Positions 1 through 64,000 of a stretch of 64,000 nt of DNA are shown one piece after another. Source of the stretch: a virus. Every line of letters begins with the position of its first letter. Within the stretch, counting starts at the first letter, position 1. Both the position numbers and the translations under genes were made by a program. The notes beneath the pieces are model-generated. The model was given only the letters and a program-made list of their open reading frames with translations, was not told the DNA's origin and did no database searches. The stretch lies in the IMG/VR virus record IMGVR_UViG_3300014158_000003, positions 32,001-96,000 of that record. One strand, 5' to 3'.

Positions 1-582
1 ATCGTTCCGAAGCTGGGCGACCAGGTAGAACTCGATGAGCCGCTGCAAGTCGGACACGTCGACGACCCCCGATGACCAAGCTCGGTCGGCTGCTTCTAGC
101 GCCCGGTAGTACGCGCGCGGCGCGTACTTCATCCTCTGCGGCACCGGACGCTCTCCGGGGAGCTCTCTGCCTAGCCGCTGGCTCATGACCAGGTACGAAA
201 CCGCCCGCGCGGTGCGCCCGTTGCCGTCGTCGAACGGGTGGATCCACGCCAATCGCCACATGATGAACGCCGCTGCAAAGAGGGCGTCATTCGAGCCGTT
301 GACGTAATTGCACGCCTCCTGCGTCAGGCGAGGCAAGTCTTCGTGTGGAGGTGGTACGTGGCTGGACCCGAAGATCTCGACGTCGTCGCTCGTGCGCCAT
401 CGGCCGGCGCTAGGGAGGATATCTCTCATTGCAGCCTGGTGGAGGCTGAGGGTCATTCGCGGGGTCAGCGTTTGATGCGCAGGCGACCGCACCCACCGCT
501 GCACCATGCGTAACTGAGCTAGACCGCCCTCAGCCTCGAGAATCTCCGACTCGCTCTCGTCGTCGTCGAACCCCCACCCCAT
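1..582 (-). CDS. Fic/DOC-family protein (runs off the left edge)
   Basis: Manual translation from ATG at 582 gives AWIHPFDDGNGRTARAVSYL, the canonical Fic motif HPFxDGNGR. Not in the supplied ORF track. Confidence 0.9.
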   Translation of the reverse strand, partial: MGWGFDDDESESEILEAEGGLAQLRMVQRWVRSPAHQTLTPRMTLSLHQAAMRDILPSAGRWRTSDDVEIFGSSHVPPPHEDLPRLTQEACNYVNGSNDALFAAAFIMWRLAWIHPFDDGNGRTARAVSYLVMSQRLGRELPGERPVPQRMKYAPRAYYRALEAADRAWSSGVVDVSDLQRLIEFYLVAQLRND

Positions 583-758
583 CAACGAACCGCGCGGCGT
601 CGCCGCATTCTCTCCGCCGCGATGTCAACGATCTCGCGCGTCACTCGCGCGTTCTCCAGGCCGATGTTCCCTGCCACGAAGTTGCGCGCCTGCTCCTCGC
701 GCTCCGCCTCCGTCATCGGGCGAGACTCTCGGATCAGTCGAGCGAGTTCGCGCGTCAC
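582..758 (-). CDS. VbhA-like Fic antitoxin (58 aa)
   Basis: Manual translation MTRELARLIRESRPMTEAEREEQARNFVAGNIGLENARVTREIVD. NIGLEN resembles the inhibitory (S/T)xxxE(G/N) motif. TGATG overlap with the fic start. Confidence 0.65.
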   Translation of the reverse strand: MTRELARLIRESRPMTEAEREEQARNFVAGNIGLENARVTREIVDIAAERMRRRRAVR

Positions 759-1057
759 GGTAGGTCAGTGTAGCTCACGCACGAGTCTGGCGCAAAGACG
801 CGCGCCCTCTACGGGCGATCGACACCGACGCGCGGCCCGCGCGCGATCGTGCTTTCGTAGCAGCGTCTCGTAGCAGCGCCAGCATCGCACGCGCGGTACG
901 CTGCGGGGGCGGTGCAGCCGCCACCCTCGACCAAATCGTCGCCGCGCCCCGCGGCGACGAGCCGTTCCATCGCGACGAGCTTCGCGCCCGGTGTGCTCCA
1001 GCCCGGCGATCGACTGGTCGTTGCGCTGGACGTGCTCCTGCACGCGGCCCCAGCGTA

Positions 1058-1486
1058 TCACACCTGAAGTGGGGTCGACGTCTCCGGTCGCTTGGGCCCT
1101 TTGAGCCAAGGCTTGAGGTCCATGTAGTCCGGAAGCGCGAACACGTTGCGCTCCGTCATGCAGGCTGGGGTCATCAGCGTCAGGCGCAAGAAGAACGGGC
1201 AGTGCTTGGCCGACCGCACCAGAAACACTGGTGCAGGTGCCGGTCCGATGCTCCGCGTCCACGCGGGCGGGTCGTCCCCGTTTCTCCACGCGAGGAGTTC
1301 CACGAGTGAGGCGTAAACGGCGCGCGCGCGAACGTACGGGAAGTCGGGGGGTGGGGCGTCCGACCACGAGAAGTCAGCACGCGAGGCGTCCTTGATGATC
1401 TGGCAGACCGTCAGGTCGCTGTCGTCGATGTCGCGCAGTGCAGCGACGACGAGTTCGCGTGGGTTCAAGGAAAATGCTGGTCTCAT
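1058..1486 (-). CDS. hypothetical protein
   Basis: Protein-like composition, ATGA overlap with the upstream 68-aa gene. Confidence 0.7.
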   Translation of the reverse strand: MRPAFSLNPRELVVAALRDIDDSDLTVCQIIKDASRADFSWSDAPPPDFPYVRARAVYASLVELLAWRNGDDPPAWTRSIGPAPAPVFLVRSAKHCPFFLRLTLMTPACMTERNVFALPDYMDLKPWLKGPKRPETSTPLQV

Positions 1487-1689
1487 GCCGCCGGGCCGTC
1501 CTTGCGCGCGCCGATCCTGGAGACCTGCGACGCCTCGAACGCACGCAGGGCGTCCCGGCAGCGGTCGCCCGCCGTCCCGCGCACACTTCCAGGCTCGCGC
1601 AGCTCTTTCAAGATTGACCTCGGATCGACGTCATGTGCGGACGACAGACGTCGAAGGACCGTGATGGGGATCAATGGGCGGTCGGCCAT
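1483..1689 (-). CDS. small putative HTH regulator
   Basis: LRRLSSAHDVDPRSILKEL HTH-like pattern; divergent from the main operon; resembles 48490-48660. Confidence 0.6.
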   Translation of the reverse strand: MADRPLIPITVLRRLSSAHDVDPRSILKELREPGSVRGTAGDRCRDALRAFEASQVSRIGARKDGPAA

Positions 1690-1851
1690 GCTTTCTGACG
1701 GATCATGCTCTCACGGTACGGCCTCAATGTCCACCGTGCTGTACGGCGCGGCACCGTGCCGCATGGCGCTAAGAATCGCTGTCAGAGCGCTCGCTGATCG
1801 ATTGACCCAGCCATGCGTACGACCGCAGGATGCCCCGAGTAGGACTCGAGG

Positions 1852-2061
1852 ATGCCGAGAGCAGCTCTGTACCCCGCGGTCGCGTCGGTCAAGATGAGCG
1901 CAGAGCAGATGCGCCTCATCAACCAGCGCGCCAAATTGTGCGGGGTGCGGCCGAGTGTCTGGATGCGTTCCATCCTGATGCAGGCGGCGTCTTCGGCTTC
2001 CAGGGACAAGCCGCGCGACGGCTACCTCCGCATCCGAGAGCCGGAAGGGATTACGACCTGA
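1852..2061 (+). CDS. ribbon-helix-helix (CopG/MobC-like) DNA-binding protein
   Basis: ASVKMSAEQMRLINQRAKLCGVRPSVWMRSIL RHH pattern; GAGG RBS; first gene of the operon. Confidence 0.65.
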   Translation: MPRAALYPAVASVKMSAEQMRLINQRAKLCGVRPSVWMRSILMQAASSASRDKPRDGYLRIREPEGITT

Positions 2062-2516
2062 TGGACAGATCGCAGCAGCACATGCTCGGCCTCGACCCCG
2101 AGAAGCAGGTCAAGGTCGATGTGCGCGTCTGGTTCGGGCAGAAGCTCGCGCTCTGGCGCAGCAAGGTCGGCTGGGACATCGCCGTCCGGCAGGCGGGCGA
2201 GATCGTCGCGCGCTGCCGGCACACGGACGGCTGCGACGGCGCGAAGGACGAGGGGGCGCCGTGCCTCGGAGAGTGCCCGGACCGCGAGATCCGGATGTCC
2301 GCCCTGGTCGTCTTGAACGCCGCCCGGCAGTTCGCGCCGCCGAGCGCCAGCAAGATCGCCAACCAGCCGTACACGGCGCCGAGCCGGGAATACTTCTCGG
2401 ACGTCGTCGCGGAGCTCGGCGCGTGCCAGGCCGAACTCGCGGCCCTGCAGCGGGACGGTGGTTACGGCGCCGTCCGAGAACGACCCCACCCAAGCTCGAG
2501 GAGAAAAACCCAGTGA
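2061..2516 (+). CDS. hypothetical Cys-containing protein
   Basis: TGATG coupling to the RHH gene; CRH..C...C..C cluster. Confidence 0.65.
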   Translation: MDRSQQHMLGLDPEKQVKVDVRVWFGQKLALWRSKVGWDIAVRQAGEIVARCRHTDGCDGAKDEGAPCLGECPDREIRMSALVVLNAARQFAPPSASKIANQPYTAPSREYFSDVVAELGACQAELAALQRDGGYGAVRERPHPSSRRKTQ

Positions 2517-2905
2517 AGTTCGAACCACGCCGCGGTCAAGCCATCGGCCGCATCGTCATCAAGCCGTCGCGATCGTCCATCCTCAGGCCGGATCAGACCA
2601 AGGGGATCTCGAAGTTCGTGATCCTCGACGCGGTCGGTCCCGATCTCCTGGCCAAGGGCTTGAAGGTGGGTGACGTCATCGTTCCGCGGGCGGTCGGCAA
2701 CGTCATGATGGACGACGGCGCCTCGTTCCGGCCGACCGTCAACGAGGAGGACATCTTGCTCGTCGTGCGCGACTGGTCGAGCCTCGACGAGTTTCACGTG
2801 CAGGTCGACAACGGCACGAGGTACGTGCCCTTCAGCGACGCGCTGGCCGCCAAGTCGCTCGGAGCGATCAGCGAGGCGCAGGACGCCAACTCGGCGGCGG
2901 CATGA
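2513..2905 (+). CDS. GroES-like co-chaperonin
   Basis: MKFEPRRGQAIGRIVIKP..SSILRPD..ILDAVGPD..LKVGDVIV..VNEEDILLVV follows the Cpn10 pattern; GTGA overlap. Confidence 0.6.
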   Translation: MKFEPRRGQAIGRIVIKPSRSSILRPDQTKGISKFVILDAVGPDLLAKGLKVGDVIVPRAVGNVMMDDGASFRPTVNEEDILLVVRDWSSLDEFHVQVDNGTRYVPFSDALAAKSLGAISEAQDANSAAA

Positions 2906-3597
2906 GCCGGATCGTCAGCGCGTACGACCCGACGGCGGTCGCCCGACTGCTCCAGCGCAGCGGCGGGTGCGGCTGTCGCGAGCCCGCAGCCGCGCGCGTC
3001 GTCGCCGAGCACACGGTGCGGTCGTCGCGCCGGCGCCGGGTGAGAGACGACGCGCACGAGAACGCGCTCGCCGACGCCGGAGCCGACCCGGTCGTCCTCG
3101 GCGCGGGCAACGGGTCGAAGTGTCGGCCGTTCTTGATGGTCCACAAGGATCCAGAGAGGTTCGCCGCGTGCAACGCGCTCGCCGACTCGATCGGGCCGCT
3201 CGACACACCGAAGAAGGCGTTCAAGTTGATCCACGAAGCCATCGGCGACGAGGTCAACGAGGTCTTCGGGATCGTCACGCTCGACCTGCACCTGCGCATG
3301 AAGAGCGTGGCCGAGACGGGTCGCGGCGAGCCGGCCGCCGTGCTGGCGCCCATGGTCCCGACGCTGCAGGCGGCACTCATCGACGGCGCGCATGCCGTGG
3401 TTGTTTTTCATTGTCACCCCTCTGGGATAGAGGCAGAGCCGAGCGACGCGGACAAGGAGACGACCGAGGCGTTCGCGGACGCGTTCGACACCGTCGGTGT
3501 CGGTCTGCTCGACCACATCATCCTAGGAGGGTCCGTCGAGAAACCGTCCTACTTCAGTTTCTTGGAGGCGGGTCTCTTGCCCCCGCTGCCAGAGTAG
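2902..3597 (+). CDS. RadC-like JAB domain protein
   Basis: E..FHCHPSG..PSDADKETT..LLDHIILG JAB/RadC motif. Confidence 0.88.
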   Translation: MSRIVSAYDPTAVARLLQRSGGCGCREPAAARVVAEHTVRSSRRRRVRDDAHENALADAGADPVVLGAGNGSKCRPFLMVHKDPERFAACNALADSIGPLDTPKKAFKLIHEAIGDEVNEVFGIVTLDLHLRMKSVAETGRGEPAAVLAPMVPTLQAALIDGAHAVVVFHCHPSGIEAEPSDADKETTEAFADAFDTVGVGLLDHIILGGSVEKPSYFSFLEAGLLPPLPE

Positions 3598-3671
3598 CCG
3601 CCGGCGAGCCATCTTTTTCATTTCGAACGAAGTTCGCCAAGACCCAATTTTCATTGGAGCCAACCACTCTC

Positions 3672-4139
3672 ATGACCCAGCAACAGCATCCGAACGACCT
3701 GCCCATCCTCCCCGTGGAGCATGAGATACCCCAACCGGATCCGGACGCCACGATCCTGATCCGGCTGGCCACCCACTCGCTCGCCATTGGCGCGAGCGCC
3801 AGCCCCGAACCCATGGCCTGGGTCATGAGCCAGCAGCACCCGCTCGTCCGCACAGCGAAGATCGTGCGGATGTACCTGCGCGAGGACGGCGGGGTCGACG
3901 TGTACTGGAGCGACGGCAAGATGTACCTGCGCACGTTCATCCCGGAGCGCGCCATCATCTTCTTCGAGGAGATCATGAGCAAAGACACCTTCGTCGCGTT
4001 TATCGAGCAAGCCGAGACCGAGACCGAGTCCGAAGAGGAGGAAGAGGATCAGGGACAGGACGAGCCCGAGCCTGCGGGTCAGGTGACCGCCCCGATTCCG
4101 GACCCGAGCGAGCCGGGGCCGACGGGTCCCTCGGCGTAA
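3672..4139 (+). CDS. hypothetical protein with acidic C-terminus
   Basis: GGAG RBS; 3' part of the track ORF 2967..4139. Confidence 0.65.
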   Translation: MTQQQHPNDLPILPVEHEIPQPDPDATILIRLATHSLAIGASASPEPMAWVMSQQHPLVRTAKIVRMYLREDGGVDVYWSDGKMYLRTFIPERAIIFFEEIMSKDTFVAFIEQAETETESEEEEEDQGQDEPEPAGQVTAPIPDPSEPGPTGPSA

Positions 4140-4153
4140 AGGGAGGTCGACGA

Positions 4154-6145
4154 ATGCCGACCGGAGACGAGCCCGAGGATGTCGAAGAGGACGTCGAGGA
4201 CGAGGACGACAGCGATGACGAGGAGGGCGGCGACGCTGGCAGCGGAGACGACGACACCATCGAGTCGGACGGTCAGCGGCTTGTCCGGCTCGACCGGCGC
4301 CGGCGCATCGCCGCCGCGCCGTCGGACCTCGCCCCGACCTCGACCCGGGACTCGCGCGCGTCACCAAGACCGCCCGCGCCCACGCCTCGGGTCACCGCCA
4401 ACCCGACCCGCCGTCGACCCAAGAAGAAGAAGCGCCCCACCGAACCCGCCGCGAACCCCACGCCCGTGACCAACCACACAGCACCTCCGCCGCCCCAACC
4501 TCCCGCTCCGGCGGCCCCGGCGCCCCCCGCCGCGAGCGCGGCGGAGGGCAACGTCTTTCTTGCGTTCGAGGAGACGGTCAAACTGCACCCGGCTGCGTCG
4601 CACACGATCGCGGTCGTCCGCAAGAGCGGCACCCCGGCGCAGTGGATGATCGCCGACCGGCCGCGCACGGCCAACGAGCTGTACGCCGCGATCCTGAGGA
4701 TCCACGGGCGCAGCCCGGAGACCACCTACGAGGTCACCTTCCGCGACGGGGCCGGGCACGGCAACGGCGGCGAGGTCTCGATGCCGAGCACGGTGGACCA
4801 GCCCGGCGCGCCCATGGCGCCTGCGCCAGCGTACCCGTCGCCGCCGCAACCGCAGTACGCGCAGCCGCCGTACGCGCCGCAGTACCCGCCGCCCGCGGTC
4901 GCCGCCCCAGTCGCGCCGCAGGCCCAGCCGGGCACCCCGTTCGACGCGATGCTGGCGATGCAGAAGCAGCTCTTCGAGATGGTGAACGCGATGGCGCCGA
5001 AGCCGGTCGCCGCCCCGCCGGCGCCGCCCGCTCCACCCCAGCAGCCGCCCGCGCCGGACATCAACGCGCTGCTCGCGATGCAGAAGCAGATGTTCGACAT
5101 GATCCAGGCGCTGCAGGCCCCCGTCGGCGGTTCCGCCGCTCCGCCGCCGGCGCCACCCCCGCCGCAGCAGCAGGCGCCCGCACCCGCCGCCGCTCCGGAT
5201 CCGATGAGCGCGATGCTCGCGATGCAGAAGCAGGTGTTCGACATGATGCAGGCGCTGCAGACCGGACACCCGCCGCCGGCTCCGGCTCCTGCGCCGCCCA
5301 CACCTGCGCCTGCGCCGCCTACCGACCCGACCGGCGCGATGCTCGCGATGCAGAAGCAGATGTTCGACATGATGCTCACGATGATGCAGACGGCCCAGCG
5401 AGGGGCTGCCCCGGCGGGGCCTGCCGGCCCGTACAGGCGCTACGACCCGCGCGACCCGCGCGACCCCCGCGATCCGGGCGATCCCAGCGCGCCGCCGTAC
5501 GCGCGGCCGCCCTACCCGCCGTCGCCGCAGCGGCCGCAGACGCCGACCGAGCAGCTGCAGGACGCGGTCAGGGTCGTGCGCTCGACCGTGGAAATCGCGC
5601 GCGAGTTCGCCGAGGGGTTCGGCGGTCGCGCGGCCGAGCCGGCGCCGCCGCCCGTCGACGATGACGACGACAGCCCCGTGAAGGTCATCGACATGGGCCT
5701 GGCCAAGAGCGTCATCAACCGGAGCGACGGGACCCTGCGCGGCTTCGAGACGGCGATGGCCAACCTGCCGAGCGCCCTCAAGTGGTGGGGCGAGCAGCAG
5801 GAGAAGATCCGCTCCGCGAGGGCGGAGGCCGAGGAGCGAAGGCGCCAGCAGCAGCTGCCCCCTGGGTACGTGGTGGCGACGCCGGACTACCAACCCCCGG
5901 AGGGGTTCGTCGCCGTCCCGGTCTGCAAGCACGGGCGCCCCGTCGTGGAGTGTCCCGACGAGCGGTGCCGCGCGGGGCTGAGGCAGGCTGCGCCGGCGCA
6001 GCCGGTCGCCGCCCCGCTGCCGGAGCCGCCGGCCGAGATGCCGCCGCCGATCGCCCAGCGCGAGCCGGTCCGGCCGGTCGCTGAGAGTGAGGGGACGGGA
6101 CCGACGTCGTGGGGCATGCCGCCCGGGATCCCACAGAAACAGTAG
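4154..6145 (+). CDS. proline-rich protein with four AMLAMQKQMFDM helical repeats
   Basis: GGGAGG RBS; acidic N-terminus; repeats separated by Pro/Ala linkers. Confidence 0.8.
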   Translation: MPTGDEPEDVEEDVEDEDDSDDEEGGDAGSGDDDTIESDGQRLVRLDRRRRIAAAPSDLAPTSTRDSRASPRPPAPTPRVTANPTRRRPKKKKRPTEPAANPTPVTNHTAPPPPQPPAPAAPAPPAASAAEGNVFLAFEETVKLHPAASHTIAVVRKSGTPAQWMIADRPRTANELYAAILRIHGRSPETTYEVTFRDGAGHGNGGEVSMPSTVDQPGAPMAPAPAYPSPPQPQYAQPPYAPQYPPPAVAAPVAPQAQPGTPFDAMLAMQKQLFEMVNAMAPKPVAAPPAPPAPPQQPPAPDINALLAMQKQMFDMIQALQAPVGGSAAPPPAPPPPQQQAPAPAAAPDPMSAMLAMQKQVFDMMQALQTGHPPPAPAPAPPTPAPAPPTDPTGAMLAMQKQMFDMMLTMMQTAQRGAAPAGPAGPYRRYDPRDPRDPRDPGDPSAPPYARPPYPPSPQRPQTPTEQLQDAVRVVRSTVEIAREFAEGFGGRAAEPAPPPVDDDDDSPVKVIDMGLAKSVINRSDGTLRGFETAMANLPSALKWWGEQQEKIRSARAEAEERRRQQQLPPGYVVATPDYQPPEGFVAVPVCKHGRPVVECPDERCRAGLRQAAPAQPVAAPLPEPPAEMPPPIAQREPVRPVAESEGTGPTSWGMPPGIPQKQ

Positions 6146-6158
6146 GAGAACGGAAACG

Positions 6159-6341
6159 ATGCGCTTCGCCATCTTCATGAGGGTCACCGTCGACGCGTCG
6201 GGCGAGCCGCAGGCGGTCGACTGGGCGAGGAAGTTCGAGAAGCTGCTCAAGAACCCGATGGCGAAGACGGCGATCGTGGCCGAGGGGATCAAGATGGTCG
6301 GCGAGCCGGTGGCGCTGCAGCCGAAGCGGGAGGACCCGTGA
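6159..6341 (+). CDS. small hypothetical protein
   Basis: AGGAG RBS; MRFAIFMRVTVD...; GTGA overlap with the next gene. Confidence 0.65.
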   Translation: MRFAIFMRVTVDASGEPQAVDWARKFEKLLKNPMAKTAIVAEGIKMVGEPVALQPKREDP

Positions 6342-6979
6342 CCAGGGCCGAATACGAGAAACCGGAGGGCGCGTGCTCGTACGGCTCGTGCCTCAAGAAG
6401 GCGATCGAGGGAGGCCGGTGCGGCCGGCACCACCGGTTCGCCTTCAAGAGCCGCGTGAGATTCGGCGGCGAGAGCCGCGAGAAGGTCCAGCGGGTGCGGT
6501 TCGGGACCGACGTCGGCGACCCGCGCGAGGCCCTCGTCGAGGCCCTCGCGGGAGACGACGCGCTCGCCGTCGTGGACGCGCTCGACGTCTATCTGGATAT
6601 CCCGGTCGGGCTCCAGCTGTCGGTCCGAAACCCAGACGCCGAGCGGGACCAGGCGATCCGGGAGCGAGACGAGGCGGTCGCGCGCGCGGAGAGAGCCGAG
6701 CAAGGGCTGAATGGATCGCAGGTGTCCGAGCCGGTGTCGCCGGTGCAACCGGAACCGCCGTCGAGCGCCTCGTCGCTGCCACCAACGTCGCCCGACGTGT
6801 ACACGCAGAACGACATCGCCAACGGCGTGCCCGAGTCGACCGACGAGATCGTCGGCGTCGCGGACAACCTCAGGGTCGCTGCGGCTTCGCTGCGCGTGGC
6901 TGTCAGGACGCTCGCGGACGTCGCCGCGTCGAAGCTCGTCGCGGCGGTCGCTAAGTTCAAGCGCGCTCAGCGAACCTGA
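6338..6979 (+). CDS. hypothetical protein containing segments of the putative capsid protein
   Basis: N-terminal C/H cluster; GGESREKVQRV and SPDVYTQNDIANG are shared with 13641..14936. Confidence 0.7.
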   Translation: MTRAEYEKPEGACSYGSCLKKAIEGGRCGRHHRFAFKSRVRFGGESREKVQRVRFGTDVGDPREALVEALAGDDALAVVDALDVYLDIPVGLQLSVRNPDAERDQAIRERDEAVARAERAEQGLNGSQVSEPVSPVQPEPPSSASSLPPTSPDVYTQNDIANGVPESTDEIVGVADNLRVAAASLRVAVRTLADVAASKLVAAVAKFKRAQRT

Positions 6980-6980
6980 C

Positions 6981-7475
6981 GTGGTCAAGAACGCGGAGAT
7001 CGTGACCGTGAACACGGTCGGCCTGACGCGTAACCAGCGCAGGGCCCTGAAGAACCCGAAGGTCATGCGGCGCATCGTCCAGGAGTCACTCGCCGAGATC
7101 AGGGCGGGTAGAAAGGACGTGCCCGCGGACCCCGTCGTCGCGGGCGAAGACGAGGACAGGAGGGAGATGCGACTCATGGCCGAGAAGGTGAGCGATGAGT
7201 GGACGGAAGAGATCCGATCGGCGGCCGGGCGCCTGCACCTGGTCAGGGAGCAGTTCCAGGAAGAAGCTGTGGCGGCCATCCGGGCGTCGATCTCCGCGAC
7301 CATCCGCTCTCCGGAGTTCAGGCGCGCGCTGGCCGAGACGATCGCGGGTGCCGCCAAAGAGGTCGCGAAGGAGATCCTCGCCGAGGACACGCCCCACTTG
7401 GAGGCCGAGGTGCGCGCGCTCGTGCGGGCCAGGTTCGGGGCCGAGGTCGAGAAGGCGGCGAGAACGCGAAGCTGA
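6981..7475 (+). CDS. helical hypothetical protein
   Basis: GTG directly after the previous stop; coiled-coil-like composition. Confidence 0.6.
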   Translation: MVKNAEIVTVNTVGLTRNQRRALKNPKVMRRIVQESLAEIRAGRKDVPADPVVAGEDEDRREMRLMAEKVSDEWTEEIRSAAGRLHLVREQFQEEAVAAIRASISATIRSPEFRRALAETIAGAAKEVAKEILAEDTPHLEAEVRALVRARFGAEVEKAARTRS

Positions 7476-7864
7476 CGCCAGAAGTGCTCGACCGAGTCCG
7501 CGCGAAGCTCGCGGACGGGTCGCACCTGCGCGCCATCGCGAAAGAACTACAGGTGCCGCTATCGACGCTGCACCGGAGAGTACCCGGATTGGCAAAGGGA
7601 GGGACTGACGAGGAGCGCGCCGGGTGGCTGCATAAGGCTTGGATGAAGAACTGGGACAACACGACGCCCGAAGAGCGGCGAAAGCGAACGGCGCATCTCC
7701 GTATGGTGACACATGAGCAGCGGAGCGAAGCCGCCAAGAAATCTTGGGCGTTGATGACGACTGAGCAGAAGGAACAGCGCAGGGAGCGGGTCCGAGAGAC
7801 GTGGGCGCGCAAGAGAAAGCAGCGAGCCATGAAAGGTCGCGCCGCTGTTCACGGCGACCCGTAA
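7463..7864 (+). CDS. HTH plus basic helical-repeat domain; start unclear, possibly a frameshifted continuation of 6981..7475
   Basis: LTPEVLDRVRAKLADGSHLRAIAKELQVPLSTLHR HTH; W..MT.EQ repeats like those in 15626..16714. Confidence 0.5.
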   Translation, partial: NAKLTPEVLDRVRAKLADGSHLRAIAKELQVPLSTLHRRVPGLAKGGTDEERAGWLHKAWMKNWDNTTPEERRKRTAHLRMVTHEQRSEAAKKSWALMTTEQKEQRRERVRETWARKRKQRAMKGRAAVHGDP

Positions 7865-7953
7865 ACCTGTCACTACACGCCGCCCGGCACCTCGTCGGCA
7901 GTGAGGAGCCGTAGCTTCTGGACGCTGCGACCGGTCGCGCGTAGGCTCGAGGG

Positions 7954-9066
7954 GTGCGCACCTACGTTGTCAAGCCCGGTGATTCGCCTGCCAGCATCGC
8001 CGCAAGAGACGAAATGGCGGGCTGTCCAAAGTGCGGGGCAGATTTGGCGAATCCGGAGGTCAACCCACAAAAAGAAGCTGTTGTTCTCTCGAATGGGTTC
8101 CGCACCTTCAAGTCGCTCACGCCCGGTGAAGTCATCAACTTGCCCGATGCTTGGTTCCACCCGGCCCGCGAGAAGCTGCCGAAGACGTACTACCAGATCC
8201 TGCCGCACCCGGACGGCGTCACGCGCGGCACGCTCGGCGACGCGCTCGGCGACTTCCCCGATCTCGACGCCGCCGTGACCGCGGTCGCCCAGCTCGCGGC
8301 GCTGGGCGACGCCGCGTTCACGCGGGCCGTCGGCGACGCCGGCGCGAAGGTCGACGCCGCTGTGAGGGAGGCGTACCGGTCGACGATCCCCGACGCCGCC
8401 GCCAAGGCGAGGCTCGTCAAGGACGCGACGCACTGGGTCTGGCTGCGCAACGTCGACCTCGCGGCCGCCATCGCCGCGGGCGACCGGGCGACCATCGTGA
8501 AGGCGCGCCTGGACATCCAGAACGCGCTCGCGACGGCGCTCGGCAACGCGCGGCTCGCGATCCTCGCGCTCGCGCCGGGCGGTACGTCCGTCGTGTCGCC
8601 GTCCTCCGCGCCGCCTGAGCTGCTCGCGGCCGCGAGGGCGGCCGCCGCCGCCATCGCGTCCGACCCCAACTACTGCACGTCGGTCACGCACCCCGGCACG
8701 CCGGTCAACGCCGCGGTGCACCGCTTTAAGCTCGCGTGGAACGCGACGCAGACGCCGAAGGTCCCCATCGGCACGAGCGCCTACGAGGTCGCGACGACCG
8801 TCGCGCTCGCGCAGGTGAACGGCAGCGCGCCGTCGGCGTGCGGCGCGGGTCGACGCCCGATGCCCGCACCGCCGCCGCCGCCACCGCTCACGCCCAAGCA
8901 GAAGGCAGAGCAGGAGAAGGCGCTCGCGCCGCCGAGCGAGGGCGGCTGGTCGCTGGGCAAGGTCGCCATCGGCGTCGCCGTCGCGGGCGCGGCGGCCGGC
9001 GGCATCGCGTACCTGGTGACGAGGCCGAAGAAGTCAGTGCGTCGAACGAGTCCGGGGTACGCATGA
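7954..9066 (+). CDS. LysM-domain protein with C-terminal membrane anchor
   Basis: TYVVKPGDSPASIA..L..GEVINLP LysM; VAIGVAVAGAAAGGIAYLV TM followed by a basic tail. Confidence 0.8.
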   Translation: MRTYVVKPGDSPASIAARDEMAGCPKCGADLANPEVNPQKEAVVLSNGFRTFKSLTPGEVINLPDAWFHPAREKLPKTYYQILPHPDGVTRGTLGDALGDFPDLDAAVTAVAQLAALGDAAFTRAVGDAGAKVDAAVREAYRSTIPDAAAKARLVKDATHWVWLRNVDLAAAIAAGDRATIVKARLDIQNALATALGNARLAILALAPGGTSVVSPSSAPPELLAAARAAAAAIASDPNYCTSVTHPGTPVNAAVHRFKLAWNATQTPKVPIGTSAYEVATTVALAQVNGSAPSACGAGRRPMPAPPPPPPLTPKQKAEQEKALAPPSEGGWSLGKVAIGVAVAGAAAGGIAYLVTRPKKSVRRTSPGYA

Positions 9067-9737
9067 TCATCGTAGACAAGCCCGTGGAAGGCGTAAAAAC
9101 CGACGCACGCATGCACCCTGCCGGTCGAGAGGGATCGCTCCTATCGCTCAAGGAAGTCGCCGAGCGCTCGTGGAAGAGTCGGATGTCTCCGCGCTTGCGC
9201 GCGTGGACGACGCAGAAGCTCGCCGAGGTGGGCGTGTCGACCGGATCGCGCCGACAGAAGGGTCAGGCGGTCCTCGACGCGTTTCGTAAGAAGGTGCCGT
9301 ACGTCGCTGACCCGGTGCTCGGCGAGTTCATGGAGACTCCAGAGCAGACCCTCTGCTTGGACGAGGGAGGTCTCTGCTTCATCGGCACCGACTGCGACGG
9401 CGCAGCCATCACACTCGCAGCCGCGATGATGTCGATCGGGATCCCAGCGATGATCGTCGGCTCGTCGCACAAGCACCCGTACGACGTCCCGACGCACGTC
9501 TTCATGGCGTTCCAGGACGAGCAGGGCGACTGGGTCCGCATGGACGGCACGACCAAGCACCCGGTCGGGCGCGTCGGCAAGCACGAGCGCGAATTTTGGG
9601 TGGAGCCGGGCGCGGAGGCGAAGGATCGCGGCGAGGGCGACTTTGTCGGCATGGCGGGCGGCAGCGAGGTCGGCGTCGGGTCGGCGCGCGTGCTCGCCGT
9701 GAGCACGCTCGACCTGCTCTACCCGTCGTTCAAGTAA
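9063..9737 (+). CDS. transglutaminase-like cysteine protease
   Basis: YVADP..TPEQTL..GTDCDG..LAAAMMSIGIP..THVF..WVRMDGT, Cys-His-Asp triad. Confidence 0.8.
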   Translation: MIIVDKPVEGVKTDARMHPAGREGSLLSLKEVAERSWKSRMSPRLRAWTTQKLAEVGVSTGSRRQKGQAVLDAFRKKVPYVADPVLGEFMETPEQTLCLDEGGLCFIGTDCDGAAITLAAAMMSIGIPAMIVGSSHKHPYDVPTHVFMAFQDEQGDWVRMDGTTKHPVGRVGKHEREFWVEPGAEAKDRGEGDFVGMAGGSEVGVGSARVLAVSTLDLLYPSFK

Positions 9738-9763
9738 CTCGCGCGACGCAGCGTCGCATCGTC

Positions 9764-9866
9764 GCTTGCAACCGTTGCATCCGCGGCTTGCAACCGTTGC
9801 ATCGATGCTTGCAACCGGCGTGCTCCTGTTGCATCCGTGCCTTGCAACTGGATGCTCCCGTTGCAC
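9764..9866. repeat. intergenic cluster of CTTGCAAC/GTTGCA repeats
   Basis: GCTTGCAACCGTTGCATC twice plus further half-units, initially ~21-22 bp apart. Confidence 0.65.
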
Positions 9867-10203
9867 ACCTCCGAGCGCCGACAATCCGAACTAAGGACTA
9901 CCCGGGACATACCGGAGTATTCTGTTTACGGACTGCGCATCGCGCGCGCGATCGAAATCCGAAGAGTCGATCGCGCGCCGCGCACTGACCTCTCGGTCGC
10001 GTCGCGAAGCGGCGACACGTCACGCCGGTAAGTTCACGACTTCACGGCTGTTTTTCCTGAACTCACGCGCCGCACCACCGCGCGGAGATCGGCCTCGTCA
10101 GCACTGCAATCTGCACGCGAAAATTCGAGTCGATCGCGCGCGATCGACCAAAACTGTTTGACGCATCCAGAGCGCATTGTGAGCCTTCTTCTACGTTGAA
10201 GAC

Positions 10204-13200
10204 ATGGGTCTCTACGCGCACCGCCTCGCCGAACTCTCCGCTGCGCGCGAGCGCGCCGGACGGCGCGCACCGGTGCGCCCGAGTGGACCTACAGACCGCC
10301 GCCGCCCGTACGCGCCGCCGCGCCGCGACAGCCGCGCCGCGCCGCGCCGGCACGACGTGCGCATCGGCACCGTCATCCCGAGCACCTACGTCCCGCCTCC
10401 CCCGCCACCGCCGGACACCTACGTCGAGGCCAAGCGCAAGTCTGCGATGCAGACCCAGTCGCTGCTCTTCAGTCGCGCCGACGGCTGGACCGAGAGCAAG
10501 GCGAAAGAGTGGGCGAAGGAGCACGGGTACAAGTCGAACAAGGTGGACGTCACCGACCAGTACATCCGCCTGCGCCAACTCGACCCGAAGAAATTCACTG
10601 TCAAGCGGACAGTTCCGTTTGGCAAGGGCATCCGCGCCGTAGTCGCTCGTGAGGAACCAATGCCGACCAAGAAGAAGAAGTCGACCCGTCGTCCCGCAGC
10701 CAAGCGCACCGCCGCCAAGCGCAAGCCCGCGCCGCGCAAGCACGCGGTGAAGCCCAAGTCGGCTCCGAAGCGGTCGGCCGCGCGCAAGCGCTCCAAGAAG
10801 GCGACGGTCGTCGCCGCGCGCCGGCGCCCGCGCATGGCCCGCGAGGTCGGTCGGGTCGTGGCCGCGAAGCGGCGCCCGGCGCGCCGCGTGCGCGAGGTCC
10901 GGGCGGCCGCCGAGGCGCGCCGGCGCAAACCTCGCGTGCGCGAGGTCCCGGTGGTCGCCGAGGCGAAGCGCAAGCCGGCCAGCTACGTGATGGCCAAGCG
11001 CCGCCCCGCGCCCAAGCGCCACCGGGCCGCCAAGCACAAGGTGCAGGCGTGGTTCGGCGACAGCGCGGGTCACAGCAAGGCCGCGAAGAAGGGCTGGAAG
11101 ACGCGCAAGGGCCACAAGGCCAGCAAGGTGACCCGCAAGGCCGCCGAGTCGCGCCGCCGCCCGAAGAAGCACCACCGCGTCCGCGAGACGATGACCGTCC
11201 AGGCGCGCCGGCGCCCGAAGAAGCACCACCGCGCCCGCGAGACGATGACCGTCCAGGCGCGTCGTCGCCCGAAGAAGCACCACCGCGCCCGCGAGACGAT
11301 GACCGTCCAGGCACGCCGCCGTCCGAAGAAGCACCACCTCGCCCGCGAGGCGTCGTCGGTGGTCCGCTCGAAGGCGCGCCGCAGCTACGTCCGCGCGCCG
11401 AGCATGCGCAGCATCGGGCGATCGGCGCTCGACATGGGACTCGAGCTCGGGCTCGGGGGCGCCGGCTACCTGCTCGCCGACGGCGTCGACCGCTTCCTCG
11501 CGACCTACGACCCGGCCAACGCGGCCAAGGCCGGCCCGAACAAGTTCACCTCGGACGGCACGGGCATGCTGGGCAACTCGCTCAACGTCGCCTCGGCGCC
11601 CGACTGGAAGCGCTACGCCAGCCTCGTCGGGCTGACGCTCATGCCGCTCGGCGGCTCGCTCTTCATCGAGAACAAGACGATCCGCTCCTCGGTGGAGGGG
11701 ATCGGTCTCGGCGCCGGCATCAAGCTGGCGACGACGCTCTGGGAGAGCCTGCTGATGCCGCTGCTCGTCGGCAAGGACACGAGCGCGCCAGCCCTGCAGA
11801 AGAGCTGGGTCGCGCGCCTGTACCCCGCCGAGGTCTCGGCGGCCCTCAACGAGAAGGCCGGGAAGGCCGCGGTCTCGAGCGGCGGCGCCAACAGCACGGC
11901 CGGCACGCTCTCGGGCGGCGCCGATCGCGATGCGGGCCCGTTCGCGCTCGCCGGTCGCTTCGACCACGGTCGCGGCGGTCGCGAGTGGGTGAGGCCCAAC
12001 CAGTGGCAGATGCCGGACGTGCCGGTGTACGACCCGAACGCGGTCGTCGTCGATCCGGACGCGGTCCCGGTCGCCGTCCAGCCGGCGTGGCCCGCGCACT
12101 TCGGCGAGCGGCACCGCTGGGGCCTGCGCGGCGTCGGCGACGCGGTGCAGGACGTGGCGCAGACCATCGCGGCGCAGACCGGCGTGCACCCGGCGCACGC
12201 CGTCAACGCGGCGATGCACGTGGCCGGCGAGCCGCACGACATCACGCAGGCGCTCCGACGCGCGCTGCCGCACATCCGCCGCGAGATCCTGGCCGAGTGT
12301 GCCCGGCACGTGCACCCGCACGTGGTCCGGATGCACGGCCACGCCCGCCACCCGCGCGAGCACGCCGAGTGGGAGGGCGAGCGGGCTGCCGAGGGCTTCC
12401 CGCCGCCCGCGCACGACGCACCGGAGCATGAGTGGCGCGAGTGGCACGGCAAGCGCGCGGCCGCGGACCTGCCCGCGGCTCCGCCCCCGCCCGAGCCGCC
12501 GGCCGCTGCCCCACGGACGCCGGAGCACCTGCGCACTCGGAGTGAGTGGCAGCCGAAGTCCGACCGCACGATCACCTTCGAACGGTTCGCGACCACCCAG
12601 CAGGCGCTGGGGATCGGCGGACCGGGAGGCCCCGCCGCGAGCGGCTACCCGGGCCAGCCGGGTCTCGGCTGCCTCGGCGACGCCTTCGCCGACGCAGCGC
12701 AGAGCGCGGCGGCCACCATCCCGGACATGCCGCTCGAGAACGCGGTCAACGTGGCGGCCCACGCGGCGACCGAGCCGTTCAGCTGCGACCGAGCGATCGA
12801 GCGCGCGATGCCGTTCGTCCGCCGCGAGCTCACCCGAGCCTGCGCGGAGAACATGACCCCGTACATCCGCCAGTTGACCGGGATCCCGCTCCCGCCCGAG
12901 GCTGCGGCCCCGCCGCCTCCGCCGCCGGGCGCGCCCGAGCTGCCCGCGCCGCCGGCGCCGCCGGTCATCGAGTTCGTGCCGTCGCCGCCTCCGCCGAGCT
13001 GGACCCGCTCGGAGGCGGAGTGGCACGACGAGGAGCGTCGCAACTGGGACCGCACGCACGGCGGTCACGCCGTCGTGGCGGCCGCGACGCACGCGGCCGA
13101 GGCTGCGGCCGCACCGCACCCCGACGCGCAGAAGCCCGCCGTGCAGGCGGCCGTGCACGCCATCGCCGACAAGGCCGCGCAGGCGGCATCCGCGGCGCCT

Positions 13201-13542
13201 CCCGGCACGCCTCCGGCGGAGGTCCACGCCGCTGCCCACGAGGCTGCGAAGGTGGAGGCCGCCGAGCACCCGGCGGTCGCTGCGCACCCGGCCGTCAAGG
13301 CCGCCGTCGCAGCGGCGCCGCCCGCAGCGGCGCACGCCGTCGCTGCGCAAGCGGCGCCGGTGGCCGGCGTCCACGGAGTCGGCAACCCGCCCCGCAACCT
13401 GCCGGTCGGGCCGCCCAAGATCGGCAAGTCCGGCCCGCGCGTGCCCCAGCACGAGTCGGAGTGCGGCTGCCTCGACGACAGCCCGTACCTCGGCTTCGTC
13501 GGCGACGAAGTCGAAGAGGACCAGCTGTTCACCCTGAGCTGA
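10204..13542 (+). CDS. large multidomain virion protein: small globular N-domain, K/R-rich histone-like region, TM helices, Pro/Ala-rich tail
   Basis: 1112 aa ORF immediately upstream of the putative capsid gene; internal GAGGA-ATG at MPTKKKK. Confidence 0.8.
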   Translation: MGLYAHRLAELSAARERAGRRAPVRPSGPTDRRRPYAPPRRDSRAAPRRHDVRIGTVIPSTYVPPPPPPPDTYVEAKRKSAMQTQSLLFSRADGWTESKAKEWAKEHGYKSNKVDVTDQYIRLRQLDPKKFTVKRTVPFGKGIRAVVAREEPMPTKKKKSTRRPAAKRTAAKRKPAPRKHAVKPKSAPKRSAARKRSKKATVVAARRRPRMAREVGRVVAAKRRPARRVREVRAAAEARRRKPRVREVPVVAEAKRKPASYVMAKRRPAPKRHRAAKHKVQAWFGDSAGHSKAAKKGWKTRKGHKASKVTRKAAESRRRPKKHHRVRETMTVQARRRPKKHHRARETMTVQARRRPKKHHRARETMTVQARRRPKKHHLAREASSVVRSKARRSYVRAPSMRSIGRSALDMGLELGLGGAGYLLADGVDRFLATYDPANAAKAGPNKFTSDGTGMLGNSLNVASAPDWKRYASLVGLTLMPLGGSLFIENKTIRSSVEGIGLGAGIKLATTLWESLLMPLLVGKDTSAPALQKSWVARLYPAEVSAALNEKAGKAAVSSGGANSTAGTLSGGADRDAGPFALAGRFDHGRGGREWVRPNQWQMPDVPVYDPNAVVVDPDAVPVAVQPAWPAHFGERHRWGLRGVGDAVQDVAQTIAAQTGVHPAHAVNAAMHVAGEPHDITQALRRALPHIRREILAECARHVHPHVVRMHGHARHPREHAEWEGERAAEGFPPPAHDAPEHEWREWHGKRAAADLPAAPPPPEPPAAAPRTPEHLRTRSEWQPKSDRTITFERFATTQQALGIGGPGGPAASGYPGQPGLGCLGDAFADAAQSAAATIPDMPLENAVNVAAHAATEPFSCDRAIERAMPFVRRELTRACAENMTPYIRQLTGIPLPPEAAAPPPPPPGAPELPAPPAPPVIEFVPSPPPPSWTRSEAEWHDEERRNWDRTHGGHAVVAAATHAAEAAAAPHPDAQKPAVQAAVHAIADKAAQAASAAPPGTPPAEVHAAAHEAAKVEAAEHPAVAAHPAVKAAVAAAPPAAAHAVAAQAAPVAGVHGVGNPPRNLPVGPPKIGKSGPRVPQHESECGCLDDSPYLGFVGDEVEEDQLFTLS
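11152..11337 (+). repeat. coding tandem repeat with a 54-nt unit (RRRPKKHHRARETMTVQA), about 3.5 copies
   Basis: Visible in both DNA and protein. Confidence 0.9.
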
Positions 13543-13640
13543 GAAGCTCGCAAAAAACCAACGACCCCTAGCGAAGAAGCAACAACCAACTCCCCGCGGC
13601 GGACCAAGGAAACGGCGGGGAAGCGAAAGAGAGAACGACC

Positions 13641-14936
13641 ATGGCGAGGAACGTGAGCGGTTTGAGCAAGAAGTCGATCAAGTACGGCGGCGAGAGCCGC
13701 GAGAAGGTCCAGCGGGTGCCGTTCGGCCTGGGCGCCCCGCCCGGCGACGAGGCGGCCGCCCAGAAGTGCCTGCGCTGCGGGTTCGGCAACGTGCCCGTGG
13801 TCGAGGAGGTGGTCTGGACGATCCCGCTGCCGCTGACCAGCGAGCAGGCGACCACGACCTTCGGCGACACGGTCAACCCGCTCAGCGGGTCCTCCGCGGT
13901 CCCCGGCGTCGCGTCGATCGACTCGACGTTCCTCATCAACGGCATCCTGCAGACCGACATCCTGACCCAGGGCATCGGCGTGCACGTGTTCTGCGAGCCG
14001 ACGTCGTTCTCCACGATCGGCAACGCCTGGTCGGCGCCGTCGACCACCACCGCTCCGCCGCCGTCTCCCGACGTGTTCACGGTCAACGACATCACCAACG
14101 GCGCGATGGGTGGACTCGTCGCGGAGGACCTCGCCTCCTTCTCTCCCGCCGTCTTCGAGTGGGGCGCGGCGACCTGGCGCGCGGGATGGAACTTCATCAA
14201 CGCGTATCAATTTCAATGGAAAACGTCGCAGCGTGAGCTCGTGCTCAACGAACTCGCCGCGGACATCAGCTACTTCGGGTCCTTCGCGGACGCCGAGGCG
14301 AGCGGCACGAGCGAGCTGCCGGTCATCGAGTTCGTGGCGCTGGTCAACGCGCAGTACCGCGCGCAGGACTCCGCGACGATCTTCCTGCCGGTCAACTTCC
14401 GGCGCGTCGGCAGCGTGACGGGCGCGTTCCCGTACGTCACCGGCGACAACCTCGGCATCTTCCACCCGACGCGCGACTTCGACCTCGCGCCGGTCACCTG
14501 GGGTGGCCTCAGGTGGCAGGGGTACGGCTGCCGCGGTCAGATGTACCGGCAGATCGAGTCGCCCTGCTTCCTCGAGCGCGGTATCCCCATCGGGATGATC
14601 TTCATTGCGCAAGACGCGGTCCATCAAGCCCAGATGATCGAGGCGCTCACGATCGACAACGAGCCGTTCGGCACGAACGTCGTGCCGGACGTGAACGTCA
14701 GCGACACCACCCTCACGTCCACCGACGTGGGTCCCGGCGCGCTGCCGGTCATGCTGGAGCAGACGCTCGACGCGACCCCGGTCAGCGTCTCGCAGTCGGT
14801 CAACGTCAACCGCCAGATCTTCAAGGGCGGCATCTTCAAGCTCGGCATCAAGATCAAGGGCTGGGAGATGCCCGGCGGGTGGAAGAGCTACTGCGCGGAG
14901 AAGGGCATCCGCGGGATGCACCACGCGGGCGCCTGA
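13641..14936 (+). CDS. putative major capsid protein (jelly-roll type)
   Basis: 431 aa, beta-rich, strongly biased codons, followed by a terminator, within a structural operon; fold is inferred, not shown. Confidence 0.55.
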   Translation: MARNVSGLSKKSIKYGGESREKVQRVPFGLGAPPGDEAAAQKCLRCGFGNVPVVEEVVWTIPLPLTSEQATTTFGDTVNPLSGSSAVPGVASIDSTFLINGILQTDILTQGIGVHVFCEPTSFSTIGNAWSAPSTTTAPPPSPDVFTVNDITNGAMGGLVAEDLASFSPAVFEWGAATWRAGWNFINAYQFQWKTSQRELVLNELAADISYFGSFADAEASGTSELPVIEFVALVNAQYRAQDSATIFLPVNFRRVGSVTGAFPYVTGDNLGIFHPTRDFDLAPVTWGGLRWQGYGCRGQMYRQIESPCFLERGIPIGMIFIAQDAVHQAQMIEALTIDNEPFGTNVVPDVNVSDTTLTSTDVGPGALPVMLEQTLDATPVSVSQSVNVNRQIFKGGIFKLGIKIKGWEMPGGWKSYCAEKGIRGMHHAGA

Positions 14937-14967
14937 AGCGCGGAGACGCGCTTGAGCGCCTGAACCA

Positions 14968-15009
14968 GGGCGGCGTGGCGGGATGCGCCGCGCCGCCCTT
15001 TCGTTTTTT
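14968..15009 (+). terminator. Rho-independent terminator after the putative capsid gene
   Basis: GGGCGGCGTGGCG-ggatg-CGCCGCGCCGCCC stem followed by TTTCGTTTTTT. Confidence 0.8.
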
Positions 15010-15029
15010 GAGATACTCTGGAGGAGCGA

Positions 15030-15629
15030 ATGCAGCCGAAAAGCGAGAACGTCCGGGACCTGGCGATTTGGGCGCCGAAGATCGCCTACGCGATGGTGGT
15101 CGGGGTCCCGCGCGTCCCGTTCGTCGTCGACATCCCGATCCAGTTCACGTCGAGCGTCGTCGATGCGCCGTACATCGAGGCGAGCTTCGACAACAACCTC
15201 ACGCAGGACACGCTTGTCGAGAAGATCGCGTTCACGCTCTTCCAGCAGAACTCGTTTCCTGGGAGCCCGTTCCAGAGCCTGTACTTCAACCAGTTGAAGG
15301 GGCAGACGGGCGTCGGCGTGAAGTTCGATGTCTACGGGGCGCCCCGCTACAGCGTGCAGGACACACCGATCGACCTCGCGAACATGGCCGACGTCCTGGC
15401 CGTCACGTGGCCCAACGGCTGGCCGCTCCCGAAGCAGTCGAACGTCAAAGTGTCGGCCGTCCTGTTCCAGACGCCGGTGAGCGTACCTTTCGACGTCAAC
15501 ATAACTTTCCTCGGTTGGAGTGCGTTGGACGCGGAAATTGACTCACTCTCGGACGACGATGCGCGCTGCCGGCTGCGCAAGCTCGGATTCGAGGTCCCGG
15601 ACCTGGAAGTTCTTCTGACCAGGCCGTGA
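15030..15629 (+). CDS. putative small single jelly-roll capsid protein
   Basis: GGAGG RBS; alternating beta pattern ending WPLPKQSNVKVSAV..FDVNITFLGW. Confidence 0.5.
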   Translation: MQPKSENVRDLAIWAPKIAYAMVVGVPRVPFVVDIPIQFTSSVVDAPYIEASFDNNLTQDTLVEKIAFTLFQQNSFPGSPFQSLYFNQLKGQTGVGVKFDVYGAPRYSVQDTPIDLANMADVLAVTWPNGWPLPKQSNVKVSAVLFQTPVSVPFDVNITFLGWSALDAEIDSLSDDDARCRLRKLGFEVPDLEVLLTRP

Positions 15630-16714
15630 CTACTCGATTCACCTTCTACTGCCACACCAACCGGGTGAACGGCAAACAATACGTCGGCCAAACAGCCTGG
15701 ACGATGGAGGAGCGTTGGAAATCGCACGTCACGTCAGCGAAACTACATCAGGGCTGTCGGGTATTCGGGGCGGCCATTCGCAAGTACGGCCCGGACGCGT
15801 TCGATCACGAGATCCTCGAAGTCGTCGTCTGCACGCAGCAAGAGGCTGACCTCATTGAGACGGAATGGATCAAGCGAAAAGGAAGTCGTGTACCGTTCGG
15901 GTACAACCTTACGGCTGGCGGCGGTAGCCACGGTCTCCTCCACGAGGACTCCAAGCGTTTGATAGGAGAAGCGTCGAGAAAACGCTTGGCTGGCATGACG
16001 CCGGAGCAGCGAACGGAGTTCTTCAAAAAGAACATTCACATCTACACGCCGGAACGTTTGGCGCGTCATGCGGAGCGGTTTCGATCCAAAGAACACCGCG
16101 AGAAGGTGACAGCCGACCAGAAATACTTTTGGTCGAAGCTATCGCCCGAAGAGAGGCTCGCTCGCGCTAAGCATATGCACGCTGGCATTTCGGAAGAAAA
16201 GAAACACGAGCGCACGCGCAAAGCGTGGGCCAAACTGACACCAGAAAAGCGCGCAGAACGCATCCGAAACGCCAGCGAGGCCAACGTTCGGGCGTGGAGT
16301 CCAGAGAGATCGAAGAAGAGGAGCGAGGCGCAGTCTGCAAGACACGCAGCGATTCCGCCTGAACAGCGTCGCGAGGTCGTCAACAAGGCGTGGGTCACTC
16401 GTCGCGCGAAATACGGGCAGAGCGGCATGAAGAACCCAGCACCAGCCCGAAGTGGTTACGTCAAGCTGACTCCGGAGGAACTGTCAAAACGCCGCAGAAA
16501 AAGTTGGGCGAACATGACGCCGGAAGCCTACGACGAGCGGGTACGCAAGACTCGGGAAGGCAAACGGCTGGCGCGTCTGGCGAAGTCCGGTCAGCAGCTC
16601 GACGCCGAACTCGTCCCCTTCGTCCGCCACTGGCACAAGCGCGGCCACTCGATCCGGTCGATCGCCCTCGCCTTCGACGTGTCCACCAATGAGATCGAGA
16701 GGGCGGTGGCCTGA
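15626..16714 (+). CDS. GIY-YIG homing endonuclease with helical repeats and C-terminal HTH
   Basis: FYCHTNRVNGKQYVGQT..ERW..H..AIRKYG..E..GYNLTAGG; lower GC than neighbours. Confidence 0.88.
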   Translation: MTTRFTFYCHTNRVNGKQYVGQTAWTMEERWKSHVTSAKLHQGCRVFGAAIRKYGPDAFDHEILEVVVCTQQEADLIETEWIKRKGSRVPFGYNLTAGGGSHGLLHEDSKRLIGEASRKRLAGMTPEQRTEFFKKNIHIYTPERLARHAERFRSKEHREKVTADQKYFWSKLSPEERLARAKHMHAGISEEKKHERTRKAWAKLTPEKRAERIRNASEANVRAWSPERSKKRSEAQSARHAAIPPEQRREVVNKAWVTRRAKYGQSGMKNPAPARSGYVKLTPEELSKRRRKSWANMTPEAYDERVRKTREGKRLARLAKSGQQLDAELVPFVRHWHKRGHSIRSIALAFDVSTNEIERAVA

Positions 16715-17661
16715 TGCCCGGCAGAGACGCCAAGGCCCGAAACTGCGGCAGCGCAGAACTCGGCGAGCGCGAGGCGAAGTTGATCCGCCTGGCGCGGTCT
16801 CCCGGAGGAATCGCGCGCGGGATCCGCACGCGCTTCTACCCCGGTCGCCACGAGGTCGTCCCCGCATCGCTCGACCCGTACGTCGCGCTGATCAGCAGCG
16901 ACCCCTGGGGCTCCCCGGTCGGCACGGGACTCCTGGTCCCGTCGACGCCGACCGGGTCGCTCGTCCCTGCCGGGGCCTCGCCGTCGCAGTACCGGTACCT
17001 GTTTCTGCTCGCCCGCGAGCAGTTCGCGTCCGGCAACACGGGCGCGCGGCTCACCGGCATCCGGCAGTACGCGGAACTCATGGCGACGGTGGCCGGCACC
17101 GACGGGTCCCCGAACACCGTCTTCCGCAAGGAGATCACGAGTCCGCTCTGGCACCCGCCCGACGGCAACGTCTCCTGGCACGTGATGGTGATCGCGAAAA
17201 ATCGGATGGTGACGCGCAACGTCCAGAACGCCGACAGCCTCAAGTTCCGAGACGCGTTCGGCCCGTGCCTGCTCTTCGAGACCTTCGCGGGCCCGCAGTT
17301 CGCGCCGACCGCGTACGCGCCGCCGAACGGCGGCCGCCCGTGGGGCAAGCCCCTCGGCGGCGTGAGCCTGGGCAACATGCACGACCTGCGGTACCGCTGG
17401 CGCACCGGCTACCTCGAGCAGATGCTCGACATCCCGGTGCCGCTGCCGTGCGACGTCGCGCTCTTCGCGAGCGTCCGGCAGAACGACCCGCTGACCAACC
17501 CGTGCGCGGGGATCCTGACCTCCTGCCAGCTCGCGGCGCTCGGTCCCGAGGACCAGTTCCTGACCTCGTTCTGCGGGTCCGCGCAGTACGGCCGCATTGC
17601 GGGGTCGCTCGTCTTCAGCGAGACTTCGAGGGACCCCATGGACGAGGAGGGCGCGGCATGA
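16714..17661 (+). CDS. putative structural protein
   Basis: TGATG coupling; beta-rich; operon context. Confidence 0.7.
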   Translation: MPGRDAKARNCGSAELGEREAKLIRLARSPGGIARGIRTRFYPGRHEVVPASLDPYVALISSDPWGSPVGTGLLVPSTPTGSLVPAGASPSQYRYLFLLAREQFASGNTGARLTGIRQYAELMATVAGTDGSPNTVFRKEITSPLWHPPDGNVSWHVMVIAKNRMVTRNVQNADSLKFRDAFGPCLLFETFAGPQFAPTAYAPPNGGRPWGKPLGGVSLGNMHDLRYRWRTGYLEQMLDIPVPLPCDVALFASVRQNDPLTNPCAGILTSCQLAALGPEDQFLTSFCGSAQYGRIAGSLVFSETSRDPMDEEGAA

Positions 17662-18599
17662 CCACCGGAGTCGGAGGGTGCGGAGGCGGGTGCCGGGGCG
17701 GGTGCGGGGACCTGTCGCACGCGGTGGTCCGGGCGCCTCGGGCGCCGGGCAGGCTGACGCCGACGCCGGCGCAGGCGGCCAACATCGCGCAGAGCAACGG
17801 CTCGTACGGCGACTGGGTCACCGACGTCCCGGTCCAGGGACCGACCGACGAGGGGATCCGCAGGGCGGGCTGCTGGTGGAAGAACAACGTGCTCGACAAG
17901 GTCACCGACGACCAGGGCGCCATGGTGCCCCGGTGGACGCAGTCGTCCCTACTCTGCCTCGACGGCCGGCCGCTGCAGTCGGGCGTCGGTGGCGAGACGG
18001 TCCGGCGCCGCGGGGTGAGTGCGGGCGCGCTCGGCGCGGACCCAGCGCCCAACGCGCCGCCCGCGGCGACGACGACCAAGCCCGCGGCCTCGCTGCCCGC
18101 ACCGCCCGGCATCTGGTCCAAGCTCACCGCCGACCAGTCGCACTGGGTCGCGACCACGCTGATCGCGCTCAACGACTTCATCGTCAAGGCCGGCAACAAG
18201 CTCTGCGCGAGCTGGCCCGCGGACCTCTTGAAGGACGACGCGTCGGCGACCGCGAAGATGCCCGCGGCGGTCGGGTGCTTCCAGAGCTGGTACAACCTGA
18301 ACCTCCAGCCGGACGCGCCGCTGCGCACCGACGGCACGCTCGACGAGCGGACCGCGTGCGCGCTCGTGGCGACCACGGGCCTGCACGCGAACGACTTCCC
18401 GACGCCGTACCCGGGAGTCCTCAAGTGCGGGGGCCTGTCCCTCTACGCGAAGGTCGGCATCGGCGCCGGCGTCGCGGTCGCCGTGGGCGGGGCCATCGCG
18501 GCGGTCGCGGCGGCGAGCCACAAGAAGAAGAAGGCCGCACCCGCGGCCGCAGCGGAGGCGCGGCGCGGCGCCCAGTACGGAAGGGAGCGACGACGATGA
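17658..18599 (+). CDS. membrane-anchored protein with PG-binding-like motif
   Basis: VGCFQSWYN..LRTDGTLDERTACAL; C-terminal TM then KKKK. Confidence 0.65.
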   Translation: MTTGVGGCGGGCRGGCGDLSHAVVRAPRAPGRLTPTPAQAANIAQSNGSYGDWVTDVPVQGPTDEGIRRAGCWWKNNVLDKVTDDQGAMVPRWTQSSLLCLDGRPLQSGVGGETVRRRGVSAGALGADPAPNAPPAATTTKPAASLPAPPGIWSKLTADQSHWVATTLIALNDFIVKAGNKLCASWPADLLKDDASATAKMPAAVGCFQSWYNLNLQPDAPLRTDGTLDERTACALVATTGLHANDFPTPYPGVLKCGGLSLYAKVGIGAGVAVAVGGAIAAVAAASHKKKKAAPAAAAEARRGAQYGRERRR

Positions 18600-18943
18600 A
18601 TCAGCTCGTGAGGTCCAATCTCGGCGGCGACACCCTGCGGCGCGGAGGTGTGCGGATCGGCTGGCTCGGCGACGCGCCGGCGACGAGCGCGCCGGCCACG
18701 ACTCCGCCCCCGGTGCCCGCCGCGGGGCCGGCGCCGGCGACGCCCGCCGCGACTGCGCCCGCGGCCGCACCCGCGTCAGCCCCGACGAGCCCGCCCGCCG
18801 CTGGCGACAAGACCAAGGGCGACGCCGCAGCGGGTCCCCTGGCGGCCCTCGAGCGCCTGCCGACCCTCGCGAAGGTCGGCATCGGCGTGGGTGTCGCCGC
18901 GGTCGTCGTCGGCATCGGCGCGGCCATCGCGGCGGCAAAATAG
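18596..18943 (+). CDS. small Pro/Ala-rich membrane protein
   Basis: ATGA overlap; C-terminal TM AKVGIGVGVAAVVVGIG. Confidence 0.7.
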   Translation: MNQLVRSNLGGDTLRRGGVRIGWLGDAPATSAPATTPPPVPAAGPAPATPAATAPAAAPASAPTSPPAAGDKTKGDAAAGPLAALERLPTLAKVGIGVGVAAVVVGIGAAIAAAK

Positions 18944-18952
18944 CGGGGACCC

Positions 18953-19834
18953 GTGCACGTCGAGTCCTGGGAGAGCGTGACGCCGCCGAGGCGGTTCGCT
19001 CGGGCGCTGGGCCTCGCGGCCACGAGCGGTGGGCGCGCGACCCGCAACTCGGTCCTCGACGCCTTCGTCAAGGTGCAGTCGCCGTGGGAGGGCGTCGCGC
19101 ACGTCATGTACACCGACAAGCTCGGTCTGGTGACCACGGCGATCGGCTACTTGATTGATTCGAACAAGATCGCGACGCCGATGGCCGACATGAGCGGCTA
19201 CGGCCCGGCGCTCGTCATCCCCTGGGTGCACAAGTCCGACGGCAAGCCCGCGACGCAGGCCGAGATCATCCAGGACTGGCAGACGGTCAAGAGCGCGCAC
19301 AACCAGTCGGGCGGCTACGACCTGCCGAACGACAAGAAGATCACGCAGCTCGAGATCCCCGATCTGGTCGTGCAGGACCTGACCGCATCGCGGATGGCCG
19401 ACAACGAGAAGGTGCTGCTCCAGTCGTTTCCGAACTTCACGAGCTTCCCCGCCGACGCGCAGATGGCCATCCACGGCATGGCGTGGGCCATGGGCGCGGG
19501 GTTCGTGCCCGCCTACGGCTTTCACGCGTTCGCCGACGCCGCCAACCGCGGCGACTGGGCGACGGCGAAGGCGCACAGCGACTTCAAGGGCGTCTCGCCC
19601 GAACGCAAGGCGGGGCAGGACAAGATGTTCGACAACGCGGCCGCCGTCGTCGCGAATAAGCTCGACCCGGACAAGCTCTGGTACCCGCAGAGCGTCCCGA
19701 CGACGGCGATCGGTCACGCGCTCGCCCAGCTGCGGCGGCCGGCGGTCGCGGCGGCAGTCACGCTGGCCGTCGCGGCGGTCGGCGGCGGGATCTACCTGGC
19801 GACGCGCCCGGTGCCCAGGCGGGTGCCCGCGTGA
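18953..19834 (+). CDS. GH24/T4-type lysozyme with C-terminal membrane anchor
   Basis: WEGVAHVMYTDKLGLVTTAIG matches the E-x8-D-x5-T catalytic motif; C-terminal TM. Confidence 0.75.
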   Translation: MHVESWESVTPPRRFARALGLAATSGGRATRNSVLDAFVKVQSPWEGVAHVMYTDKLGLVTTAIGYLIDSNKIATPMADMSGYGPALVIPWVHKSDGKPATQAEIIQDWQTVKSAHNQSGGYDLPNDKKITQLEIPDLVVQDLTASRMADNEKVLLQSFPNFTSFPADAQMAIHGMAWAMGAGFVPAYGFHAFADAANRGDWATAKAHSDFKGVSPERKAGQDKMFDNAAAVVANKLDPDKLWYPQSVPTTAIGHALAQLRRPAVAAAVTLAVAAVGGGIYLATRPVPRRVPA

Positions 19835-20154
19835 ACCGCTCCGGCAAGTCCAGCCTCTCCGCGTTCAAGTGCCCGCTGTGCGGGTGCTCGGAGTGGGGAT
19901 CCAGCTACAACTTCGACGGGCCCGGCGACACGCCGGCCGACCCGAAGGCGACGGGGCTCGACCAGGGCGGCCGGTCGGCGCGGTTCGAGGGGACGTTCAC
20001 GCGGCACTGCCACGGCTACGTCCCCGCTCCCGACGGCAGCGGCTACAAGTCGTGCGGCTACAAGTGGAACTCGAAGGACGACGCGAAGCACGGGGTCGAG
20101 CCGCCGTCGCAGAAGAGCGTGCACGGCTGGACGCCGCCGAAGGTGCCGTCGTGA
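19831..20154 (+). CDS. zinc-ribbon protein
   Basis: CPLCGC..CHG..CGYKW; GTGA overlaps on both sides. Confidence 0.65.
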   Translation: MNRSGKSSLSAFKCPLCGCSEWGSSYNFDGPGDTPADPKATGLDQGGRSARFEGTFTRHCHGYVPAPDGSGYKSCGYKWNSKDDAKHGVEPPSQKSVHGWTPPKVPS

Positions 20155-21203
20155 GTCGCGAGCCCGCCCACCAGCGACCGGGCGCGCGCGTCCGGTACAA
20201 CTACACGGACGGCCCGGTCCCCGCGGGCACGTTGGGTACGATCCTCGGGTTTCTGCCGCGGAGCCAGCAGGCTCAGATCCGGTGGGACGACGACACCGTC
20301 AACAACCACACGCCCGACGAGTACGACGTGGTCCCGCGCGGGACGAGGCGACCGATTGGTGAAGCGCAAGACGTTCTCGCCGCCAAATATTTCGAACGCG
20401 GTGCTCGACTGCGTATCCGCAGCAAGGGGGCAAACGGGCAACCGTTCGAGGCGTTCTGGTTCTTGGTTCCGTCTGAGATGACTCCTGAGGAGGTTGCACT
20501 GCAGTTCGCGCAGACCGTGCAACCAGGCATGCTCCTCGAGATCGAGGAAGGCGGCGGTGTGAAGCGGACATTTCGGCAGAACGGTGACGGAACAGTCACG
20601 CCCGTACCGAACGTCTCTGGGCGCCTTCGGGAGATAGGTGAGTCACGCCGCCAGACGAAGTGGTCCGACTGGGACATCCTCGACGCCGTCGAGCGCCGCC
20701 ACGGGATGACGCCCGAGGCGAAAGCCCGCGCCTTCGAACTCATCGACCTCGGGTACATCGACGCGGCGGGGACGTGGGAGCTCACGCCCAGAGGGCGTCG
20801 CGCCTGGGAGCGCGACGCGCCGAAGGGTGGGTGGTCGAACAGGCACCAGCAGGCGCCCCGACTCGAAGCGCGTCGACAGATGCGCCGGCAAACCGTTCAC
20901 GCGGCACCCACTAGCGGCTGGACCTCCGGCAAGCGACCGAGCCACGCCGAGATCTGGGCGGACGGCAAGCCGATCACCGTCGCTAAATCCGGGCGCAAGT
21001 GGACGGTCACCGTCATGGGCCGACCCGTCGTCAACGGCGCGTCCGGCGGGCTCACGTTCGAGGGTCGCTCGGACTACGTCGACGGCCTCACACAGGCGAG
21101 GTTCAACAGCAAGGGCGACGCCGACTCCGTCGCGCACAAGATCGGCCGGTACATGCTCAACCTCGGTGACTTCGTCCACACGTACGTGGAGCACGTCGGA
21201 TGA
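20151..21203 (+). CDS. multidomain hypothetical protein (SH3-like N-terminus)
   Basis: PGARVRY..GTLGTI..QIRWDD; GTGA/ATGA overlaps. Confidence 0.65.
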   Translation: MSREPAHQRPGARVRYNYTDGPVPAGTLGTILGFLPRSQQAQIRWDDDTVNNHTPDEYDVVPRGTRRPIGEAQDVLAAKYFERGARLRIRSKGANGQPFEAFWFLVPSEMTPEEVALQFAQTVQPGMLLEIEEGGGVKRTFRQNGDGTVTPVPNVSGRLREIGESRRQTKWSDWDILDAVERRHGMTPEAKARAFELIDLGYIDAAGTWELTPRGRRAWERDAPKGGWSNRHQQAPRLEARRQMRRQTVHAAPTSGWTSGKRPSHAEIWADGKPITVAKSGRKWTVTVMGRPVVNGASGGLTFEGRSDYVDGLTQARFNSKGDADSVAHKIGRYMLNLGDFVHTYVEHVG

Positions 21204-21517
21204 CCGAGTCCGTCTCCCGCGGCGGCCGCCCGGCGCCAGGCTTCGCCCTGGGCGACGCGTCGCCCGCGTGCGCCGCGTGCCCCGCGGCGCTGCCGTCCGG
21301 GTCGAGCGCGGCGGCCCTGCTCGGCGGCGACTGGCGCGCGCTGCCGCTGGCCGTCGGGCACACGGCCCTGCGCGCGACGCTCGTCGGCGCGGGTCTCTAC
21401 CTCGCCGGCGAGCGCGATCCCAAGCGCCTGGTCAAGAACGCGGCGGCCGGCTCGCTCGCGATTGAGGCGTTCGTGCTCGGGTGGGCGGCTTGGAAGCTGA
21501 GGCATAGCGCGCCCTAG
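21200..21517 (+). CDS. small two-TM membrane protein
   Basis: Two hydrophobic segments; ATGA overlap. Confidence 0.7.
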   Translation: MTESVSRGGRPAPGFALGDASPACAACPAALPSGSSAAALLGGDWRALPLAVGHTALRATLVGAGLYLAGERDPKRLVKNAAAGSLAIEAFVLGWAAWKLRHSAP

Positions 21518-21541
21518 CGACTTGTACGGTAAGCTGCGCCG

Positions 21542-24511
<2,970 letters not shown>

Positions 24512-24515
24512 AGCG

Positions 24516-25841
24516 GTGACCTCTCCCGCAGTCGTCCAGTCGGCCGTCATCAACGCGGCTGGGCCGCCGATGACGGCGAACTTCTCGCTCGCGCAGACCG
24601 CCGGCAACTGGAACATCGTCGTCAGCGGCCCCCCGGGAGGGCAGAGTACCGGCATCCCGACGGACACCAGCGGCAACACCTACGAGCTGGCGGTCGTGAA
24701 CCTCGCTACCGCGGGGCAGTGCCAGGACGCGTACGTCTACGTCTGCAAGGGCATCAAGGCCGCCGGCGCCGGCGCCAACACCGTCTCGATCCCGTACGCC
24801 CCCGGCGGCGGGGGGGCCCCGCCCGACTGTCTGATCCTGGAGGTCAGCGGGGCCGCCGGCATCGGTGCTATCGCGGGCGCTGGTCAGAACAACAGCGGCG
24901 GCGGCTCCGTCTCGGTCTCGCTGACGACGCTGGCCTCTAGCTCGCTGGTGCTCGCCTGCGGGATGAGTGACAACGGGTGGGTCAGCGTCTCGGGATCATT
25001 TACCGAGGTGGCGCTCACGCCGGACACGTACGGTGGTGTCTGGCAGGACTCGGTCTCGACGCCGTCGACGGTCACGTGCAGCCTCACGCAGTCGGCCGGG
25101 TCGTGGTGCATCGCGGCGATCGAGCTGACGTCGGTCGCGCAGCCGGCGAGACCGTCGCCCGTACAGCAGATCAACGGGACCGGGCTATCGCAGACATTTT
25201 ACTCCGCGCAGAACGCCGGCGACTCGAACCTCTTCGTCGTGCAGCTCGGGGCGACGAGCACGCCCACGATCACGGTCGCGGACGACGCGAACGGCGCGTA
25301 CGACACCGCTTCGGCGCTCGAGTACAACCCGGCGAGCGGCCTGTACTTCCAGTTTTTCTGGTACCCGAACACCGCCGCCGCCGCCGCGGGAACGAACACC
25401 GTCACGGCCACCGTCACGGGCGGCGGCACGCTGTCCAACGAGTACACGTACGCGATCGAGGTCGCGGGCCTCGCGACGACGGGGACCTTCTACACCTCGG
25501 GGCAGACGTCGCAGAAGACGACGGCGTCCGGTTACACGCCGCCGGCCACCTCGGGCTCGTACGCGACCGCGAGCGCGTACCAATTCGCGCTCGCTTGGTT
25601 CTACAGCACGGGCGACGACATGCAGCAGGGCGCCGAGAGCAACTTGATCGGGTACCTGCCGAACGGCGGAGTAGCGGCCAATGGGCTCGAGTACCAGATC
25701 ACGGGGGCGAGCGGGTCGACTGTCCAAGCGACCGCCACCTTCCAGAGTTCGGCCGACGCGGTCTACGCGCAGATCGCCGGTTTCAACGCGGCGCCCGCGA
25801 CGACGACCTTCGACGCCGTCGGCTTTGGCGCCGAGGTCTGA
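24516..25841 (+). CDS. beta-rich S/T/G-rich putative spike or receptor-binding protein with two related domains
   Basis: F..AQ.AG..N..VV and AAGxNTV motifs occur twice. Confidence 0.7.
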   Translation: MTSPAVVQSAVINAAGPPMTANFSLAQTAGNWNIVVSGPPGGQSTGIPTDTSGNTYELAVVNLATAGQCQDAYVYVCKGIKAAGAGANTVSIPYAPGGGGAPPDCLILEVSGAAGIGAIAGAGQNNSGGGSVSVSLTTLASSSLVLACGMSDNGWVSVSGSFTEVALTPDTYGGVWQDSVSTPSTVTCSLTQSAGSWCIAAIELTSVAQPARPSPVQQINGTGLSQTFYSAQNAGDSNLFVVQLGATSTPTITVADDANGAYDTASALEYNPASGLYFQFFWYPNTAAAAAGTNTVTATVTGGGTLSNEYTYAIEVAGLATTGTFYTSGQTSQKTTASGYTPPATSGSYATASAYQFALAWFYSTGDDMQQGAESNLIGYLPNGGVAANGLEYQITGASGSTVQATATFQSSADAVYAQIAGFNAAPATTTFDAVGFGAEV

Positions 25842-25916
25842 AATTTTGGCCGCGGGAGACTCGATGTTCGGCTCTCCTGATAGCGCCGAGCACCGCTTGA
25901 CGTAGGCTCGTACCCT

Positions 25917-26882
25917 GTGGCGCGCCCCGGCCTGTTCGACACCGACGGCGTCCCGTGGGGCTGGTTCGACACCTGCGGCCAGGACCAGGGCTGGTTCGAC
26001 CGCGACCTGCTCACGTACCCGGCCGCCGTACCGCCGCCACCACCCCCGCCGAAACCGCGTCCGCGTCCGCGCCCAGTCGCCGGGGGCGGCGGCGGCGGGG
26101 GCGTCATCGTCCCATACTGCCCGCCCGACTGGCTGAAGCTCTTCTACACGGACCCGGACGCCCTGCCGGTCGAGTGCGACGACGAGCCGACCGAGATCGG
26201 GGCGGAAGCGGAGACCGACTACGCCCTGCTGTACCTGCCGGGCGGCGCCCGAGGGTCCCCCGTCCGCGCGCTCGCCTCCGGCGTCGTCGAGCGGGTCGTG
26301 GACAGCCGGGGGCGCACGGCGGTCGTGCTGACGGCCGCCGACGGCACGCGGTACTGGTACGCGGACCTCGGCCGCGTCGACGTCGCGCACGGCGCCCGCG
26401 TCGAGGTCGACCAGGTCATCGCGCGGACCAAGCCGGGCGCGCGGCCCATCCCGACGGTGGTCCCCGCGCCGGCGGCGCCCGCGGATCCGGCGAGCGCGCC
26501 CGCGCAGTCGCCGGTCGGCGCCCTGCCGGCCGGCCCCCCGAGTCCGGCGCCGAGACTGAAGCCGGCGCAGGTGGTGTTCGTCGAGGCCCCGCCGCCGGCC
26601 GAGGAGCCGAGCCGCCCACGCGTCGAGCCGCCTGCAGGACCGACCCGGCCCCCGGTCCAGCCCGGGGCCGTGGTGTGGATGCTCCTGCCGAAGCCCGGGA
26701 CCCAGCCGGAGCCTCCCCCGGCGCCGGCGGTCCGCGCGACCCCGATCCGCGACGCGATCCTGAGTCTGAGCCTCGTCGCCGCGCTGCTCTCCGCGGCCTA
26801 CTTGCTGGACCGCAGGGCGAAGGCGTCGCGGCAGAAGAGGGGGCGGAGGCGCAAGGGGCGCCCGGGTCGCCGGCGGTCGTGA
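25917..26882 (+). CDS. M23-like domain protein (probably inactive) with C-terminal TM
   Basis: GSPVRALASGVV..GTRYWYADL..VAHGARVEVDQVIA; YAHL is YADL. Confidence 0.7.
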   Translation: MARPGLFDTDGVPWGWFDTCGQDQGWFDRDLLTYPAAVPPPPPPPKPRPRPRPVAGGGGGGGVIVPYCPPDWLKLFYTDPDALPVECDDEPTEIGAEAETDYALLYLPGGARGSPVRALASGVVERVVDSRGRTAVVLTAADGTRYWYADLGRVDVAHGARVEVDQVIARTKPGARPIPTVVPAPAAPADPASAPAQSPVGALPAGPPSPAPRLKPAQVVFVEAPPPAEEPSRPRVEPPAGPTRPPVQPGAVVWMLLPKPGTQPEPPPAPAVRATPIRDAILSLSLVAALLSAAYLLDRRAKASRQKRGRRRKGRPGRRRS

Positions 26883-26949
26883 GGCGCGGGGAAAAGCAGC
26901 GGTCACCGGAGCCGGAAGCTGGTAGGATCCCCGAAAAGGAGCGGCGCCC

Positions 26950-27267
26950 ATGGAGCACATCGTCAGAAACGGTCGCCCGGTCAGGTTCGGCCTGGGCGGC
27001 GTCAGTGACGCGGCGGCGCTCGCGCCCGTCTCCCAGAGAGTCGCCGCGAAGATCGCGTCCGTGGCGGTCGGCGCGCTGACGGTCGGCGTGCTCGGGACCA
27101 TGGTCGGGGCGGGCATCTCGCTCCTGGACACCAAGAAGCTGCGCCCCGCCACGGTGGGGCAGGGCGCGGCGGTGGGCGCCGCGCTCGGCGGCGCGATGGG
27201 CCTGTTCACGGAGGTGAGCGTCCGCACCGTCCCCGCTGCGGACGCGAAGGGCGGAGTGTCGACATGA
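26950..27267 (+). CDS. small two-TM membrane protein
   Basis: AGGAG RBS; two Gly-rich TM segments. Confidence 0.75.
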   Translation: MEHIVRNGRPVRFGLGGVSDAAALAPVSQRVAAKIASVAVGALTVGVLGTMVGAGISLLDTKKLRPATVGQGAAVGAALGGAMGLFTEVSVRTVPAADAKGGVST

Positions 27268-29603
27268 GGAAGCACCTGATCGGGGCCGGTGAGAGCATCT
27301 CCAGGAACGGGCAGTCGGTCGGCCTGGGCCTCGCGTGCTGGCCGCGCGAGTGGGAGCCCGACCCCGGCGGCGGCCGGGTCGGCGACGTCGGCGTGGGCTT
27401 CCACTTCGACGTCGGCCACCTGATCAAGGGCGCGCTCAAGGACGTGGGCAAGGTCGCCTCCGCCCCGGTGCACATCGCGGTCGAGGCGGTGAAGGACCCG
27501 AAGAAGCTGATCCACGACATCGGCCACGTGGCCAAGGACGTGGTCAAGATCGAGAAGTTCGTGCTCGAACAGGCCGCGGGGATCTGCTCGCTCGTCCCCG
27601 GCCTCGGCACCGCGATCTCGACCGCCATCGCCGCCGGGCTCGCGGTGCTCGAGGGCGGCGGCGTGCTCGAGATCGCGATCAAGATCGCCTACGGCGCCAT
27701 CCCGATCCCGCCCGGCATCAAGACCTTCACGGACCTGGTGCTCGGGGCCGTGCTCGACATCGTGAGCGCGATCCTCAAGGAGGGCACCAACCTCGGCAAG
27801 GTTTTGGAGCGCCTCATCGCCGAGGAGATGGCCAAGGCGCTGCCGGACAACGTCCGGGCCGCGGGCACCACCATGCTCACCGCCCTCACGCCGACGGTGC
27901 TGCAGGCGCTGACCGGCAAGCTGCCCGGCCTGCCGTCGGCCTCGTCGGTCGCGTCGGCGGCGGGGCTACCGGCCGTCCCGTCGGTCTCCTCGATCGCGGC
28001 GGCGCTGCCGACGCCGTCGGTCCCGGGCGTCACCGGGGTCGGCGACAAGGTCGACGACTTCGTGGCCCAGCTGAAAGCGCAGTACGCGGCGATGAACTTG
28101 CCGGCGAGCGTCAAGTCGCAGACCGACCCGGTCTTCAACGCGCTCGTCTCGATGGTCCACTCGATGAACGTGGGCCCCGCGATCCTCCTGACCGTGCGCA
28201 CCGGGATCACCTCGAAGCTGCCCGCCGGCGTCGCGCGCGACGTGGGCCTGCACGTCTTCGACACGCTCGCGCACCTCATCCTGGGCAAGCTGTTCAAGGG
28301 CAAGCCGACGCAGGCCACCGTGACCACCGCGCTCACCCCGGCGCAGCTCACCGCCGTGCACCTCGCGGCCGCTCGCGGCGCGCCGCTGCCGGCGAGTGTC
28401 ACGCCGATCCCGCCGACGGTGGCCGCGTACAAGCCGATCGCCAAGGCCGAGGTGGCGCAGAGCACCGTCGTCTCGGTCCCGGTCATCGCGGTCGACAGCA
28501 GCCCCTACGGGCCCTACCCGCAGCCGAGCGCCGGCGCGACCCCGTCGACCGCGGCGCCCGCGATGGCGCCGCCGCCCGTGCCTGCTGTGAGTGCGTCGAC
28601 GCCGGCGACCGCCGCTGCCGCGCCCATGTCGACGCCGGCGGCCACGTCCCCAGCCGGCACGACCGCGGGCGTCGGCGAGAGCAGCTGCCCGCAGGAGCCG
28701 GTCCCGAGCGGCTGGCGCGTGTGGCAGGGTCCCGTGCCGCCCGAGCTCGTGCAGTTGGCCGTCGAGGTGCGCGACCACGTCCGGCAGTACCCGCGCGGCA
28801 CGATCGCCAAGACGGTCGACTACCGGGGATCCGCGGTCGCCGCCTTCGTGAGCAGCCACACGTGGACGTACCGCAACGGCCAGCTCGTCACCGGGATCTG
28901 CATCCCCGGCGTGTCGCTGCTGGTCCGGCCGACCGCGGACGTCGGCACCAGTCGCGGCGGCGGCGGTGGTGGTGGACGCGGCGGGGGTGGTGGTCGTGGC
29001 GGTGGCGGCGGTGGGGGGCACCCCGGGCGCCCGGGAGGGCGCGGTGGTTTCGACGGGTGGGCAGGCGGCCGGGGGCGCCCGTGGGGTCGGGGCGGCTACG
29101 GCTGGGGGTGGGGCGGCGCGTGGTGGCCGTACGTCGTCGTCACCAGCGACGCCGCGTGCGCGAGCTGGGGTGACCCGATCAGCTTCCCGGCGAAGCTGCT
29201 GTCGGCCGCGCGCGCGACGCTCACCGACTCGGGCTGGGCCCCGGTCGTCGTCCGCGGCTCGGACGGTGGGCTCTACCTGCTCAGCCTCGAGCCCGGCGTG
29301 CCGACGGGGGGGCCGGTCGCGCAGCTCGTCACGATCCGCCCGTGCGTCTCGGTGGGGGTCGGCGACGCGAACGACGACGTCCTCAAGGCGATGGCACTCG
29401 ATCTGCTCGGCCAACTGCAGCGCAGCGTACCGCAGGGCGCGACGCGCGCGGTGAAGAACTTCGCGCAGGCGTGGAACGCCGCGAGCGCCGACTCACAGAT
29501 CGACACCAGCGGCAAGTACACGCAGGAGACCGCGGCGGCGCTCAACGCGGCTTTGAGCGCGCTCGCGCCTGGATCAGGGTCGGCGCCGGCGGCCGTGCTC
29601 TAG
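27264..29603 (+). CDS. large membrane-associated virion protein with Gly-rich segment and C-terminal PG-binding-like motif
   Basis: Hydrophobic N-terminal helices; AVKNFAQAWN..SGKYTQETAAAL. Confidence 0.7.
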   Translation: MRKHLIGAGESISRNGQSVGLGLACWPREWEPDPGGGRVGDVGVGFHFDVGHLIKGALKDVGKVASAPVHIAVEAVKDPKKLIHDIGHVAKDVVKIEKFVLEQAAGICSLVPGLGTAISTAIAAGLAVLEGGGVLEIAIKIAYGAIPIPPGIKTFTDLVLGAVLDIVSAILKEGTNLGKVLERLIAEEMAKALPDNVRAAGTTMLTALTPTVLQALTGKLPGLPSASSVASAAGLPAVPSVSSIAAALPTPSVPGVTGVGDKVDDFVAQLKAQYAAMNLPASVKSQTDPVFNALVSMVHSMNVGPAILLTVRTGITSKLPAGVARDVGLHVFDTLAHLILGKLFKGKPTQATVTTALTPAQLTAVHLAAARGAPLPASVTPIPPTVAAYKPIAKAEVAQSTVVSVPVIAVDSSPYGPYPQPSAGATPSTAAPAMAPPPVPAVSASTPATAAAAPMSTPAATSPAGTTAGVGESSCPQEPVPSGWRVWQGPVPPELVQLAVEVRDHVRQYPRGTIAKTVDYRGSAVAAFVSSHTWTYRNGQLVTGICIPGVSLLVRPTADVGTSRGGGGGGGRGGGGGRGGGGGGGHPGRPGGRGGFDGWAGGRGRPWGRGGYGWGWGGAWWPYVVVTSDAACASWGDPISFPAKLLSAARATLTDSGWAPVVVRGSDGGLYLLSLEPGVPTGGPVAQLVTIRPCVSVGVGDANDDVLKAMALDLLGQLQRSVPQGATRAVKNFAQAWNAASADSQIDTSGKYTQETAAALNAALSALAPGSGSAPAAVL

Positions 29604-29624
29604 CCCAGGGATCAGAACCCCAAA

Positions 29625-30677
29625 ATGTCCAATCCGCGCGAGACGTGCCCGACCGGATCCGCCGGCCAAACCGGCCCGACCGGCCCGACCGGCGCGACCG
29701 GTCCGACCGGCGCGCCCGGTCCGACCGGCGCGCCCGGCTCGGCCAGCAACACCGGCGCGACCGGACCGACCGGGTTCACGGGGCCGACGGGCGTCCCGGG
29801 CTCCGCGACGAACACGGGTGCGACTGGGGCGACCGGCTTCACGGGGCCGACGGGTGCGACCGGAGCTCCGGGCTCGGCGACCAACACGGGCGCGACGGGG
29901 CCGACCGGCTCCACGGGGCCGACGGGTGCTCCGGGCACCGCCTCGAACACGGGAGCGACGGGGCCGACCGGGGTCGCCGGACCGACGGGGGCGACCGGCG
30001 CGACGGGGGCGACCGGCGCGCCTTCGAACGTCACCGGGCCCACCGGTTCGGGGAACACCGGACCGACGGGGCCCGCCGGTCCTCAGGGGACCGGAATGAC
30101 CGGGCCGACCGGGCCGACCGGGCCGGTCGGGGGGCCGACGGGACCGACCGGGGCGGCCGCGACCGGGTCTACGGGACCGACCGGCGCGACAGGGCCGAGC
30201 GTAGCGACGTCCATCTCGGGGACGGGGACCAACGAGTTCACCGGCGTCGGCACGCTCGTCGACATCACGTCCACCGAGACCGTGCTGGCGTCTGGAGACA
30301 CGTACGCGGTCAAGGGGTTCACCGGCGAGATCCAGACGCCCAGCGACGCGTTCGTGACCATCGCGTCGTTCACCCCTCCCACCAACTCCGCGGGCGACTG
30401 GTCTGTCACGCTCCTCGGCCTCGACGTCACGGGAGCGCCGCCGGTGCCCGGCAACTTCTACCGAGCCGACGTCACGTTCTCCCACGTGCGCGCCGCTGGC
30501 GCGCCGACGCTCTACCCGGCGACGCCCGCCGCGACCAACGTCGTGTCGAACGGGACGGGCTCGACGTACGCGGTCCAGGTCGTCCTGTCGGGCAACATCA
30601 TCGAGATCCAGGTCGCCGGCAACGCCGCCACGGACGTGGACTGGAGCGTCATCGGTCAGCTCCAAGCGGTGACCTGA
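29625..30677 (+). CDS. second collagen-like fibre protein
   Basis: G-X-T repeats followed by a beta-rich C-terminal head. Confidence 0.85.
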
Positions 30678-30678
30678 C

Positions 30679-31506
30679 GTGCAGGTCGTCCATCCGGACC
30701 GGAGAATATGGACGCCGAGGCGAGCTAGCCCGTCGGCGGATGGGTTGTTGGCGGCTCCGCCGCCGCTCGGTCTGGGACTCAAGCAGCGGGTGAGCAAGGG
30801 GGCTTGGTACGACGCCCTGCTCAGCATCCCCGACTGCGTGCTCCTCATCGATGCCAGCACGAGCAGCAGCGTCACGCTCAGCGGTTCGCACGTGTCTGCG
30901 CTGGCCGATCTTTCGGGTCAAGGAAACAACTTCACCCAGGCTACTGGGGCAATGCAGCCACCGTACAACTTGACCGGCATCAACGGTCTGCCGTCCGTGG
31001 ACACGCGCGCAGCCGTGAGCCAGAAAATCATGGACTGCGTCAACCCAGGCACGTCGATATTGACTGGATCTGGGGCCACGTCCGTGATCGTCTTTGACCC
31101 GGTCGCCGCCGCATCCCAAGCGGGGATCGGGGCATTCTCAGAGCACTGGGGTAATACCGGTGTAGCTCAGGACCTATTTCCTTATACGGACGGAAATTTC
31201 TACGACACATGGTTCACGACCGTGCGAAAGGCGATCTCTGGGATCGTGCTGGGCAGCGCGTTCGCGTACGCCACCACCTCAGAGACTGGAAACTTCACGG
31301 CCTACCAAAACAACGTCCAAGTTTTCACTACGTCAAGCAACAGCACGGGATCGGACGGCAGCAACCCGAGCATGTTCGGCGATTCACTCGCGCAGGACGA
31401 CTGGTGGATGGGTCTATTCAGTCTCCGGGCTGCGTGGAATCGCGTCTTGACGTCGATTGAGTTGGGTCAAGTGCAGGCGGCCCTGTCCTCAAGGTTCGGT
31501 GTGTGA
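30679..31506 (+). CDS. LamG/concanavalin-like beta-sandwich protein
   Basis: DLSGQGNNFTQ..QPPY..GINGLPSV..WNRVLTSIELGQVQAALSSRFG; lower GC. Confidence 0.7.
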   Translation: MQVVHPDRRIWTPRRASPSADGLLAAPPPLGLGLKQRVSKGAWYDALLSIPDCVLLIDASTSSSVTLSGSHVSALADLSGQGNNFTQATGAMQPPYNLTGINGLPSVDTRAAVSQKIMDCVNPGTSILTGSGATSVIVFDPVAAASQAGIGAFSEHWGNTGVAQDLFPYTDGNFYDTWFTTVRKAISGIVLGSAFAYATTSETGNFTAYQNNVQVFTTSSNSTGSDGSNPSMFGDSLAQDDWWMGLFSLRAAWNRVLTSIELGQVQAALSSRFGV

Positions 31507-31599
31507 CGATGGATCAGAACTCTTACCAGTGCCGCGAGCCGATCGCCGCCCGCGCGAAGGCGCCCGGGCTGGCGGCGGCCGTGCTCTGAGGGGCGGGCC

Positions 31600-33498
31600 G
31601 TGCCCGTCCACTCCCGCGGCCGCGGGTGCTACCAGTGGGGCCAGCACGGCAAGGTCTACTGCGGCCCCGGCGCCCGCCAGAAAGCCGAGCGGCAGGGGCG
31701 GGCGGCGCACGCGCGCGGGTACGGCCTGCGCGAACCGTCGAGCGACTGGGAGGACGCGCTCGTCCGCGGCGACGCGCGCTACGTCCCCGCTGGTGTCGCA
31801 CCGCAGATGCCGGGCGTCGTCGCGCGAGCGCGCGCGGCCGGCGCGCGCCCACCGCTCGAGTACGTGGGCGCCGGGATGACCGGCGTCGTCCTCTGCGCCG
31901 GCGACGTCGCGTACAAGGTCGCCCGGGACACGCGCCCGATCGACCACCAGTTCTTCGAGGAGGAGGCCGATTGGCTCGCGGCGGCCTCGCAGGTCCCCGC
32001 GGTCGCGCCGCACGTCGCGCACCTGCACGACTTCGACCCCGAGAGCCTCGTCATCGTCCGCGACTGCGTACGCGCCGACCCGGAGCAATCCGCGTGGCGG
32101 TACGGCGAGGGCAAGCTCCACGACCTGCACCGACAGATCGAACGGGACATGATCCCGTACGGCTGGACCGCGCCAGAGTTCAAGCCGGACAGCTATGTGC
32201 TGACGACCCGCGGGCCCGTGCTCGTCGATGCGTCGATGCCGTCCCGGGTCGGCAATGAGCTCGCGCAATACGTCGAGGCGGTCGTCGCCGACGAGCGGCC
32301 GCTCTGGACGACTCGGCCCGAGGACCTGGCGTTCGCGGTCCGGATGGAGGCTGGACGAACGCTCACGCAGGAGGAGTCGGACCGGCTCGAGGCGATGATC
32401 GCGCGTCGGTGGTCTGCGCGTGCCGGTGAGGTGAGGGAGCGGCGCTTGCGTGAAGTGCGTGAGCCGAATCTGTCGTACTTGCTCGGGCCCATGGGAACGA
32501 TCCGGGCCATCGGTCACGAGGACGGTCCCGAACCGCCGACGAACGGGATCGCACGATACCGATCCGAGCACGGTAGCTACCGGTACGTCTACTACGTCCG
32601 CGGCGAACCGGTGAGCGCCATCCAGGTGATGGCGCGCGACAAGAAACACGGTCGCGTCGCGAACGTGTGGACGGCTCCGCACGCGCGTCGAAACGGATAC
32701 GCGACCAAGCTTATCCAGCAAGCCAGGAAAGATTTCAAGACTGTCGAGCACTCCGACGCCCTGTCAGCGGACGCAGTTGCGTGGATTGATCGAGTCGGAG
32801 AGGCGCGAACCGTTCTCGCCGAGAACAGCGACTGGATACTCGTGGCGCCGCTCGCGCAAGCGCAGATCTTGGGCGGTGCCTACCTTGCGAGTTCCGACGG
32901 CCGATTTGTCATCTTCGCTCGCCGGTATCGCGTCGGCGACAAGGGTCGCCGCGAGTACCGAATCGAATTTCAGACCGTCGAGTATCTGGGCGGTGACTCT
33001 AGGAGAGGTGGCGAAAACCGAACCCTCTATGAGGGGCAGAATCTAGCCGTTCTCCAGGGTCGGGCCCGAAGATCGCCTCGTACGCGGCACGCGGCAGCAA
33101 GATGCGCATTTCAACGACCGGATCGTTGGCGCTTATCGTCTCGTCTCTCGGACCCTCGCGCTCTGCGAGACGCTGGACCCGATCGGGGATCTTGGCCGAA
33201 GCGAGCATCTCGGGCGCGCCCCGCATCAGCGCGCGCACTTCGGACGGGGTCCTGGGCGAGCGAGTCACAGCAGCCCTTCCGAGGCATTGTCCTGCCAGAT
33301 TGTTGCCGCACGGATGTACCCGAGAGCCACGCGCTCCGACTTGTGCCTGGTCTGCTTCATGATACTCGCCAGGGACTTCCCCTTGATCGCTGCGGTCGTC
33401 GCGAAACCAGATCGGAGCGAGTGACCCGACACGAGATCGGCGTCGAGGCCGGCACTCTTCGCCAAGCGCTTGACGATCTCCGAGGCGGTCCGATCTGA
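31600..33498 (+). CDS. polyvalent protein: kinase-like plus GNAT domains (C-terminal ~80 aa overlap the recombinase gene)
   Basis: VGAGMTGVV..AYKV..EEEA..FKPDSY..LVDA kinase-like; VANVWTAPHARRNGYATKL GNAT motif A. Confidence 0.7.
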   Translation: MPVHSRGRGCYQWGQHGKVYCGPGARQKAERQGRAAHARGYGLREPSSDWEDALVRGDARYVPAGVAPQMPGVVARARAAGARPPLEYVGAGMTGVVLCAGDVAYKVARDTRPIDHQFFEEEADWLAAASQVPAVAPHVAHLHDFDPESLVIVRDCVRADPEQSAWRYGEGKLHDLHRQIERDMIPYGWTAPEFKPDSYVLTTRGPVLVDASMPSRVGNELAQYVEAVVADERPLWTTRPEDLAFAVRMEAGRTLTQEESDRLEAMIARRWSARAGEVRERRLREVREPNLSYLLGPMGTIRAIGHEDGPEPPTNGIARYRSEHGSYRYVYYVRGEPVSAIQVMARDKKHGRVANVWTAPHARRNGYATKLIQQARKDFKTVEHSDALSADAVAWIDRVGEARTVLAENSDWILVAPLAQAQILGGAYLASSDGRFVIFARRYRVGDKGRREYRIEFQTVEYLGGDSRRGGENRTLYEGQNLAVLQGRARRSPRTRHAAARCAFQRPDRWRLSSRLSDPRALRDAGPDRGSWPKRASRARPASARALRTGSWASESQQPFRGIVLPDCCRTDVPESHALRLVPGLLHDTRQGLPLDRCGRRETRSERVTRHEIGVEAGTLRQALDDLRGGPI

Positions 33499-34164
33499 AA
33501 TCGGGAAGATCCTCCCCTCGGCGATCCCAGCCTCGGCGAGGTATTTCCAAAGCGCTCGGACCGGGCAGAGCGGTCCGCGCCCCATTGAAACACCGCAAAC
33601 CTGCCCTTCGCCTTCTTGGTCCGTCTTCGAGCTCCGTAACGTGACCATCAAGCCGTCCGGGCTGAACACGACGTCGTCAACGACCAGGGCGACGAGCTCC
33701 GACCGACGCAGGGCGGCAGCCCAGCCGAGGAGCACGAGCGCGCGATCCCTGGCGCTGGCGTTCAAGAGCATCGCAGCGAGGTCGGTGTCCTGTAGGGGGG
33801 TAGCCTTGCGCTGCGCGGTACGCAGCTTTCGACGCAGACCTTTGAGCGTCTCGCGGATCGCGGGGTGGTCCGGCCACTCCACGGCCGCGTCCTTGTGCGC
33901 CCGACGGAGGGCGGAGACCGCCCGGTCGATGGTCGCGATCTTGTGATCCAGGCTCAGGTGGGCCAGATACGCCACGATCGTCTCTGGACGGGCCGGGAGC
34001 GTCGCGAGGCCGTGAGGAGCTGCCCATGCTTGAAAAGCCCGCCAGTCCGCCGCGTAGCCTCGGCGCGTGGCGCTGGTGCGCTTGGCCTCCGCCGCTTCGG
34101 CGGCGATGGCGAGGAGAGACGGGAGAGAGTGTGTGGAAACGAGCGCATTCGCCTTGTCCGCCAT
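33265..34164 (-). CDS. Cre-like tyrosine recombinase
   Basis: TRRGY..W..F N-domain; ALRRSEL, SKTDQ, HSLRSG, TRHKS and GY catalytic residues. Confidence 0.93.
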   Translation of the reverse strand: MADKANALVSTHSLPSLLAIAAEAAEAKRTSATRRGYAADWRAFQAWAAPHGLATLPARPETIVAYLAHLSLDHKIATIDRAVSALRRAHKDAAVEWPDHPAIRETLKGLRRKLRTAQRKATPLQDTDLAAMLLNASARDRALVLLGWAAALRRSELVALVVDDVVFSPDGLMVTLRSSKTDQEGEGQVCGVSMGRGPLCPVRALWKYLAEAGIAEGRIFPISDRTASEIVKRLAKSAGLDADLVSGHSLRSGFATTAAIKGKSLASIMKQTRHKSERVALGYIRAATIWQDNASEGLL

Positions 34165-34166
34165 GC

Positions 34167-34191
34167 TTCCGATAATGGTCTGTTATCGGAA
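34167..34191. promoter_or_regulatory. lox-like inverted repeat upstream of the recombinase
   Basis: TTCCGATAA-tggtctg-TTATCGGAA; a third CCGATAA near 34213. Confidence 0.65.
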
Positions 34192-34500
34192 AAAACGCCA
34201 GCCCATCCTTGACCGATAAAGGTTTGGCGTCAAATGGGCGACTTGGACTCGTCTTCGACCGCGTGCGGGGTGAAGTCGCCCCATGGCGTCGCGGGTCGGC
34301 CGCTGGCGACGTCGGCGCGCACGCTCGCGAGCCCGGCGTCCAAGATCGCCTCCGTCGTCCCGGGTGACATAAAACCACAGGCCCCAACCAGCCGCCGAAC
34401 CGTCGGTAGCGTGGCGGAGCGGCCGGATCGTGCACTCGCCGAGCAGGAGTTCGTCGGCCAGAACACCCGAACGGTACCGGAGCGTGCAGTCCGCCATGAC

Positions 34501-35433
34501 CTATGCGAGCCCCGCACTGACCCGCTGCCGCTGGATCCGCGTCCGGACGTCCTCCGGGTCGACCCAGCTCGCCGGCGCGCCTGCGGGGCGCCAGTAGACC
34601 GAACAGGCCACTAAACCGTCGGCGATGACGATCCACGCGCCCGCGCGCGGCAGCTCAGGTGGTTGGCCGGACTGCTGCCAGCGCAGAAAGAGGGCGCGTG
34701 CAGCCTCCGCCGGAGTGAGTCCGACCAGCATGGGGGCACCGCACGGCAGGTAGATGTTCGCGGTCCTGCCAGAAAGGACAATGAGTCCGCTTGCTTCGGC
34801 GAGCGCGCCGTCGAGGGGGAACGTGCGGATCCGGATGTCACCGAGCGCGATGTCATGCGACACCGACTCCAGCGGCTCGATCGCCTGCTGGACGAGTCGC
34901 GCGAGTCGCAACCGTTCCGCCGACGTGTCCGGCGACCCGACCGACGGGTGCGCTGGCGAGGATCCCGGCGAGCCACCCGCTGGGTGCCACGGGGGCGCTG
35001 CTGCGGGGTGGCCCGGAGGTTGACCTGGGGACCAGCCTACGGGGTCACCCTGCGGGTAACCTGGGAACTGTCCCGCAGGTTGACCCGCGGTCGGCTCGGG
35101 AGAACCTGGCGAGATCCTGCGGACCATCCAGAGATGGCCCACTCGCTCGACATAGCCGAGCGCCCCAAGCCTGTGCAGCAGCGCGTTGCCCGCGAGCGAG
35201 TGGCTCCCGCGCGATCTCGGGCTCCCGCTGCGGTCCAGTCGGTCCGGCCACATCTTCATCGAGAAGTCGGCCGCCGATAGAGCCCCGCTGCGGAGCACGT
35301 CGATCGCTCGACTGACTTCGGCCGGTTTCAGGTCGTACACGCCATCGCCAGGATAACGCGTGAGAACCTCAGCGCAATACTGGCGTGCTAGGTTGCTGGT
35401 CTCTCGGGGGCGCGGGAGGTTCTCGGAGAACAT
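34501..35433 (-). CDS. hypothetical protein (start uncertain)
   Basis: wHTH-like LLHRLGALGYVERVG followed by a P/G linker. Confidence 0.5.
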   Translation of the reverse strand: MFSENLPRPRETSNLARQYCAEVLTRYPGDGVYDLKPAEVSRAIDVLRSGALSAADFSMKMWPDRLDRSGSPRSRGSHSLAGNALLHRLGALGYVERVGHLWMVRRISPGSPEPTAGQPAGQFPGYPQGDPVGWSPGQPPGHPAAAPPWHPAGGSPGSSPAHPSVGSPDTSAERLRLARLVQQAIEPLESVSHDIALGDIRIRTFPLDGALAEASGLIVLSGRTANIYLPCGAPMLVGLTPAEAARALFLRWQQSGQPPELPRAGAWIVIADGLVACSVYWRPAGAPASWVDPEDVRTRIQRQRVSAGLA

Positions 35434-35818
35434 GGACATCACTGCGCCGCCGAAAGAGCTGCAGATCGCCTTCTGCACCACCTGCAAGGGCCGAACTCCC
35501 CACATCCGGGAGACGCTGCCAGTCAACCTGCATGGCAACGCGCGGGCCCGGTTCGTCCTCGTCAACTACAACAGCCCCGACCAGCTCGACGATCTGCTCC
35601 GCGAGCGGCACATGGGCGACATCGATAGCGGCCGACTGAGCGTCTACCGGTTCACCGAGCCAGGACCGTTCCGGATGGCGCACGCCAAGAACCTAGCCCA
35701 TCGATTGGCGATCTCAGAGGGAGCGGACATCCTCGTGAACCTAGACGCGGACAACTTCGCTGGGCAGGCTTTCGACGCGTACGTGGCCGAGCGGCTCAGC
35801 GCACACGTTGACGATTGA
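35432..35818 (+). CDS. glycosyltransferase family 2 N-terminal domain (probably truncated)
   Basis: IAFCTTCKGR..LVNYNSPD..AHAKNLA..NLDADN (DxD); GGAG RBS; only 128 aa. Confidence 0.75.
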   Translation: MDITAPPKELQIAFCTTCKGRTPHIRETLPVNLHGNARARFVLVNYNSPDQLDDLLRERHMGDIDSGRLSVYRFTEPGPFRMAHAKNLAHRLAISEGADILVNLDADNFAGQAFDAYVAERLSAHVDD

Positions 35819-35866
35819 CGATTCTATTTGCGCGACTCCATAACGTGAGCTAAGGGTTCCTCTGCG

Positions 35867-35983
35867 ATGAAACGCGCCGGCTCAACAGCCACGTATACCG
35901 AGCGGTCCGAAAGGGCTGCCTGGGACACGTGCGCCGTCGTGATCGGGCGCCCTTTCCAGAGCAATCCGGGTCACACCATGTAG
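35867..35983 (+). CDS. putative attenuator leader peptide MKRAGSTATYTERSERAAWDTCAVVIGRPFQSNPGHTM
   Basis: 38 codons covering 19 amino acids (no Leu); stop codon abuts an antiterminator strand. Confidence 0.7.
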   Translation: MKRAGSTATYTERSERAAWDTCAVVIGRPFQSNPGHTM

Positions 35984-36022
35984 GGCAGCTTCGCGAATAC
36001 GCAACGTAGCGCGAGGCCGCCC
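35983..36022 (+). promoter_or_regulatory. antiterminator helix
   Basis: GGGCAGCTTCGCG (35983-35995) pairs with CGCGAGGCCGCCC (36010-36022), 12 of 13 pairs including one G-U; overlaps the terminator 5' arm. Confidence 0.7.
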
Positions 36023-36047
36023 GGAGAAGACCCGAGGCGGCTTTTTT
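36014..36047 (+). terminator. attenuator terminator just before the first tRNA
   Basis: GCCGCCCGG-agaagac-CCG(A)GGCGGC-TTTTTT. Confidence 0.85.
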
Positions 36048-36053
36048 CATTTC

Positions 36054-36131
36054 GGGTCGAGCGCTGGGACGCGACGGTGTCTGTAAAACACTGGCTTTCA
36101 TGCTCGCTGGGTTCGATTCCCAGGCGACCCA
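36054..36131 (+). tRNA. tRNA-Tyr(GTA)
   Basis: Loop ctGTAaa, TTCGATT T-loop, short D-arm. Confidence 0.8.
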
Positions 36132-36178
36132 CGAGGAGAGGAGGACACGATGAAACGCACCGGTCCAAAAGAAAGCGA

Positions 36179-36250
36179 GGGACGTTAGCTCCAGGGCGGA
36201 GCGGCAGCCTTTTAAGCTGCGCGGGCCGGGTTCGATCCCCGGGCGTCCCA
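36179..36250 (+). tRNA. tRNA-Lys(TTT)
   Basis: gcagc ctTTTaa gctgc. Confidence 0.9.
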
Positions 36251-36260
36251 CGACCCACGC

Positions 36261-36331
36261 GCGCCGGTAGCTCGAAGGTCGAGCAGGTGGCTCTTAACCA
36301 CTCGGCGAGAGTTCGATTCTCTCTCGGCGCA
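36261..36331 (+). tRNA. tRNA-Lys(CTT)
   Basis: ggtgg ctCTTaa ccact. Confidence 0.9.
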
Positions 36332-36332
36332 C

Positions 36333-36399
36333 TGGGGATTCGATGGTCGACAGGTGGTCTCTGAAGCCGCCGACGGTGGTTCGATTCCACCATCCCCAA
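36333..36399 (+). tRNA. tRNA-Gln(CTG)
   Basis: Loop ctCTGaa; tggggat/atcccca acceptor stem. Confidence 0.85.
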
Positions 36400-36403
36400 C
36401 CGA

Positions 36404-36438
36404 TGGCCCGACGCACACGGGCTATTCGCTCCTTGACA
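36404..36438 (+). promoter_or_regulatory. boxB-boxA-like antitermination signal
   Basis: Hairpin TGGCCCG-acgcaca-CGGGCTA then CGCTCCTTGACA (rrn boxA is TGCTCTTTAACA). Confidence 0.5.
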
Positions 36439-36522
36439 ACCTGGACGCACGTGACGCGCGGGCGCGAGCTCGCGGGCGGTCTCTGCGAAGTCACGACGCG
36501 CGGGCACGTAGCCGCGCAACAT

Positions 36523-36594
36523 TGCGATGCAGCATGAAGGTCATGCGCCCGGCTGTTAACCGGAGAGAAGCGGGTTCGACTCCTGCCTTCGCAG
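36523..36594 (+). tRNA. tRNA-Asn(GTT)
   Basis: ccgg ctGTTaa ccgg. Confidence 0.85.
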
Positions 36595-36600
36595 CTCGAC

Positions 36601-36669
36601 GCCGTCTTGTACCTGGGGTCAACGCGCTCTCGTAAGGCGCGTGGCGGGGTTCGAATCCCCGAGGCGGCT
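36601..36669 (+). tRNA. tRNA-Thr(CGT)
   Basis: gcgct ctCGTaa ggcgc. Confidence 0.8.
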
Positions 36670-36674
36670 CTCAC

Positions 36675-36747
36675 GTCCCGTTCGACTTCTTGGGCAGGTC
36701 GCCGGATTCTCGATCCGGACAGAGGGGTTCGAATCCCCTACGGGACG
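36675..36747 (+). tRNA. tRNA-Glu(CTC)
   Basis: ccgga ttCTCga tccgg. Confidence 0.9.
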
Positions 36748-36752
36748 CTCTT

Positions 36753-36824
36753 GGTCCGCTTTCTCCTGGTGGGGTGGTCGGATTTTCAACTCGACTTCGA
36801 CGGGTTCGATCCCCGTGCGGATCA
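36753..36824 (+). tRNA. tRNA-Glu(TTC)
   Basis: Loop ttTTCaa, imperfect anticodon stem. Confidence 0.7.
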
Positions 36825-36835
36825 CGAAGTAGTAC

Positions 36836-36908
36836 GCCGCGAGAGCTGGTGAGGTCATAGCGCCCGGTTGAAGCCCGGGAGAACTCCGCTCGATACGGAG
36901 TCGCGGCA
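36836..36908 (+). tRNA. tRNA-Phe(GAA)
   Basis: cccgg ttGAAgc ccggg. Confidence 0.85.
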
Positions 36909-36919
36909 CGAAGTGGTAT

Positions 36920-36991
36920 CAGGGTGAGGTGTTTGTGGTAGCACGCTCCGTTCGGGCCGGAGTGGTGCGGGTTCGACTCCCGCCGCCCTGA
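36920..36991 (+). tRNA. tRNA-Pro(CGG)
   Basis: ctccg ttCGGgc cggag. Confidence 0.88.
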
Positions 36992-36993
36992 CT

Positions 36994-37070
36994 GTGACCG
37001 TGGTGTAGTGGTTTCTGCACGGCTGGTTGTGGCCCAGCAGGTACGAGTTCAATCCTCGTCGGTCACCCCA
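36994..37070 (+). tRNA. tRNA-His(GTG)
   Basis: gctgg ttGTGgc ccagc; encoded CCA. Confidence 0.9.
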
Positions 37071-37071
37071 C

Positions 37072-37143
37072 CTCCTCGTCCCGCCGGATGCGGGCGGCGC
37101 ACTCCTAAGGCGCACGTGCCGGGTCCGACTCCCGGCGAGGAGA
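37072..37143 (+). tRNA. tRNA-Arg(CCT)
   Basis: Loop ctCCTaa; ctcctcg/cgaggag acceptor stem. Confidence 0.8.
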
Positions 37144-37149
37144 CGAAAT

Positions 37150-37222
37150 GCCCCGTGACGCGCCTGGTGGCGCGGTCAGCTTGTCACGCTGCGCGAGACG
37201 GATTCGATTTCCGTACGGGGCG
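37150..37222 (+). tRNA. tRNA-Asp(GTC)
   Basis: cagc ttGTCac gctg. Confidence 0.82.
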
Positions 37223-37230
37223 CTGCGCCT

Positions 37231-37298
37231 GGGTCCATGCATCGGATGCAGCTCGGTCTCCAAAACCGAGGATGAGGGTTCGACTCCTTCTGGGCCCG
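37231..37298 (+). tRNA. tRNA-Trp(CCA)
   Basis: ctcggt ctCCAaa accgag. Confidence 0.85.
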
Positions 37299-37308
37299 CG
37301 AAGTAAAC

Positions 37309-37379
37309 GGGCTGCTCGTCCAACGCGAGGACACCGCTTTCGCACTGCGGAGATGGGGGTTGGATTCCCCCGCGGTCCA
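37309..37379 (+). tRNA. tRNA-Ala(CGC)
   Basis: Loop ttCGCac; G3:U70 pair in the acceptor stem. Confidence 0.8.
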
Positions 37380-37387
37380 CTGGCTTT

Positions 37388-37458
37388 GCCCATGTCCGAC
37401 GGTCGGGCTCCTCCTCGGTAAGGAGGCGCTGCGGGTTCAACTCCCGACGTGGGCTCCA
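37388..37458 (+). tRNA. tRNA-Thr(GGT)
   Basis: cctcc tcGGTaa ggagg; encoded CCA. Confidence 0.8.
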
Positions 37459-37460
37459 AC

Positions 37461-37528
37461 GCCGATCGGTCCAGGGACCACGGCCCCTTTGTATGGGCCA
37501 CAGACGCGTTCGATTCGCGTGATCGGCT
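37461..37528 (+). tRNA. tRNA-Thr(TGT)
   Basis: Loop ttTGTat (register slightly ambiguous); gccgatc/gatcggc acceptor stem. Confidence 0.7.
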
Positions 37529-37532
37529 CCGT

Positions 37533-37603
37533 GCGGGTGTAGGTGACGGTCACCGGCGCGCCTTCCAAGCGTTGCTACCCGGGTTCGATTCCCGGCATCC
37601 GCT
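37533..37603 (+). tRNA. tRNA-Gly(TCC)
   Basis: Loop ctTCCaa; U73. Confidence 0.82.
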
Positions 37604-37617
37604 CTGACGCTATTTGC

Positions 37618-37689
37618 GCGGGCGAGTCGGCAAGGTGCCGAGCGTGGTTGCCATCCACGTCCAGGCGAGTTCGATTCTCGTCGCCCGCT
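37618..37689 (+). tRNA. tRNA-Gly(GCC)
   Basis: cgtgg ttGCCat ccacg. Confidence 0.85.
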
Positions 37690-37694
37690 CTAGT

Positions 37695-37763
37695 GAGCCG
37701 ATCTTCCGGCGAAGGACGCTGATTGCAACCTAGCGAAGCCCGGTTCAACTCCGGGTCGGCTCT
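37695..37763 (+). tRNA. tRNA-Cys(GCA)
   Basis: Loop ttGCAac; U73. Confidence 0.75.
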
Positions 37764-37795
37764 CCGGGCGAGGCGCAGCGATGCGCCGAGCCTGC

Positions 37796-37866
37796 GCGCT
37801 CGTCCCGGCGGATCCGGGCATGGCACTTCTAAGGCCGTTGACTCGTTTCGACTACGAGCGAGCGTT
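37796..37866 (+). tRNA. tRNA-Arg(TCT)
   Basis: Loop ctTCTaa. Confidence 0.75.
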
Positions 37867-37868
37867 CC

Positions 37869-37941
37869 CTCGTCGTTCCGGCGGATTTCCGGACCGGAGT
37901 TTCCGAAACTTCGTGCCCGGGTCCGACTCCCGGCGACGAGA
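37869..37941 (+). tRNA. tRNA-Arg(CCG)
   Basis: cggagt ttCCGaa acttcg. Confidence 0.8.
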
Positions 37942-37942
37942 C

Positions 37943-38012
37943 CTCCCTGCCAGCGGACCTGGCGTCGACGCTACGAACGTTGATTGCGGCCGTTCAACTC
38001 GGTCCAGGGAGA
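37943..38012 (+). tRNA. tRNA-Arg(ACG)
   Basis: tcgacg ctACGaa cgttga. Confidence 0.8.
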
Positions 38013-38013
38013 C

Positions 38014-38089
38014 CGCGGGGTGGCGTAGATTTAGTCGCCAGGTGGGCCCATAACCCTCCCGATGCCGGATGCAACACCGGTCTCCGCAA
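38014..38089 (+). tRNA. initiator-like tRNA-Met(CAT)
   Basis: C1:A72 mismatch; GGG/CCC closing the anticodon stem; atypical T-loop. Confidence 0.7.
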
Positions 38090-38091
38090 CC

Positions 38092-38161
38092 GCCGACGAC
38101 GACCGGGATCGAGCGCGCTCTCATAAGGCGCTGCAGTGGGGTTCGACTCCCCACGTCGGCA
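38092..38161 (+). tRNA. tRNA-Met(CAT) (elongator or Ile2)
   Basis: gcgct ctCATaa ggcgc. Confidence 0.8.
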
Positions 38162-38162
38162 C

Positions 38163-38230
38163 CGGAGGATACCTGGCGGGAGCATGCGCCCTACAAGCGC
38201 GAGCGCGGGGTCCGATTCCCCGGCCTCCGA
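38163..38230 (+). tRNA. tRNA-Val(TAC)
   Basis: gcgc ccTACaa gcgc. Confidence 0.7.
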
Positions 38231-38231
38231 C

Positions 38232-38310
38232 CGGACGCGTGCCTAAGCCGGCGGTCCCGGCGCACGTCTTATGAGCGTGTGGCTCGAGGGTTCAACTCCT
38301 GCGCGTCCGA
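38232..38310 (+). tRNA. tRNA-Ile(TAT)
   Basis: gcacgt ctTATga gcgtgt; cggacgc/gcgtccg acceptor stem. Confidence 0.65.
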
Positions 38311-38316
38311 CTCAAT

Positions 38317-38388
38317 GCGAGGCATGGCTGCTGGTGCAGCCACCGGCTCGACACGCCGGCTAGGAGGGTTCGATCCCCTCGCCTCGCA
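38317..38388 (+). tRNA. tRNA-Val(GAC)
   Basis: ccggc tcGACac gccgg. Confidence 0.85.
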
Positions 38389-38390
38389 CC

Positions 38391-38462
38391 CCGCCCAGAG
38401 GCCCGGTTGGCCTGCGATTGCTGATAACGATCGCGCGCTGCGTTCAACTCGCAGTGGGCGGA
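38391..38462 (+). tRNA. tRNA-Ile(GAT)
   Basis: gcgattg ctGATaa cgatcgc. Confidence 0.82.
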
Positions 38463-38486
38463 CAACGTGCTAGATCGAACCGCGCG

Positions 38487-39008
38487 ATGGAACCGCAGAC
38501 GCTCGTGCTCACCCCGCACATGACTCCCCACCGGATCGCCGGTTGGCAGGAAGCGATCGTGCTCGTCTACACGGACAAGGTCGACGTGCTCGAGGAGTAC
38601 GAGGCGACGATCTCGAGCCCGTCGGTGACGTTGCAGGTGCCCGCGGTGCTGCGCCTGCGCAAGGAGATGTCGCTCTTCAAGAAGGGCACGAAGTACAGCC
38701 CAGCGAACGTCATGCTCCGTGACAAGCACACGTGCTGCTACTGCGGCCAGAAGAAGCGGCCGCGCGATCTCAACATCGACCACGTCGTCCCGCGCGCGCA
38801 GGGCGGCAAGACGACGTGGCTGAACTGCGTCTCCTCGTGCCCGAGCTGCAACCGCCGCAAGGGGGCGCGCACGCCGGCGCAGGCAGGACTGAAGATGCAC
38901 TTCCAGCCGCACGTGCCCAGGCAGTTGCCGTTCGCGCCGCTGCTGCTCATCGCGAAGGTGCCCGACCTATGGGTCCCCTACCTGTCGGCGAGCGCGCAGA
39001 CGGCGTAG
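38487..39008 (+). CDS. HNH endonuclease (McrA-like) within the tRNA array
   Basis: RDKHTCCYCG..NIDHVVPRAQGG..WLNCVSSCPSCNRRKG. Confidence 0.92.
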   Translation: MEPQTLVLTPHMTPHRIAGWQEAIVLVYTDKVDVLEEYEATISSPSVTLQVPAVLRLRKEMSLFKKGTKYSPANVMLRDKHTCCYCGQKKRPRDLNIDHVVPRAQGGKTTWLNCVSSCPSCNRRKGARTPAQAGLKMHFQPHVPRQLPFAPLLLIAKVPDLWVPYLSASAQTA

Positions 39009-39019
39009 CAAAAAAGTTT

Positions 39020-39110
39020 GGAAGGTACCGCTGAATGGTCGGCAATCCGGTTCGAACCCGGAGGCGTGGTGTAACCCATCACGGGCGTTCGATTCGTCTA
39101 CTTTCCGCCA
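39020..39110 (+). tRNA. tRNA-Ser(CGA)
   Basis: tccgg ttCGAac ccgga; long variable arm; encoded CCA. Confidence 0.88.
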
Positions 39111-39123
39111 ACGTGAAAGCACT

Positions 39124-39208
39124 GGAAGAGGAACCGCGCGGGGCGCGGGCCGGTTTGCTAAACCGCGCGGCGGCATGAGCCGCTCTGGGTCGGGACCAGT
39201 CTCTTCCT
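39124..39208 (+). tRNA. tRNA-Ser(GCT)
   Basis: Loop ttGCTaa; long variable arm. Confidence 0.78.
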
Positions 39209-39219
39209 CCGTTGCGTCG

Positions 39220-39302
39220 TGCCTCGAGCGGGACTCGAACCCGCAAGCTCCGAAGAGCGGCGATTTTTAGGACCGCCTGGTCTACCGTTCCTCCACCGAG
39301 GC
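39220..39302 (-). tRNA. tRNA-Leu(TAA)
   Basis: Loop ccTAAaa; long variable arm. Confidence 0.85.
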
Positions 39303-39307
39303 CCTCG

Positions 39308-39388
39308 TACTCCGGGCGCGAGTCGAACGCGCATGCCTTGCGGCACCCGATCTTGAATCGGGCGTGGATACCGTTTCACCACCGGAGC
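39308..39388 (-). tRNA. tRNA-Leu(CAA)
   Basis: cccga ttCAAga tcggg. Confidence 0.9.
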
Positions 39389-39398
39389 ATTCACTTCG

Positions 39399-39481
39399 TA
39401 CGCGGGGAGGGAGTTGAACCCTCACGCCCTCTCGGGCACGACCACCTCAAGGTCGCGTGACTGCCATTCCACCACCCGCGT
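39399..39481 (-). tRNA. tRNA-Leu(GAG)
   Basis: cgacc ttGAGgt ggtcg. Confidence 0.9.
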
Positions 39482-39554
39482 GGGTAGTGGGTCAGTTTGA
39501 GTTTCGCGTCATGACGCGCTTGCGTGACCGGTCAAGCATGGTCAAGCTCGCGGC

Positions 39555-39872
39555 ATGGCGATTCTACGTGAGCGTGTGGCGTGGTCGAAGCCGAGGGCTA
39601 GGCGTGGTCCGGACCTGAGCCCAGACGAACAGAAGGCGGTCAAGAAGGCTCTTGCGTTCCTCGCCAAGCGCCACGGCTCCCTCGTGAAGCTGTCCGCCGC
39701 GATGGGCCTGAAGCCAGACGCGGTCGTCCATGCGGCCAGAGAGCGCGGGAGCGTTACGGCGGGCGTCGCGCTCCGGGCTGCTCGCGCTGCCGGAGTGCCT
39801 CTGGAAGACCTCCTAGCCGGCCGGTGGCCCGAGGCTGGCACTTGCCCTCTCTGCGGCCGGAAGGCAGGATGA
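39555..39872 (+). CDS. XRE-like HTH protein
   Basis: SLVKLSAAMGL..VTAGVALRAARAAGVPLEDLL; terminal CPLC. Confidence 0.7.
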   Translation: MAILRERVAWSKPRARRGPDLSPDEQKAVKKALAFLAKRHGSLVKLSAAMGLKPDAVVHAARERGSVTAGVALRAARAAGVPLEDLLAGRWPEAGTCPLCGRKAG

Positions 39873-39876
39873 AGGC

Positions 39877-40143
39877 GTGCCTAAGCGGTCAAGCAAGAGC
39901 CCGAAACGCCCGACGGACGTGAACTCGCTGGCGGCGTCGATCGTCGCGGCGGCAACCGACGAGACGCCCCCGGAAGAGAAGGCCGAGCCGACACCCGAGG
40001 AACTGGCGCACGCGGCGGCCGTGGCCCTCGGAAGGCTCGGTGGATTGAAGGGCGGAAGAGCGCGAGCGGAGAGTCTGTCGAAGAAGAAACGTAGTGACAT
40101 CGCCAAGAAAGCGGCGAAGGCGAGGTGGAGCGCAAAGCCGTGA
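39877..40143 (+). CDS. small basic protein of the kind often found beside IS1-like transposases
   Basis: KRPTDVNSLA..AAVALGRLGGLKGGRARAESLS..AKKAAKARW. Confidence 0.8.
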   Translation: MPKRSSKSPKRPTDVNSLAASIVAAATDETPPEEKAEPTPEELAHAAAVALGRLGGLKGGRARAESLSKKKRSDIAKKAAKARWSAKP

Positions 40144-40170
40144 CGCGTTCGCGATTGACGAGCCGGACCG

Positions 40171-41172
40171 TTGCGTGATCGCATGCATCGTCAAATGCCT
40201 GAGGACGAAAAAAAGCCGCCGTACATCAAGCAGCCGGCCAAGGACGATCAGCGTCCATTTCAGCGCGTGCTGAGCGAGCACGATCTATTTGCTTCGCAGC
40301 GATTGACCCGGCGTGGCCTGCTTCAAAAAATCGAGGCCGAGACGACCGGTGAGAGGTCCGCCACCATCGGCTTCATTGGCCGCGGCGCGATCGATCCCAG
40401 AGACATCACGGCCTTTGGCGATGTCCTGATGTCGGTCGGTGATGTCGATGTCCTCAACCTGATCATCGATAGTCCTGGCGGCGACGGTTCTACGGCGGAG
40501 AAACTGATCGAACTGTGCCGCGCCTACTGCAAGACTTTCCGGGTAATGATCCCTAACCGCGCAAAGAGTGCGGGCACGATCATCGCGCTCGGCGCCGATG
40601 AGATCGTGATGGGGCACTGCTCCGAATTGGGTCCAATCGACGCGCAGGTGCCTGTGATCGTGGGCGAGATCCCTCGATACATCTCGGCACAGTCGTTTAT
40701 CGACGCTCAGTTGGATCTACAGGCTGAATTTGCAAAGCGCATCGCCGCGAATGGAAAGGCGGACGTGCGCGACATCCTGCAACAACTTGCCGCGCTCAAC
40801 CTGCCGTTTATTGACCACTGCAAGAAACTCATGGGCTTCTCGCGTGACGTTGCAGAGAAGAATCTGGCCGCGCACATGTTTCGGGATGTTCAGCCCGATG
40901 CCGAGCGCAACCAAAAGGTTGCAAAGGTCATCAAGGGGCTCTCGCATCCAGAGAACTTTCAGGTGCACTCGCGAATGATCGACGGCAACACGGCCAAAAC
41001 CAAGCTGGGGCTAAATGTGCGGCTTCTCGGCAAAGACGACGAACTGTGGGCCGCGATCTGGCAGTACTACATTCGCGCGGACGTTTTTCTCTCGGGCGCC
41101 CACGGCCCCGGGGCGTCTAAGCTGGTCGAATCACGGGTGGAGAGCCTACATCTAACGGCGGAACTGGAATGA
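40171..41172 (+). CDS. ClpP/SppA-class serine protease (SDH-like); start uncertain
   Basis: IIDSPGGDG..AKSAGTIIALGADEIVMG..SELGPIDAQ. Confidence 0.85.
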   Translation: MRDRMHRQMPEDEKKPPYIKQPAKDDQRPFQRVLSEHDLFASQRLTRRGLLQKIEAETTGERSATIGFIGRGAIDPRDITAFGDVLMSVGDVDVLNLIIDSPGGDGSTAEKLIELCRAYCKTFRVMIPNRAKSAGTIIALGADEIVMGHCSELGPIDAQVPVIVGEIPRYISAQSFIDAQLDLQAEFAKRIAANGKADVRDILQQLAALNLPFIDHCKKLMGFSRDVAEKNLAAHMFRDVQPDAERNQKVAKVIKGLSHPENFQVHSRMIDGNTAKTKLGLNVRLLGKDDELWAAIWQYYIRADVFLSGAHGPGASKLVESRVESLHLTAELE

Positions 41173-41411
41173 CTATTGCTACGCGAGAGGGGACCATGAA
41201 CCGACCGACCGATAACCAGAATCCGGATGGCCACAGCTCCGAGGTCAGTCAGGCGCTGGAACTGTTCAACAGTACAGATGCAGCGCGGGACGCCGCTACA
41301 GCTCTGGAGGTGATGCGCTTGGCTGGTGCTAGCCGACGTGCGCGCACAGAACGCCGGTTCAGTCTGTCCATCAGTGGCGGGTATGTTCGATGCGAGGACG
41401 ACGGCGCTTAA
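41169..41411 (+). CDS. small hypothetical protein
   Basis: ATGA overlap with the protease gene. Confidence 0.45.
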   Translation: MTIATREGTMNRPTDNQNPDGHSSEVSQALELFNSTDAARDAATALEVMRLAGASRRARTERRFSLSISGGYVRCEDDGA

Positions 41412-41528
41412 AGTCGCTGTTGACAATTTGTCGCTGTCGATGACCCTACAGGGGCAATGCAGTCACGATGACAGTCAAAGTGAACCGGATGCTTGACTGA
41501 GCCTCAACGGTCAAGCATACTGTCCAGT

Positions 41529-42401
41529 ATGAACACGCTGGACGCCGCCACCCGCACCCGCATCGTCTCGGCCCTGGTCGAGGGGAACTCGATCCGCGCG
41601 ACGTGCCGCATGACCGGCGCGGCGAAGGGCACCGTCTTGAAGCTCCTGGCGGACCTCGGCGCCGCCTGCCGCGCGTACCACGACGCGAACGTGCGCGGCC
41701 TGCACTGCAAGCGGCTCCAGTGCGACGAGATCTGGTCCTTCTGCGGCGCCAAGGACAAGAATGTCCTGCCCGACGAGGAAGGCTTCGGGCGCGGCTCGAT
41801 CTGGACGTGGACCGCGCTCGACGCGGACACGAAGCTGATCGCCGGCTACCACATCGGCACGCGCGACGCTGGCTGCGCCTACGAGTTCATGACCGACCTC
41901 GCGTCACGCATCGAGACGCGCGTGCAGCTCACGACCGACGGACACAAGGCGTACATCAACGCGGTCGCCGACGCGTTCGGGCCGTCGAATATCGACTACG
42001 CGATGCTCGTGAAGCTGTTTGGCGAGACGCCGGCCGGCGCAGGTCGCTACAGCCCGCCCGCGTGCATCGGGATCGAGATGCGCCCGATCATGGGCGAGCC
42101 GGACATGGAGCACGTGTCGACCTCGTACGTCGAACGCCAGAACCTCACGATGCGGATGTCGATGCGCCGGTTCACGCGGCTCACGAACGCGTTCTCGAAG
42201 AAGTGCGAGAACCTCGCGCACGCGGTCGCGCTCCACTTCATGCATTACAACTTCTGCCGCGTGCACCAGACGCTCCGCGTGACGCCGGCCATGGCCGCGG
42301 GGCTCACGGATCATGTGTGGGAGATCGGCGAATTGATCGCGCTCATGCCGAAGCCGGTCGCGAAGCCGTGGGGGAGCGTGAAGCGCGCGGCGGTCGCCTG
42401 A
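41529..42401 (+). CDS. IS1-family DDE transposase
   Basis: N-terminal HTH; LQCDEIWSF, LTTDG, VERQNLTMR, HYNF. Confidence 0.92.
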   Translation: MNTLDAATRTRIVSALVEGNSIRATCRMTGAAKGTVLKLLADLGAACRAYHDANVRGLHCKRLQCDEIWSFCGAKDKNVLPDEEGFGRGSIWTWTALDADTKLIAGYHIGTRDAGCAYEFMTDLASRIETRVQLTTDGHKAYINAVADAFGPSNIDYAMLVKLFGETPAGAGRYSPPACIGIEMRPIMGEPDMEHVSTSYVERQNLTMRMSMRRFTRLTNAFSKKCENLAHAVALHFMHYNFCRVHQTLRVTPAMAAGLTDHVWEIGELIALMPKPVAKPWGSVKRAAVA

Positions 42402-42405
42402 TCGG

Positions 42406-42798
42406 TCAACGCTGCGGCACCTTTGCCTTGAAGCCTCGCGGGGTGAATTGCGAACGGTGGAGCCCGATCCGCATCCTAGATAGGAGCGCGTCTGCAATGC
42501 ACGTCTGTTTGCGGCCTGGTTGCAACGTATCGGTGTCCCCGGCCTCTACCTCTCGAAGGCCTCGGTAGAACACGTAGCTTTCGTGGGTGATGAACGGGTG
42601 CGCGTCCGGATCGCCGGGGCGAAGGATGCACGAGCGGTCCACGAACCTATCCACCGTCGTGACGTTCACGATCGTGGCGCACACCGCGAGCGAATAGTCG
42701 GGCGTGTAGACAGCCAGGACGACCCACAGGTGATCGACGACCGCCGTCTTCGACGGGTTGAGCAGAAACGCATCCCCCGCCTCGACGGTTCCCCTCAC
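42406..42798 (-). CDS. putative toxin (PemK/MazF-like) paired with the Panacea antitoxin
   Basis: GDAFL..HLWVVL..VNVTT..HPFITHESYV; coupled to the upstream antitoxin. Confidence 0.55.
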   Translation of the reverse strand: MRGTVEAGDAFLLNPSKTAVVDHLWVVLAVYTPDYSLAVCATIVNVTTVDRFVDRSCILRPGDPDAHPFITHESYVFYRGLREVEAGDTDTLQPGRKQTCIADALLSRMRIGLHRSQFTPRGFKAKVPQR

Positions 42799-43376
42799 GA
42801 CGAATGGATCAACCTATCGACTGCTGCGAGATACTTTGCGCGCTTGGCGCGATCGCTGATTGCTTCGTCGTTCTCGCCGACCGCGCGGAGAATGTCAGCG
42901 GCCGGCAATGGTGCAACCTTCGCGGGCTTGGGGTGCTTCCACTCCGGAAGCCCGTGGACCACGTCGATCAGATGCGTGTATGAAACACGCTTATACTTCT
43001 TCGCGAGATCTGTCAGAACGCCGACGTCGTAATCCGAAAGCTGATCGTCGCCCGGGTCCTCTACAAGCTCGACGTTGTAGCCTTGGGTGCGGATGCAGTG
43101 GTCCCAAAGACTGTCGGCGACCTCGACCTCCCCCTTGATGCAGTTGTAGACCTCACTCAGAACAGGCCCGTTCGCCATGGACACGAACGTAGAGCCGGTG
43201 ATCGGCTGACCGGTCTCGATCAGCGATTGCCTGTCGGCGAGGTACAGCTCCTTCAGGATGGACGTGTAGTTCTCGGTACCACCAGCCTCGCGCAGGAGAA
43301 CGGCAGCAGCTTGCACGGCTCGACGTTCGTCAAACCGGAACCTGAGTTCGCCCCCCGCTTCCAATAGCATCGTCAA
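42795..43376 (-). CDS. Panacea/DUF4065 (SocA-like) antitoxin
   Basis: LKELYLADR..GQPITG..GPVLSEVYN..HGLPEW. Confidence 0.85.
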   Translation of the reverse strand: MTMLLEAGGELRFRFDERRAVQAAAVLLREAGGTENYTSILKELYLADRQSLIETGQPITGSTFVSMANGPVLSEVYNCIKGEVEVADSLWDHCIRTQGYNVELVEDPGDDQLSDYDVGVLTDLAKKYKRVSYTHLIDVVHGLPEWKHPKPAKVAPLPAADILRAVGENDEAISDRAKRAKYLAAVDRLIHSS

Positions 43377-43511
43377 CCACCATCTACCGATCCGCGCCTG
43401 CCCACGCGTTCAGGCTAACGCTAACGTATGACATCTGCAAGCCTCAATGCTTGAGCGGTCACGCAACGCGCCGCGTCAGCCCAACTCAAACTGACCCACT
43501 ACCCCCGCGTG

Positions 43512-43579
43512 TCCGGGCCGAGGGGATCGAACCCTCTTCGCCGGATTCAAAATCCGGCTCCCCACCATGGGTGGCCCGA
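43512..43579 (-). tRNA. tRNA-Gln(TTG)
   Basis: ccgga ttTTGaa tccgg; short D-arm. Confidence 0.8.
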
Positions 43580-43580
43580 G

Positions 43581-43663
43581 TGCGTTGGGAGGGAGTTGAA
43601 CCCTCACGACCTTGCGGTCACTGCGGTCTGAACGCAGCGCGGATACCGTTTCGCCACCAACGC
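43581..43663 (-). tRNA. tRNA-Leu(CAG)
   Basis: ctgcg ttCAGac cgcag; long variable arm. Confidence 0.9.
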
Positions 43664-43684
43664 GCGTGACTCTGTCACCAGCCC

Positions 43685-43735
43685 CTATAAGGGCAGGACA
43701 AGACGCAAGCGTTGCGATAGGCGGAACGTGTGCAC
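43685..43735 (-). CDS. putative Leu/Gln-sensing leader peptide MHTFRLSQRLRLVLPL
   Basis: GTG CAC ACG TTC CGC CTA TCG CAA CGC TTG CGT CTT GTC CTG CCC TTA TAG, ending 21 nt before tRNA-Leu(CAG). Confidence 0.65.
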   Translation of the reverse strand: MHTFRLSQRLRLVLPL

Positions 43736-43775
43736 GACGGGGATAACACTGACACGTCTCCGAGCAGCGCGCAAG

Positions 43776-44129
43776 CTACGCCCCCTCGATCGCGCCCCCG
43801 CGGACGTGGAAGTGCGCGCCGCACCCATCCCCGGTGAGCCGGACGCTCGACGAGCCGGCGACGAGCGTCAGGTCGTCGAGGCTCGTTCCCACAAATTCCC
43901 ACCGGCCCGGCTTCGGGTCAACGTCGGGCGGCACGCGCGGGCGCCAGCAGATGACCGCGTGCGTGCCGACTCGGCCGCCGTTGGCCTCGAAACACTTGGG
44001 GCAGTAGAAACACACCCCGTCGGCGTCCTCGATGCGGTCGACGACGCGGTGGCCCTCGCCGCCGTCGACGACCTCGCGGCGGATGAACCCGAAGCAGTCG
44101 TCGGCGTCGACGAGGTCGCGGAGCCTCAC
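43776..44129 (-). CDS. small Cys/His metal-binding protein
   Basis: FYCPKC..H..CGAHFHVRGG. Confidence 0.7.
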   Translation of the reverse strand: MRLRDLVDADDCFGFIRREVVDGGEGHRVVDRIEDADGVCFYCPKCFEANGGRVGTHAVICWRPRVPPDVDPKPGRWEFVGTSLDDLTLVAGSSSVRLTGDGCGAHFHVRGGAIEGA

Positions 44130-44374
44130 TCGTCGGCCTCCAGCTTGTCGAGTCGCGCGATCTGGTCGCACAGTCGCCTGCGCGCGCAGCGCCAGGAGCA
44201 GGCGTCGAAGTGCTCGCTCGCCGACGCGCGCTCTCCAGACCGACCGTCCGCAACCGACAGCATCACGATGAGGCCGTTCGTGTTGCGCGGGGAGGTCACC
44301 GCGATGGAGTTCCCGCAGACCGCGCACGCAATCGGCTCGGCCTCGCGAGCGACGGGGGACCCCTTGCGCCTCAT
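44126..44374 (-). CDS. small zinc-finger protein
   Basis: CAVC..CSWRC; overlapping start/stop junctions. Confidence 0.6.
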   Translation of the reverse strand: MRRKGSPVAREAEPIACAVCGNSIAVTSPRNTNGLIVMLSVADGRSGERASASEHFDACSWRCARRRLCDQIARLDKLEADE

Positions 44375-44781
44375 CGCGCCTTTGGGCGCCTCGCCAGCCC
44401 CTCGCGCACCCCCTGCGTCACGAGCGTGAGCTCCTTCGGGCTCAGCGTGGCGCACGTCGCGATGAGCCTGGTGACCGTGCGCGCGCTCACGGCCGTCCCG
44501 GCGCGCTCCGGGTGGGGCGCCACCGGCGGCAGCTTGGGTAGCGGAGGCAGCTTGGTCTCGTCGATCTTGCCCGCGGCGTCGTGGGGCACGCTCACCTTGA
44601 GCGTGCCCTTCGCGATCCCGGCGCGCACGCCGGCCGTGACGGCCGCGAGCTCCGGGTCGTTGAGCGAGAGCGCCATCGCGACGCAGTGGGCGACGAGCGC
44701 GAGGTCGGGGTCCACGCGGGCGGTCTTCTTCTTCGCGCGGATCGCTTCCCGGAAGGCGGTGACGGCGGCGGATTCGGGCAT
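44371..44781 (-). CDS. hypothetical protein
   Basis: MPESAAVTAFREAIR...; ATGA coupling. Confidence 0.6.
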   Translation of the reverse strand: MPESAAVTAFREAIRAKKKTARVDPDLALVAHCVAMALSLNDPELAAVTAGVRAGIAKGTLKVSVPHDAAGKIDETKLPPLPKLPPVAPHPERAGTAVSARTVTRLIATCATLSPKELTLVTQGVREGLARRPKAR

Positions 44782-44816
44782 GCCTGGGAGGGTAGCACCG
44801 TGCACAGCCGCCCGCA

Positions 44817-46312
44817 GTCGGCACTTGCCCGAGGCGCCGCGATGCCGTAGCCACACGGGAAAGGAAGAAATACTCCGACGCCTCTACCCTAGCCGCGATC
44901 TCCGAGGCGCCGCGGTGCCGCAACCATCTGCAGAGCATGAGTGCTGTTCCGGCACCGGAGATCGGGCCGCGATCTCCGAGGCGTCGCGGTGCCGTAGTCA
45001 CACCAGCCTGTGACCATGGAGCAGTAGTCGGCGTAGTCGCGATCTTCGAGGCGCCGCGATGCCGCGATACCCGTCCGTCCTCGCGAGTTCAGTAGGTCGC
45101 GGTCTCACGAGGCTCCGCGATGCCATCATCAACCATCCAGGCCGCCACGGTGCGAGCAGGTCGCGGTCTCAGAGGCGTCGCGATGCCATAGCCACGGCAC
45201 GGGCGCATCGGTCGTCCGTGTGGTTGATCAGGTCGCGATCTCCGAGGCGCCGCGATGCCGTAGCCACGAGAGCGAGGTCGACCACTTCGACTCGTGGCTC
45301 CAAGTCGCGATCTCCGAGGCGCCGCGATGCCATAGCCACCCGATCGACGGGTACAAAACTCGCTCGTCCCACTTGGTCGCGATCTCCGAGGCGCCGCGAT
45401 GCCGTAGCCACACGGGAAAGGAAGAAATCCTCCGACGCCTCTACCCTAGCCGCGATCTAAGAGGCGCCGCGGTGCGGCAGCCATCTGCAGATCACGAATC
45501 AACTCACTCCCGGTCGCGATCTTATAGGCGCCGCGATGCCGTAACTACGGGCGCGCCTTGCAGGTCATGACCTGCATCATGCACCGAGCCGCGATCTCCG
45601 AGGCGCCGCGATGCCGTAGCCACTTCGCCGCGCTCGTCGAGACGACGCTCGGCCGGAGCGTGTCGCGATCTCCGAGGCGCCGCGATGCCGTAGCCACAGG
45701 ATCTGCACGCGCGCGCCACGACCCAGCGAAGTCGCGATCTCCGAGGCGCCCCCCGCGCACCCAAATAACCCGCACGCGCCCGTCATTCGTCGACTCTCCT
45801 CTTCGGTGGTGGTCTCTTCGGTAAGTTCTGCAGGACCGCCGGGTCGCGATCTCCGAGGCGCCGCGATGCCGTAGCCACTCGTCACCCATCGCATCAGCCA
45901 CCTGATGCGCCGTGTCGCGATCTCCGAGGCGCCGCGATGCCGTAGCCACCGGCATTGCGATTGAAGCACGCGACCGACTACACGGTGTCGCGATCTCCGA
46001 GGCGCCGCGATGCCGTAGCCACGAGAGCGAGGTCGACCACTTCGATTCGTGGCTCCAAGTCGCGATCTCCGAGGCGCCGCGATGCCGTAGCCACGTCGTC
46101 GGGGGCATCAGGATGGCCAGCGAGGACGCGTCGCGATCTCCGAGGCGCCGCGATGCCGTAGCCACCGGATCTGCGGCTGGCCCGGCGACTGTTCGCTCAC
46201 CGGGTCGCGATCTCCGAGGCGCCGCGATGCCGTAGCCACGTCGGGATACGACGGTCGACGTTGTGGCGATCAGATTGTCGCGATCTCCGAGGCGCCGCGA
46301 TGCCGTAGCCAC
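44817..46312 (-). CRISPR. CRISPR array, about 21 repeats, consensus GTGGCTACGGCATCGCGGCGCCTCGGAGATCGCGAC (36 bp)
   Basis: Spacers mostly 33-39 bp; repeats perfect near cas12 and degenerate toward 44817; duplicated spacers; one 92-bp insert. Confidence 0.97.
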
Positions 46313-46410
46313 AGGTGGCCGAAAAACGTTCCGATTTTCAAAGACCTGCGCGGCCGCCTGCGAGCGCCGCCCCGATCGGGTAGCCGACCCGGGCGCGACC
46401 TGCCAGTTGA

Positions 46411-48468
46411 CTACTCTGCCGCCCGGCCGAACCCCTCGACGCGCCTCGACTTCTTCGCCCCGCGAGCGCCCCCACCCACGTTCACGCCGCCCGAGGGCTC
46501 GCCCGAGTGCCGGTCGTAGAGATGCTTGGCCGCGTTGAGGTCCTGGTCGTAGACCTGCCCGCACGCGAAGCAGGTGACCGGGATCTGCGGCAGCGGGTCA
46601 GACGACTCGCCGCCGCAGCCGTGGTGCTCGACCGTGATCCGCTCGCTCGGCGCCCGGTGCACGTTCGCCTCGCCGAACGCCGCCTCGAGCGCGTCTACCA
46701 GCTCGCTCACGCACGCGAGCACGCGGTTGCTGTTGCCGCGCACCTCTTGCTCGGTGCGGGTGTCGGCCTCGGGGTCCGGCGTCTCGGCCGTCTCGGACTT
46801 GTTCCACTGCTCGATGACGACGCGCTCGTAGCGGGCGGCCAAGTCGCGCGCGTAGCACCGGTAGCGGTCTCTCCTCGACCGGCGCAGGCGCAGGTCGTTG
46901 TTCCTGGCCCAGTTGACGAGGTGCCGGTCCTTGGCCCGCCACCAGTCGAGGTAGACCGCGAGCACCTGGTCCGCGCTCACGACCCCGCGCCCGGCGAGCC
47001 ACGCCTTGATCTCGTCGAGCGGCCCGAACAGGTCCAGCTTCGGCGACCGCTCGAGTCGCCACGCCTTCCAGAGCGCGGGCACGTCGACCCCGCGCGCCTC
47101 GAGCCAATCTCTGCGCAGGTCCAGAGCCACCCGCGCGAGCCGACCGTGGCTGCGCCAGGCGTGCACCGTGTCGAGCGACCAGGCGGCGACCTGCTCGGGC
47201 GAGAACAGGCTGCGCTCGCCCCCCTTGAACCAGCCGGCCAGAGCGTCCCTGACCGCGAGGAAGTGCTCGTCCGCGTACGACAAGAGGCGATCGGCGAGGT
47301 CCGACCCCTCGCGGAAGGATCGCGGCAGCACCAGCCGGTCCTCCGCGCGCGAGGCGCTGCCCGACCACGGCGTCGCGACCCGCAGGTCACCGTTCTTGAG
47401 CGCGCGCCAGCCGAGGTTCAGCGCGATGGTCCCGCGCGCCCCCGCGCTCTGCGCCCGCGCCCGGTCGACCGAGTCGCAGGTCAGCTGCAGCTCGTAGTGC
47501 CACACGAGGCCGACCCGCCGCGCGACGACGTACGCCCAGCGCACCCGCGCCTCCGGGGCCATGTCCCGGTGCCACACGACCGGCAGGTGCAGCCACGTCG
47601 CCTGGTCGCCGCGCCCGGACAGGTGCAGGTGCACGACCGCGTACCGGGTGCCGTTCGCGCGCGCGGTCATGTCCGCGGGGAACTCGACGCGGACCTGACC
47701 GACCGCGGCGCCGACGACGTCGTCGGCCGAGAGCCCGCCGCCCCGGACCTGCAGCCCCACGCGCTCGCACTCGAGCCGCGAGAACGGCGGGTCCCCGGCG
47801 CACTCAGCGAACGACTTCTCCGCGGCGGCCTCCACGGCGAGGTACGTCCCGACGGCGCACCCGCACTCGGCGCGAGCGCGCTTGGCGAGCGCCTCGTGCT
47901 CCATCTGCGACCGGGTCTTTGCCTTCCACGGCTCGCCGACGGCCGGGTCGGCGAGCGCACGCTCGCGCACCGCTGCCGTGATCGCCGCGAGCACGTGCGG
48001 GCCGATTGGCCCCGGGTCGGCGCCGCGCGCGAACCGGGCGACCGCGCACGCGAAGCCCACGGCGGCCGTCACGGACTGCTTCGCCTCGCGGTACTTCTGA
48101 TCGGCGGCGCCGAACACGTCGGCAGTCGTCCGGTCGCGCGCCTCGGCGTACGCCTTCCAGGCGCCCGACCGCGCTGCACTCAACCGGCGCACCTCGGCGG
48201 CGACCGGGTGCCGCGCGCGCTCCGCGCGCGGCACGCCCGACAAGAGCCGGCGCCCCTCGACGACCGCGCGGTCGGCCGCCGCGTAGGCGGCGTGGAGGTG
48301 CGCGAGCTCGGGCGACAGGGAGTTTCGGAGGTCGCGGTACGCCGCCCGGCGCGAGCGCTCGATCTCCACGAGGCGGTTTCGGTAGCGGTGCGCGGCGCGC
48401 ACCTCGCGGTCGATGATCTGGCGCGCCTCGAGCGGCAGCGGACCGATCCCCCACTTGTAGACCAGCAT
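46411..48468 (-). CDS. cas12m: type V-M (V-U1) Cas12m-like effector with RuvC-I Asp replaced by Asn
   Basis: 685 aa; AHRYRNRLVEIER N-terminus; IALNLGWR, VVIEQW, CFACG..DQDLNAA; adjacent array; no cas1/cas2 seen. Confidence 0.8.
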   Translation of the reverse strand: MLVYKWGIGPLPLEARQIIDREVRAAHRYRNRLVEIERSRRAAYRDLRNSLSPELAHLHAAYAAADRAVVEGRRLLSGVPRAERARHPVAAEVRRLSAARSGAWKAYAEARDRTTADVFGAADQKYREAKQSVTAAVGFACAVARFARGADPGPIGPHVLAAITAAVRERALADPAVGEPWKAKTRSQMEHEALAKRARAECGCAVGTYLAVEAAAEKSFAECAGDPPFSRLECERVGLQVRGGGLSADDVVGAAVGQVRVEFPADMTARANGTRYAVVHLHLSGRGDQATWLHLPVVWHRDMAPEARVRWAYVVARRVGLVWHYELQLTCDSVDRARAQSAGARGTIALNLGWRALKNGDLRVATPWSGSASRAEDRLVLPRSFREGSDLADRLLSYADEHFLAVRDALAGWFKGGERSLFSPEQVAAWSLDTVHAWRSHGRLARVALDLRRDWLEARGVDVPALWKAWRLERSPKLDLFGPLDEIKAWLAGRGVVSADQVLAVYLDWWRAKDRHLVNWARNNDLRLRRSRRDRYRCYARDLAARYERVVIEQWNKSETAETPDPEADTRTEQEVRGNSNRVLACVSELVDALEAAFGEANVHRAPSERITVEHHGCGGESSDPLPQIPVTCFACGQVYDQDLNAAKHLYDRHSGEPSGGVNVGGGARGAKKSRRVEGFGRAAE

Positions 48469-48489
48469 TCTAGCGTTCTCCTCTCGAGG

Positions 48490-48660
48490 TCACTTGATGA
48501 GGTCCTCTCGCTTCAACTTCCTGAGCGCGCTGCGCAGGCGTTCCTTGGAGTGGTCGCTCAAGAGCACGGAGATCCCGTGCTCGAGAGCGCGCTTGACGGT
48601 GCGCGGGTCGAGCTGGGCCTCCAGCGCGATCCGCATGAGTGTGGGTCGGTCGACTTCCAT
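48490..48660 (-). CDS. small HTH-like protein upstream of cas12m
   Basis: Manual translation MEVDRPTLMRIALEAQLDPRTVKRALEHGISVLLSDHSKERLRSALRKLKREDLIK; AGGAAGG RBS. Confidence 0.7.
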   Translation of the reverse strand: MEVDRPTLMRIALEAQLDPRTVKRALEHGISVLLSDHSKERLRSALRKLKREDLIK

Positions 48661-48696
48661 CTTTGCGCCTTCCTGGTCGGGGTCCCGCCCCGCAGT

Positions 48697-49104
48697 CTAC
48701 TCGTCGAGCTCGTCGATCTGGCGCCGCAGCTCCTTCTCCGAGAGGTTGGAGAGTTTCCCGTCCTGCTTCTCGGCGAGGATCGCGAGCAGCTTCTCCTTCC
48801 TGACCTTCCTGTCCGCCCGCCTCTTCGCGTCCTCCTCCTCGGCGAGCCTCGCGTCGATGACGCACTTGACGATCTCCAGCGCGGTCTTGCGCCGGTCGTG
48901 CTCCGGCGTCCGAGCGGTCTCTACGAAGCTCTCCTCGGCGAGGTCCTTCCACGCCTTGTTGGCGGCCTTCGCGACGGCGTTGAGGTTGAAGTCGTCTTTC
49001 GACCGCAGGGGGACGTCCCAGAGCTGCTCGGTGGAGAGTTCCCCCCTGACGGACTGGAACCGGAGCTTGTTGCGGGTGGCGTACGCGAAGATGTCGGTGA
49101 CCAT
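48697..49104 (-). CDS. phage-type coiled-coil protein
   Basis: IFAYATRNKLRF..GELSTEQLWDVPL; AGGAG RBS. Confidence 0.8.
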   Translation of the reverse strand: MVTDIFAYATRNKLRFQSVRGELSTEQLWDVPLRSKDDFNLNAVAKAANKAWKDLAEESFVETARTPEHDRRKTALEIVKCVIDARLAEEEDAKRRADRKVRKEKLLAILAEKQDGKLSNLSEKELRRQIDELDE

Positions 49105-49124
49105 GGTCTCACTCCTCTGCCGGC

Positions 49125-51194
49125 TCACGCGCCGACCTTGATGTTGAACACTCGCTGCTTTCGGCCCTGGTGGACCCGGACGATGAACGACTCGCGCTTG
49201 GTCGACGAGAAGCCGAGCCCCGAGAGCTGCCCCTCGGTGGGGGCGCACTTGGTCTTGTCGCCGATGACCTCGAAGACTTTGCGGTGCGGCTCGAGGCGCG
49301 GGTGCAAGAACTCGTTATAGAAGCCGCGCGTCGGCTCGTCGTTCTTGCACCCGTCGATGAGGAAGAACGTGTGCTTGTTGCCGACCGCGCTATCGCCCCA
49401 GTAGTTCGGACTCAACATGACCGCGCTGACCTTCACGTACTGCTCGGTCGTGAGACCCCACTTCTCCTGCGAGATGTTGGCGGCGGTGATGCCCGGGTCG
49501 CCGACCTCGACCTTCTCGACGACGCCACCGCGCACGTGGAGGGTCACGACGGCGACGTCCTGTTGACCGCGAACGCCCTTGTTGTACGAGAAGTGCGAGA
49601 GCTTGCCGCCACTTTCTACTTCGACGACGAACCCCGGGTTGCTCGTCTCGCGCTGCGTGAAGTTGTTGACGACGACGCGGTACGCGCCGTCCGGAGGCGG
49701 CGCCGACCACACGACGTTCTCGACGGCCTCGCGGGTCGTGCCGTGGCCCGCGTTCATGTCGACGTCGAGCGTGCCGCCCGTCCACCCGCGCTTGTTGCGG
49801 AAGTAGATGTGGTCCTCGAACGCGTGGCGCCCGCGCCCCGGCGGCTCGTGCACGTGCAGGTCGAGGTCGTCGAAGTTGAACCAGGAGAGCGACACGCGCA
49901 GCGCCGCGCCCTCCACCTTGCCGCCGGCCTTCTTCACGCGCTCCTTGATGCTGTCCGCGACGTTGCCGCCGTAGGACCACGCGAAGTCGTTGTCCCACCG
50001 GAAGAGCTGCTTCGGCTCCGGGTGCACGGGAGCCGTCAGTGACACCAGGTTGCCGACGTGCTCGCTCTTGAAAAACAGCTCAAGGCTCGTCGTCTCGGGC
50101 AGCACCCTCGCCACGAAATCGTCGATCCCGATCGGCTCCGCGCGCTCCGCGTCGTGCTCTGCGCTCCGGCTCACCGCGGTCGCGTGCTGCATGAGCACAT
50201 CCCCGATGCCGCCCTTCATCAGCGGCTTGACGGTCCCGTCGACCCACTTCACGTCGTTGACGGACACGTCGCTGATGACGGCGAACCGCCGCTCGAGGGC
50301 GGACTCGAGGCCGAGCACCTCGATCGTCTCCATCGCCTTCTTCACCATGCCGGGCGTGATGATGGCGGTCGTGCGCTTGTAGTTCTGCGGCGCGACCTTC
50401 GTCTCGAAGGCGCGCACCGCTTGCTCGACGTCCTGGCCACCGGACAGGTCCTGCACGAGCGTGCCGATCACGGTGTTGCGGAAGCGCGCAGCGGGGTGAC
50501 CCGCGTTCGCCCACGCGAAGAGGGAGCGCCCGCGACCCTCGCTCCTCGAGAGGTACGCGCGCTGCGCGGCCATGAAATTCACGATCGCGAACTTGTGCTC
50601 CTCGCCGCGATAGAGCGCGCCAGCCTCCACGAGCGAGAGCGCGGTCTCCACCGCGCTCGGGGTCAGCTCGACCAGCCCGCGCTCGAAGACCTGCACCGTC
50701 GTGCGGTAGTCGCCGCGCACCTGGTCGGGCGTCTCCGACCGCAATTTTCTCGGGATCTCCCCCGTGTAGAGGTGCTGCCACGTGAGAGCGCGGCCGGTCT
50801 CCCTGTCGAGCGACCGCGACAGGGCCGCGCCGAAGCTCACCTCCCTCTCGCCCACGCGAAAGAGGTCGCAGACGCTCGCGGCGCGCACGACGTCCTGCAG
50901 ATACGTCGCCACCACCTGGTAGACGCCCATCCCCTCCACGGCGGCCCGGTCCCAGACCGTGTTCAGCACGCCGTCGTCGCCGATGGTCACGACAGCGCCG
51001 GCCCGGCGAATGAAGTGCCGGCAGCAGCGGCAGTCGTGCTCGGTCGACTTCTTGAAGATCGAGTCGGCGCCGGCGGGAAACGCCGCGATGTACTCCTCGT
51101 ACAGCGAGCCGACGTCCGCGACGAAGACGTCCTGGGACTTCGTCAGCTGCTGGAATGACTCCGCGACCGTCCTAGCGAACACTGAGAAATCCAT
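49125..51194 (-). CDS. large phage-type protein with YfaP/DUF2135-like domain
   Basis: HDCRCCRHF; SLSWFNFDDLDLHVHEP..LDVDMN..AVENVVW. Confidence 0.8.
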   Translation of the reverse strand: MDFSVFARTVAESFQQLTKSQDVFVADVGSLYEEYIAAFPAGADSIFKKSTEHDCRCCRHFIRRAGAVVTIGDDGVLNTVWDRAAVEGMGVYQVVATYLQDVVRAASVCDLFRVGEREVSFGAALSRSLDRETGRALTWQHLYTGEIPRKLRSETPDQVRGDYRTTVQVFERGLVELTPSAVETALSLVEAGALYRGEEHKFAIVNFMAAQRAYLSRSEGRGRSLFAWANAGHPAARFRNTVIGTLVQDLSGGQDVEQAVRAFETKVAPQNYKRTTAIITPGMVKKAMETIEVLGLESALERRFAVISDVSVNDVKWVDGTVKPLMKGGIGDVLMQHATAVSRSAEHDAERAEPIGIDDFVARVLPETTSLELFFKSEHVGNLVSLTAPVHPEPKQLFRWDNDFAWSYGGNVADSIKERVKKAGGKVEGAALRVSLSWFNFDDLDLHVHEPPGRGRHAFEDHIYFRNKRGWTGGTLDVDMNAGHGTTREAVENVVWSAPPPDGAYRVVVNNFTQRETSNPGFVVEVESGGKLSHFSYNKGVRGQQDVAVVTLHVRGGVVEKVEVGDPGITAANISQEKWGLTTEQYVKVSAVMLSPNYWGDSAVGNKHTFFLIDGCKNDEPTRGFYNEFLHPRLEPHRKVFEVIGDKTKCAPTEGQLSGLGFSSTKRESFIVRVHQGRKQRVFNIKVGA

Positions 51195-51274
51195 CGCCGC
51201 CCTCACTCAGGTCAAAATGACGCCCCGCACTCGGCGGACCCGCCGAGTGCCACGACTCTGTCGCTCCCAAGAAG

Positions 51275-51348
51275 GACCCTGCGGCACGACTCGAACGTGC
51301 GGCCCCCGGTTCCGTAGACCGGTGCTCTTCCAACTGAGCTACGAGGGT
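51275..51348 (-). tRNA. tRNA-Arg(ACG), isolated, with an imperfect acceptor stem
   Basis: TAGCTCAGTTGGAAGAGCA D-arm; ccggt ctACGga accgg; one extra base in the 3' acceptor strand. Confidence 0.78.
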
Positions 51349-51471
51349 CGAGCGGATGATGCACTCTGCTGCAGGCTGAGTCAAGCGCTCGCGTACGATT
51401 TTTCTCCGCGCGAACCTCCCACGGCTCTTACCGCGCCCACTAGGCCGCCGAAACCGGCTACGCTGCCGACC

Positions 51472-53184
51472 ATGGCGAACCAGATCACCCTGGCCTTTTC
51501 CGTCGCGACCGCGAGCACCATCTACACGCCCGCGCAGGCCGCCGCCAAGCTGAGCGCGGTCCCGCTCTTCGCGTCGGTCGGCAACGACCCGGTGCTCGGG
51601 CAAGCGCTCGGGCTCACCGTCGTCGACGACATCGTCTCCGACGGCGGCGTGACGTACACGGGCGAGGCGGGCGGGCCGTTTCTGCCGGGCGAGACGGTCA
51701 CCGACTCGCCGAGCGGCGGGACAGCCACGGTCGCCCTCGACTTGGACGGGGTGCTCTACTTCGAGCTCGGCACGGCCGTCGGCACCTTCGCGCACGGCGA
51801 CACGATCACGGGCAGCACGTCCGGCGCGACGGCGACCGTGAACAACGCGGCCGCCCTCGGCGGGCCGACGCCAACGACGCCGGGAGCGACGCGCGTGCTC
51901 GTGCTCAACATGACGGCCCTGACCTCCCCGTACGCCCCGCCGCCGTCGCCGTGCCGGCCGACCGGCCCGGTCGACCCGCCGCCGGACGCCCCGCCGCAGC
52001 TGCCGTACACGCTCACGCAGACGACGATCAACCGCTACACGCAGCTGCCGGTGACGACCCCGGCGCCCGCGCAGTACGTCGCCTTCTACTCGTCCTCCGA
52101 GCTCGACACCGACGGCGTCTCGACGACCCCGGCGATCCCGGCCGGCGCGGGCGCGCAGATCATGGCGCTCGAGTATTACGACTCGACCGGCGCCGGCCCC
52201 TTCGCGGTCTTCGCGAAGCTGATGGGCAAGTTCCCGGCGCCGGTCACGCTCGCCGGCGGCAGCGTCGACGTCGCGCAGGTGACCCAGTGCTTCATCGAGC
52301 AGGTCGGCGCGTTCGGCAACTCCGTCGGCCAGATCACCCTCTGCGCGCTCGAGGCCCCCCTGCCGGCCATCCCCGCCACCGCCACGCCCGAGGACTTCCC
52401 GGCGCTCACCGACGCCGCACAACTGACGATCGCCCGGCCGCTCGTCTACATGCCCCCCAGCTACTTCGCGCTCGCGCAGCAGCAGAACAGCGCGCCGCAG
52501 CTCGCCGGCGACTTCGTCGTCGAGCGGGGGTCGCCGACCGTGCTGACGCCGGTCAGTCAGCTCAGTGTCCTGGCGGCGACCAACGTCCTGGAGTTCGCCT
52601 CCCAGCCCGGGGTGCAGTACGAGATCGCGTCGGTCAGCGCGACGTTCGTGAAGCTCACGACGCCGTACACGGGCCTGTCGCACGCAGAACTCGCGCCGGC
52701 CGCGGAGGACCCGAGCCCGGCGCAGTCCGTGAGCGACCGGACCGACGGGGTCGTGACCTCGGCGGTCCTCGTGTCCCCCTCGCAGGCGGCGCCGCCGGAC
52801 GACGCGCACCTCTTGACCCCCCTCAGCGAGTTCACGCTGCCGCAGTCGACGGTGCCGGCGCTGACGTACTCTGCCGAGAGCGGCCCGTTCACGCCGACCG
52901 AGACCGCGGTGGGGCAGAAGAGCGGCGGCACGGCCACCGTGCTCTACGACGACCAGGGCGCCGACGCGTCCGGGACGCTCGCCTTCGCCTCGGGCTCGCT
53001 CAAGAGCGGGTTCATGCGGGGCGAGACGGTCGTCGGCAAGACGTCCGGCGCGACCGCGACTGTGGTCAACCCGAGGACGCTGGCGAGCAACCCGCAGCCG
53101 GCGAACCTGAGCGGTCTCTACGCCCGCACGCTGTCGCTCGTGCTCGGCGCCCCGGTCGTCGCGCAACCGATCACGCTGATCTGA
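51472..53184 (+). CDS. putative virion structural protein
   Basis: Four F..GET(V/I)..TSG(A/G)TATV beta repeats. Confidence 0.7.
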   Translation: MANQITLAFSVATASTIYTPAQAAAKLSAVPLFASVGNDPVLGQALGLTVVDDIVSDGGVTYTGEAGGPFLPGETVTDSPSGGTATVALDLDGVLYFELGTAVGTFAHGDTITGSTSGATATVNNAAALGGPTPTTPGATRVLVLNMTALTSPYAPPPSPCRPTGPVDPPPDAPPQLPYTLTQTTINRYTQLPVTTPAPAQYVAFYSSSELDTDGVSTTPAIPAGAGAQIMALEYYDSTGAGPFAVFAKLMGKFPAPVTLAGGSVDVAQVTQCFIEQVGAFGNSVGQITLCALEAPLPAIPATATPEDFPALTDAAQLTIARPLVYMPPSYFALAQQQNSAPQLAGDFVVERGSPTVLTPVSQLSVLAATNVLEFASQPGVQYEIASVSATFVKLTTPYTGLSHAELAPAAEDPSPAQSVSDRTDGVVTSAVLVSPSQAAPPDDAHLLTPLSEFTLPQSTVPALTYSAESGPFTPTETAVGQKSGGTATVLYDDQGADASGTLAFASGSLKSGFMRGETVVGKTSGATATVVNPRTLASNPQPANLSGLYARTLSLVLGAPVVAQPITLI

Positions 53185-53190
53185 CCGGGG

Positions 53191-53409
53191 TCACCCGCCG
53201 CCGTACGGCTTGCCGTTCGGCAGGATCTGCCGGACCTCGAACGTGAGGCCCCTGCTAAGGGCCCGCTGCTCGGCCAGGTCGGGGTCGATCTCGGGCCCGT
53301 AGACGACCCTGTACCGCCGGATCTGCCCGGCGAGGTTGGTCAGCCACTGGGAGGTCTCCCGGCACCAGATCCCGTACGGGCCGCGGTTCGTCGGTGCGTC
53401 GTCGCTCAC
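53191..53409 (-). CDS. small hypothetical protein
   Basis: GPYGIWCRETSQWL... Confidence 0.5.
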   Translation of the reverse strand: MSDDAPTNRGPYGIWCRETSQWLTNLAGQIRRYRVVYGPEIDPDLAEQRALSRGLTFEVRQILPNGKPYGGG

Positions 53410-53423
53410 TTCAGGCGCGCGCC

Positions 53424-53912
53424 TCAGTGCAGGGTGGGCGGGTGCAGCGAGAGCCACATCCACGTGGCTGTGAACGCCCCCGCGAAGGCCCCGAGCGTCG
53501 CGCCCACGAGCAGCGTGACCAGGCGCGACGCGGAGGGCACGACGGCCAGGATGGCGCGCGCCGTCAGCATCTTCACGGCCGACTCGCTCAGGCGCGTCGC
53601 GATCTCCATGAGCCTCTTTCTCTCCTCGCCGATCTCGGCGAGCTTCGCGGCCCACTCCCTGTCGTTGTTCTCGACGCGAGCGGCCAGGGTCTCGATGACG
53701 GCGATCTCGTGCGTCTGCCGCGCGTGGATCATCTCGAGCGTGACCGGCAGCTCCGGGAGCGTCTCGGCGTCGTGCAGGTCGTCGTGCGGGAGCCGGCGCG
53801 GCGTCGCGGCTGGGTCCGGGATGACGGGCCTCGGCGGGGCCGCCGGGACCGACAGCGGGAGCGGTGGCGGCAGTCCGGCGACCTTGTCGTCTCTGTCGCT
53901 ACCTCCGGTCAT
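53424..53912 (-). CDS. coiled-coil protein with C-terminal TM
   Basis: LVTLLVGATLGAFAGAFTATWMW. Confidence 0.65.
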   Translation of the reverse strand: MTGGSDRDDKVAGLPPPLPLSVPAAPPRPVIPDPAATPRRLPHDDLHDAETLPELPVTLEMIHARQTHEIAVIETLAARVENNDREWAAKLAEIGEERKRLMEIATRLSESAVKMLTARAILAVVPSASRLVTLLVGATLGAFAGAFTATWMWLSLHPPTLH

Positions 53913-54127
53913 CGCTCGACGACCCACCCTAGCCGAGACGGCCCGCGTCGCGCCGGCGAATTTTGTCCCAGATGGGCGAAAATTCGCCCGGTCGGGCGGC
54001 CGGCGCGCGGGAAGTCACGCGATCGGCCCTGGAGAAGTGGCGACTGGGTCACCGTCGACTCGACCGCTGCGGACACGTCCCAAGACTATGCTGAGCCCCG
54101 ACCGACCGGCAAGGACTCTTCGCGCGC

Positions 54128-54595
54128 TCACTTGAGATAGTGCCCGGCCGCCGCTGCGGCGAGGGCCGCCACGACCGCTAGCAGGATGTCCCACCGCCGG
54201 TCGGCCGCCTTCTCGACGCGCTTGTCCACGCTCGCCTCGAGCGCGGCCCTCTCCGCCTCCGCCTTGATCGCGCGCTCGCGCGCCTCGGCGATCTTGTCGG
54301 CCGCCGCGCGCTCGGTCGCCTCGCGCAGCTGCCGCTGCAGCTCCTCGATGTCGAACCGGTCGGTGTCGGTCCGCTCGCGCGTTCGCACCCGCTCCTGCAC
54401 GACGACGAGCGCCGGCGGCGGCGGGCGCGACGCCGAGTAGACCCGCACCTCGTGCGCGATGGCGATGGGGTCCGTGCTGTCGCGGTCGCGCAGTCGGGCC
54501 ATGGCGGCGCCCGGGTCGTCCGCGCCCACGTACTCGCGGGTGAGCTGGGCGATCTCTTCGCGGTCCTTGTCCGTCAGTTTGCGGGGAGGGGTCAC
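54128..54595 (-). CDS. coiled-coil protein with C-terminal TM
   Basis: WDILLAVVAALAAAAAGHYLK. Confidence 0.7.
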   Translation of the reverse strand: MTPPRKLTDKDREEIAQLTREYVGADDPGAAMARLRDRDSTDPIAIAHEVRVYSASRPPPPALVVVQERVRTRERTDTDRFDIEELQRQLREATERAAADKIAEARERAIKAEAERAALEASVDKRVEKAADRRWDILLAVVAALAAAAAGHYLK

Positions 54596-54648
54596 GACGC
54601 CGCGATCCTACAACGACACCGCGACCCCCCGCGACCGCGAACCTGCGC

Positions 54649-56049
54649 CTACCAGAGCGGGTCGATCGCCTCGGCGGCGGCGTCGATCGCCTCCTGGCGA
54701 AAATTGACGGCCGTGAACGCCTTCGCGAGCGTCGCGTCCACCGCCTCGAGCGTCGGCGACGTCGTCGCCGACAGGAGCGTGGAGGCGGCTGCCGAGGCCA
54801 GCTTGACGGCCTCCGGCTCGAAGAGCAGCCAGTGGGGCGCGAACGCCTTCGCGATGGCCTGCACGACGTCGGCGCAGGTCGGGCTCGGCGCCGGCGGCGC
54901 GGGACTCGGCGGCGCCGGGGTCGGTGCGGGCGGGGCCGGTGAGGTCGTGACCGGCGCACCGAGCAGCGCCGAGAAGTTCGCCCCGTTGGGGGTACCGAGC
55001 CCACAGCACACGGCGGCCGGGTAAATTCCGTTCGTCCCGCTCCCGCCGACCGGCGTGCAGGCGCTCGGGTTGCCCCAGAGCTTCTGGTCGATGGAGCCGG
55101 GACCGTTGACCCCGAGCGACGCGATGAGCCCCGCCCAGAGCGGCGCCACCGCGGACGTGCCGCCGACGACCTGCGACTGGCCCCCCTGGACGATGTCGAA
55201 CCCCGTGTTGGGGTCCGCGTTGCCGGCGACGTCGCTCACGGAGCGACCGCCGCCCTTCGGGCCGGTGCACCACGCGGCGAACGGGAAGACGGTCGAGAAG
55301 CCACCCCCGGTCCCCTCACCGCTGGCCTGCCCCGGAGTGTCGTTCCAGATGCTCGACGTCCCGTCCTGCGACGTCGCAGTGCCGCCGCACGCGAGGGAGT
55401 TCGAGCACGACGCCGGCGCGTCGACCGCGGGCTTGCCCGTACCGTCCCCGTCGTCCGCGTCGTTGTCGCCCGCGGCCGCCGTGAACGTCGTCCCCCTCGC
55501 GTTGGCCGCCGCGATCGACGCCTGGCAGGCGGCGAGGTCCGCGGGTGCCCACTGCGACTCGGCCGCGCCCCACGAGCACGAGCACGCCGCGTGACCGAGG
55601 CTCGCGCTCTTGTCGACGGCCGTGTTGATGTCCTGCGACCACAGGACCACGATCGTGGCCTGTTTCCCCGTCAGGTACTGGATGACGGCGCCCACGATCT
55701 GGATGTCGAGCGCAACCTCGACGCTGGCGTCGCCGCCGTTCGCGCCGGCGTTGGTCGTGCCGTCCACCGACACGTCCGTGATGGTCGGGACGGGCTGCCC
55801 GATGCTCGCGAAGTATTGCGTCATGTCGGACAGGACCCAGCCGCCGCCGAGCTCCACGATCCCCACCGTGCCGGGGTCGTTCAAGAACGACCCCGCCTCG
55901 AACCCGTACGCCTTCAGGATCCCCGGGACCGTCCACGGCCCCTCGCCCGAGACGTGCGCCCGGAGGTGCTCGCGCAGCGATCGTTTGGACTTCTTGTAGA
56001 AGGGTCGGAGTGCCTTTCGGAGCGTCTCGGTCGTCAGGGTGTCGGTCAC
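54649..56049 (-). CDS. S53 (sedolisin/kumamolisin-like) peptidase
   Basis: VGIVELGGG, EVALDIQ, AAAGDND, GGTSAVAPLWAG, GLGTPNG. Confidence 0.92.
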   Translation of the reverse strand: MTDTLTTETLRKALRPFYKKSKRSLREHLRAHVSGEGPWTVPGILKAYGFEAGSFLNDPGTVGIVELGGGWVLSDMTQYFASIGQPVPTITDVSVDGTTNAGANGGDASVEVALDIQIVGAVIQYLTGKQATIVVLWSQDINTAVDKSASLGHAACSCSWGAAESQWAPADLAACQASIAAANARGTTFTAAAGDNDADDGDGTGKPAVDAPASCSNSLACGGTATSQDGTSSIWNDTPGQASGEGTGGGFSTVFPFAAWCTGPKGGGRSVSDVAGNADPNTGFDIVQGGQSQVVGGTSAVAPLWAGLIASLGVNGPGSIDQKLWGNPSACTPVGGSGTNGIYPAAVCCGLGTPNGANFSALLGAPVTTSPAPPAPTPAPPSPAPPAPSPTCADVVQAIAKAFAPHWLLFEPEAVKLASAAASTLLSATTSPTLEAVDATLAKAFTAVNFRQEAIDAAAEAIDPLW

Positions 56050-56075
56050 GGGTCACCTCGTGGTGCGTTTGGGTT

Positions 56076-56516
56076 CTAGTCCGCCATCTTCAGGACTGCG
56101 TCGAACTTGGGGGGATGGTACTGCGGCGCCGCCTCGTGCACGGGAGGGGGCGCCGCGGAGGGCGCCGGCGGCGCCAGCGCGGCGGCCCCGGCGGGGGCGG
56201 GCCGTTTCGGCCACGGGTAAGCACCGCCCGCGCCCGCGCCGAGCGACCGCACGACGGTCCCCGCGTCGGCGACCGGCAGGACCGGCGCCAGCAGCCGCTC
56301 GCCGTCTTTCGCGGCGACGTACCCCCGGAGCGTCACGACGTCGTCGTGGTTCTGCGCGACGGCCACGTTGAGCTTCTCGATCCCCGCCGCGAGCTGCTCG
56401 TAGGAGACCTTCGTCACCTCGTGACTCTGGGGCTTGAAGAGCGCCGTGAGCAGCCCCGCCAGCGCCGTCAGGAATATGAACAGCTGGCGGGCGAGCCGGA
56501 GCTGGTCGGAGGTCAT
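56076..56516 (-). CDS. N-terminal TM plus coiled-coil protein
   Basis: LFIFLTALAGLLTALF. Confidence 0.65.
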   Translation of the reverse strand: MTSDQLRLARQLFIFLTALAGLLTALFKPQSHEVTKVSYEQLAAGIEKLNVAVAQNHDDVVTLRGYVAAKDGERLLAPVLPVADAGTVVRSLGAGAGGAYPWPKRPAPAGAAALAPPAPSAAPPPVHEAAPQYHPPKFDAVLKMAD

Positions 56517-56758
56517 CCGGCCGCCTGGCGGCTTCGGTTCCTCCCGCGCGCCTGCCCGCCGCGCCGACCGATCTCCGCCATGTGGGCGCGGTCGGAGGCG
56601 ACCTTCTTGCCCCCCTCGCGGCCGGCGACCCGCGCCTCGTCGGGCGTGAACTCGTGGGCGCGCCCCTGCGCGTGCGCCGCCTTGCCGCCCTTGCTCGCGA
56701 TGGCGCGCTGCTTGGCTTCGTCCATGGAGGCGAAGCCGCGGTTCGACCGGTCCGCCAC
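56513..56758 (-). CDS. KGG-repeat stress protein (YciG/GsiB-like)
   Basis: RGFASMDEAKQRAIASKGGKAAH..AHEFTPDEARVAGREGG. Confidence 0.85.
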   Translation of the reverse strand: MADRSNRGFASMDEAKQRAIASKGGKAAHAQGRAHEFTPDEARVAGREGGKKVASDRAHMAEIGRRGGQARGRNRSRQAAG

Positions 56759-56760
56759 CT

Positions 56761-56994
56761 TCAGGCCGCCTTCTGGGCGGCTAGCGCTCGGCGCGCGCGG
56801 GACCGCGCTCGGGCCTGCGTCACCTGCTGGCTCACGCCGAGGGCCGTGCCGACCGCGCCGACGGCGTAGGCGACGATCGTCGGCCACGGTTGCCACGCCG
56901 AGAACGCTTGCCCGACCGCGACACAGGCCGCAACCACGCCCACGTCGACGGCGGTCACGACCTGGAGCGCGGTCCCGTTGAGTTGCAGGCTCAC
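56761..56994 (-). CDS. holin-like two-TM protein
   Basis: Two TM segments plus a basic C-terminal tail. Confidence 0.5.
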   Translation of the reverse strand: MSLQLNGTALQVVTAVDVGVVAACVAVGQAFSAWQPWPTIVAYAVGAVGTALGVSQQVTQARARSRARRALAAQKAA

Positions 56995-57284
56995 GGAGTC
57001 GCCTTCTTCTTGGCGTGCGCCGCCGCGAAGGCCGCGCTCTCGGTCGGGGGGACCCGCACCGTGTACTGCGTCGCGACGCCGGGCGGCGCGCCCGCGACCG
57101 TGCACAGGTAGTACACCCAGGTCGGGTCGGGCTGCTGCTCGGCGAGGCTGCACGCGGCGTCCGCGACGTCGATGATCTCGGTGACGATGCTGGAGACCTG
57201 AGCCGGGGTCGACCCGCAGTGGACCGAGGAGGCGTAGACCGAACCGACCAGCGCGACTGCACCCAGCCAATGAACTCGCTTCAT
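56991..57284 (-). CDS. small secreted protein or lipoprotein
   Basis: MKRVHWLGAVALVGSVYASSVHCG signal-like N-terminus. Confidence 0.6.
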   Translation of the reverse strand: MKRVHWLGAVALVGSVYASSVHCGSTPAQVSSIVTEIIDVADAACSLAEQQPDPTWVYYLCTVAGAPPGVATQYTVRVPPTESAAFAAAHAKKKATP

Positions 57285-57316
57285 GGGGCCAAAGATAAAC
57301 TCCCCCGCCGAGCCCG

Positions 57317-57595
57317 TCAAACCAGCAACCAGCCGTTGAGCAGGAGAGCCTCGTCGGCCTCCTCCCGCGAGGCGAAGTAGCCGATGCAGACCGGGTCTGG
57401 GTCGTCGTCGTCGTAGTTGCGGTCGTCCGGACCGACCCATGCGGCCACCCCGACCGGGGACGCGTCGCGCCACTCGTAGGTGACGCCGCTCAACGCGGGC
57501 CTGGGCGATCGGCACCACGGCCCGGCCACCTTGGGAGCCGCTCTTAGCGCGTCCCACACTTCCTGCGGCGTCAGCGTCTTCCAGTCTACCGGCAC
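57317..57595 (-). CDS. hypothetical protein
   Basis: GGAG RBS; GYFASREEADEAL. Confidence 0.6.
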   Translation of the reverse strand: MPVDWKTLTPQEVWDALRAAPKVAGPWCRSPRPALSGVTYEWRDASPVGVAAWVGPDDRNYDDDDPDPVCIGYFASREEADEALLLNGWLLV

Positions 57596-57627
57596 GTCTT
57601 TTCTCCAGTTCTACGCGCGCGCGCGCA

Positions 57628-57846
57628 CTAGTACGCACGTGAGTCGGTCAACGGCACCCACGTCAATCCACCTTTGCGTCCGCCACCGAAATCGACGAGG
57701 GCGCGCGCGCCAGACGGGCCCGTCCAGTCGATGAAATCGATGCGACCCTGAGCGCCGCAATGCGGACCGCCCACCACGTGGGCCCAGTCGCCAACCTTCC
57801 AGACGTACTCGCTCGACTCCGTCACATCGTCCTCCTTCGCGCGCAT
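57628..57846 (-). CDS. small KOW/SH3-like protein
   Basis: KVGDWAHVVGGPHCGAQGRI. Confidence 0.55.
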   Translation of the reverse strand: MRAKEDDVTESSEYVWKVGDWAHVVGGPHCGAQGRIDFIDWTGPSGARALVDFGGGRKGGLTWVPLTDSRAY

Positions 57847-57847
57847 G

Positions 57848-58333
57848 TCATCGTGTGCCGGCGGTCACGACGTCGGGCAGCTCGAAGAGGCCAAACGAAC
57901 CGGCGCACGGCGCGAACGGGAGCGGCTCGACGTCGGCGAGCACAAATCCGTATTGCTCCGTCATGTGCCATCGGTGGTCGATGCCCGCGGGGTAGAACCT
58001 GTCCAGGGTCGACCGGAACGGCGGCGCTCCGGGCGGCTCGCCTCCCACGCGCAAGCTCGGAACCCATGGCCGGATCACGTCGACGATGCGCGCGCGGCCG
58101 ACGACGCCTCCGCGCTGCATCGCTTGAAGACGGGGGACGTCAGCAAGGCTCGCGATCACGCCGGCGTTCTCCATCCACACGATCGCGTCTTCGTACTCAT
58201 CCCTGGTGCAGCCCTTCGCCGCGTGCAGCAAGATCGGACCGCGATAGCTCGTGTTCCACACGCGGTTTTCTATCCGCTTGCCAGCGTGGAGAATCGCCCA
58301 CCACCACGGTTGACGCCCGCTGAGGGCTTTCAT
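57848..58333 (-). CDS. ASCH-domain protein
   Basis: MKALSGRQPWWWAIL..GKRIENRVW..YRGPILLHAAK..GSFGLF. Confidence 0.9.
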   Translation of the reverse strand: MKALSGRQPWWWAILHAGKRIENRVWNTSYRGPILLHAAKGCTRDEYEDAIVWMENAGVIASLADVPRLQAMQRGGVVGRARIVDVIRPWVPSLRVGGEPPGAPPFRSTLDRFYPAGIDHRWHMTEQYGFVLADVEPLPFAPCAGSFGLFELPDVVTAGTR

Positions 58334-58545
58334 CGCAAGGCCGGCGCTTTCTCACGGAGTAAGGCGAGCGTGCCCGGACGGACACCAAGCCCCGCGATCA
58401 CACGGGCCACAACTTCTCGGCTCAGCCCGAGTTCCCTCGCTACGGTCGCAGTCCCCCGCGCTTCGACAAGCTGCGCCAGCCACACGCGGACGTCGGCGGG
58501 CGGCCCCACACCAAGCGCGCGTTTGGAACGATCGATCCTCTTCAT
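58330..58545 (-). CDS. small HTH protein
   Basis: GTATVARELGLSREVVARVIAG. Confidence 0.7.
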   Translation of the reverse strand: MKRIDRSKRALGVGPPADVRVWLAQLVEARGTATVARELGLSREVVARVIAGLGVRPGTLALLREKAPALR

Positions 58546-58760
58546 GTCTTCGCCCACTCGATCGGGACGAGGAGCGCCAGGGGCTTGCCCGACTTGAGGA
58601 GCAGGAAGGAACGCCCCTCGCGCGAGACTGCCCGCACGTACTCGCCCACCTCCTTGCGAAACTCGCTCATGGTGACATGTTTCGGCAGCTCGAGATCTTC
58701 GGGGGCCGGCTCGGCGGCGGGCTTCGCCTTCGTACGAGCTCGCGCGGGTTTCTTGGCCAT
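58542..58760 (-). CDS. Phd/YefM-like DNA-binding protein
   Basis: VTMSEFRKEVGEYVRAV..GRSFLLLKSGKPLALLVP. Confidence 0.78.
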   Translation of the reverse strand: MAKKPARARTKAKPAAEPAPEDLELPKHVTMSEFRKEVGEYVRAVSREGRSFLLLKSGKPLALLVPIEWAKT

Positions 58761-59026
58761 GCGGACGACTCTAGCACGCGATCGTGCGATCGACCGATTG
58801 CGGTACGCGCGGCGTGCGGTACAGTTCACGAGCGCGTGAGATTCCTTCGGGGGTTGCAAGTGCCCGGCAGGGCAGACGACAGCAAAGCCCGTAGCCCTTG
58901 AGTCGTCGGGAGAGATCGCAAAAAACGAGTGCCGTCCTGGGAAGCGGCCACGCGCGTTTTACGAAAGGCCGGTCTTGTCCTCTCCGGTGCACCGTTTGCA
59001 GTAACCTCGTCCCTGAGTTGGGTCGT

Positions 59027-59509
59027 TCATCCCGACCTCCTGCGCGTCCCGGCCACGATCCGAGCGACCGACGTCCGGTGCAAGCCGAGCCGCCGCCCGA
59101 TCGCCGTGAACGACTCGCCCGCCTGCGCGGACTCGCGGATGGCAGCCACCACCGAGTCGCCCGTCGCCTTCCGCGGTCCACCGCGTGGGTGCGTGCCATG
59201 CACGCGCTTGTCGGCCTCGTTCTCCTCGGGCAGCGCCCAGCGCAGGTTGCCCGCGCGATTGTTGCCGCGGTCCCTGTCCGGGAAGTGCGCGCCGTGGTGG
59301 CGCGTCGAGGGTCGCGGGGCCACGAACGCCTCGAGCACGAGCGCGTGGACTGGCCGCCAGACCCGCCGGCCGTCGGGCGACACCAGCCGGACCCTCAGGT
59401 AGCCGCCGCGCCACTGCGGCAGGAGCGCGAGGCGCCCGCGCCGGACGTGGCCGCCGCGGGAGACGCGGTAGCCTGGGAAACCCGCGATCGGGCGCCAGAT
59501 GGGTCTCAC
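59027..59509 (-). CDS. NUMOD4-HNH homing endonuclease
   Basis: WRPIAGFPGYRVS..GYLRVRL..VHALVLEAF..H..NNRAGNLRW..EN. Confidence 0.88.
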   Translation of the reverse strand: MRPIWRPIAGFPGYRVSRGGHVRRGRLALLPQWRGGYLRVRLVSPDGRRVWRPVHALVLEAFVAPRPSTRHHGAHFPDRDRGNNRAGNLRWALPEENEADKRVHGTHPRGGPRKATGDSVVAAIRESAQAGESFTAIGRRLGLHRTSVARIVAGTRRRSG

Positions 59510-59703
59510 CTGTCGCCCCGACGTCGCACCCTCATCGCGTCCCCGAAGGTGGTCCGCAGCGTCGGTTTGCCCGCCGCGCGCAGCGCATCCTCCTCGCGCT
59601 TGCGTCGCTGCATGCGCTGGAGATCGGTCTCCTCCACGGGTGACCTGTCTGGATCGCAGCCGGAACACCCCGCGCACCCAAATAACCCGCACGCGCCCGT
59701 CAT
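59506..59703 (-). CDS. small hypothetical protein
   Basis: C..FGCAGC..C; AGGAG RBS; ATGA overlap. Confidence 0.55.
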   Translation of the reverse strand: MTGACGLFGCAGCSGCDPDRSPVEETDLQRMQRRKREEDALRAAGKPTLRTTFGDAMRVRRRGDR

Positions 59704-60044
59704 TCGTCGACTCTCCTCTTCGGTGGTGGTCTCTTCGGTAAGTTCTGCAGGACCGCCGGCGTCGGCACCTCACGACCGCGCGGCGCGAGTCCGCGGCTGA
59801 CGAGGTTCGCGTAGGCGGGGACGACGCGCCCGTGGACGCTGGTGACCCACCCGCGCTGCTTGTCCGAGAGCTGGTGGAACGGCCTACCGGCGTCCGTCCC
59901 GTCCAGGATCCCGCCGTACGCCTGCAGGTCGAAGCGCATGCTGGCAAACGCCTCCGTCTCGCGGTCAGTGAGCTCGTCGGCGTGCTTGCCTAGCAGTTCG
60001 CCGAGGAGGTTGAGGTCGGAGGTGCGCTTCGAGTCACTGATCAT
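59700..60044 (-). CDS. hypothetical protein (3' end copied into the CRISPR array)
   Basis: LTDRETEAF..LSDKQRGW. Confidence 0.7.
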   Translation of the reverse strand: MISDSKRTSDLNLLGELLGKHADELTDRETEAFASMRFDLQAYGGILDGTDAGRPFHQLSDKQRGWVTSVHGRVVPAYANLVSRGLAPRGREVPTPAVLQNLPKRPPPKRRVDE

Positions 60045-60515
60045 CGCAGATCAAGAGTCTGCACGAGCCACGCGATGAGTGTATCCGTTCGCTCGCCATT
60101 CTCGGATCGGGTCTGCATTTCCGTCATCGCACTCCATCGCCGCTCCACAGAGACGCCGCAACTCCCACCGTTTGCCTCCAGAAACGTCGAGAGCGCGGCC
60201 CACCCGCTCCGTTTGTTGCTGTCCATGAAGACGTGCCCCTGGACGATATAGACGGCGTAGGCTGCCGCGATCTCGGGCACCGACTCGTAGTACGAGTTGT
60301 TGACGGCACGGCTGGAAGAGGACGGCGCCGAGGCGGTCCGCGACCCTCCGCAACTTGCGGAGGTTGACGGGCGACTCGCGGATCATGAAGTCGAAGTCCT
60401 CCGTCGTGACGCGGGCCCCGAGGAGCGCAGCCCCGGCGTTGCCAATCATGATCGCCTCGAGCCCAGCCACGTCGACCGCGTCGGCGACCTCGCGGAGTGT
60501 CGGGGCGGCGCTTAC
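60041..60515 (-). pseudogene. out-of-frame fusion of a nucleotidyltransferase N-terminal fragment and a Doc-like C-terminal fragment
   Basis: MIGNAGAALLG..TTEDFDF, then in another frame AAAYAVYIVQGHVFMDSNKRSG. Confidence 0.6.
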
Positions 60516-60700
60516 CACCGGACACCCCTCGGGGCCACGTGGAAGGTCACGGAGACCCCCGCGTCCAAGTGACGCTTCATGACCAGCCGGCCGAGCACGT
60601 AGACGTATACCTCCGGACCGCGCTGCACGGCGAACGTCGTCGGGTTCACCAGTGCATCCGAACTGCACGACGCTCCGGCTGGGGTGAACTCTCGCTTCAC
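60512..60700 (-). CDS. small hypothetical protein
   Basis: GTGA overlap with higA. Confidence 0.5.
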   Translation of the reverse strand: MKREFTPAGASCSSDALVNPTTFAVQRGPEVYVYVLGRLVMKRHLDAGVSVTFHVAPRGVRW

Positions 60701-61011
60701 CGCTGCACCGTGACCACGCGACGGACGTGACGGAGATCAGTCGCGCTCGCGGCTAACTCCGCCACGCGTAGGTCGTAGCTCTGCTGCATGTTGAGCCAGA
60801 ACTCCGGCGTCGTGCCGAACGCGCGCCCGAGACGCAGCGCCGTGTCGGCAGTGACCGAGCGGTCACCCGCCACGATCGAACTGACGCGATTCGCCGGCAC
60901 ATCGAGGGCGTGTGCGAGCGCGTTCGCGCTCATTCCGAGCGGGACTAGGTACTCCTCGCGGAGGACCTCGCCGGGATGGATGGGACGCATGTTGTTTCGA
61001 GGGGTGGACAT
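60697..61011 (-). CDS. higA: HigA antitoxin
   Basis: IHPGEVLREEYL..VTADTALRLGRAFGTTPEFWLNMQQSYDL. Confidence 0.93.
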   Translation of the reverse strand: MSTPRNNMRPIHPGEVLREEYLVPLGMSANALAHALDVPANRVSSIVAGDRSVTADTALRLGRAFGTTPEFWLNMQQSYDLRVAELAASATDLRHVRRVVTVQR

Positions 61012-61022
61012 GATGAACCTTT

Positions 61023-61301
61023 TCAGTGGTAATCGACGACCTCAACCTCTGTTGGACCGGTGGGCGTCCACCGGAAGCACAGGCGGAACTGCTTGTTGAC
61101 TCGAATCGAGTGCTGCCCCACTCGATCCTCGTCGAGTGCTTCCAGTTGATTGTTTGGTGGCGACTTCAGGTCGGTAAGAGTCGTGGCGGCGCTAAGCATG
61201 GCGAGTTTCCGCTCAATGACGTTCTGGATGTTGCCAAAACGCCTGGACCGCCTTCCTTCGAAGATTGCCTGGGTCTCCGCGCACCGGAATGATCGAATCA
61301 C
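61023..61301 (-). CDS. higB: HigB (RelE-family) toxin
   Basis: MIRSFRC..PPNNQLEAL..GQHSIRVNKQFRLCFRW..VEVVDYH. Confidence 0.93.
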   Translation of the reverse strand: MIRSFRCAETQAIFEGRRSRRFGNIQNVIERKLAMLSAATTLTDLKSPPNNQLEALDEDRVGQHSIRVNKQFRLCFRWTPTGPTEVEVVDYH

Positions 61302-61492
61302 TCGTGAACCATAGCGCCTGTACGTTGTACGTCAAGCGACCTATGCCCGGGTGAGCAGGTGCAGCGCCGTCAATAGACCCGCCGTCTGGACCGGGGTCAG
61401 GCGCCCGGCGTCGATCTCCACGAGCAGGAACAACAACTCGTCGTCCCGCATCGGTTCGCGACGCATCAGGCGGTTGAGGATAGCGGCGACCG

Positions 61493-62032
61493 TCACAGCG
61501 TCACCTTGAAGGGCACCGACCCGAAGTACGGGTATGAGAATCGGTGATCGAGTCCAGCTCGCTCCTCCCACTCACCGACCCGAGGCGCGGCGACAGGAGT
61601 CCCGTAGATGAGGAGCGTGTTCGCTGGGTGCGGCACGTGGGCCACGAGTTCCAGACCGAGGAAGTACCGGAATAGGCCCGGCCAGCCACAGAGAGTCCCG
61701 TCCGTACACTTCCCGAGGTACGCGATCGTTTTGGCTCGATACAGCAAGTCAAGTAGTGGCGGCTCGTTGTGGTTCACCGGCCAGGAGACGAACGCGACGT
61801 CGATGATCGGTTGGCGGGTCTCGTATTCTGCGAACGTGGTCCGTACGGTATTCACCCACGACCCTGGGCATCCGACCGGGTGCTCGTCGACCGCGATGAC
61901 CGCGGCGGCCCCGAGCTGGACGAGCGCATCCGACAGCACCTGGTCGCCACACCCGAGGTCGTGGATCGTCCGGCCGCGGACGACCGCCGCGAGCGCCTCG
62001 GCCTGCGCCGTGTCGAGTCGACCCCACGTCAT
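61493..62032 (-). CDS. SAM-dependent methyltransferase-like protein
   Basis: IHDLGCGD..VIAVD..FVSWP. Confidence 0.7.
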   Translation of the reverse strand: MTWGRLDTAQAEALAAVVRGRTIHDLGCGDQVLSDALVQLGAAAVIAVDEHPVGCPGSWVNTVRTTFAEYETRQPIIDVAFVSWPVNHNEPPLLDLLYRAKTIAYLGKCTDGTLCGWPGLFRYFLGLELVAHVPHPANTLLIYGTPVAAPRVGEWEERAGLDHRFSYPYFGSVPFKVTL

Positions 62033-62211
62033 GGCGGCGCCTCCGTTTCCTTCTCGACCGGTACCGAGATACTTGACCCGCACCTACAGTTTCTGAGTTC
62101 CAGCTCGCCTCCGTCGCCGTCGTCCATCTTGCCGACCAGCGGCAACTGCTGCCACCCGTCGGCGTCGAAGTAGCGTCCGCACGCGCAGTGCTTCACCGCA
62201 CCGACCATCAT
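62029..62211 (-). CDS. small zinc-binding protein
   Basis: CACG..W..L..LELRNCRCGSSI. Confidence 0.7.
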   Translation of the reverse strand: MMVGAVKHCACGRYFDADGWQQLPLVGKMDDGDGGELELRNCRCGSSISVPVEKETEAPP

Positions 62212-64000
62212 GAAGGCACCCTCGCCCGCGTCTGGATGAGCGCGGCCTCAGACCCTTTCCAAAACGGTTTCCGCCATATCTTTTTCCGCAACGTACTGCG
62301 CGGGCCGTGCGGCTGCATCGCGTAGTGCCCGCGGACCATCCACTGCACCGTCGGCATGCCCCTGTTGTGCCTGCCCGTCTTCTCGGAGCTGCGCGTCCCC
62401 CTCTCGACGTACTCCCTGACGGCGTCCCGGCAGTCGATCTCGAGCGGCTGGCCGATGGTCACGATGCGGTGCTCGGGTTCCGCCTCTCGCCCTCGGCTCT
62501 TCGGGCGCGCCTCGACCTTGCGGACCTTATGGGTACCCGCGTCCTGCAAGTTCAGGAGCAGGCCGGCGACCAGGCGTTTGGCCAAGATGAGGCAGCGCTG
62601 CGACGGGGAGTCCTGCGCGAGGTCCGTCTCGTCGCTCGCGAGCAGCGACGGCAAGTCCTTCGCCTCGTCGTCCAAGAGCCGGAACCCGACGCCGTCCGGC
62701 GCGAGCAGTCCGAGCCACGCCCCGTACGAGTACGTAGCGACGAGCACGCGCGAGAACTCGAAGCCGCCGGCCACGAGCATCCCGTTCGGGACGAGCACGA
62801 GAAAGCCGTCCCACTGCCTCTCGATCCCCTCGAGCACCTCCTTCTGAACGTCCGAGCACATGAGCGCCGCCGCGAAGGTGTGGCTCGTCATCAGGCGCTG
62901 GAACGCGTGCACCGCCCACTTCGCAGCGAACATCGACACGGCGTCCGACCACTGCTCGCTGCTGACCGCCCGGAGCGCGCCGCGGACCTCCTCGTCGGAG
63001 TTCCCATCCTTGTACGTGTCCTCCCAGAGATCGCGACCGTGGCGCATGAGCGCGTGGTCGGAGTAAACCGATCGCACTGCAGTCTTGGTGATGGTGGCCG
63101 CCACCCTGTCGAGTACGATCTTACGATCGTCCTGCGTCAGCGGGTCGAGGATACGCTCGACGGTGGCCAACGCCTCGGTCGCCGCCACGTTATTCGTGTC
63201 CGCCAGGAACTGGGTCACCACCCCGAGTGCCCTCTCGTGCGACATCTTCGGCGGCCGCCTCGACTGGATCTGATCGAACTCGCGATCCAACCGCTCCTTG
63301 AACGCCCGCTCCATCAGCGCACGCGCCTCGGGCCTCGCCTTGTTGAGTTGCTCGTCGATGACCGTGTCGTGCAGGAGACTCAGGCCGCCGCGCACGATGT
63401 CGTCGCCCTGCGCGTCCTGGATGAGCGCGACGCGCTCGACGACCGCCCGGACGAACGCGCGCGAGAACTCCCACTCCGTCGCGGCTCCGCGCCAACCCAT
63501 CCGGATCCACCGCATGCGCATCTCGGTCCACCGAGCGTCCCGAACGAGCTCTTGCTCGAAGTCCTCGAGCGTGAGCCTCTCCACGCCAGCCTCGACGAGC
63601 GCCTCCCCGTGCAGCCCGCGCAGACTTTCCGGCAGGTTCGCCCACAGCAGGATCGCCGTGTGGTCGATCGACGACAGGAGGAGCGCGAGGTCGGTCTTAT
63701 TGACGCTCCGGATCGCGACCTCCTGCAGGAGTTCTTCGCTAGCCTGCTCCCTGGTCTCGACTCCGTGCCAACGCCAGTACACGAGCTTGTCGAACACCGC
63801 GGCGCCGGGCTCGACGCGCGAGTCGTCGAGGTTCGCGATCTGCGCCAGCGAGTCGACGTACCGCTCGATCGTCTGGTGGGCGCCCGATGTGACCTCGACC
63901 ATCTCCCGGTCAACCGACTCGATCTGCCGGTTGCTGTCGAGCAGTTCGCGCTGCAGCACCGCCATCCGGTCCTGCAACTTCGCGAGCTGCCGGCGCTTCA
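62208..64000 (-). CDS. large phage-type protein (5' end outside the window)
   Basis: Frame open to the window edge; C-terminal VRGHYAMQPHG..RKKIWRKPFWKG motif. Confidence 0.75.
   Translation of the reverse strand, partial: KRRQLAKLQDRMAVLQRELLDSNRQIESVDREMVEVTSGAHQTIERYVDSLAQIANLDDSRVEPGAAVFDKLVYWRWHGVETREQASEELLQEVAIRSVNKTDLALLLSSIDHTAILLWANLPESLRGLHGEALVEAGVERLTLEDFEQELVRDARWTEMRMRWIRMGWRGAATEWEFSRAFVRAVVERVALIQDAQGDDIVRGGLSLLHDTVIDEQLNKARPEARALMERAFKERLDREFDQIQSRRPPKMSHERALGVVTQFLADTNNVAATEALATVERILDPLTQDDRKIVLDRVAATITKTAVRSVYSDHALMRHGRDLWEDTYKDGNSDEEVRGALRAVSSEQWSDAVSMFAAKWAVHAFQRLMTSHTFAAALMCSDVQKEVLEGIERQWDGFLVLVPNGMLVAGGFEFSRVLVATYSYGAWLGLLAPDGVGFRLLDDEAKDLPSLLASDETDLAQDSPSQRCLILAKRLVAGLLLNLQDAGTHKVRKVEARPKSRGREAEPEHRIVTIGQPLEIDCRDAVREYVERGTRSSEKTGRHNRGMPTVQWMVRGHYAMQPHGPRSTLRKKIWRKPFWKGSEAALIQTRARVPS

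Follow-up and report, generated by a model that had tools for sequence, protein, structure and literature searches.

A Possible Translation-Coupled Terminator at the Head of a tRNA Gene Array in a Temperate Phage

Introduction

Does a short open reading frame (ORF) lying just upstream of a large phage tRNA gene array serve as a leader whose translation decides whether the array is transcribed? The question is raised by a window of 64,000 nucleotides, positions 32,001 to 96,000 of IMG/VR record IMGVR_UViG_3300014158_000003, for which an earlier note had described an attenuator of the trp/his type that senses nearly all tRNAs. The phage is temperate, marked by a tyrosine integrase gene (33265-34164, minus strand; PF00589, 44.7 bits, E 8.1e-13). 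Our tentative reading is that the segment 35852-36047, just ahead of the plus-strand array, would act as an intrinsic terminator whose use is conditional on translation of the ORF. It is narrowly preferred to a plain leaky terminator, the two being effectively tied with a margin that lies within the uncertainty, and it is ranked first only because more features are jointly accounted for; support for a switch that reads translation is purely statistical. The terminator, the amino-acid diversity of the ORF and a stronger hairpin that begins with the stop codon's last base and overlaps the terminator, each uncommon under shuffling, survive from the earlier interpretation, whereas its protector helix and its codon matching do not.

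Results and Discussion

tRNA Genes and Terminator

The plus-strand array extends from 36054 to 39210 and is split by an HNH endonuclease gene (38418-39008). With default settings ARAGORN finds 23 plus-strand tRNAs in 36054-39110, serving 19 amino acids and none of them Leu; at a relaxed threshold the array comprises 29 genes for 19 amino acids, again without Leu, rather than the 31 previously counted, two more candidates appearing only at a very lax threshold. Three Leu tRNAs (UAA, CAA, GAG; 39219-39481, minus strand) are convergent with the array, and tRNA-Leu(CAG) and tRNA-Gln(UUG) (43511-43663, minus strand) stand at the head of the minus-strand tRNA unit.

The terminator with U-tract that had been placed ahead of the array is borne out (36015-36047, plus strand). 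Its G+C-rich stem of 9-10 bp, 36015/16-36024 with 36032-36041/42 and a single bulged A, is followed by T6 at 36042-47, with predicted energies of -16.5 kcal/mol for the stem alone and -20.6 kcal/mol with the U-tract. Stretches of five or more T number only 19 + 21 in the genome, and a hairpin of -10 kcal/mol or lower is found at 15 of them, 36042-47 included. A simple consensus scan missed this terminator because of the bulge in the stem. The gap to tRNA-Tyr, which starts at 36054, is 6 nt and, because this leaves no room for a promoter, at least the tRNA-Tyr, Lys, Lys and Gln genes need read-through.

Predicted Folds of the Leader

A second hairpin (35983-36022, plus strand; 12 bp and an inner 4-bp stem) pairs 35983-35995 with 36010-22. 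On its 5' side it begins with the final base of the TAG stop codon, and on its 3' side it shares sequence with the 5' arm of the terminator. At -26.2 versus -16.5 kcal/mol it is predicted to be the stronger of the two; it is the antiterminator drawn in the earlier note. When the upstream sequence is shuffled the terminator is lost from the minimum free energy structure in 3.4-7.6% of 500 shuffles, and in 89 of 1200 in another test. A stop codon falls within -10 to +6 nt of the antiterminator 5' end in 3/1200 and 3/1000 shuffles, where the native stop lies at +7 from the 5'-most pair by the automatic definition used in the 1200-shuffle test and at 0 only by the main helix, and where the native sequence is itself without antiterminator in the 1000-shuffle test, which was folded from 35819. 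The fold of 35820-36055 as a whole has z = -2.46, with 6 of 200 shuffles equally stable.

A protector helix inside the ORF, 35913-20 with 35984-91, had also been proposed, but its pair probability is 0.0 in 6/6 folds and forcing it costs ~19.5 kcal/mol. It does not form because 35913-23 is locked with 35898-35908 in a local 10-bp hairpin (35898-35923, plus strand), which is present in both predicted folds and has its apex at a sequence joint, 35909/35910, that is described below. Since the protector does not form, the leader does not have the trp/his geometry, and that part of the proposal fails. The idea that a ribosome at the stop codon masks the antiterminator fares better: footprint masks over 35963-35996 or 35966-35993 switch the predicted fold to the terminator. 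Masks centered at 35879-35960, which represent stalls inside the ORF, leave the antiterminator in place in the predicted fold. Because an early stall and no translation at all give the identical predicted fold, the identity of the codons adds little to the mechanism.

The predicted balance depends on where the transcript begins. For 5' ends from 35840 to 35975 the antiterminator has P 0.90-1.00, and for 5' ends of 35808-35830 the terminator has P 0.84-0.93; the latter outcome is produced by an upstream strand (35830-35841, plus strand), which, in transcripts that include it, favors the terminator by pairing with the 5' side of the antiterminator (35978-35989). Stalling could not relieve a terminator driven in this way because the strand is outside the ORF. 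A consensus scan of 35700-35866 returned no sigma-70-type promoter-like site, and the best match by eye is TTGACG, 18 nt, CATAAC. The Shine-Dalgarno sequence of the ORF is weak (AAGGG, spacer 10 nt), and each of the two predicted folds has it base-paired, along with the ATG.

In the translation-coupled reading a transcript starting at ~35840-35866 would fold the hairpin 35983-36022 at once, and, with the 5' arm of the terminator thus taken, RNA polymerase would transcribe on through tRNA-Tyr and the genes that follow it. A ribosome reaching the TAG (35981-35983) in step with the polymerase would cover 35983-35995, block the antiterminator and allow the terminator to form, ending transcription 6 nt short of tRNA-Tyr. 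Such an element would thus be OFF during fast translation and ON with ribosomes slow, stalled or absent. With many amino acids in the ORF, more kinds of stall would be sensed, the amino-acid count being the one piece of evidence for such a design.

Content of the Leader ORF

The candidate leader peptide ORF (35867-35983, plus strand) runs from ATG to TAG over 38 codons and translates as MKRAGSTATYTERSERAAWDTCAVVIGRPFQSNPGHTM. As had been noted, it uses 19 amino-acid types and lacks Leu, and the translation and the ARAGORN predictions agree that the same 19 amino acids are served by the plus-strand tRNAs, with Leu in neither. Comparison with genome windows, genome ORFs and shuffled sequences shows that this range is rare, with the reservation that all of the statistics are post hoc, on a feature chosen by a pattern-seeking reader. 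Of 147,143 stop-free genome windows of 38 codons, 0.25% have at least 19 types, as do 2 of 131 genome ORFs of 33-43 aa, 0.6% of mononucleotide shuffles and 1.2% of position-specific shuffles; dinucleotide shuffles of the whole leader contain some ORF of at least 25 codons with 19 types in 30/1000 and 13/1200 cases. The combination of 19 types and no Leu has a frequency of 0.002% among genome windows and of 0.01-0.05% among composition-matched shuffles.

Matching of codons to the anticodons of the array, which the earlier note had also seen, is at the level of chance: 27 of the 38 codons have a cognate, versus 25.0±2.4 in shuffles (P 0.27), and the cognate share in the phage's own long ORFs is 76%. 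Codons without a tRNA in the ARAGORN set are all 5 Ala codons, both CGC codons, and TCA, TCC, CCT and ACA. The 38-aa ORF is absent from the gene calls of the protein collection, no Pfam or PHROG family matches its peptide, and its Atlas scores are below 0.9.

Homologues and Mosaic Structure

A search of 1.84 billion proteins yielded a metagenomic homologue of the ORF, P0063 (E 2.7e-5), and a second, P0064, is 78% identical to P0063; the two are not mutually independent. In both, the spacing from Met to ERAAWDTC is 14 codons, as in the window ORF (P0001), the C-terminus and stop are also the same, and there is one in-frame 2-codon indel; the blocks ERAAWDTC and QSNPGH are unchanged in 3/3. Counted from the aligned Met, P0063 and P0064 have 19 types and no Leu, like P0001, a retention with P ~0.08 under a crude null. 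Identity is 19/24 in the C-terminal part and 3/14 in the N-terminal part, and the former may reflect recent common descent of a mosaic segment, not selection.

The N-terminal part belongs to a 102-nt piece (35808-35909, plus strand) that comprises a tandem TTGACGA x2, AAGGG, the ATG and the first 14 codons of the ORF. In runs X4, X9 and X18 there are contigs that carry 35808-35909 exactly, with flanks that are unlike on both sides, and contigs in the window's own context end at 35807. The piece is single copy in G000, and the flanks of its second context were found neither in G000 nor in any locus compared. On sequence comparison the ORF is mosaic: codons 1-14 travel with the 102-nt piece, and the last 24 are common to the two metagenomic homologues.

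Just upstream is a truncated GT2-type glycosyltransferase gene (35432-35818, plus strand), retaining only the N-terminal half through the DADN motif; in alignment with homologues of 218-265 aa its homology ends near 35801. PF10111 is precomputed on these homologues, and Pfam gives no match for the window protein itself. The truncated gene, the leader, the plus-strand array with its HNH gene, the minus-strand Leu/Gln tRNAs and an IS1-like transposase make up an accessory island of ~9 kb (35400-44370, borders approximate) that is absent from the closest complete relative. The integrase, 87% identical in amino acids to those of loci L116 and L117, was the anchor for finding the closest relatives. 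In L116 (record G006, the closest complete relative) tblastn places homologues of the window genes 44371-44883 and 34501-35565 (both minus strand) next to each other, at 5924-6337 and 6348-7172, and G006 has 0 tRNA matches and no leader match. More widely, 113 loci were compared (112 around glycosyltransferase relatives and the window's own, L001); any tRNA is present in 4 of those 112, with an array directly downstream of the glycosyltransferase relative in 0/4 and a leader match in 0/4. No homologous tRNA array with this leader came to light among the relatives searched.

Alternative Explanations

Hardly less probable than the translation-coupled reading is that a mosaic joint, in an island assembled by recombination, simply carries a leaky terminator that senses nothing. 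The glycosyltransferase would have been cut at ~35801-35807 and the 102-nt piece joined there, the last 24 codons, hairpins and terminator being joined in turn at 35909/10; the terminator would end or insulate a short upstream unit, the tRNAs would be expressed by leak-through or from unrecognized starts, and the ORF, its diversity and the competing hairpin would be by-products. The joints at 35807/8 and 35909/10 with the glycosyltransferase truncated exactly there, the island missing from the closest relative, the terminator predicted when upstream sequence is in the transcript, the weak and paired ribosome binding site, the chance-level codon match, the missing gene call and the uneven homologue identity, which fits a mosaic segment of recent descent, all point this way. 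Left open are why a -26 kcal/mol hairpin should overlap the terminator (3-8% of shuffles) and begin at the stop codon, why a Met stands exactly 14 codons before a conserved block in 3/3 homologues, and why no other start is evident for the first four tRNAs. It is a good deal less probable that the segment is a free-standing small unit that merely lies upstream of the array, bringing its own start signals and terminator and specifying a small structured RNA or a 38-40-aa protein. The fold z score and the invariant peptide blocks would suit such a unit, as would two other loci: in L115, an unrelated phage locus, a terminator lies ~15 nt ahead of the first of 29 tRNAs and is itself preceded by a promoter-like TTGACA..TATACT and a 200-nt leader (z = -4.3), and in L157 the array has a promoter-like site of its own, upstream of which come, in order, another promoter-like site, ~150 nt of sequence and a terminator. 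However, no Rfam family is matched (the best hit, RcsR1, reaches 22.3 bits with E 0.66, where the gathering score is 60), the peptide has neither a Pfam/PHROG family nor an Atlas score of 0.9, the window has no room for a second promoter between terminator and tRNA-Tyr, and the antiterminator would weaken the unit's own terminator.

Somewhat unlikely, and compatible with a downstream switch, is that 35808-35909 is an attachment-site core or a same-genome repeat, the first 14 codons being the copied start of another gene. The piece is identical in three runs from three studies between unlike flanks, its depth is near the phage's own (in X4, 9.7 on the piece versus 4.4 and 4.68 beside it), and a tyrosine integrase gene is 1.6 kb off. 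Because the right end of G000 is cut inside a coding-like frame of 331 codons, and the product of the neighboring gene is also on a 148,905-nt contig, a second copy may lie in the missing part of the genome. The piece is nevertheless missing from the relative with the 87%-identical integrase, a 32-mer of it is not in 185,579 species genomes and a 60-mer not in IMG/VR; that no longer protein with the same N-terminus was found is weak evidence. Near-universal tRNA sensing, in which a leader holding codons for every array amino acid but Leu would open the array upon depletion of almost any tRNA, with a Leu-rich leader before the minus-strand unit, is not supported, and we consider it improbable. 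The rarity of 19 types without Leu, its recurrence in P0063 and P0064 and a 16-codon tail before the minus-strand Leu/Gln unit, in which 5 different Leu codons and CAA occur (1 tail among 2343 in the genome), would speak for it. Against it are the chance-level cognate count with its unserved codons and the mutual dependence of the homologues, and the Leu-rich tail is ordinary under a local null of 5000 shuffles (at least 5 Leu in 21%, at least 5 different Leu codons in 2.7%), has a GTG start, and is without Shine-Dalgarno sequence or terminator.

Relation to Known Systems

The array resembles the tRNA array units of phages and mycobacteria (PMC5966550, PMC12803027), with ~30 dense tRNA genes for most amino acids on a mobile element and a homing-type HNH gene inside; the abstracts of these papers make no mention of a regulatory leader, and the window differs from them in that the whole ~9-kb island is missing from the closest relative. 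In common with the trp, his, leu and pheA attenuators there is a short ORF upstream of an intrinsic terminator and a terminator-excluding hairpin whose 5' arm could, in the predicted folds, be masked by a ribosome at the stop. Unlike in those systems, there is no run of regulatory codons and no protector (1:2) helix in the ORF, the sole anti-antiterminator strand is upstream of the ORF, the downstream genes are tRNAs, not biosynthetic enzymes, and the untranslated default would be read-through.

If the translation-coupled reading is true, the element would be a general translation sensor, not one of trp/his type with a protector helix, and its analogue would be the ribosome-mediated attenuators of antibiotic-resistance genes (compare PMC4335068). 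The leaders of the erm, cat/cml, mef/mel and vmlR type encode specific arrest peptides, and their uninduced state is usually termination. The window would share with them an output that hinges on completing a short leader ORF and a signal that is a general slowing of translation, not one amino acid. In contrast to them, the window ORF has no known arrest motif and the cargo is a tRNA array. Comparison may also be made with moron-type units of temperate phages, which consist of promoter, gene and terminator: the window likewise has a short unit near the integrase that ends in a factor-independent terminator and is missing in a relative, but here the gene is truncated and a stronger hairpin extends into the terminator.

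Terminator and Competing Hairpin

The plus-strand tRNA array (36054-39210) is preceded by an intrinsic terminator, as the earlier note had claimed, with a stem formed by 36015-24 and 36032-42 and a run of six T residues ending at 36047, leaving a gap of only 6 nt to tRNA-Tyr, which starts at 36054. Runs of five or more T residues are infrequent, with only 40 genome-wide on both strands, and a hairpin at least as stable as -10 kcal/mol precedes 15 of these. A second hairpin, in which 35983-95 pairs with 36010-22, is considerably more stable than the terminator stem (-26.2 vs -16.5 kcal/mol) and, because both make use of 36015-22, the two are mutually exclusive. The final base of the TAG stop codon of a 38-codon ORF (35867-35983, plus strand) is also the first base of the 5' arm of this antiterminator. 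The proposed antiterminator is confirmed, albeit as the dominant fold only for transcript 5' ends at or beyond 35840. The same cannot be said of a third, 'protector' helix (35913-20 with 35984-91) that would have given the leader the geometry of the trp and his attenuators. Across six folds its pair probability is 0.0, and ∼19.5 kcal/mol would be needed to force it, because 35913-23 pairs locally with 35898-35908; we have therefore rejected it.

Folding with a ribosome footprint was a further suggestion, and in part the expected behavior was recovered. For a transcript starting at 35852 a mask at the stop codon is predicted to produce the terminator fold, while masks centred at 35879, 35900, 35921, 35942 or 35960, or no mask at all, are predicted to produce the antiterminator fold. 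The scheme is not that of trp or his, since the terminator is predicted only with a ribosome at the stop codon and the antiterminator without any mask.

The balance between the two folds depends strongly on where the transcript begins. For 5' ends between 35840 and 35975 the antiterminator has a probability of 0.90-1.00, while for starts between 35808 and 35830 the terminator wins (probability 0.84-0.93) because 35830-41 pairs with 35978-89; with a 5' end at 35760 the folds are even and at 35700 the antiterminator is again preferred (0.94). A consensus scan of the leader for sites of the sigma-70 type produced no promoter-like site. The best candidate by eye is TTGACG (35815-20) followed, after 18 nt, by CATAAC, for which the start would fall near 35850; elsewhere in the genome TTGACGA does not recur as a promoter motif.

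A tRNA Island and a Mosaic Joint

The window covers bases 32001-96000 of its source record, an IMG/VR virus record of 117,319 bases with a G+C of ∼68%. Genes for collagen-like tail fibres, an HNH endonuclease, an IS1-like transposase and a tyrosine integrase (33265-34164, minus strand) are present; no serine recombinase was found. Despite a CheckV completeness of 100% the record is probably not a whole genome, since an open coding-like frame of 331 codons (GC1/2/3 = 0.67/0.44/0.91) is cut at its right end and the product of the gene adjoining the leader is also found on a contig of 148,905 nt.

A search with the integrase returned 41 loci, including two close relatives with 87% amino acid identity that have no tRNAs within 8 kb. 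In the closest complete relative phage, G006 (117,665 bases), homologues of the window genes 44371-44883 and 34501-35565 (both minus strand) are adjacent (5924-7172 of locus L116), and the whole of that record contains no tRNA match and no leader match. The tRNAs and the leader thus lie in an island of ∼9 kb (∼35400-44370) that is peculiar to this lineage. Of the GT2-type glycosyltransferase encoded by the first gene of the island (35432-35818) no more than the N-terminal half is left; the gene is truncated after the DADN motif, with homology ending near 35801. Full-length relatives have 218-265 amino acids.

The leader region is present in contigs of four public sequencing runs, lake and wetland runs among them, that derive from near-identical strains, and none of the variants listed for the lake and wetland strains falls between 35696 and 36354. 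In three runs from three studies (X4, X9 and X18) the 102 nt from 35808 to 35909 are also found, exactly, in a second context that differs on either side, at a depth close to that of the phage itself. In the source record the 102-nt piece occurs once, and the flanks of the other context are absent both from that record and from every locus compared. A 32-mer of the piece had no match in species genomes and a 60-mer of the leader none in IMG/VR. Since 35808-35909 recurs with unlike flanks, the 38-codon ORF runs across a joint at 35909/10, and the apex of a local hairpin lies at this same joint. No longer protein sharing the N-terminus of the ORF was found at E ≤10, a weak test.

The 38-Codon ORF

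On re-reading the ORF is as originally described, with 38 codons that specify 19 amino acid types and lack only Leu. At least 19 types are found in 0.25% of the 147,143 stop-free windows of 38 codons genome-wide, in 2 of 131 genome ORFs of 33-43 amino acids and in 0.6% (mononucleotide) or 1.2% (position-specific) of shuffles of the ORF body, so that the diversity is indeed rare against random ORFs of this length, all of the rarity tests having been chosen post hoc, after a pattern-seeking reader had picked the site. Dinucleotide shuffles of the whole leader contain an ORF of at least 25 codons with 19 types in 30 of 1000 and 13 of 1200 cases. The terminator is lost from the minimum free energy structure in 3.4%, 7.6% and 5.4% of 500 sequences when 60, 100 or 164 nt upstream are shuffled, respectively, and in 89 of 1200 shuffles in a separate run. 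Of 1200 shuffles, 3 have an ORF stop within -10 to +6 nt of the 5' end of the competing hairpin and none combines all three features; the script, which counts a 2-bp extension at 35976-77, gives the native offset as +7, and the main helix gives 0.

The translation signals are less impressive. The Shine-Dalgarno sequence, AAGGG located 10 nt 5' of the ATG, is weak and both it and the ATG are base-paired in both predicted folds. The ORF is absent from the protein collection, not having been called as a gene.

A near-repeat of the start of the ORF was noted, with 20 of 24 nt identical between 35865-35888 and 36148-36171, the latter between tRNA-Tyr and tRNA-Lys; by a rough estimate, chance alone would give ∼0.1 such near-repeats in 4 kb. 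The copy between the tRNAs (region 36148-36186) is the start of a 12-codon ORF (MKRTGPKESEGR) whose stop overlaps the first bases of tRNA-Lys and whose Shine-Dalgarno sequence, GGAGGA, 5 nt 5' of the ATG, is much better than that of the 38-codon ORF.

Homologues of the Candidate Leader Peptide

A phmmer search with the 38-residue product against 1.84 billion representatives gave four matches at E ≤0.001, three of which were discounted as long repetitive proteins with 4-7 matched stretches each. The fourth, the metagenomic protein P0063 (63 amino acids, E 2.7e-5), spans query residues 2-38, and a word search with P0063 provided a single further protein, P0064, with 78% identity to it; the two are encoded on contigs of 1322 nt (JGI) and 3710 nt (Logan), respectively. 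The alignment of the three sequences is gapless from the Met (Met24 in P0063 and P0064) through 14 codons to an invariant block, ERAAWDTC, which is followed by IGR or IDR, a 2-codon in-frame indel, QSNPGH[TA]M and the stop. Before the joint the homologues share 3 of 14 residues with the 38-codon ORF, and beyond it 19 of 24. Counted from Met24 both P0063 and P0064 have 40 residues, and the make-up of 19 types without Leu is kept in both known homologues. Leu does occur in the 23-residue extensions N-terminal to Met24, where the two proteins are also less alike. In a crude null, with the 22 conserved positions kept and 18 residues random, the make-up of 19 types without Leu is retained with P ∼0.08. 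The homologue evidence is real, if thin, consisting as it does of three sequences, two of them close to each other.

Other comparative searches were negative. Megablast and blastn of the leader region against GenBank phages returned no leader match, only tRNA-Asn in 4 records, and tblastn of the ORF product and P0063 against phages gave nothing but one chance match (E 0.7) inside a DNA polymerase gene. There were no matches in IMG/VR to either a 35-mer of the terminator or P0063, and with tblastn of the three peptides against the loci collected only the window's own stretch was among the matches listed. The sole species-genome locus retrieved for the peptide alignment was rejected, being low in G+C, lacking tRNAs and matching only an 8-residue pattern. 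Among the loci of glycosyltransferase relatives (32 from IMG/VR and 80 metagenomic) tRNAs were found in only 4, none with an array directly downstream and none with a leader. An SDH-protease-like gene and a 636-residue structural ORF, used as anchors, had no relatives, and the HNH gene led to one distant relative (L115) with an unrelated array.

tRNA Content and Codon Matching

The earlier note had counted 31 plus-strand tRNAs. ARAGORN finds 23 with default settings and 29 with relaxed ones, and it takes a very permissive threshold to bring up two more candidates. That these tRNAs serve 19 amino acids, all but Leu, is confirmed, and at the level of amino acids the correspondence is complete: each of the 19 types in the ORF is served by the array and Leu is missing from both. 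The correspondence does not extend to codons. Against 29 tRNAs and with simple wobble, 27 of the 38 codons have a cognate, where shuffles give 25.0±2.4 (P 0.27) and the long ORFs of the phage itself 76%. The codons without a tRNA in the set are GCC (four times), GCT, CGC (twice), TCA, TCC, CCT and ACA; thus the GCC/GCT, TCA/TCC and CCT exceptions listed previously stand, while CGC and ACA, listed as matched, likewise lack a tRNA. As the cognate count is at chance, matching of the ORF to the array at the codon level has been rejected.

Scores against the Rfam tRNA model are low for many tRNAs of the array (∼30-58 bits), and ARAGORN alone detects several of them; in the L115 array the scores are ∼40-74 bits, with all but two at least 46. 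The D region of tRNA-Tyr is shortened and one Ile tRNA has the anticodon UAU.

The minus strand provides four Leu tRNAs and a Gln(UUG) tRNA, in a unit whose two parts are separated by an IS1/IS240-type DDE transposase ORF (41493-42401). Ahead of tRNA-Leu(CAG) and tRNA-Gln(UUG) lies a 16-codon ORF tail (43685-43735, minus strand, MHTFRLSQRLRLVLPL) with five different Leu codons and CAA. Such a tail is found once among 2343 sixteen-codon tails genome-wide, and in shuffles of its own 112-nt spacer at least five Leu occur in 21% and five different Leu codons in 2.7%. Being ordinary under local shuffles, and with neither a Shine-Dalgarno sequence nor a terminator detected, it was rejected as independent support.

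Possible Functions of the Leader

Tentatively, the leader may be a translation-coupled conditional terminator at the head of the array. Termination would then occur only if translation of the whole ORF kept pace with the polymerase; otherwise, with a ribosome stalled inside the ORF or with no ribosome, the antiterminator would form and the polymerase would read through into the array. The position of the terminator, too close to the first four tRNAs for a promoter to fit in between, argues for such a switch, as do the start of the stronger, overlapping hairpin at the stop codon and the recurrence of the frame, length and stop of the ORF in two homologues, but the comparative support comes from peptides, the ribosome binding site is weak and paired, codon matching is at chance, and the predicted outcome is decided by the transcript 5' end. 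The locus is, moreover, mosaic. We give comparable, and likewise limited, credence to the explanation that the terminator is simply a leaky one, placed at a mosaic joint; any difference between this explanation and the conditional terminator is well inside the uncertainty, and the two are not distinguishable on this evidence.

It is improbable that the leader is a free-standing small RNA or small-protein unit. A search of Rfam families gave none at the gathering score, only RcsR1 with 22.3 bits vs 60 (E 0.66), and the peptides have no match in PHROGs, with Atlas scores below 0.9. That the 102-nt piece is a duplication or an attachment site, which is compatible with any of the other readings, we regard as rather doubtful: an identical candidate core is present in the second context, with unlike flanks, and the integrase is 1.6 kb away, yet no species genome with the candidate core was found and the 87% relative is without it. 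Returning to the conditional terminator, its most elaborate form, a sensor of nearly all tRNAs, is a long shot. Equally, we would be surprised if a backup set of ∼29 tRNAs were kept silent behind the terminator and opened only when ribosomes fail to finish a 38-codon ORF of 19 amino acids. Were it so, tRNA cleavage, starvation or translation poisons would turn the array on, and a temperate phage would have a counter-defence sensor that acts on demand.

One role under discussion for phage tRNA arrays is to offset host defences that cleave or deplete tRNAs; another is to make up for a mismatch in codon usage. To our knowledge, how they are switched on has been little studied, and the abstracts that we consulted describe no attenuator in front of a tRNA array, weak evidence of absence. 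With a terminator and a hairpin at the stop of a short ORF, translation-coupled control of a non-coding operon could be tested here concretely and at little cost. A real switch would extend ribosome-mediated attenuation to tRNA genes, a new variant, and would be a sensor, provided by nature, of translation stress in general; failing that, the locus still illustrates clearly how mosaic joints build a tRNA island in a temperate phage.

Possible Terminated Leaders at Other Phage Arrays

A terminated leader unit may be recurrent at the head of phage tRNA arrays, with the understanding that three cases prove nothing. In L115, an unrelated phage locus of low G+C with 29 tRNAs, the region 2438-2690 contains a promoter-like TTGACA..TATACT and, after it, a leader of 200 nt that folds with z = -4.3 (none of 200 shuffles as good) and has no Rfam match. 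Its terminator lies ∼15 nt before the first tRNA, with a probability of 0.41-0.99 depending on the 5' end. A further locus, L157, is on a phage record of 202,882 bases with 27 RF00005 tRNA matches, 25 over the cut-off. Here two terminators and three promoter-like sites are arranged in tandem (1549-2183) before the array and bound a unit of ∼150 nt, in the order promoter-like site, ∼150 nt, terminator, further promoter-like site, array.
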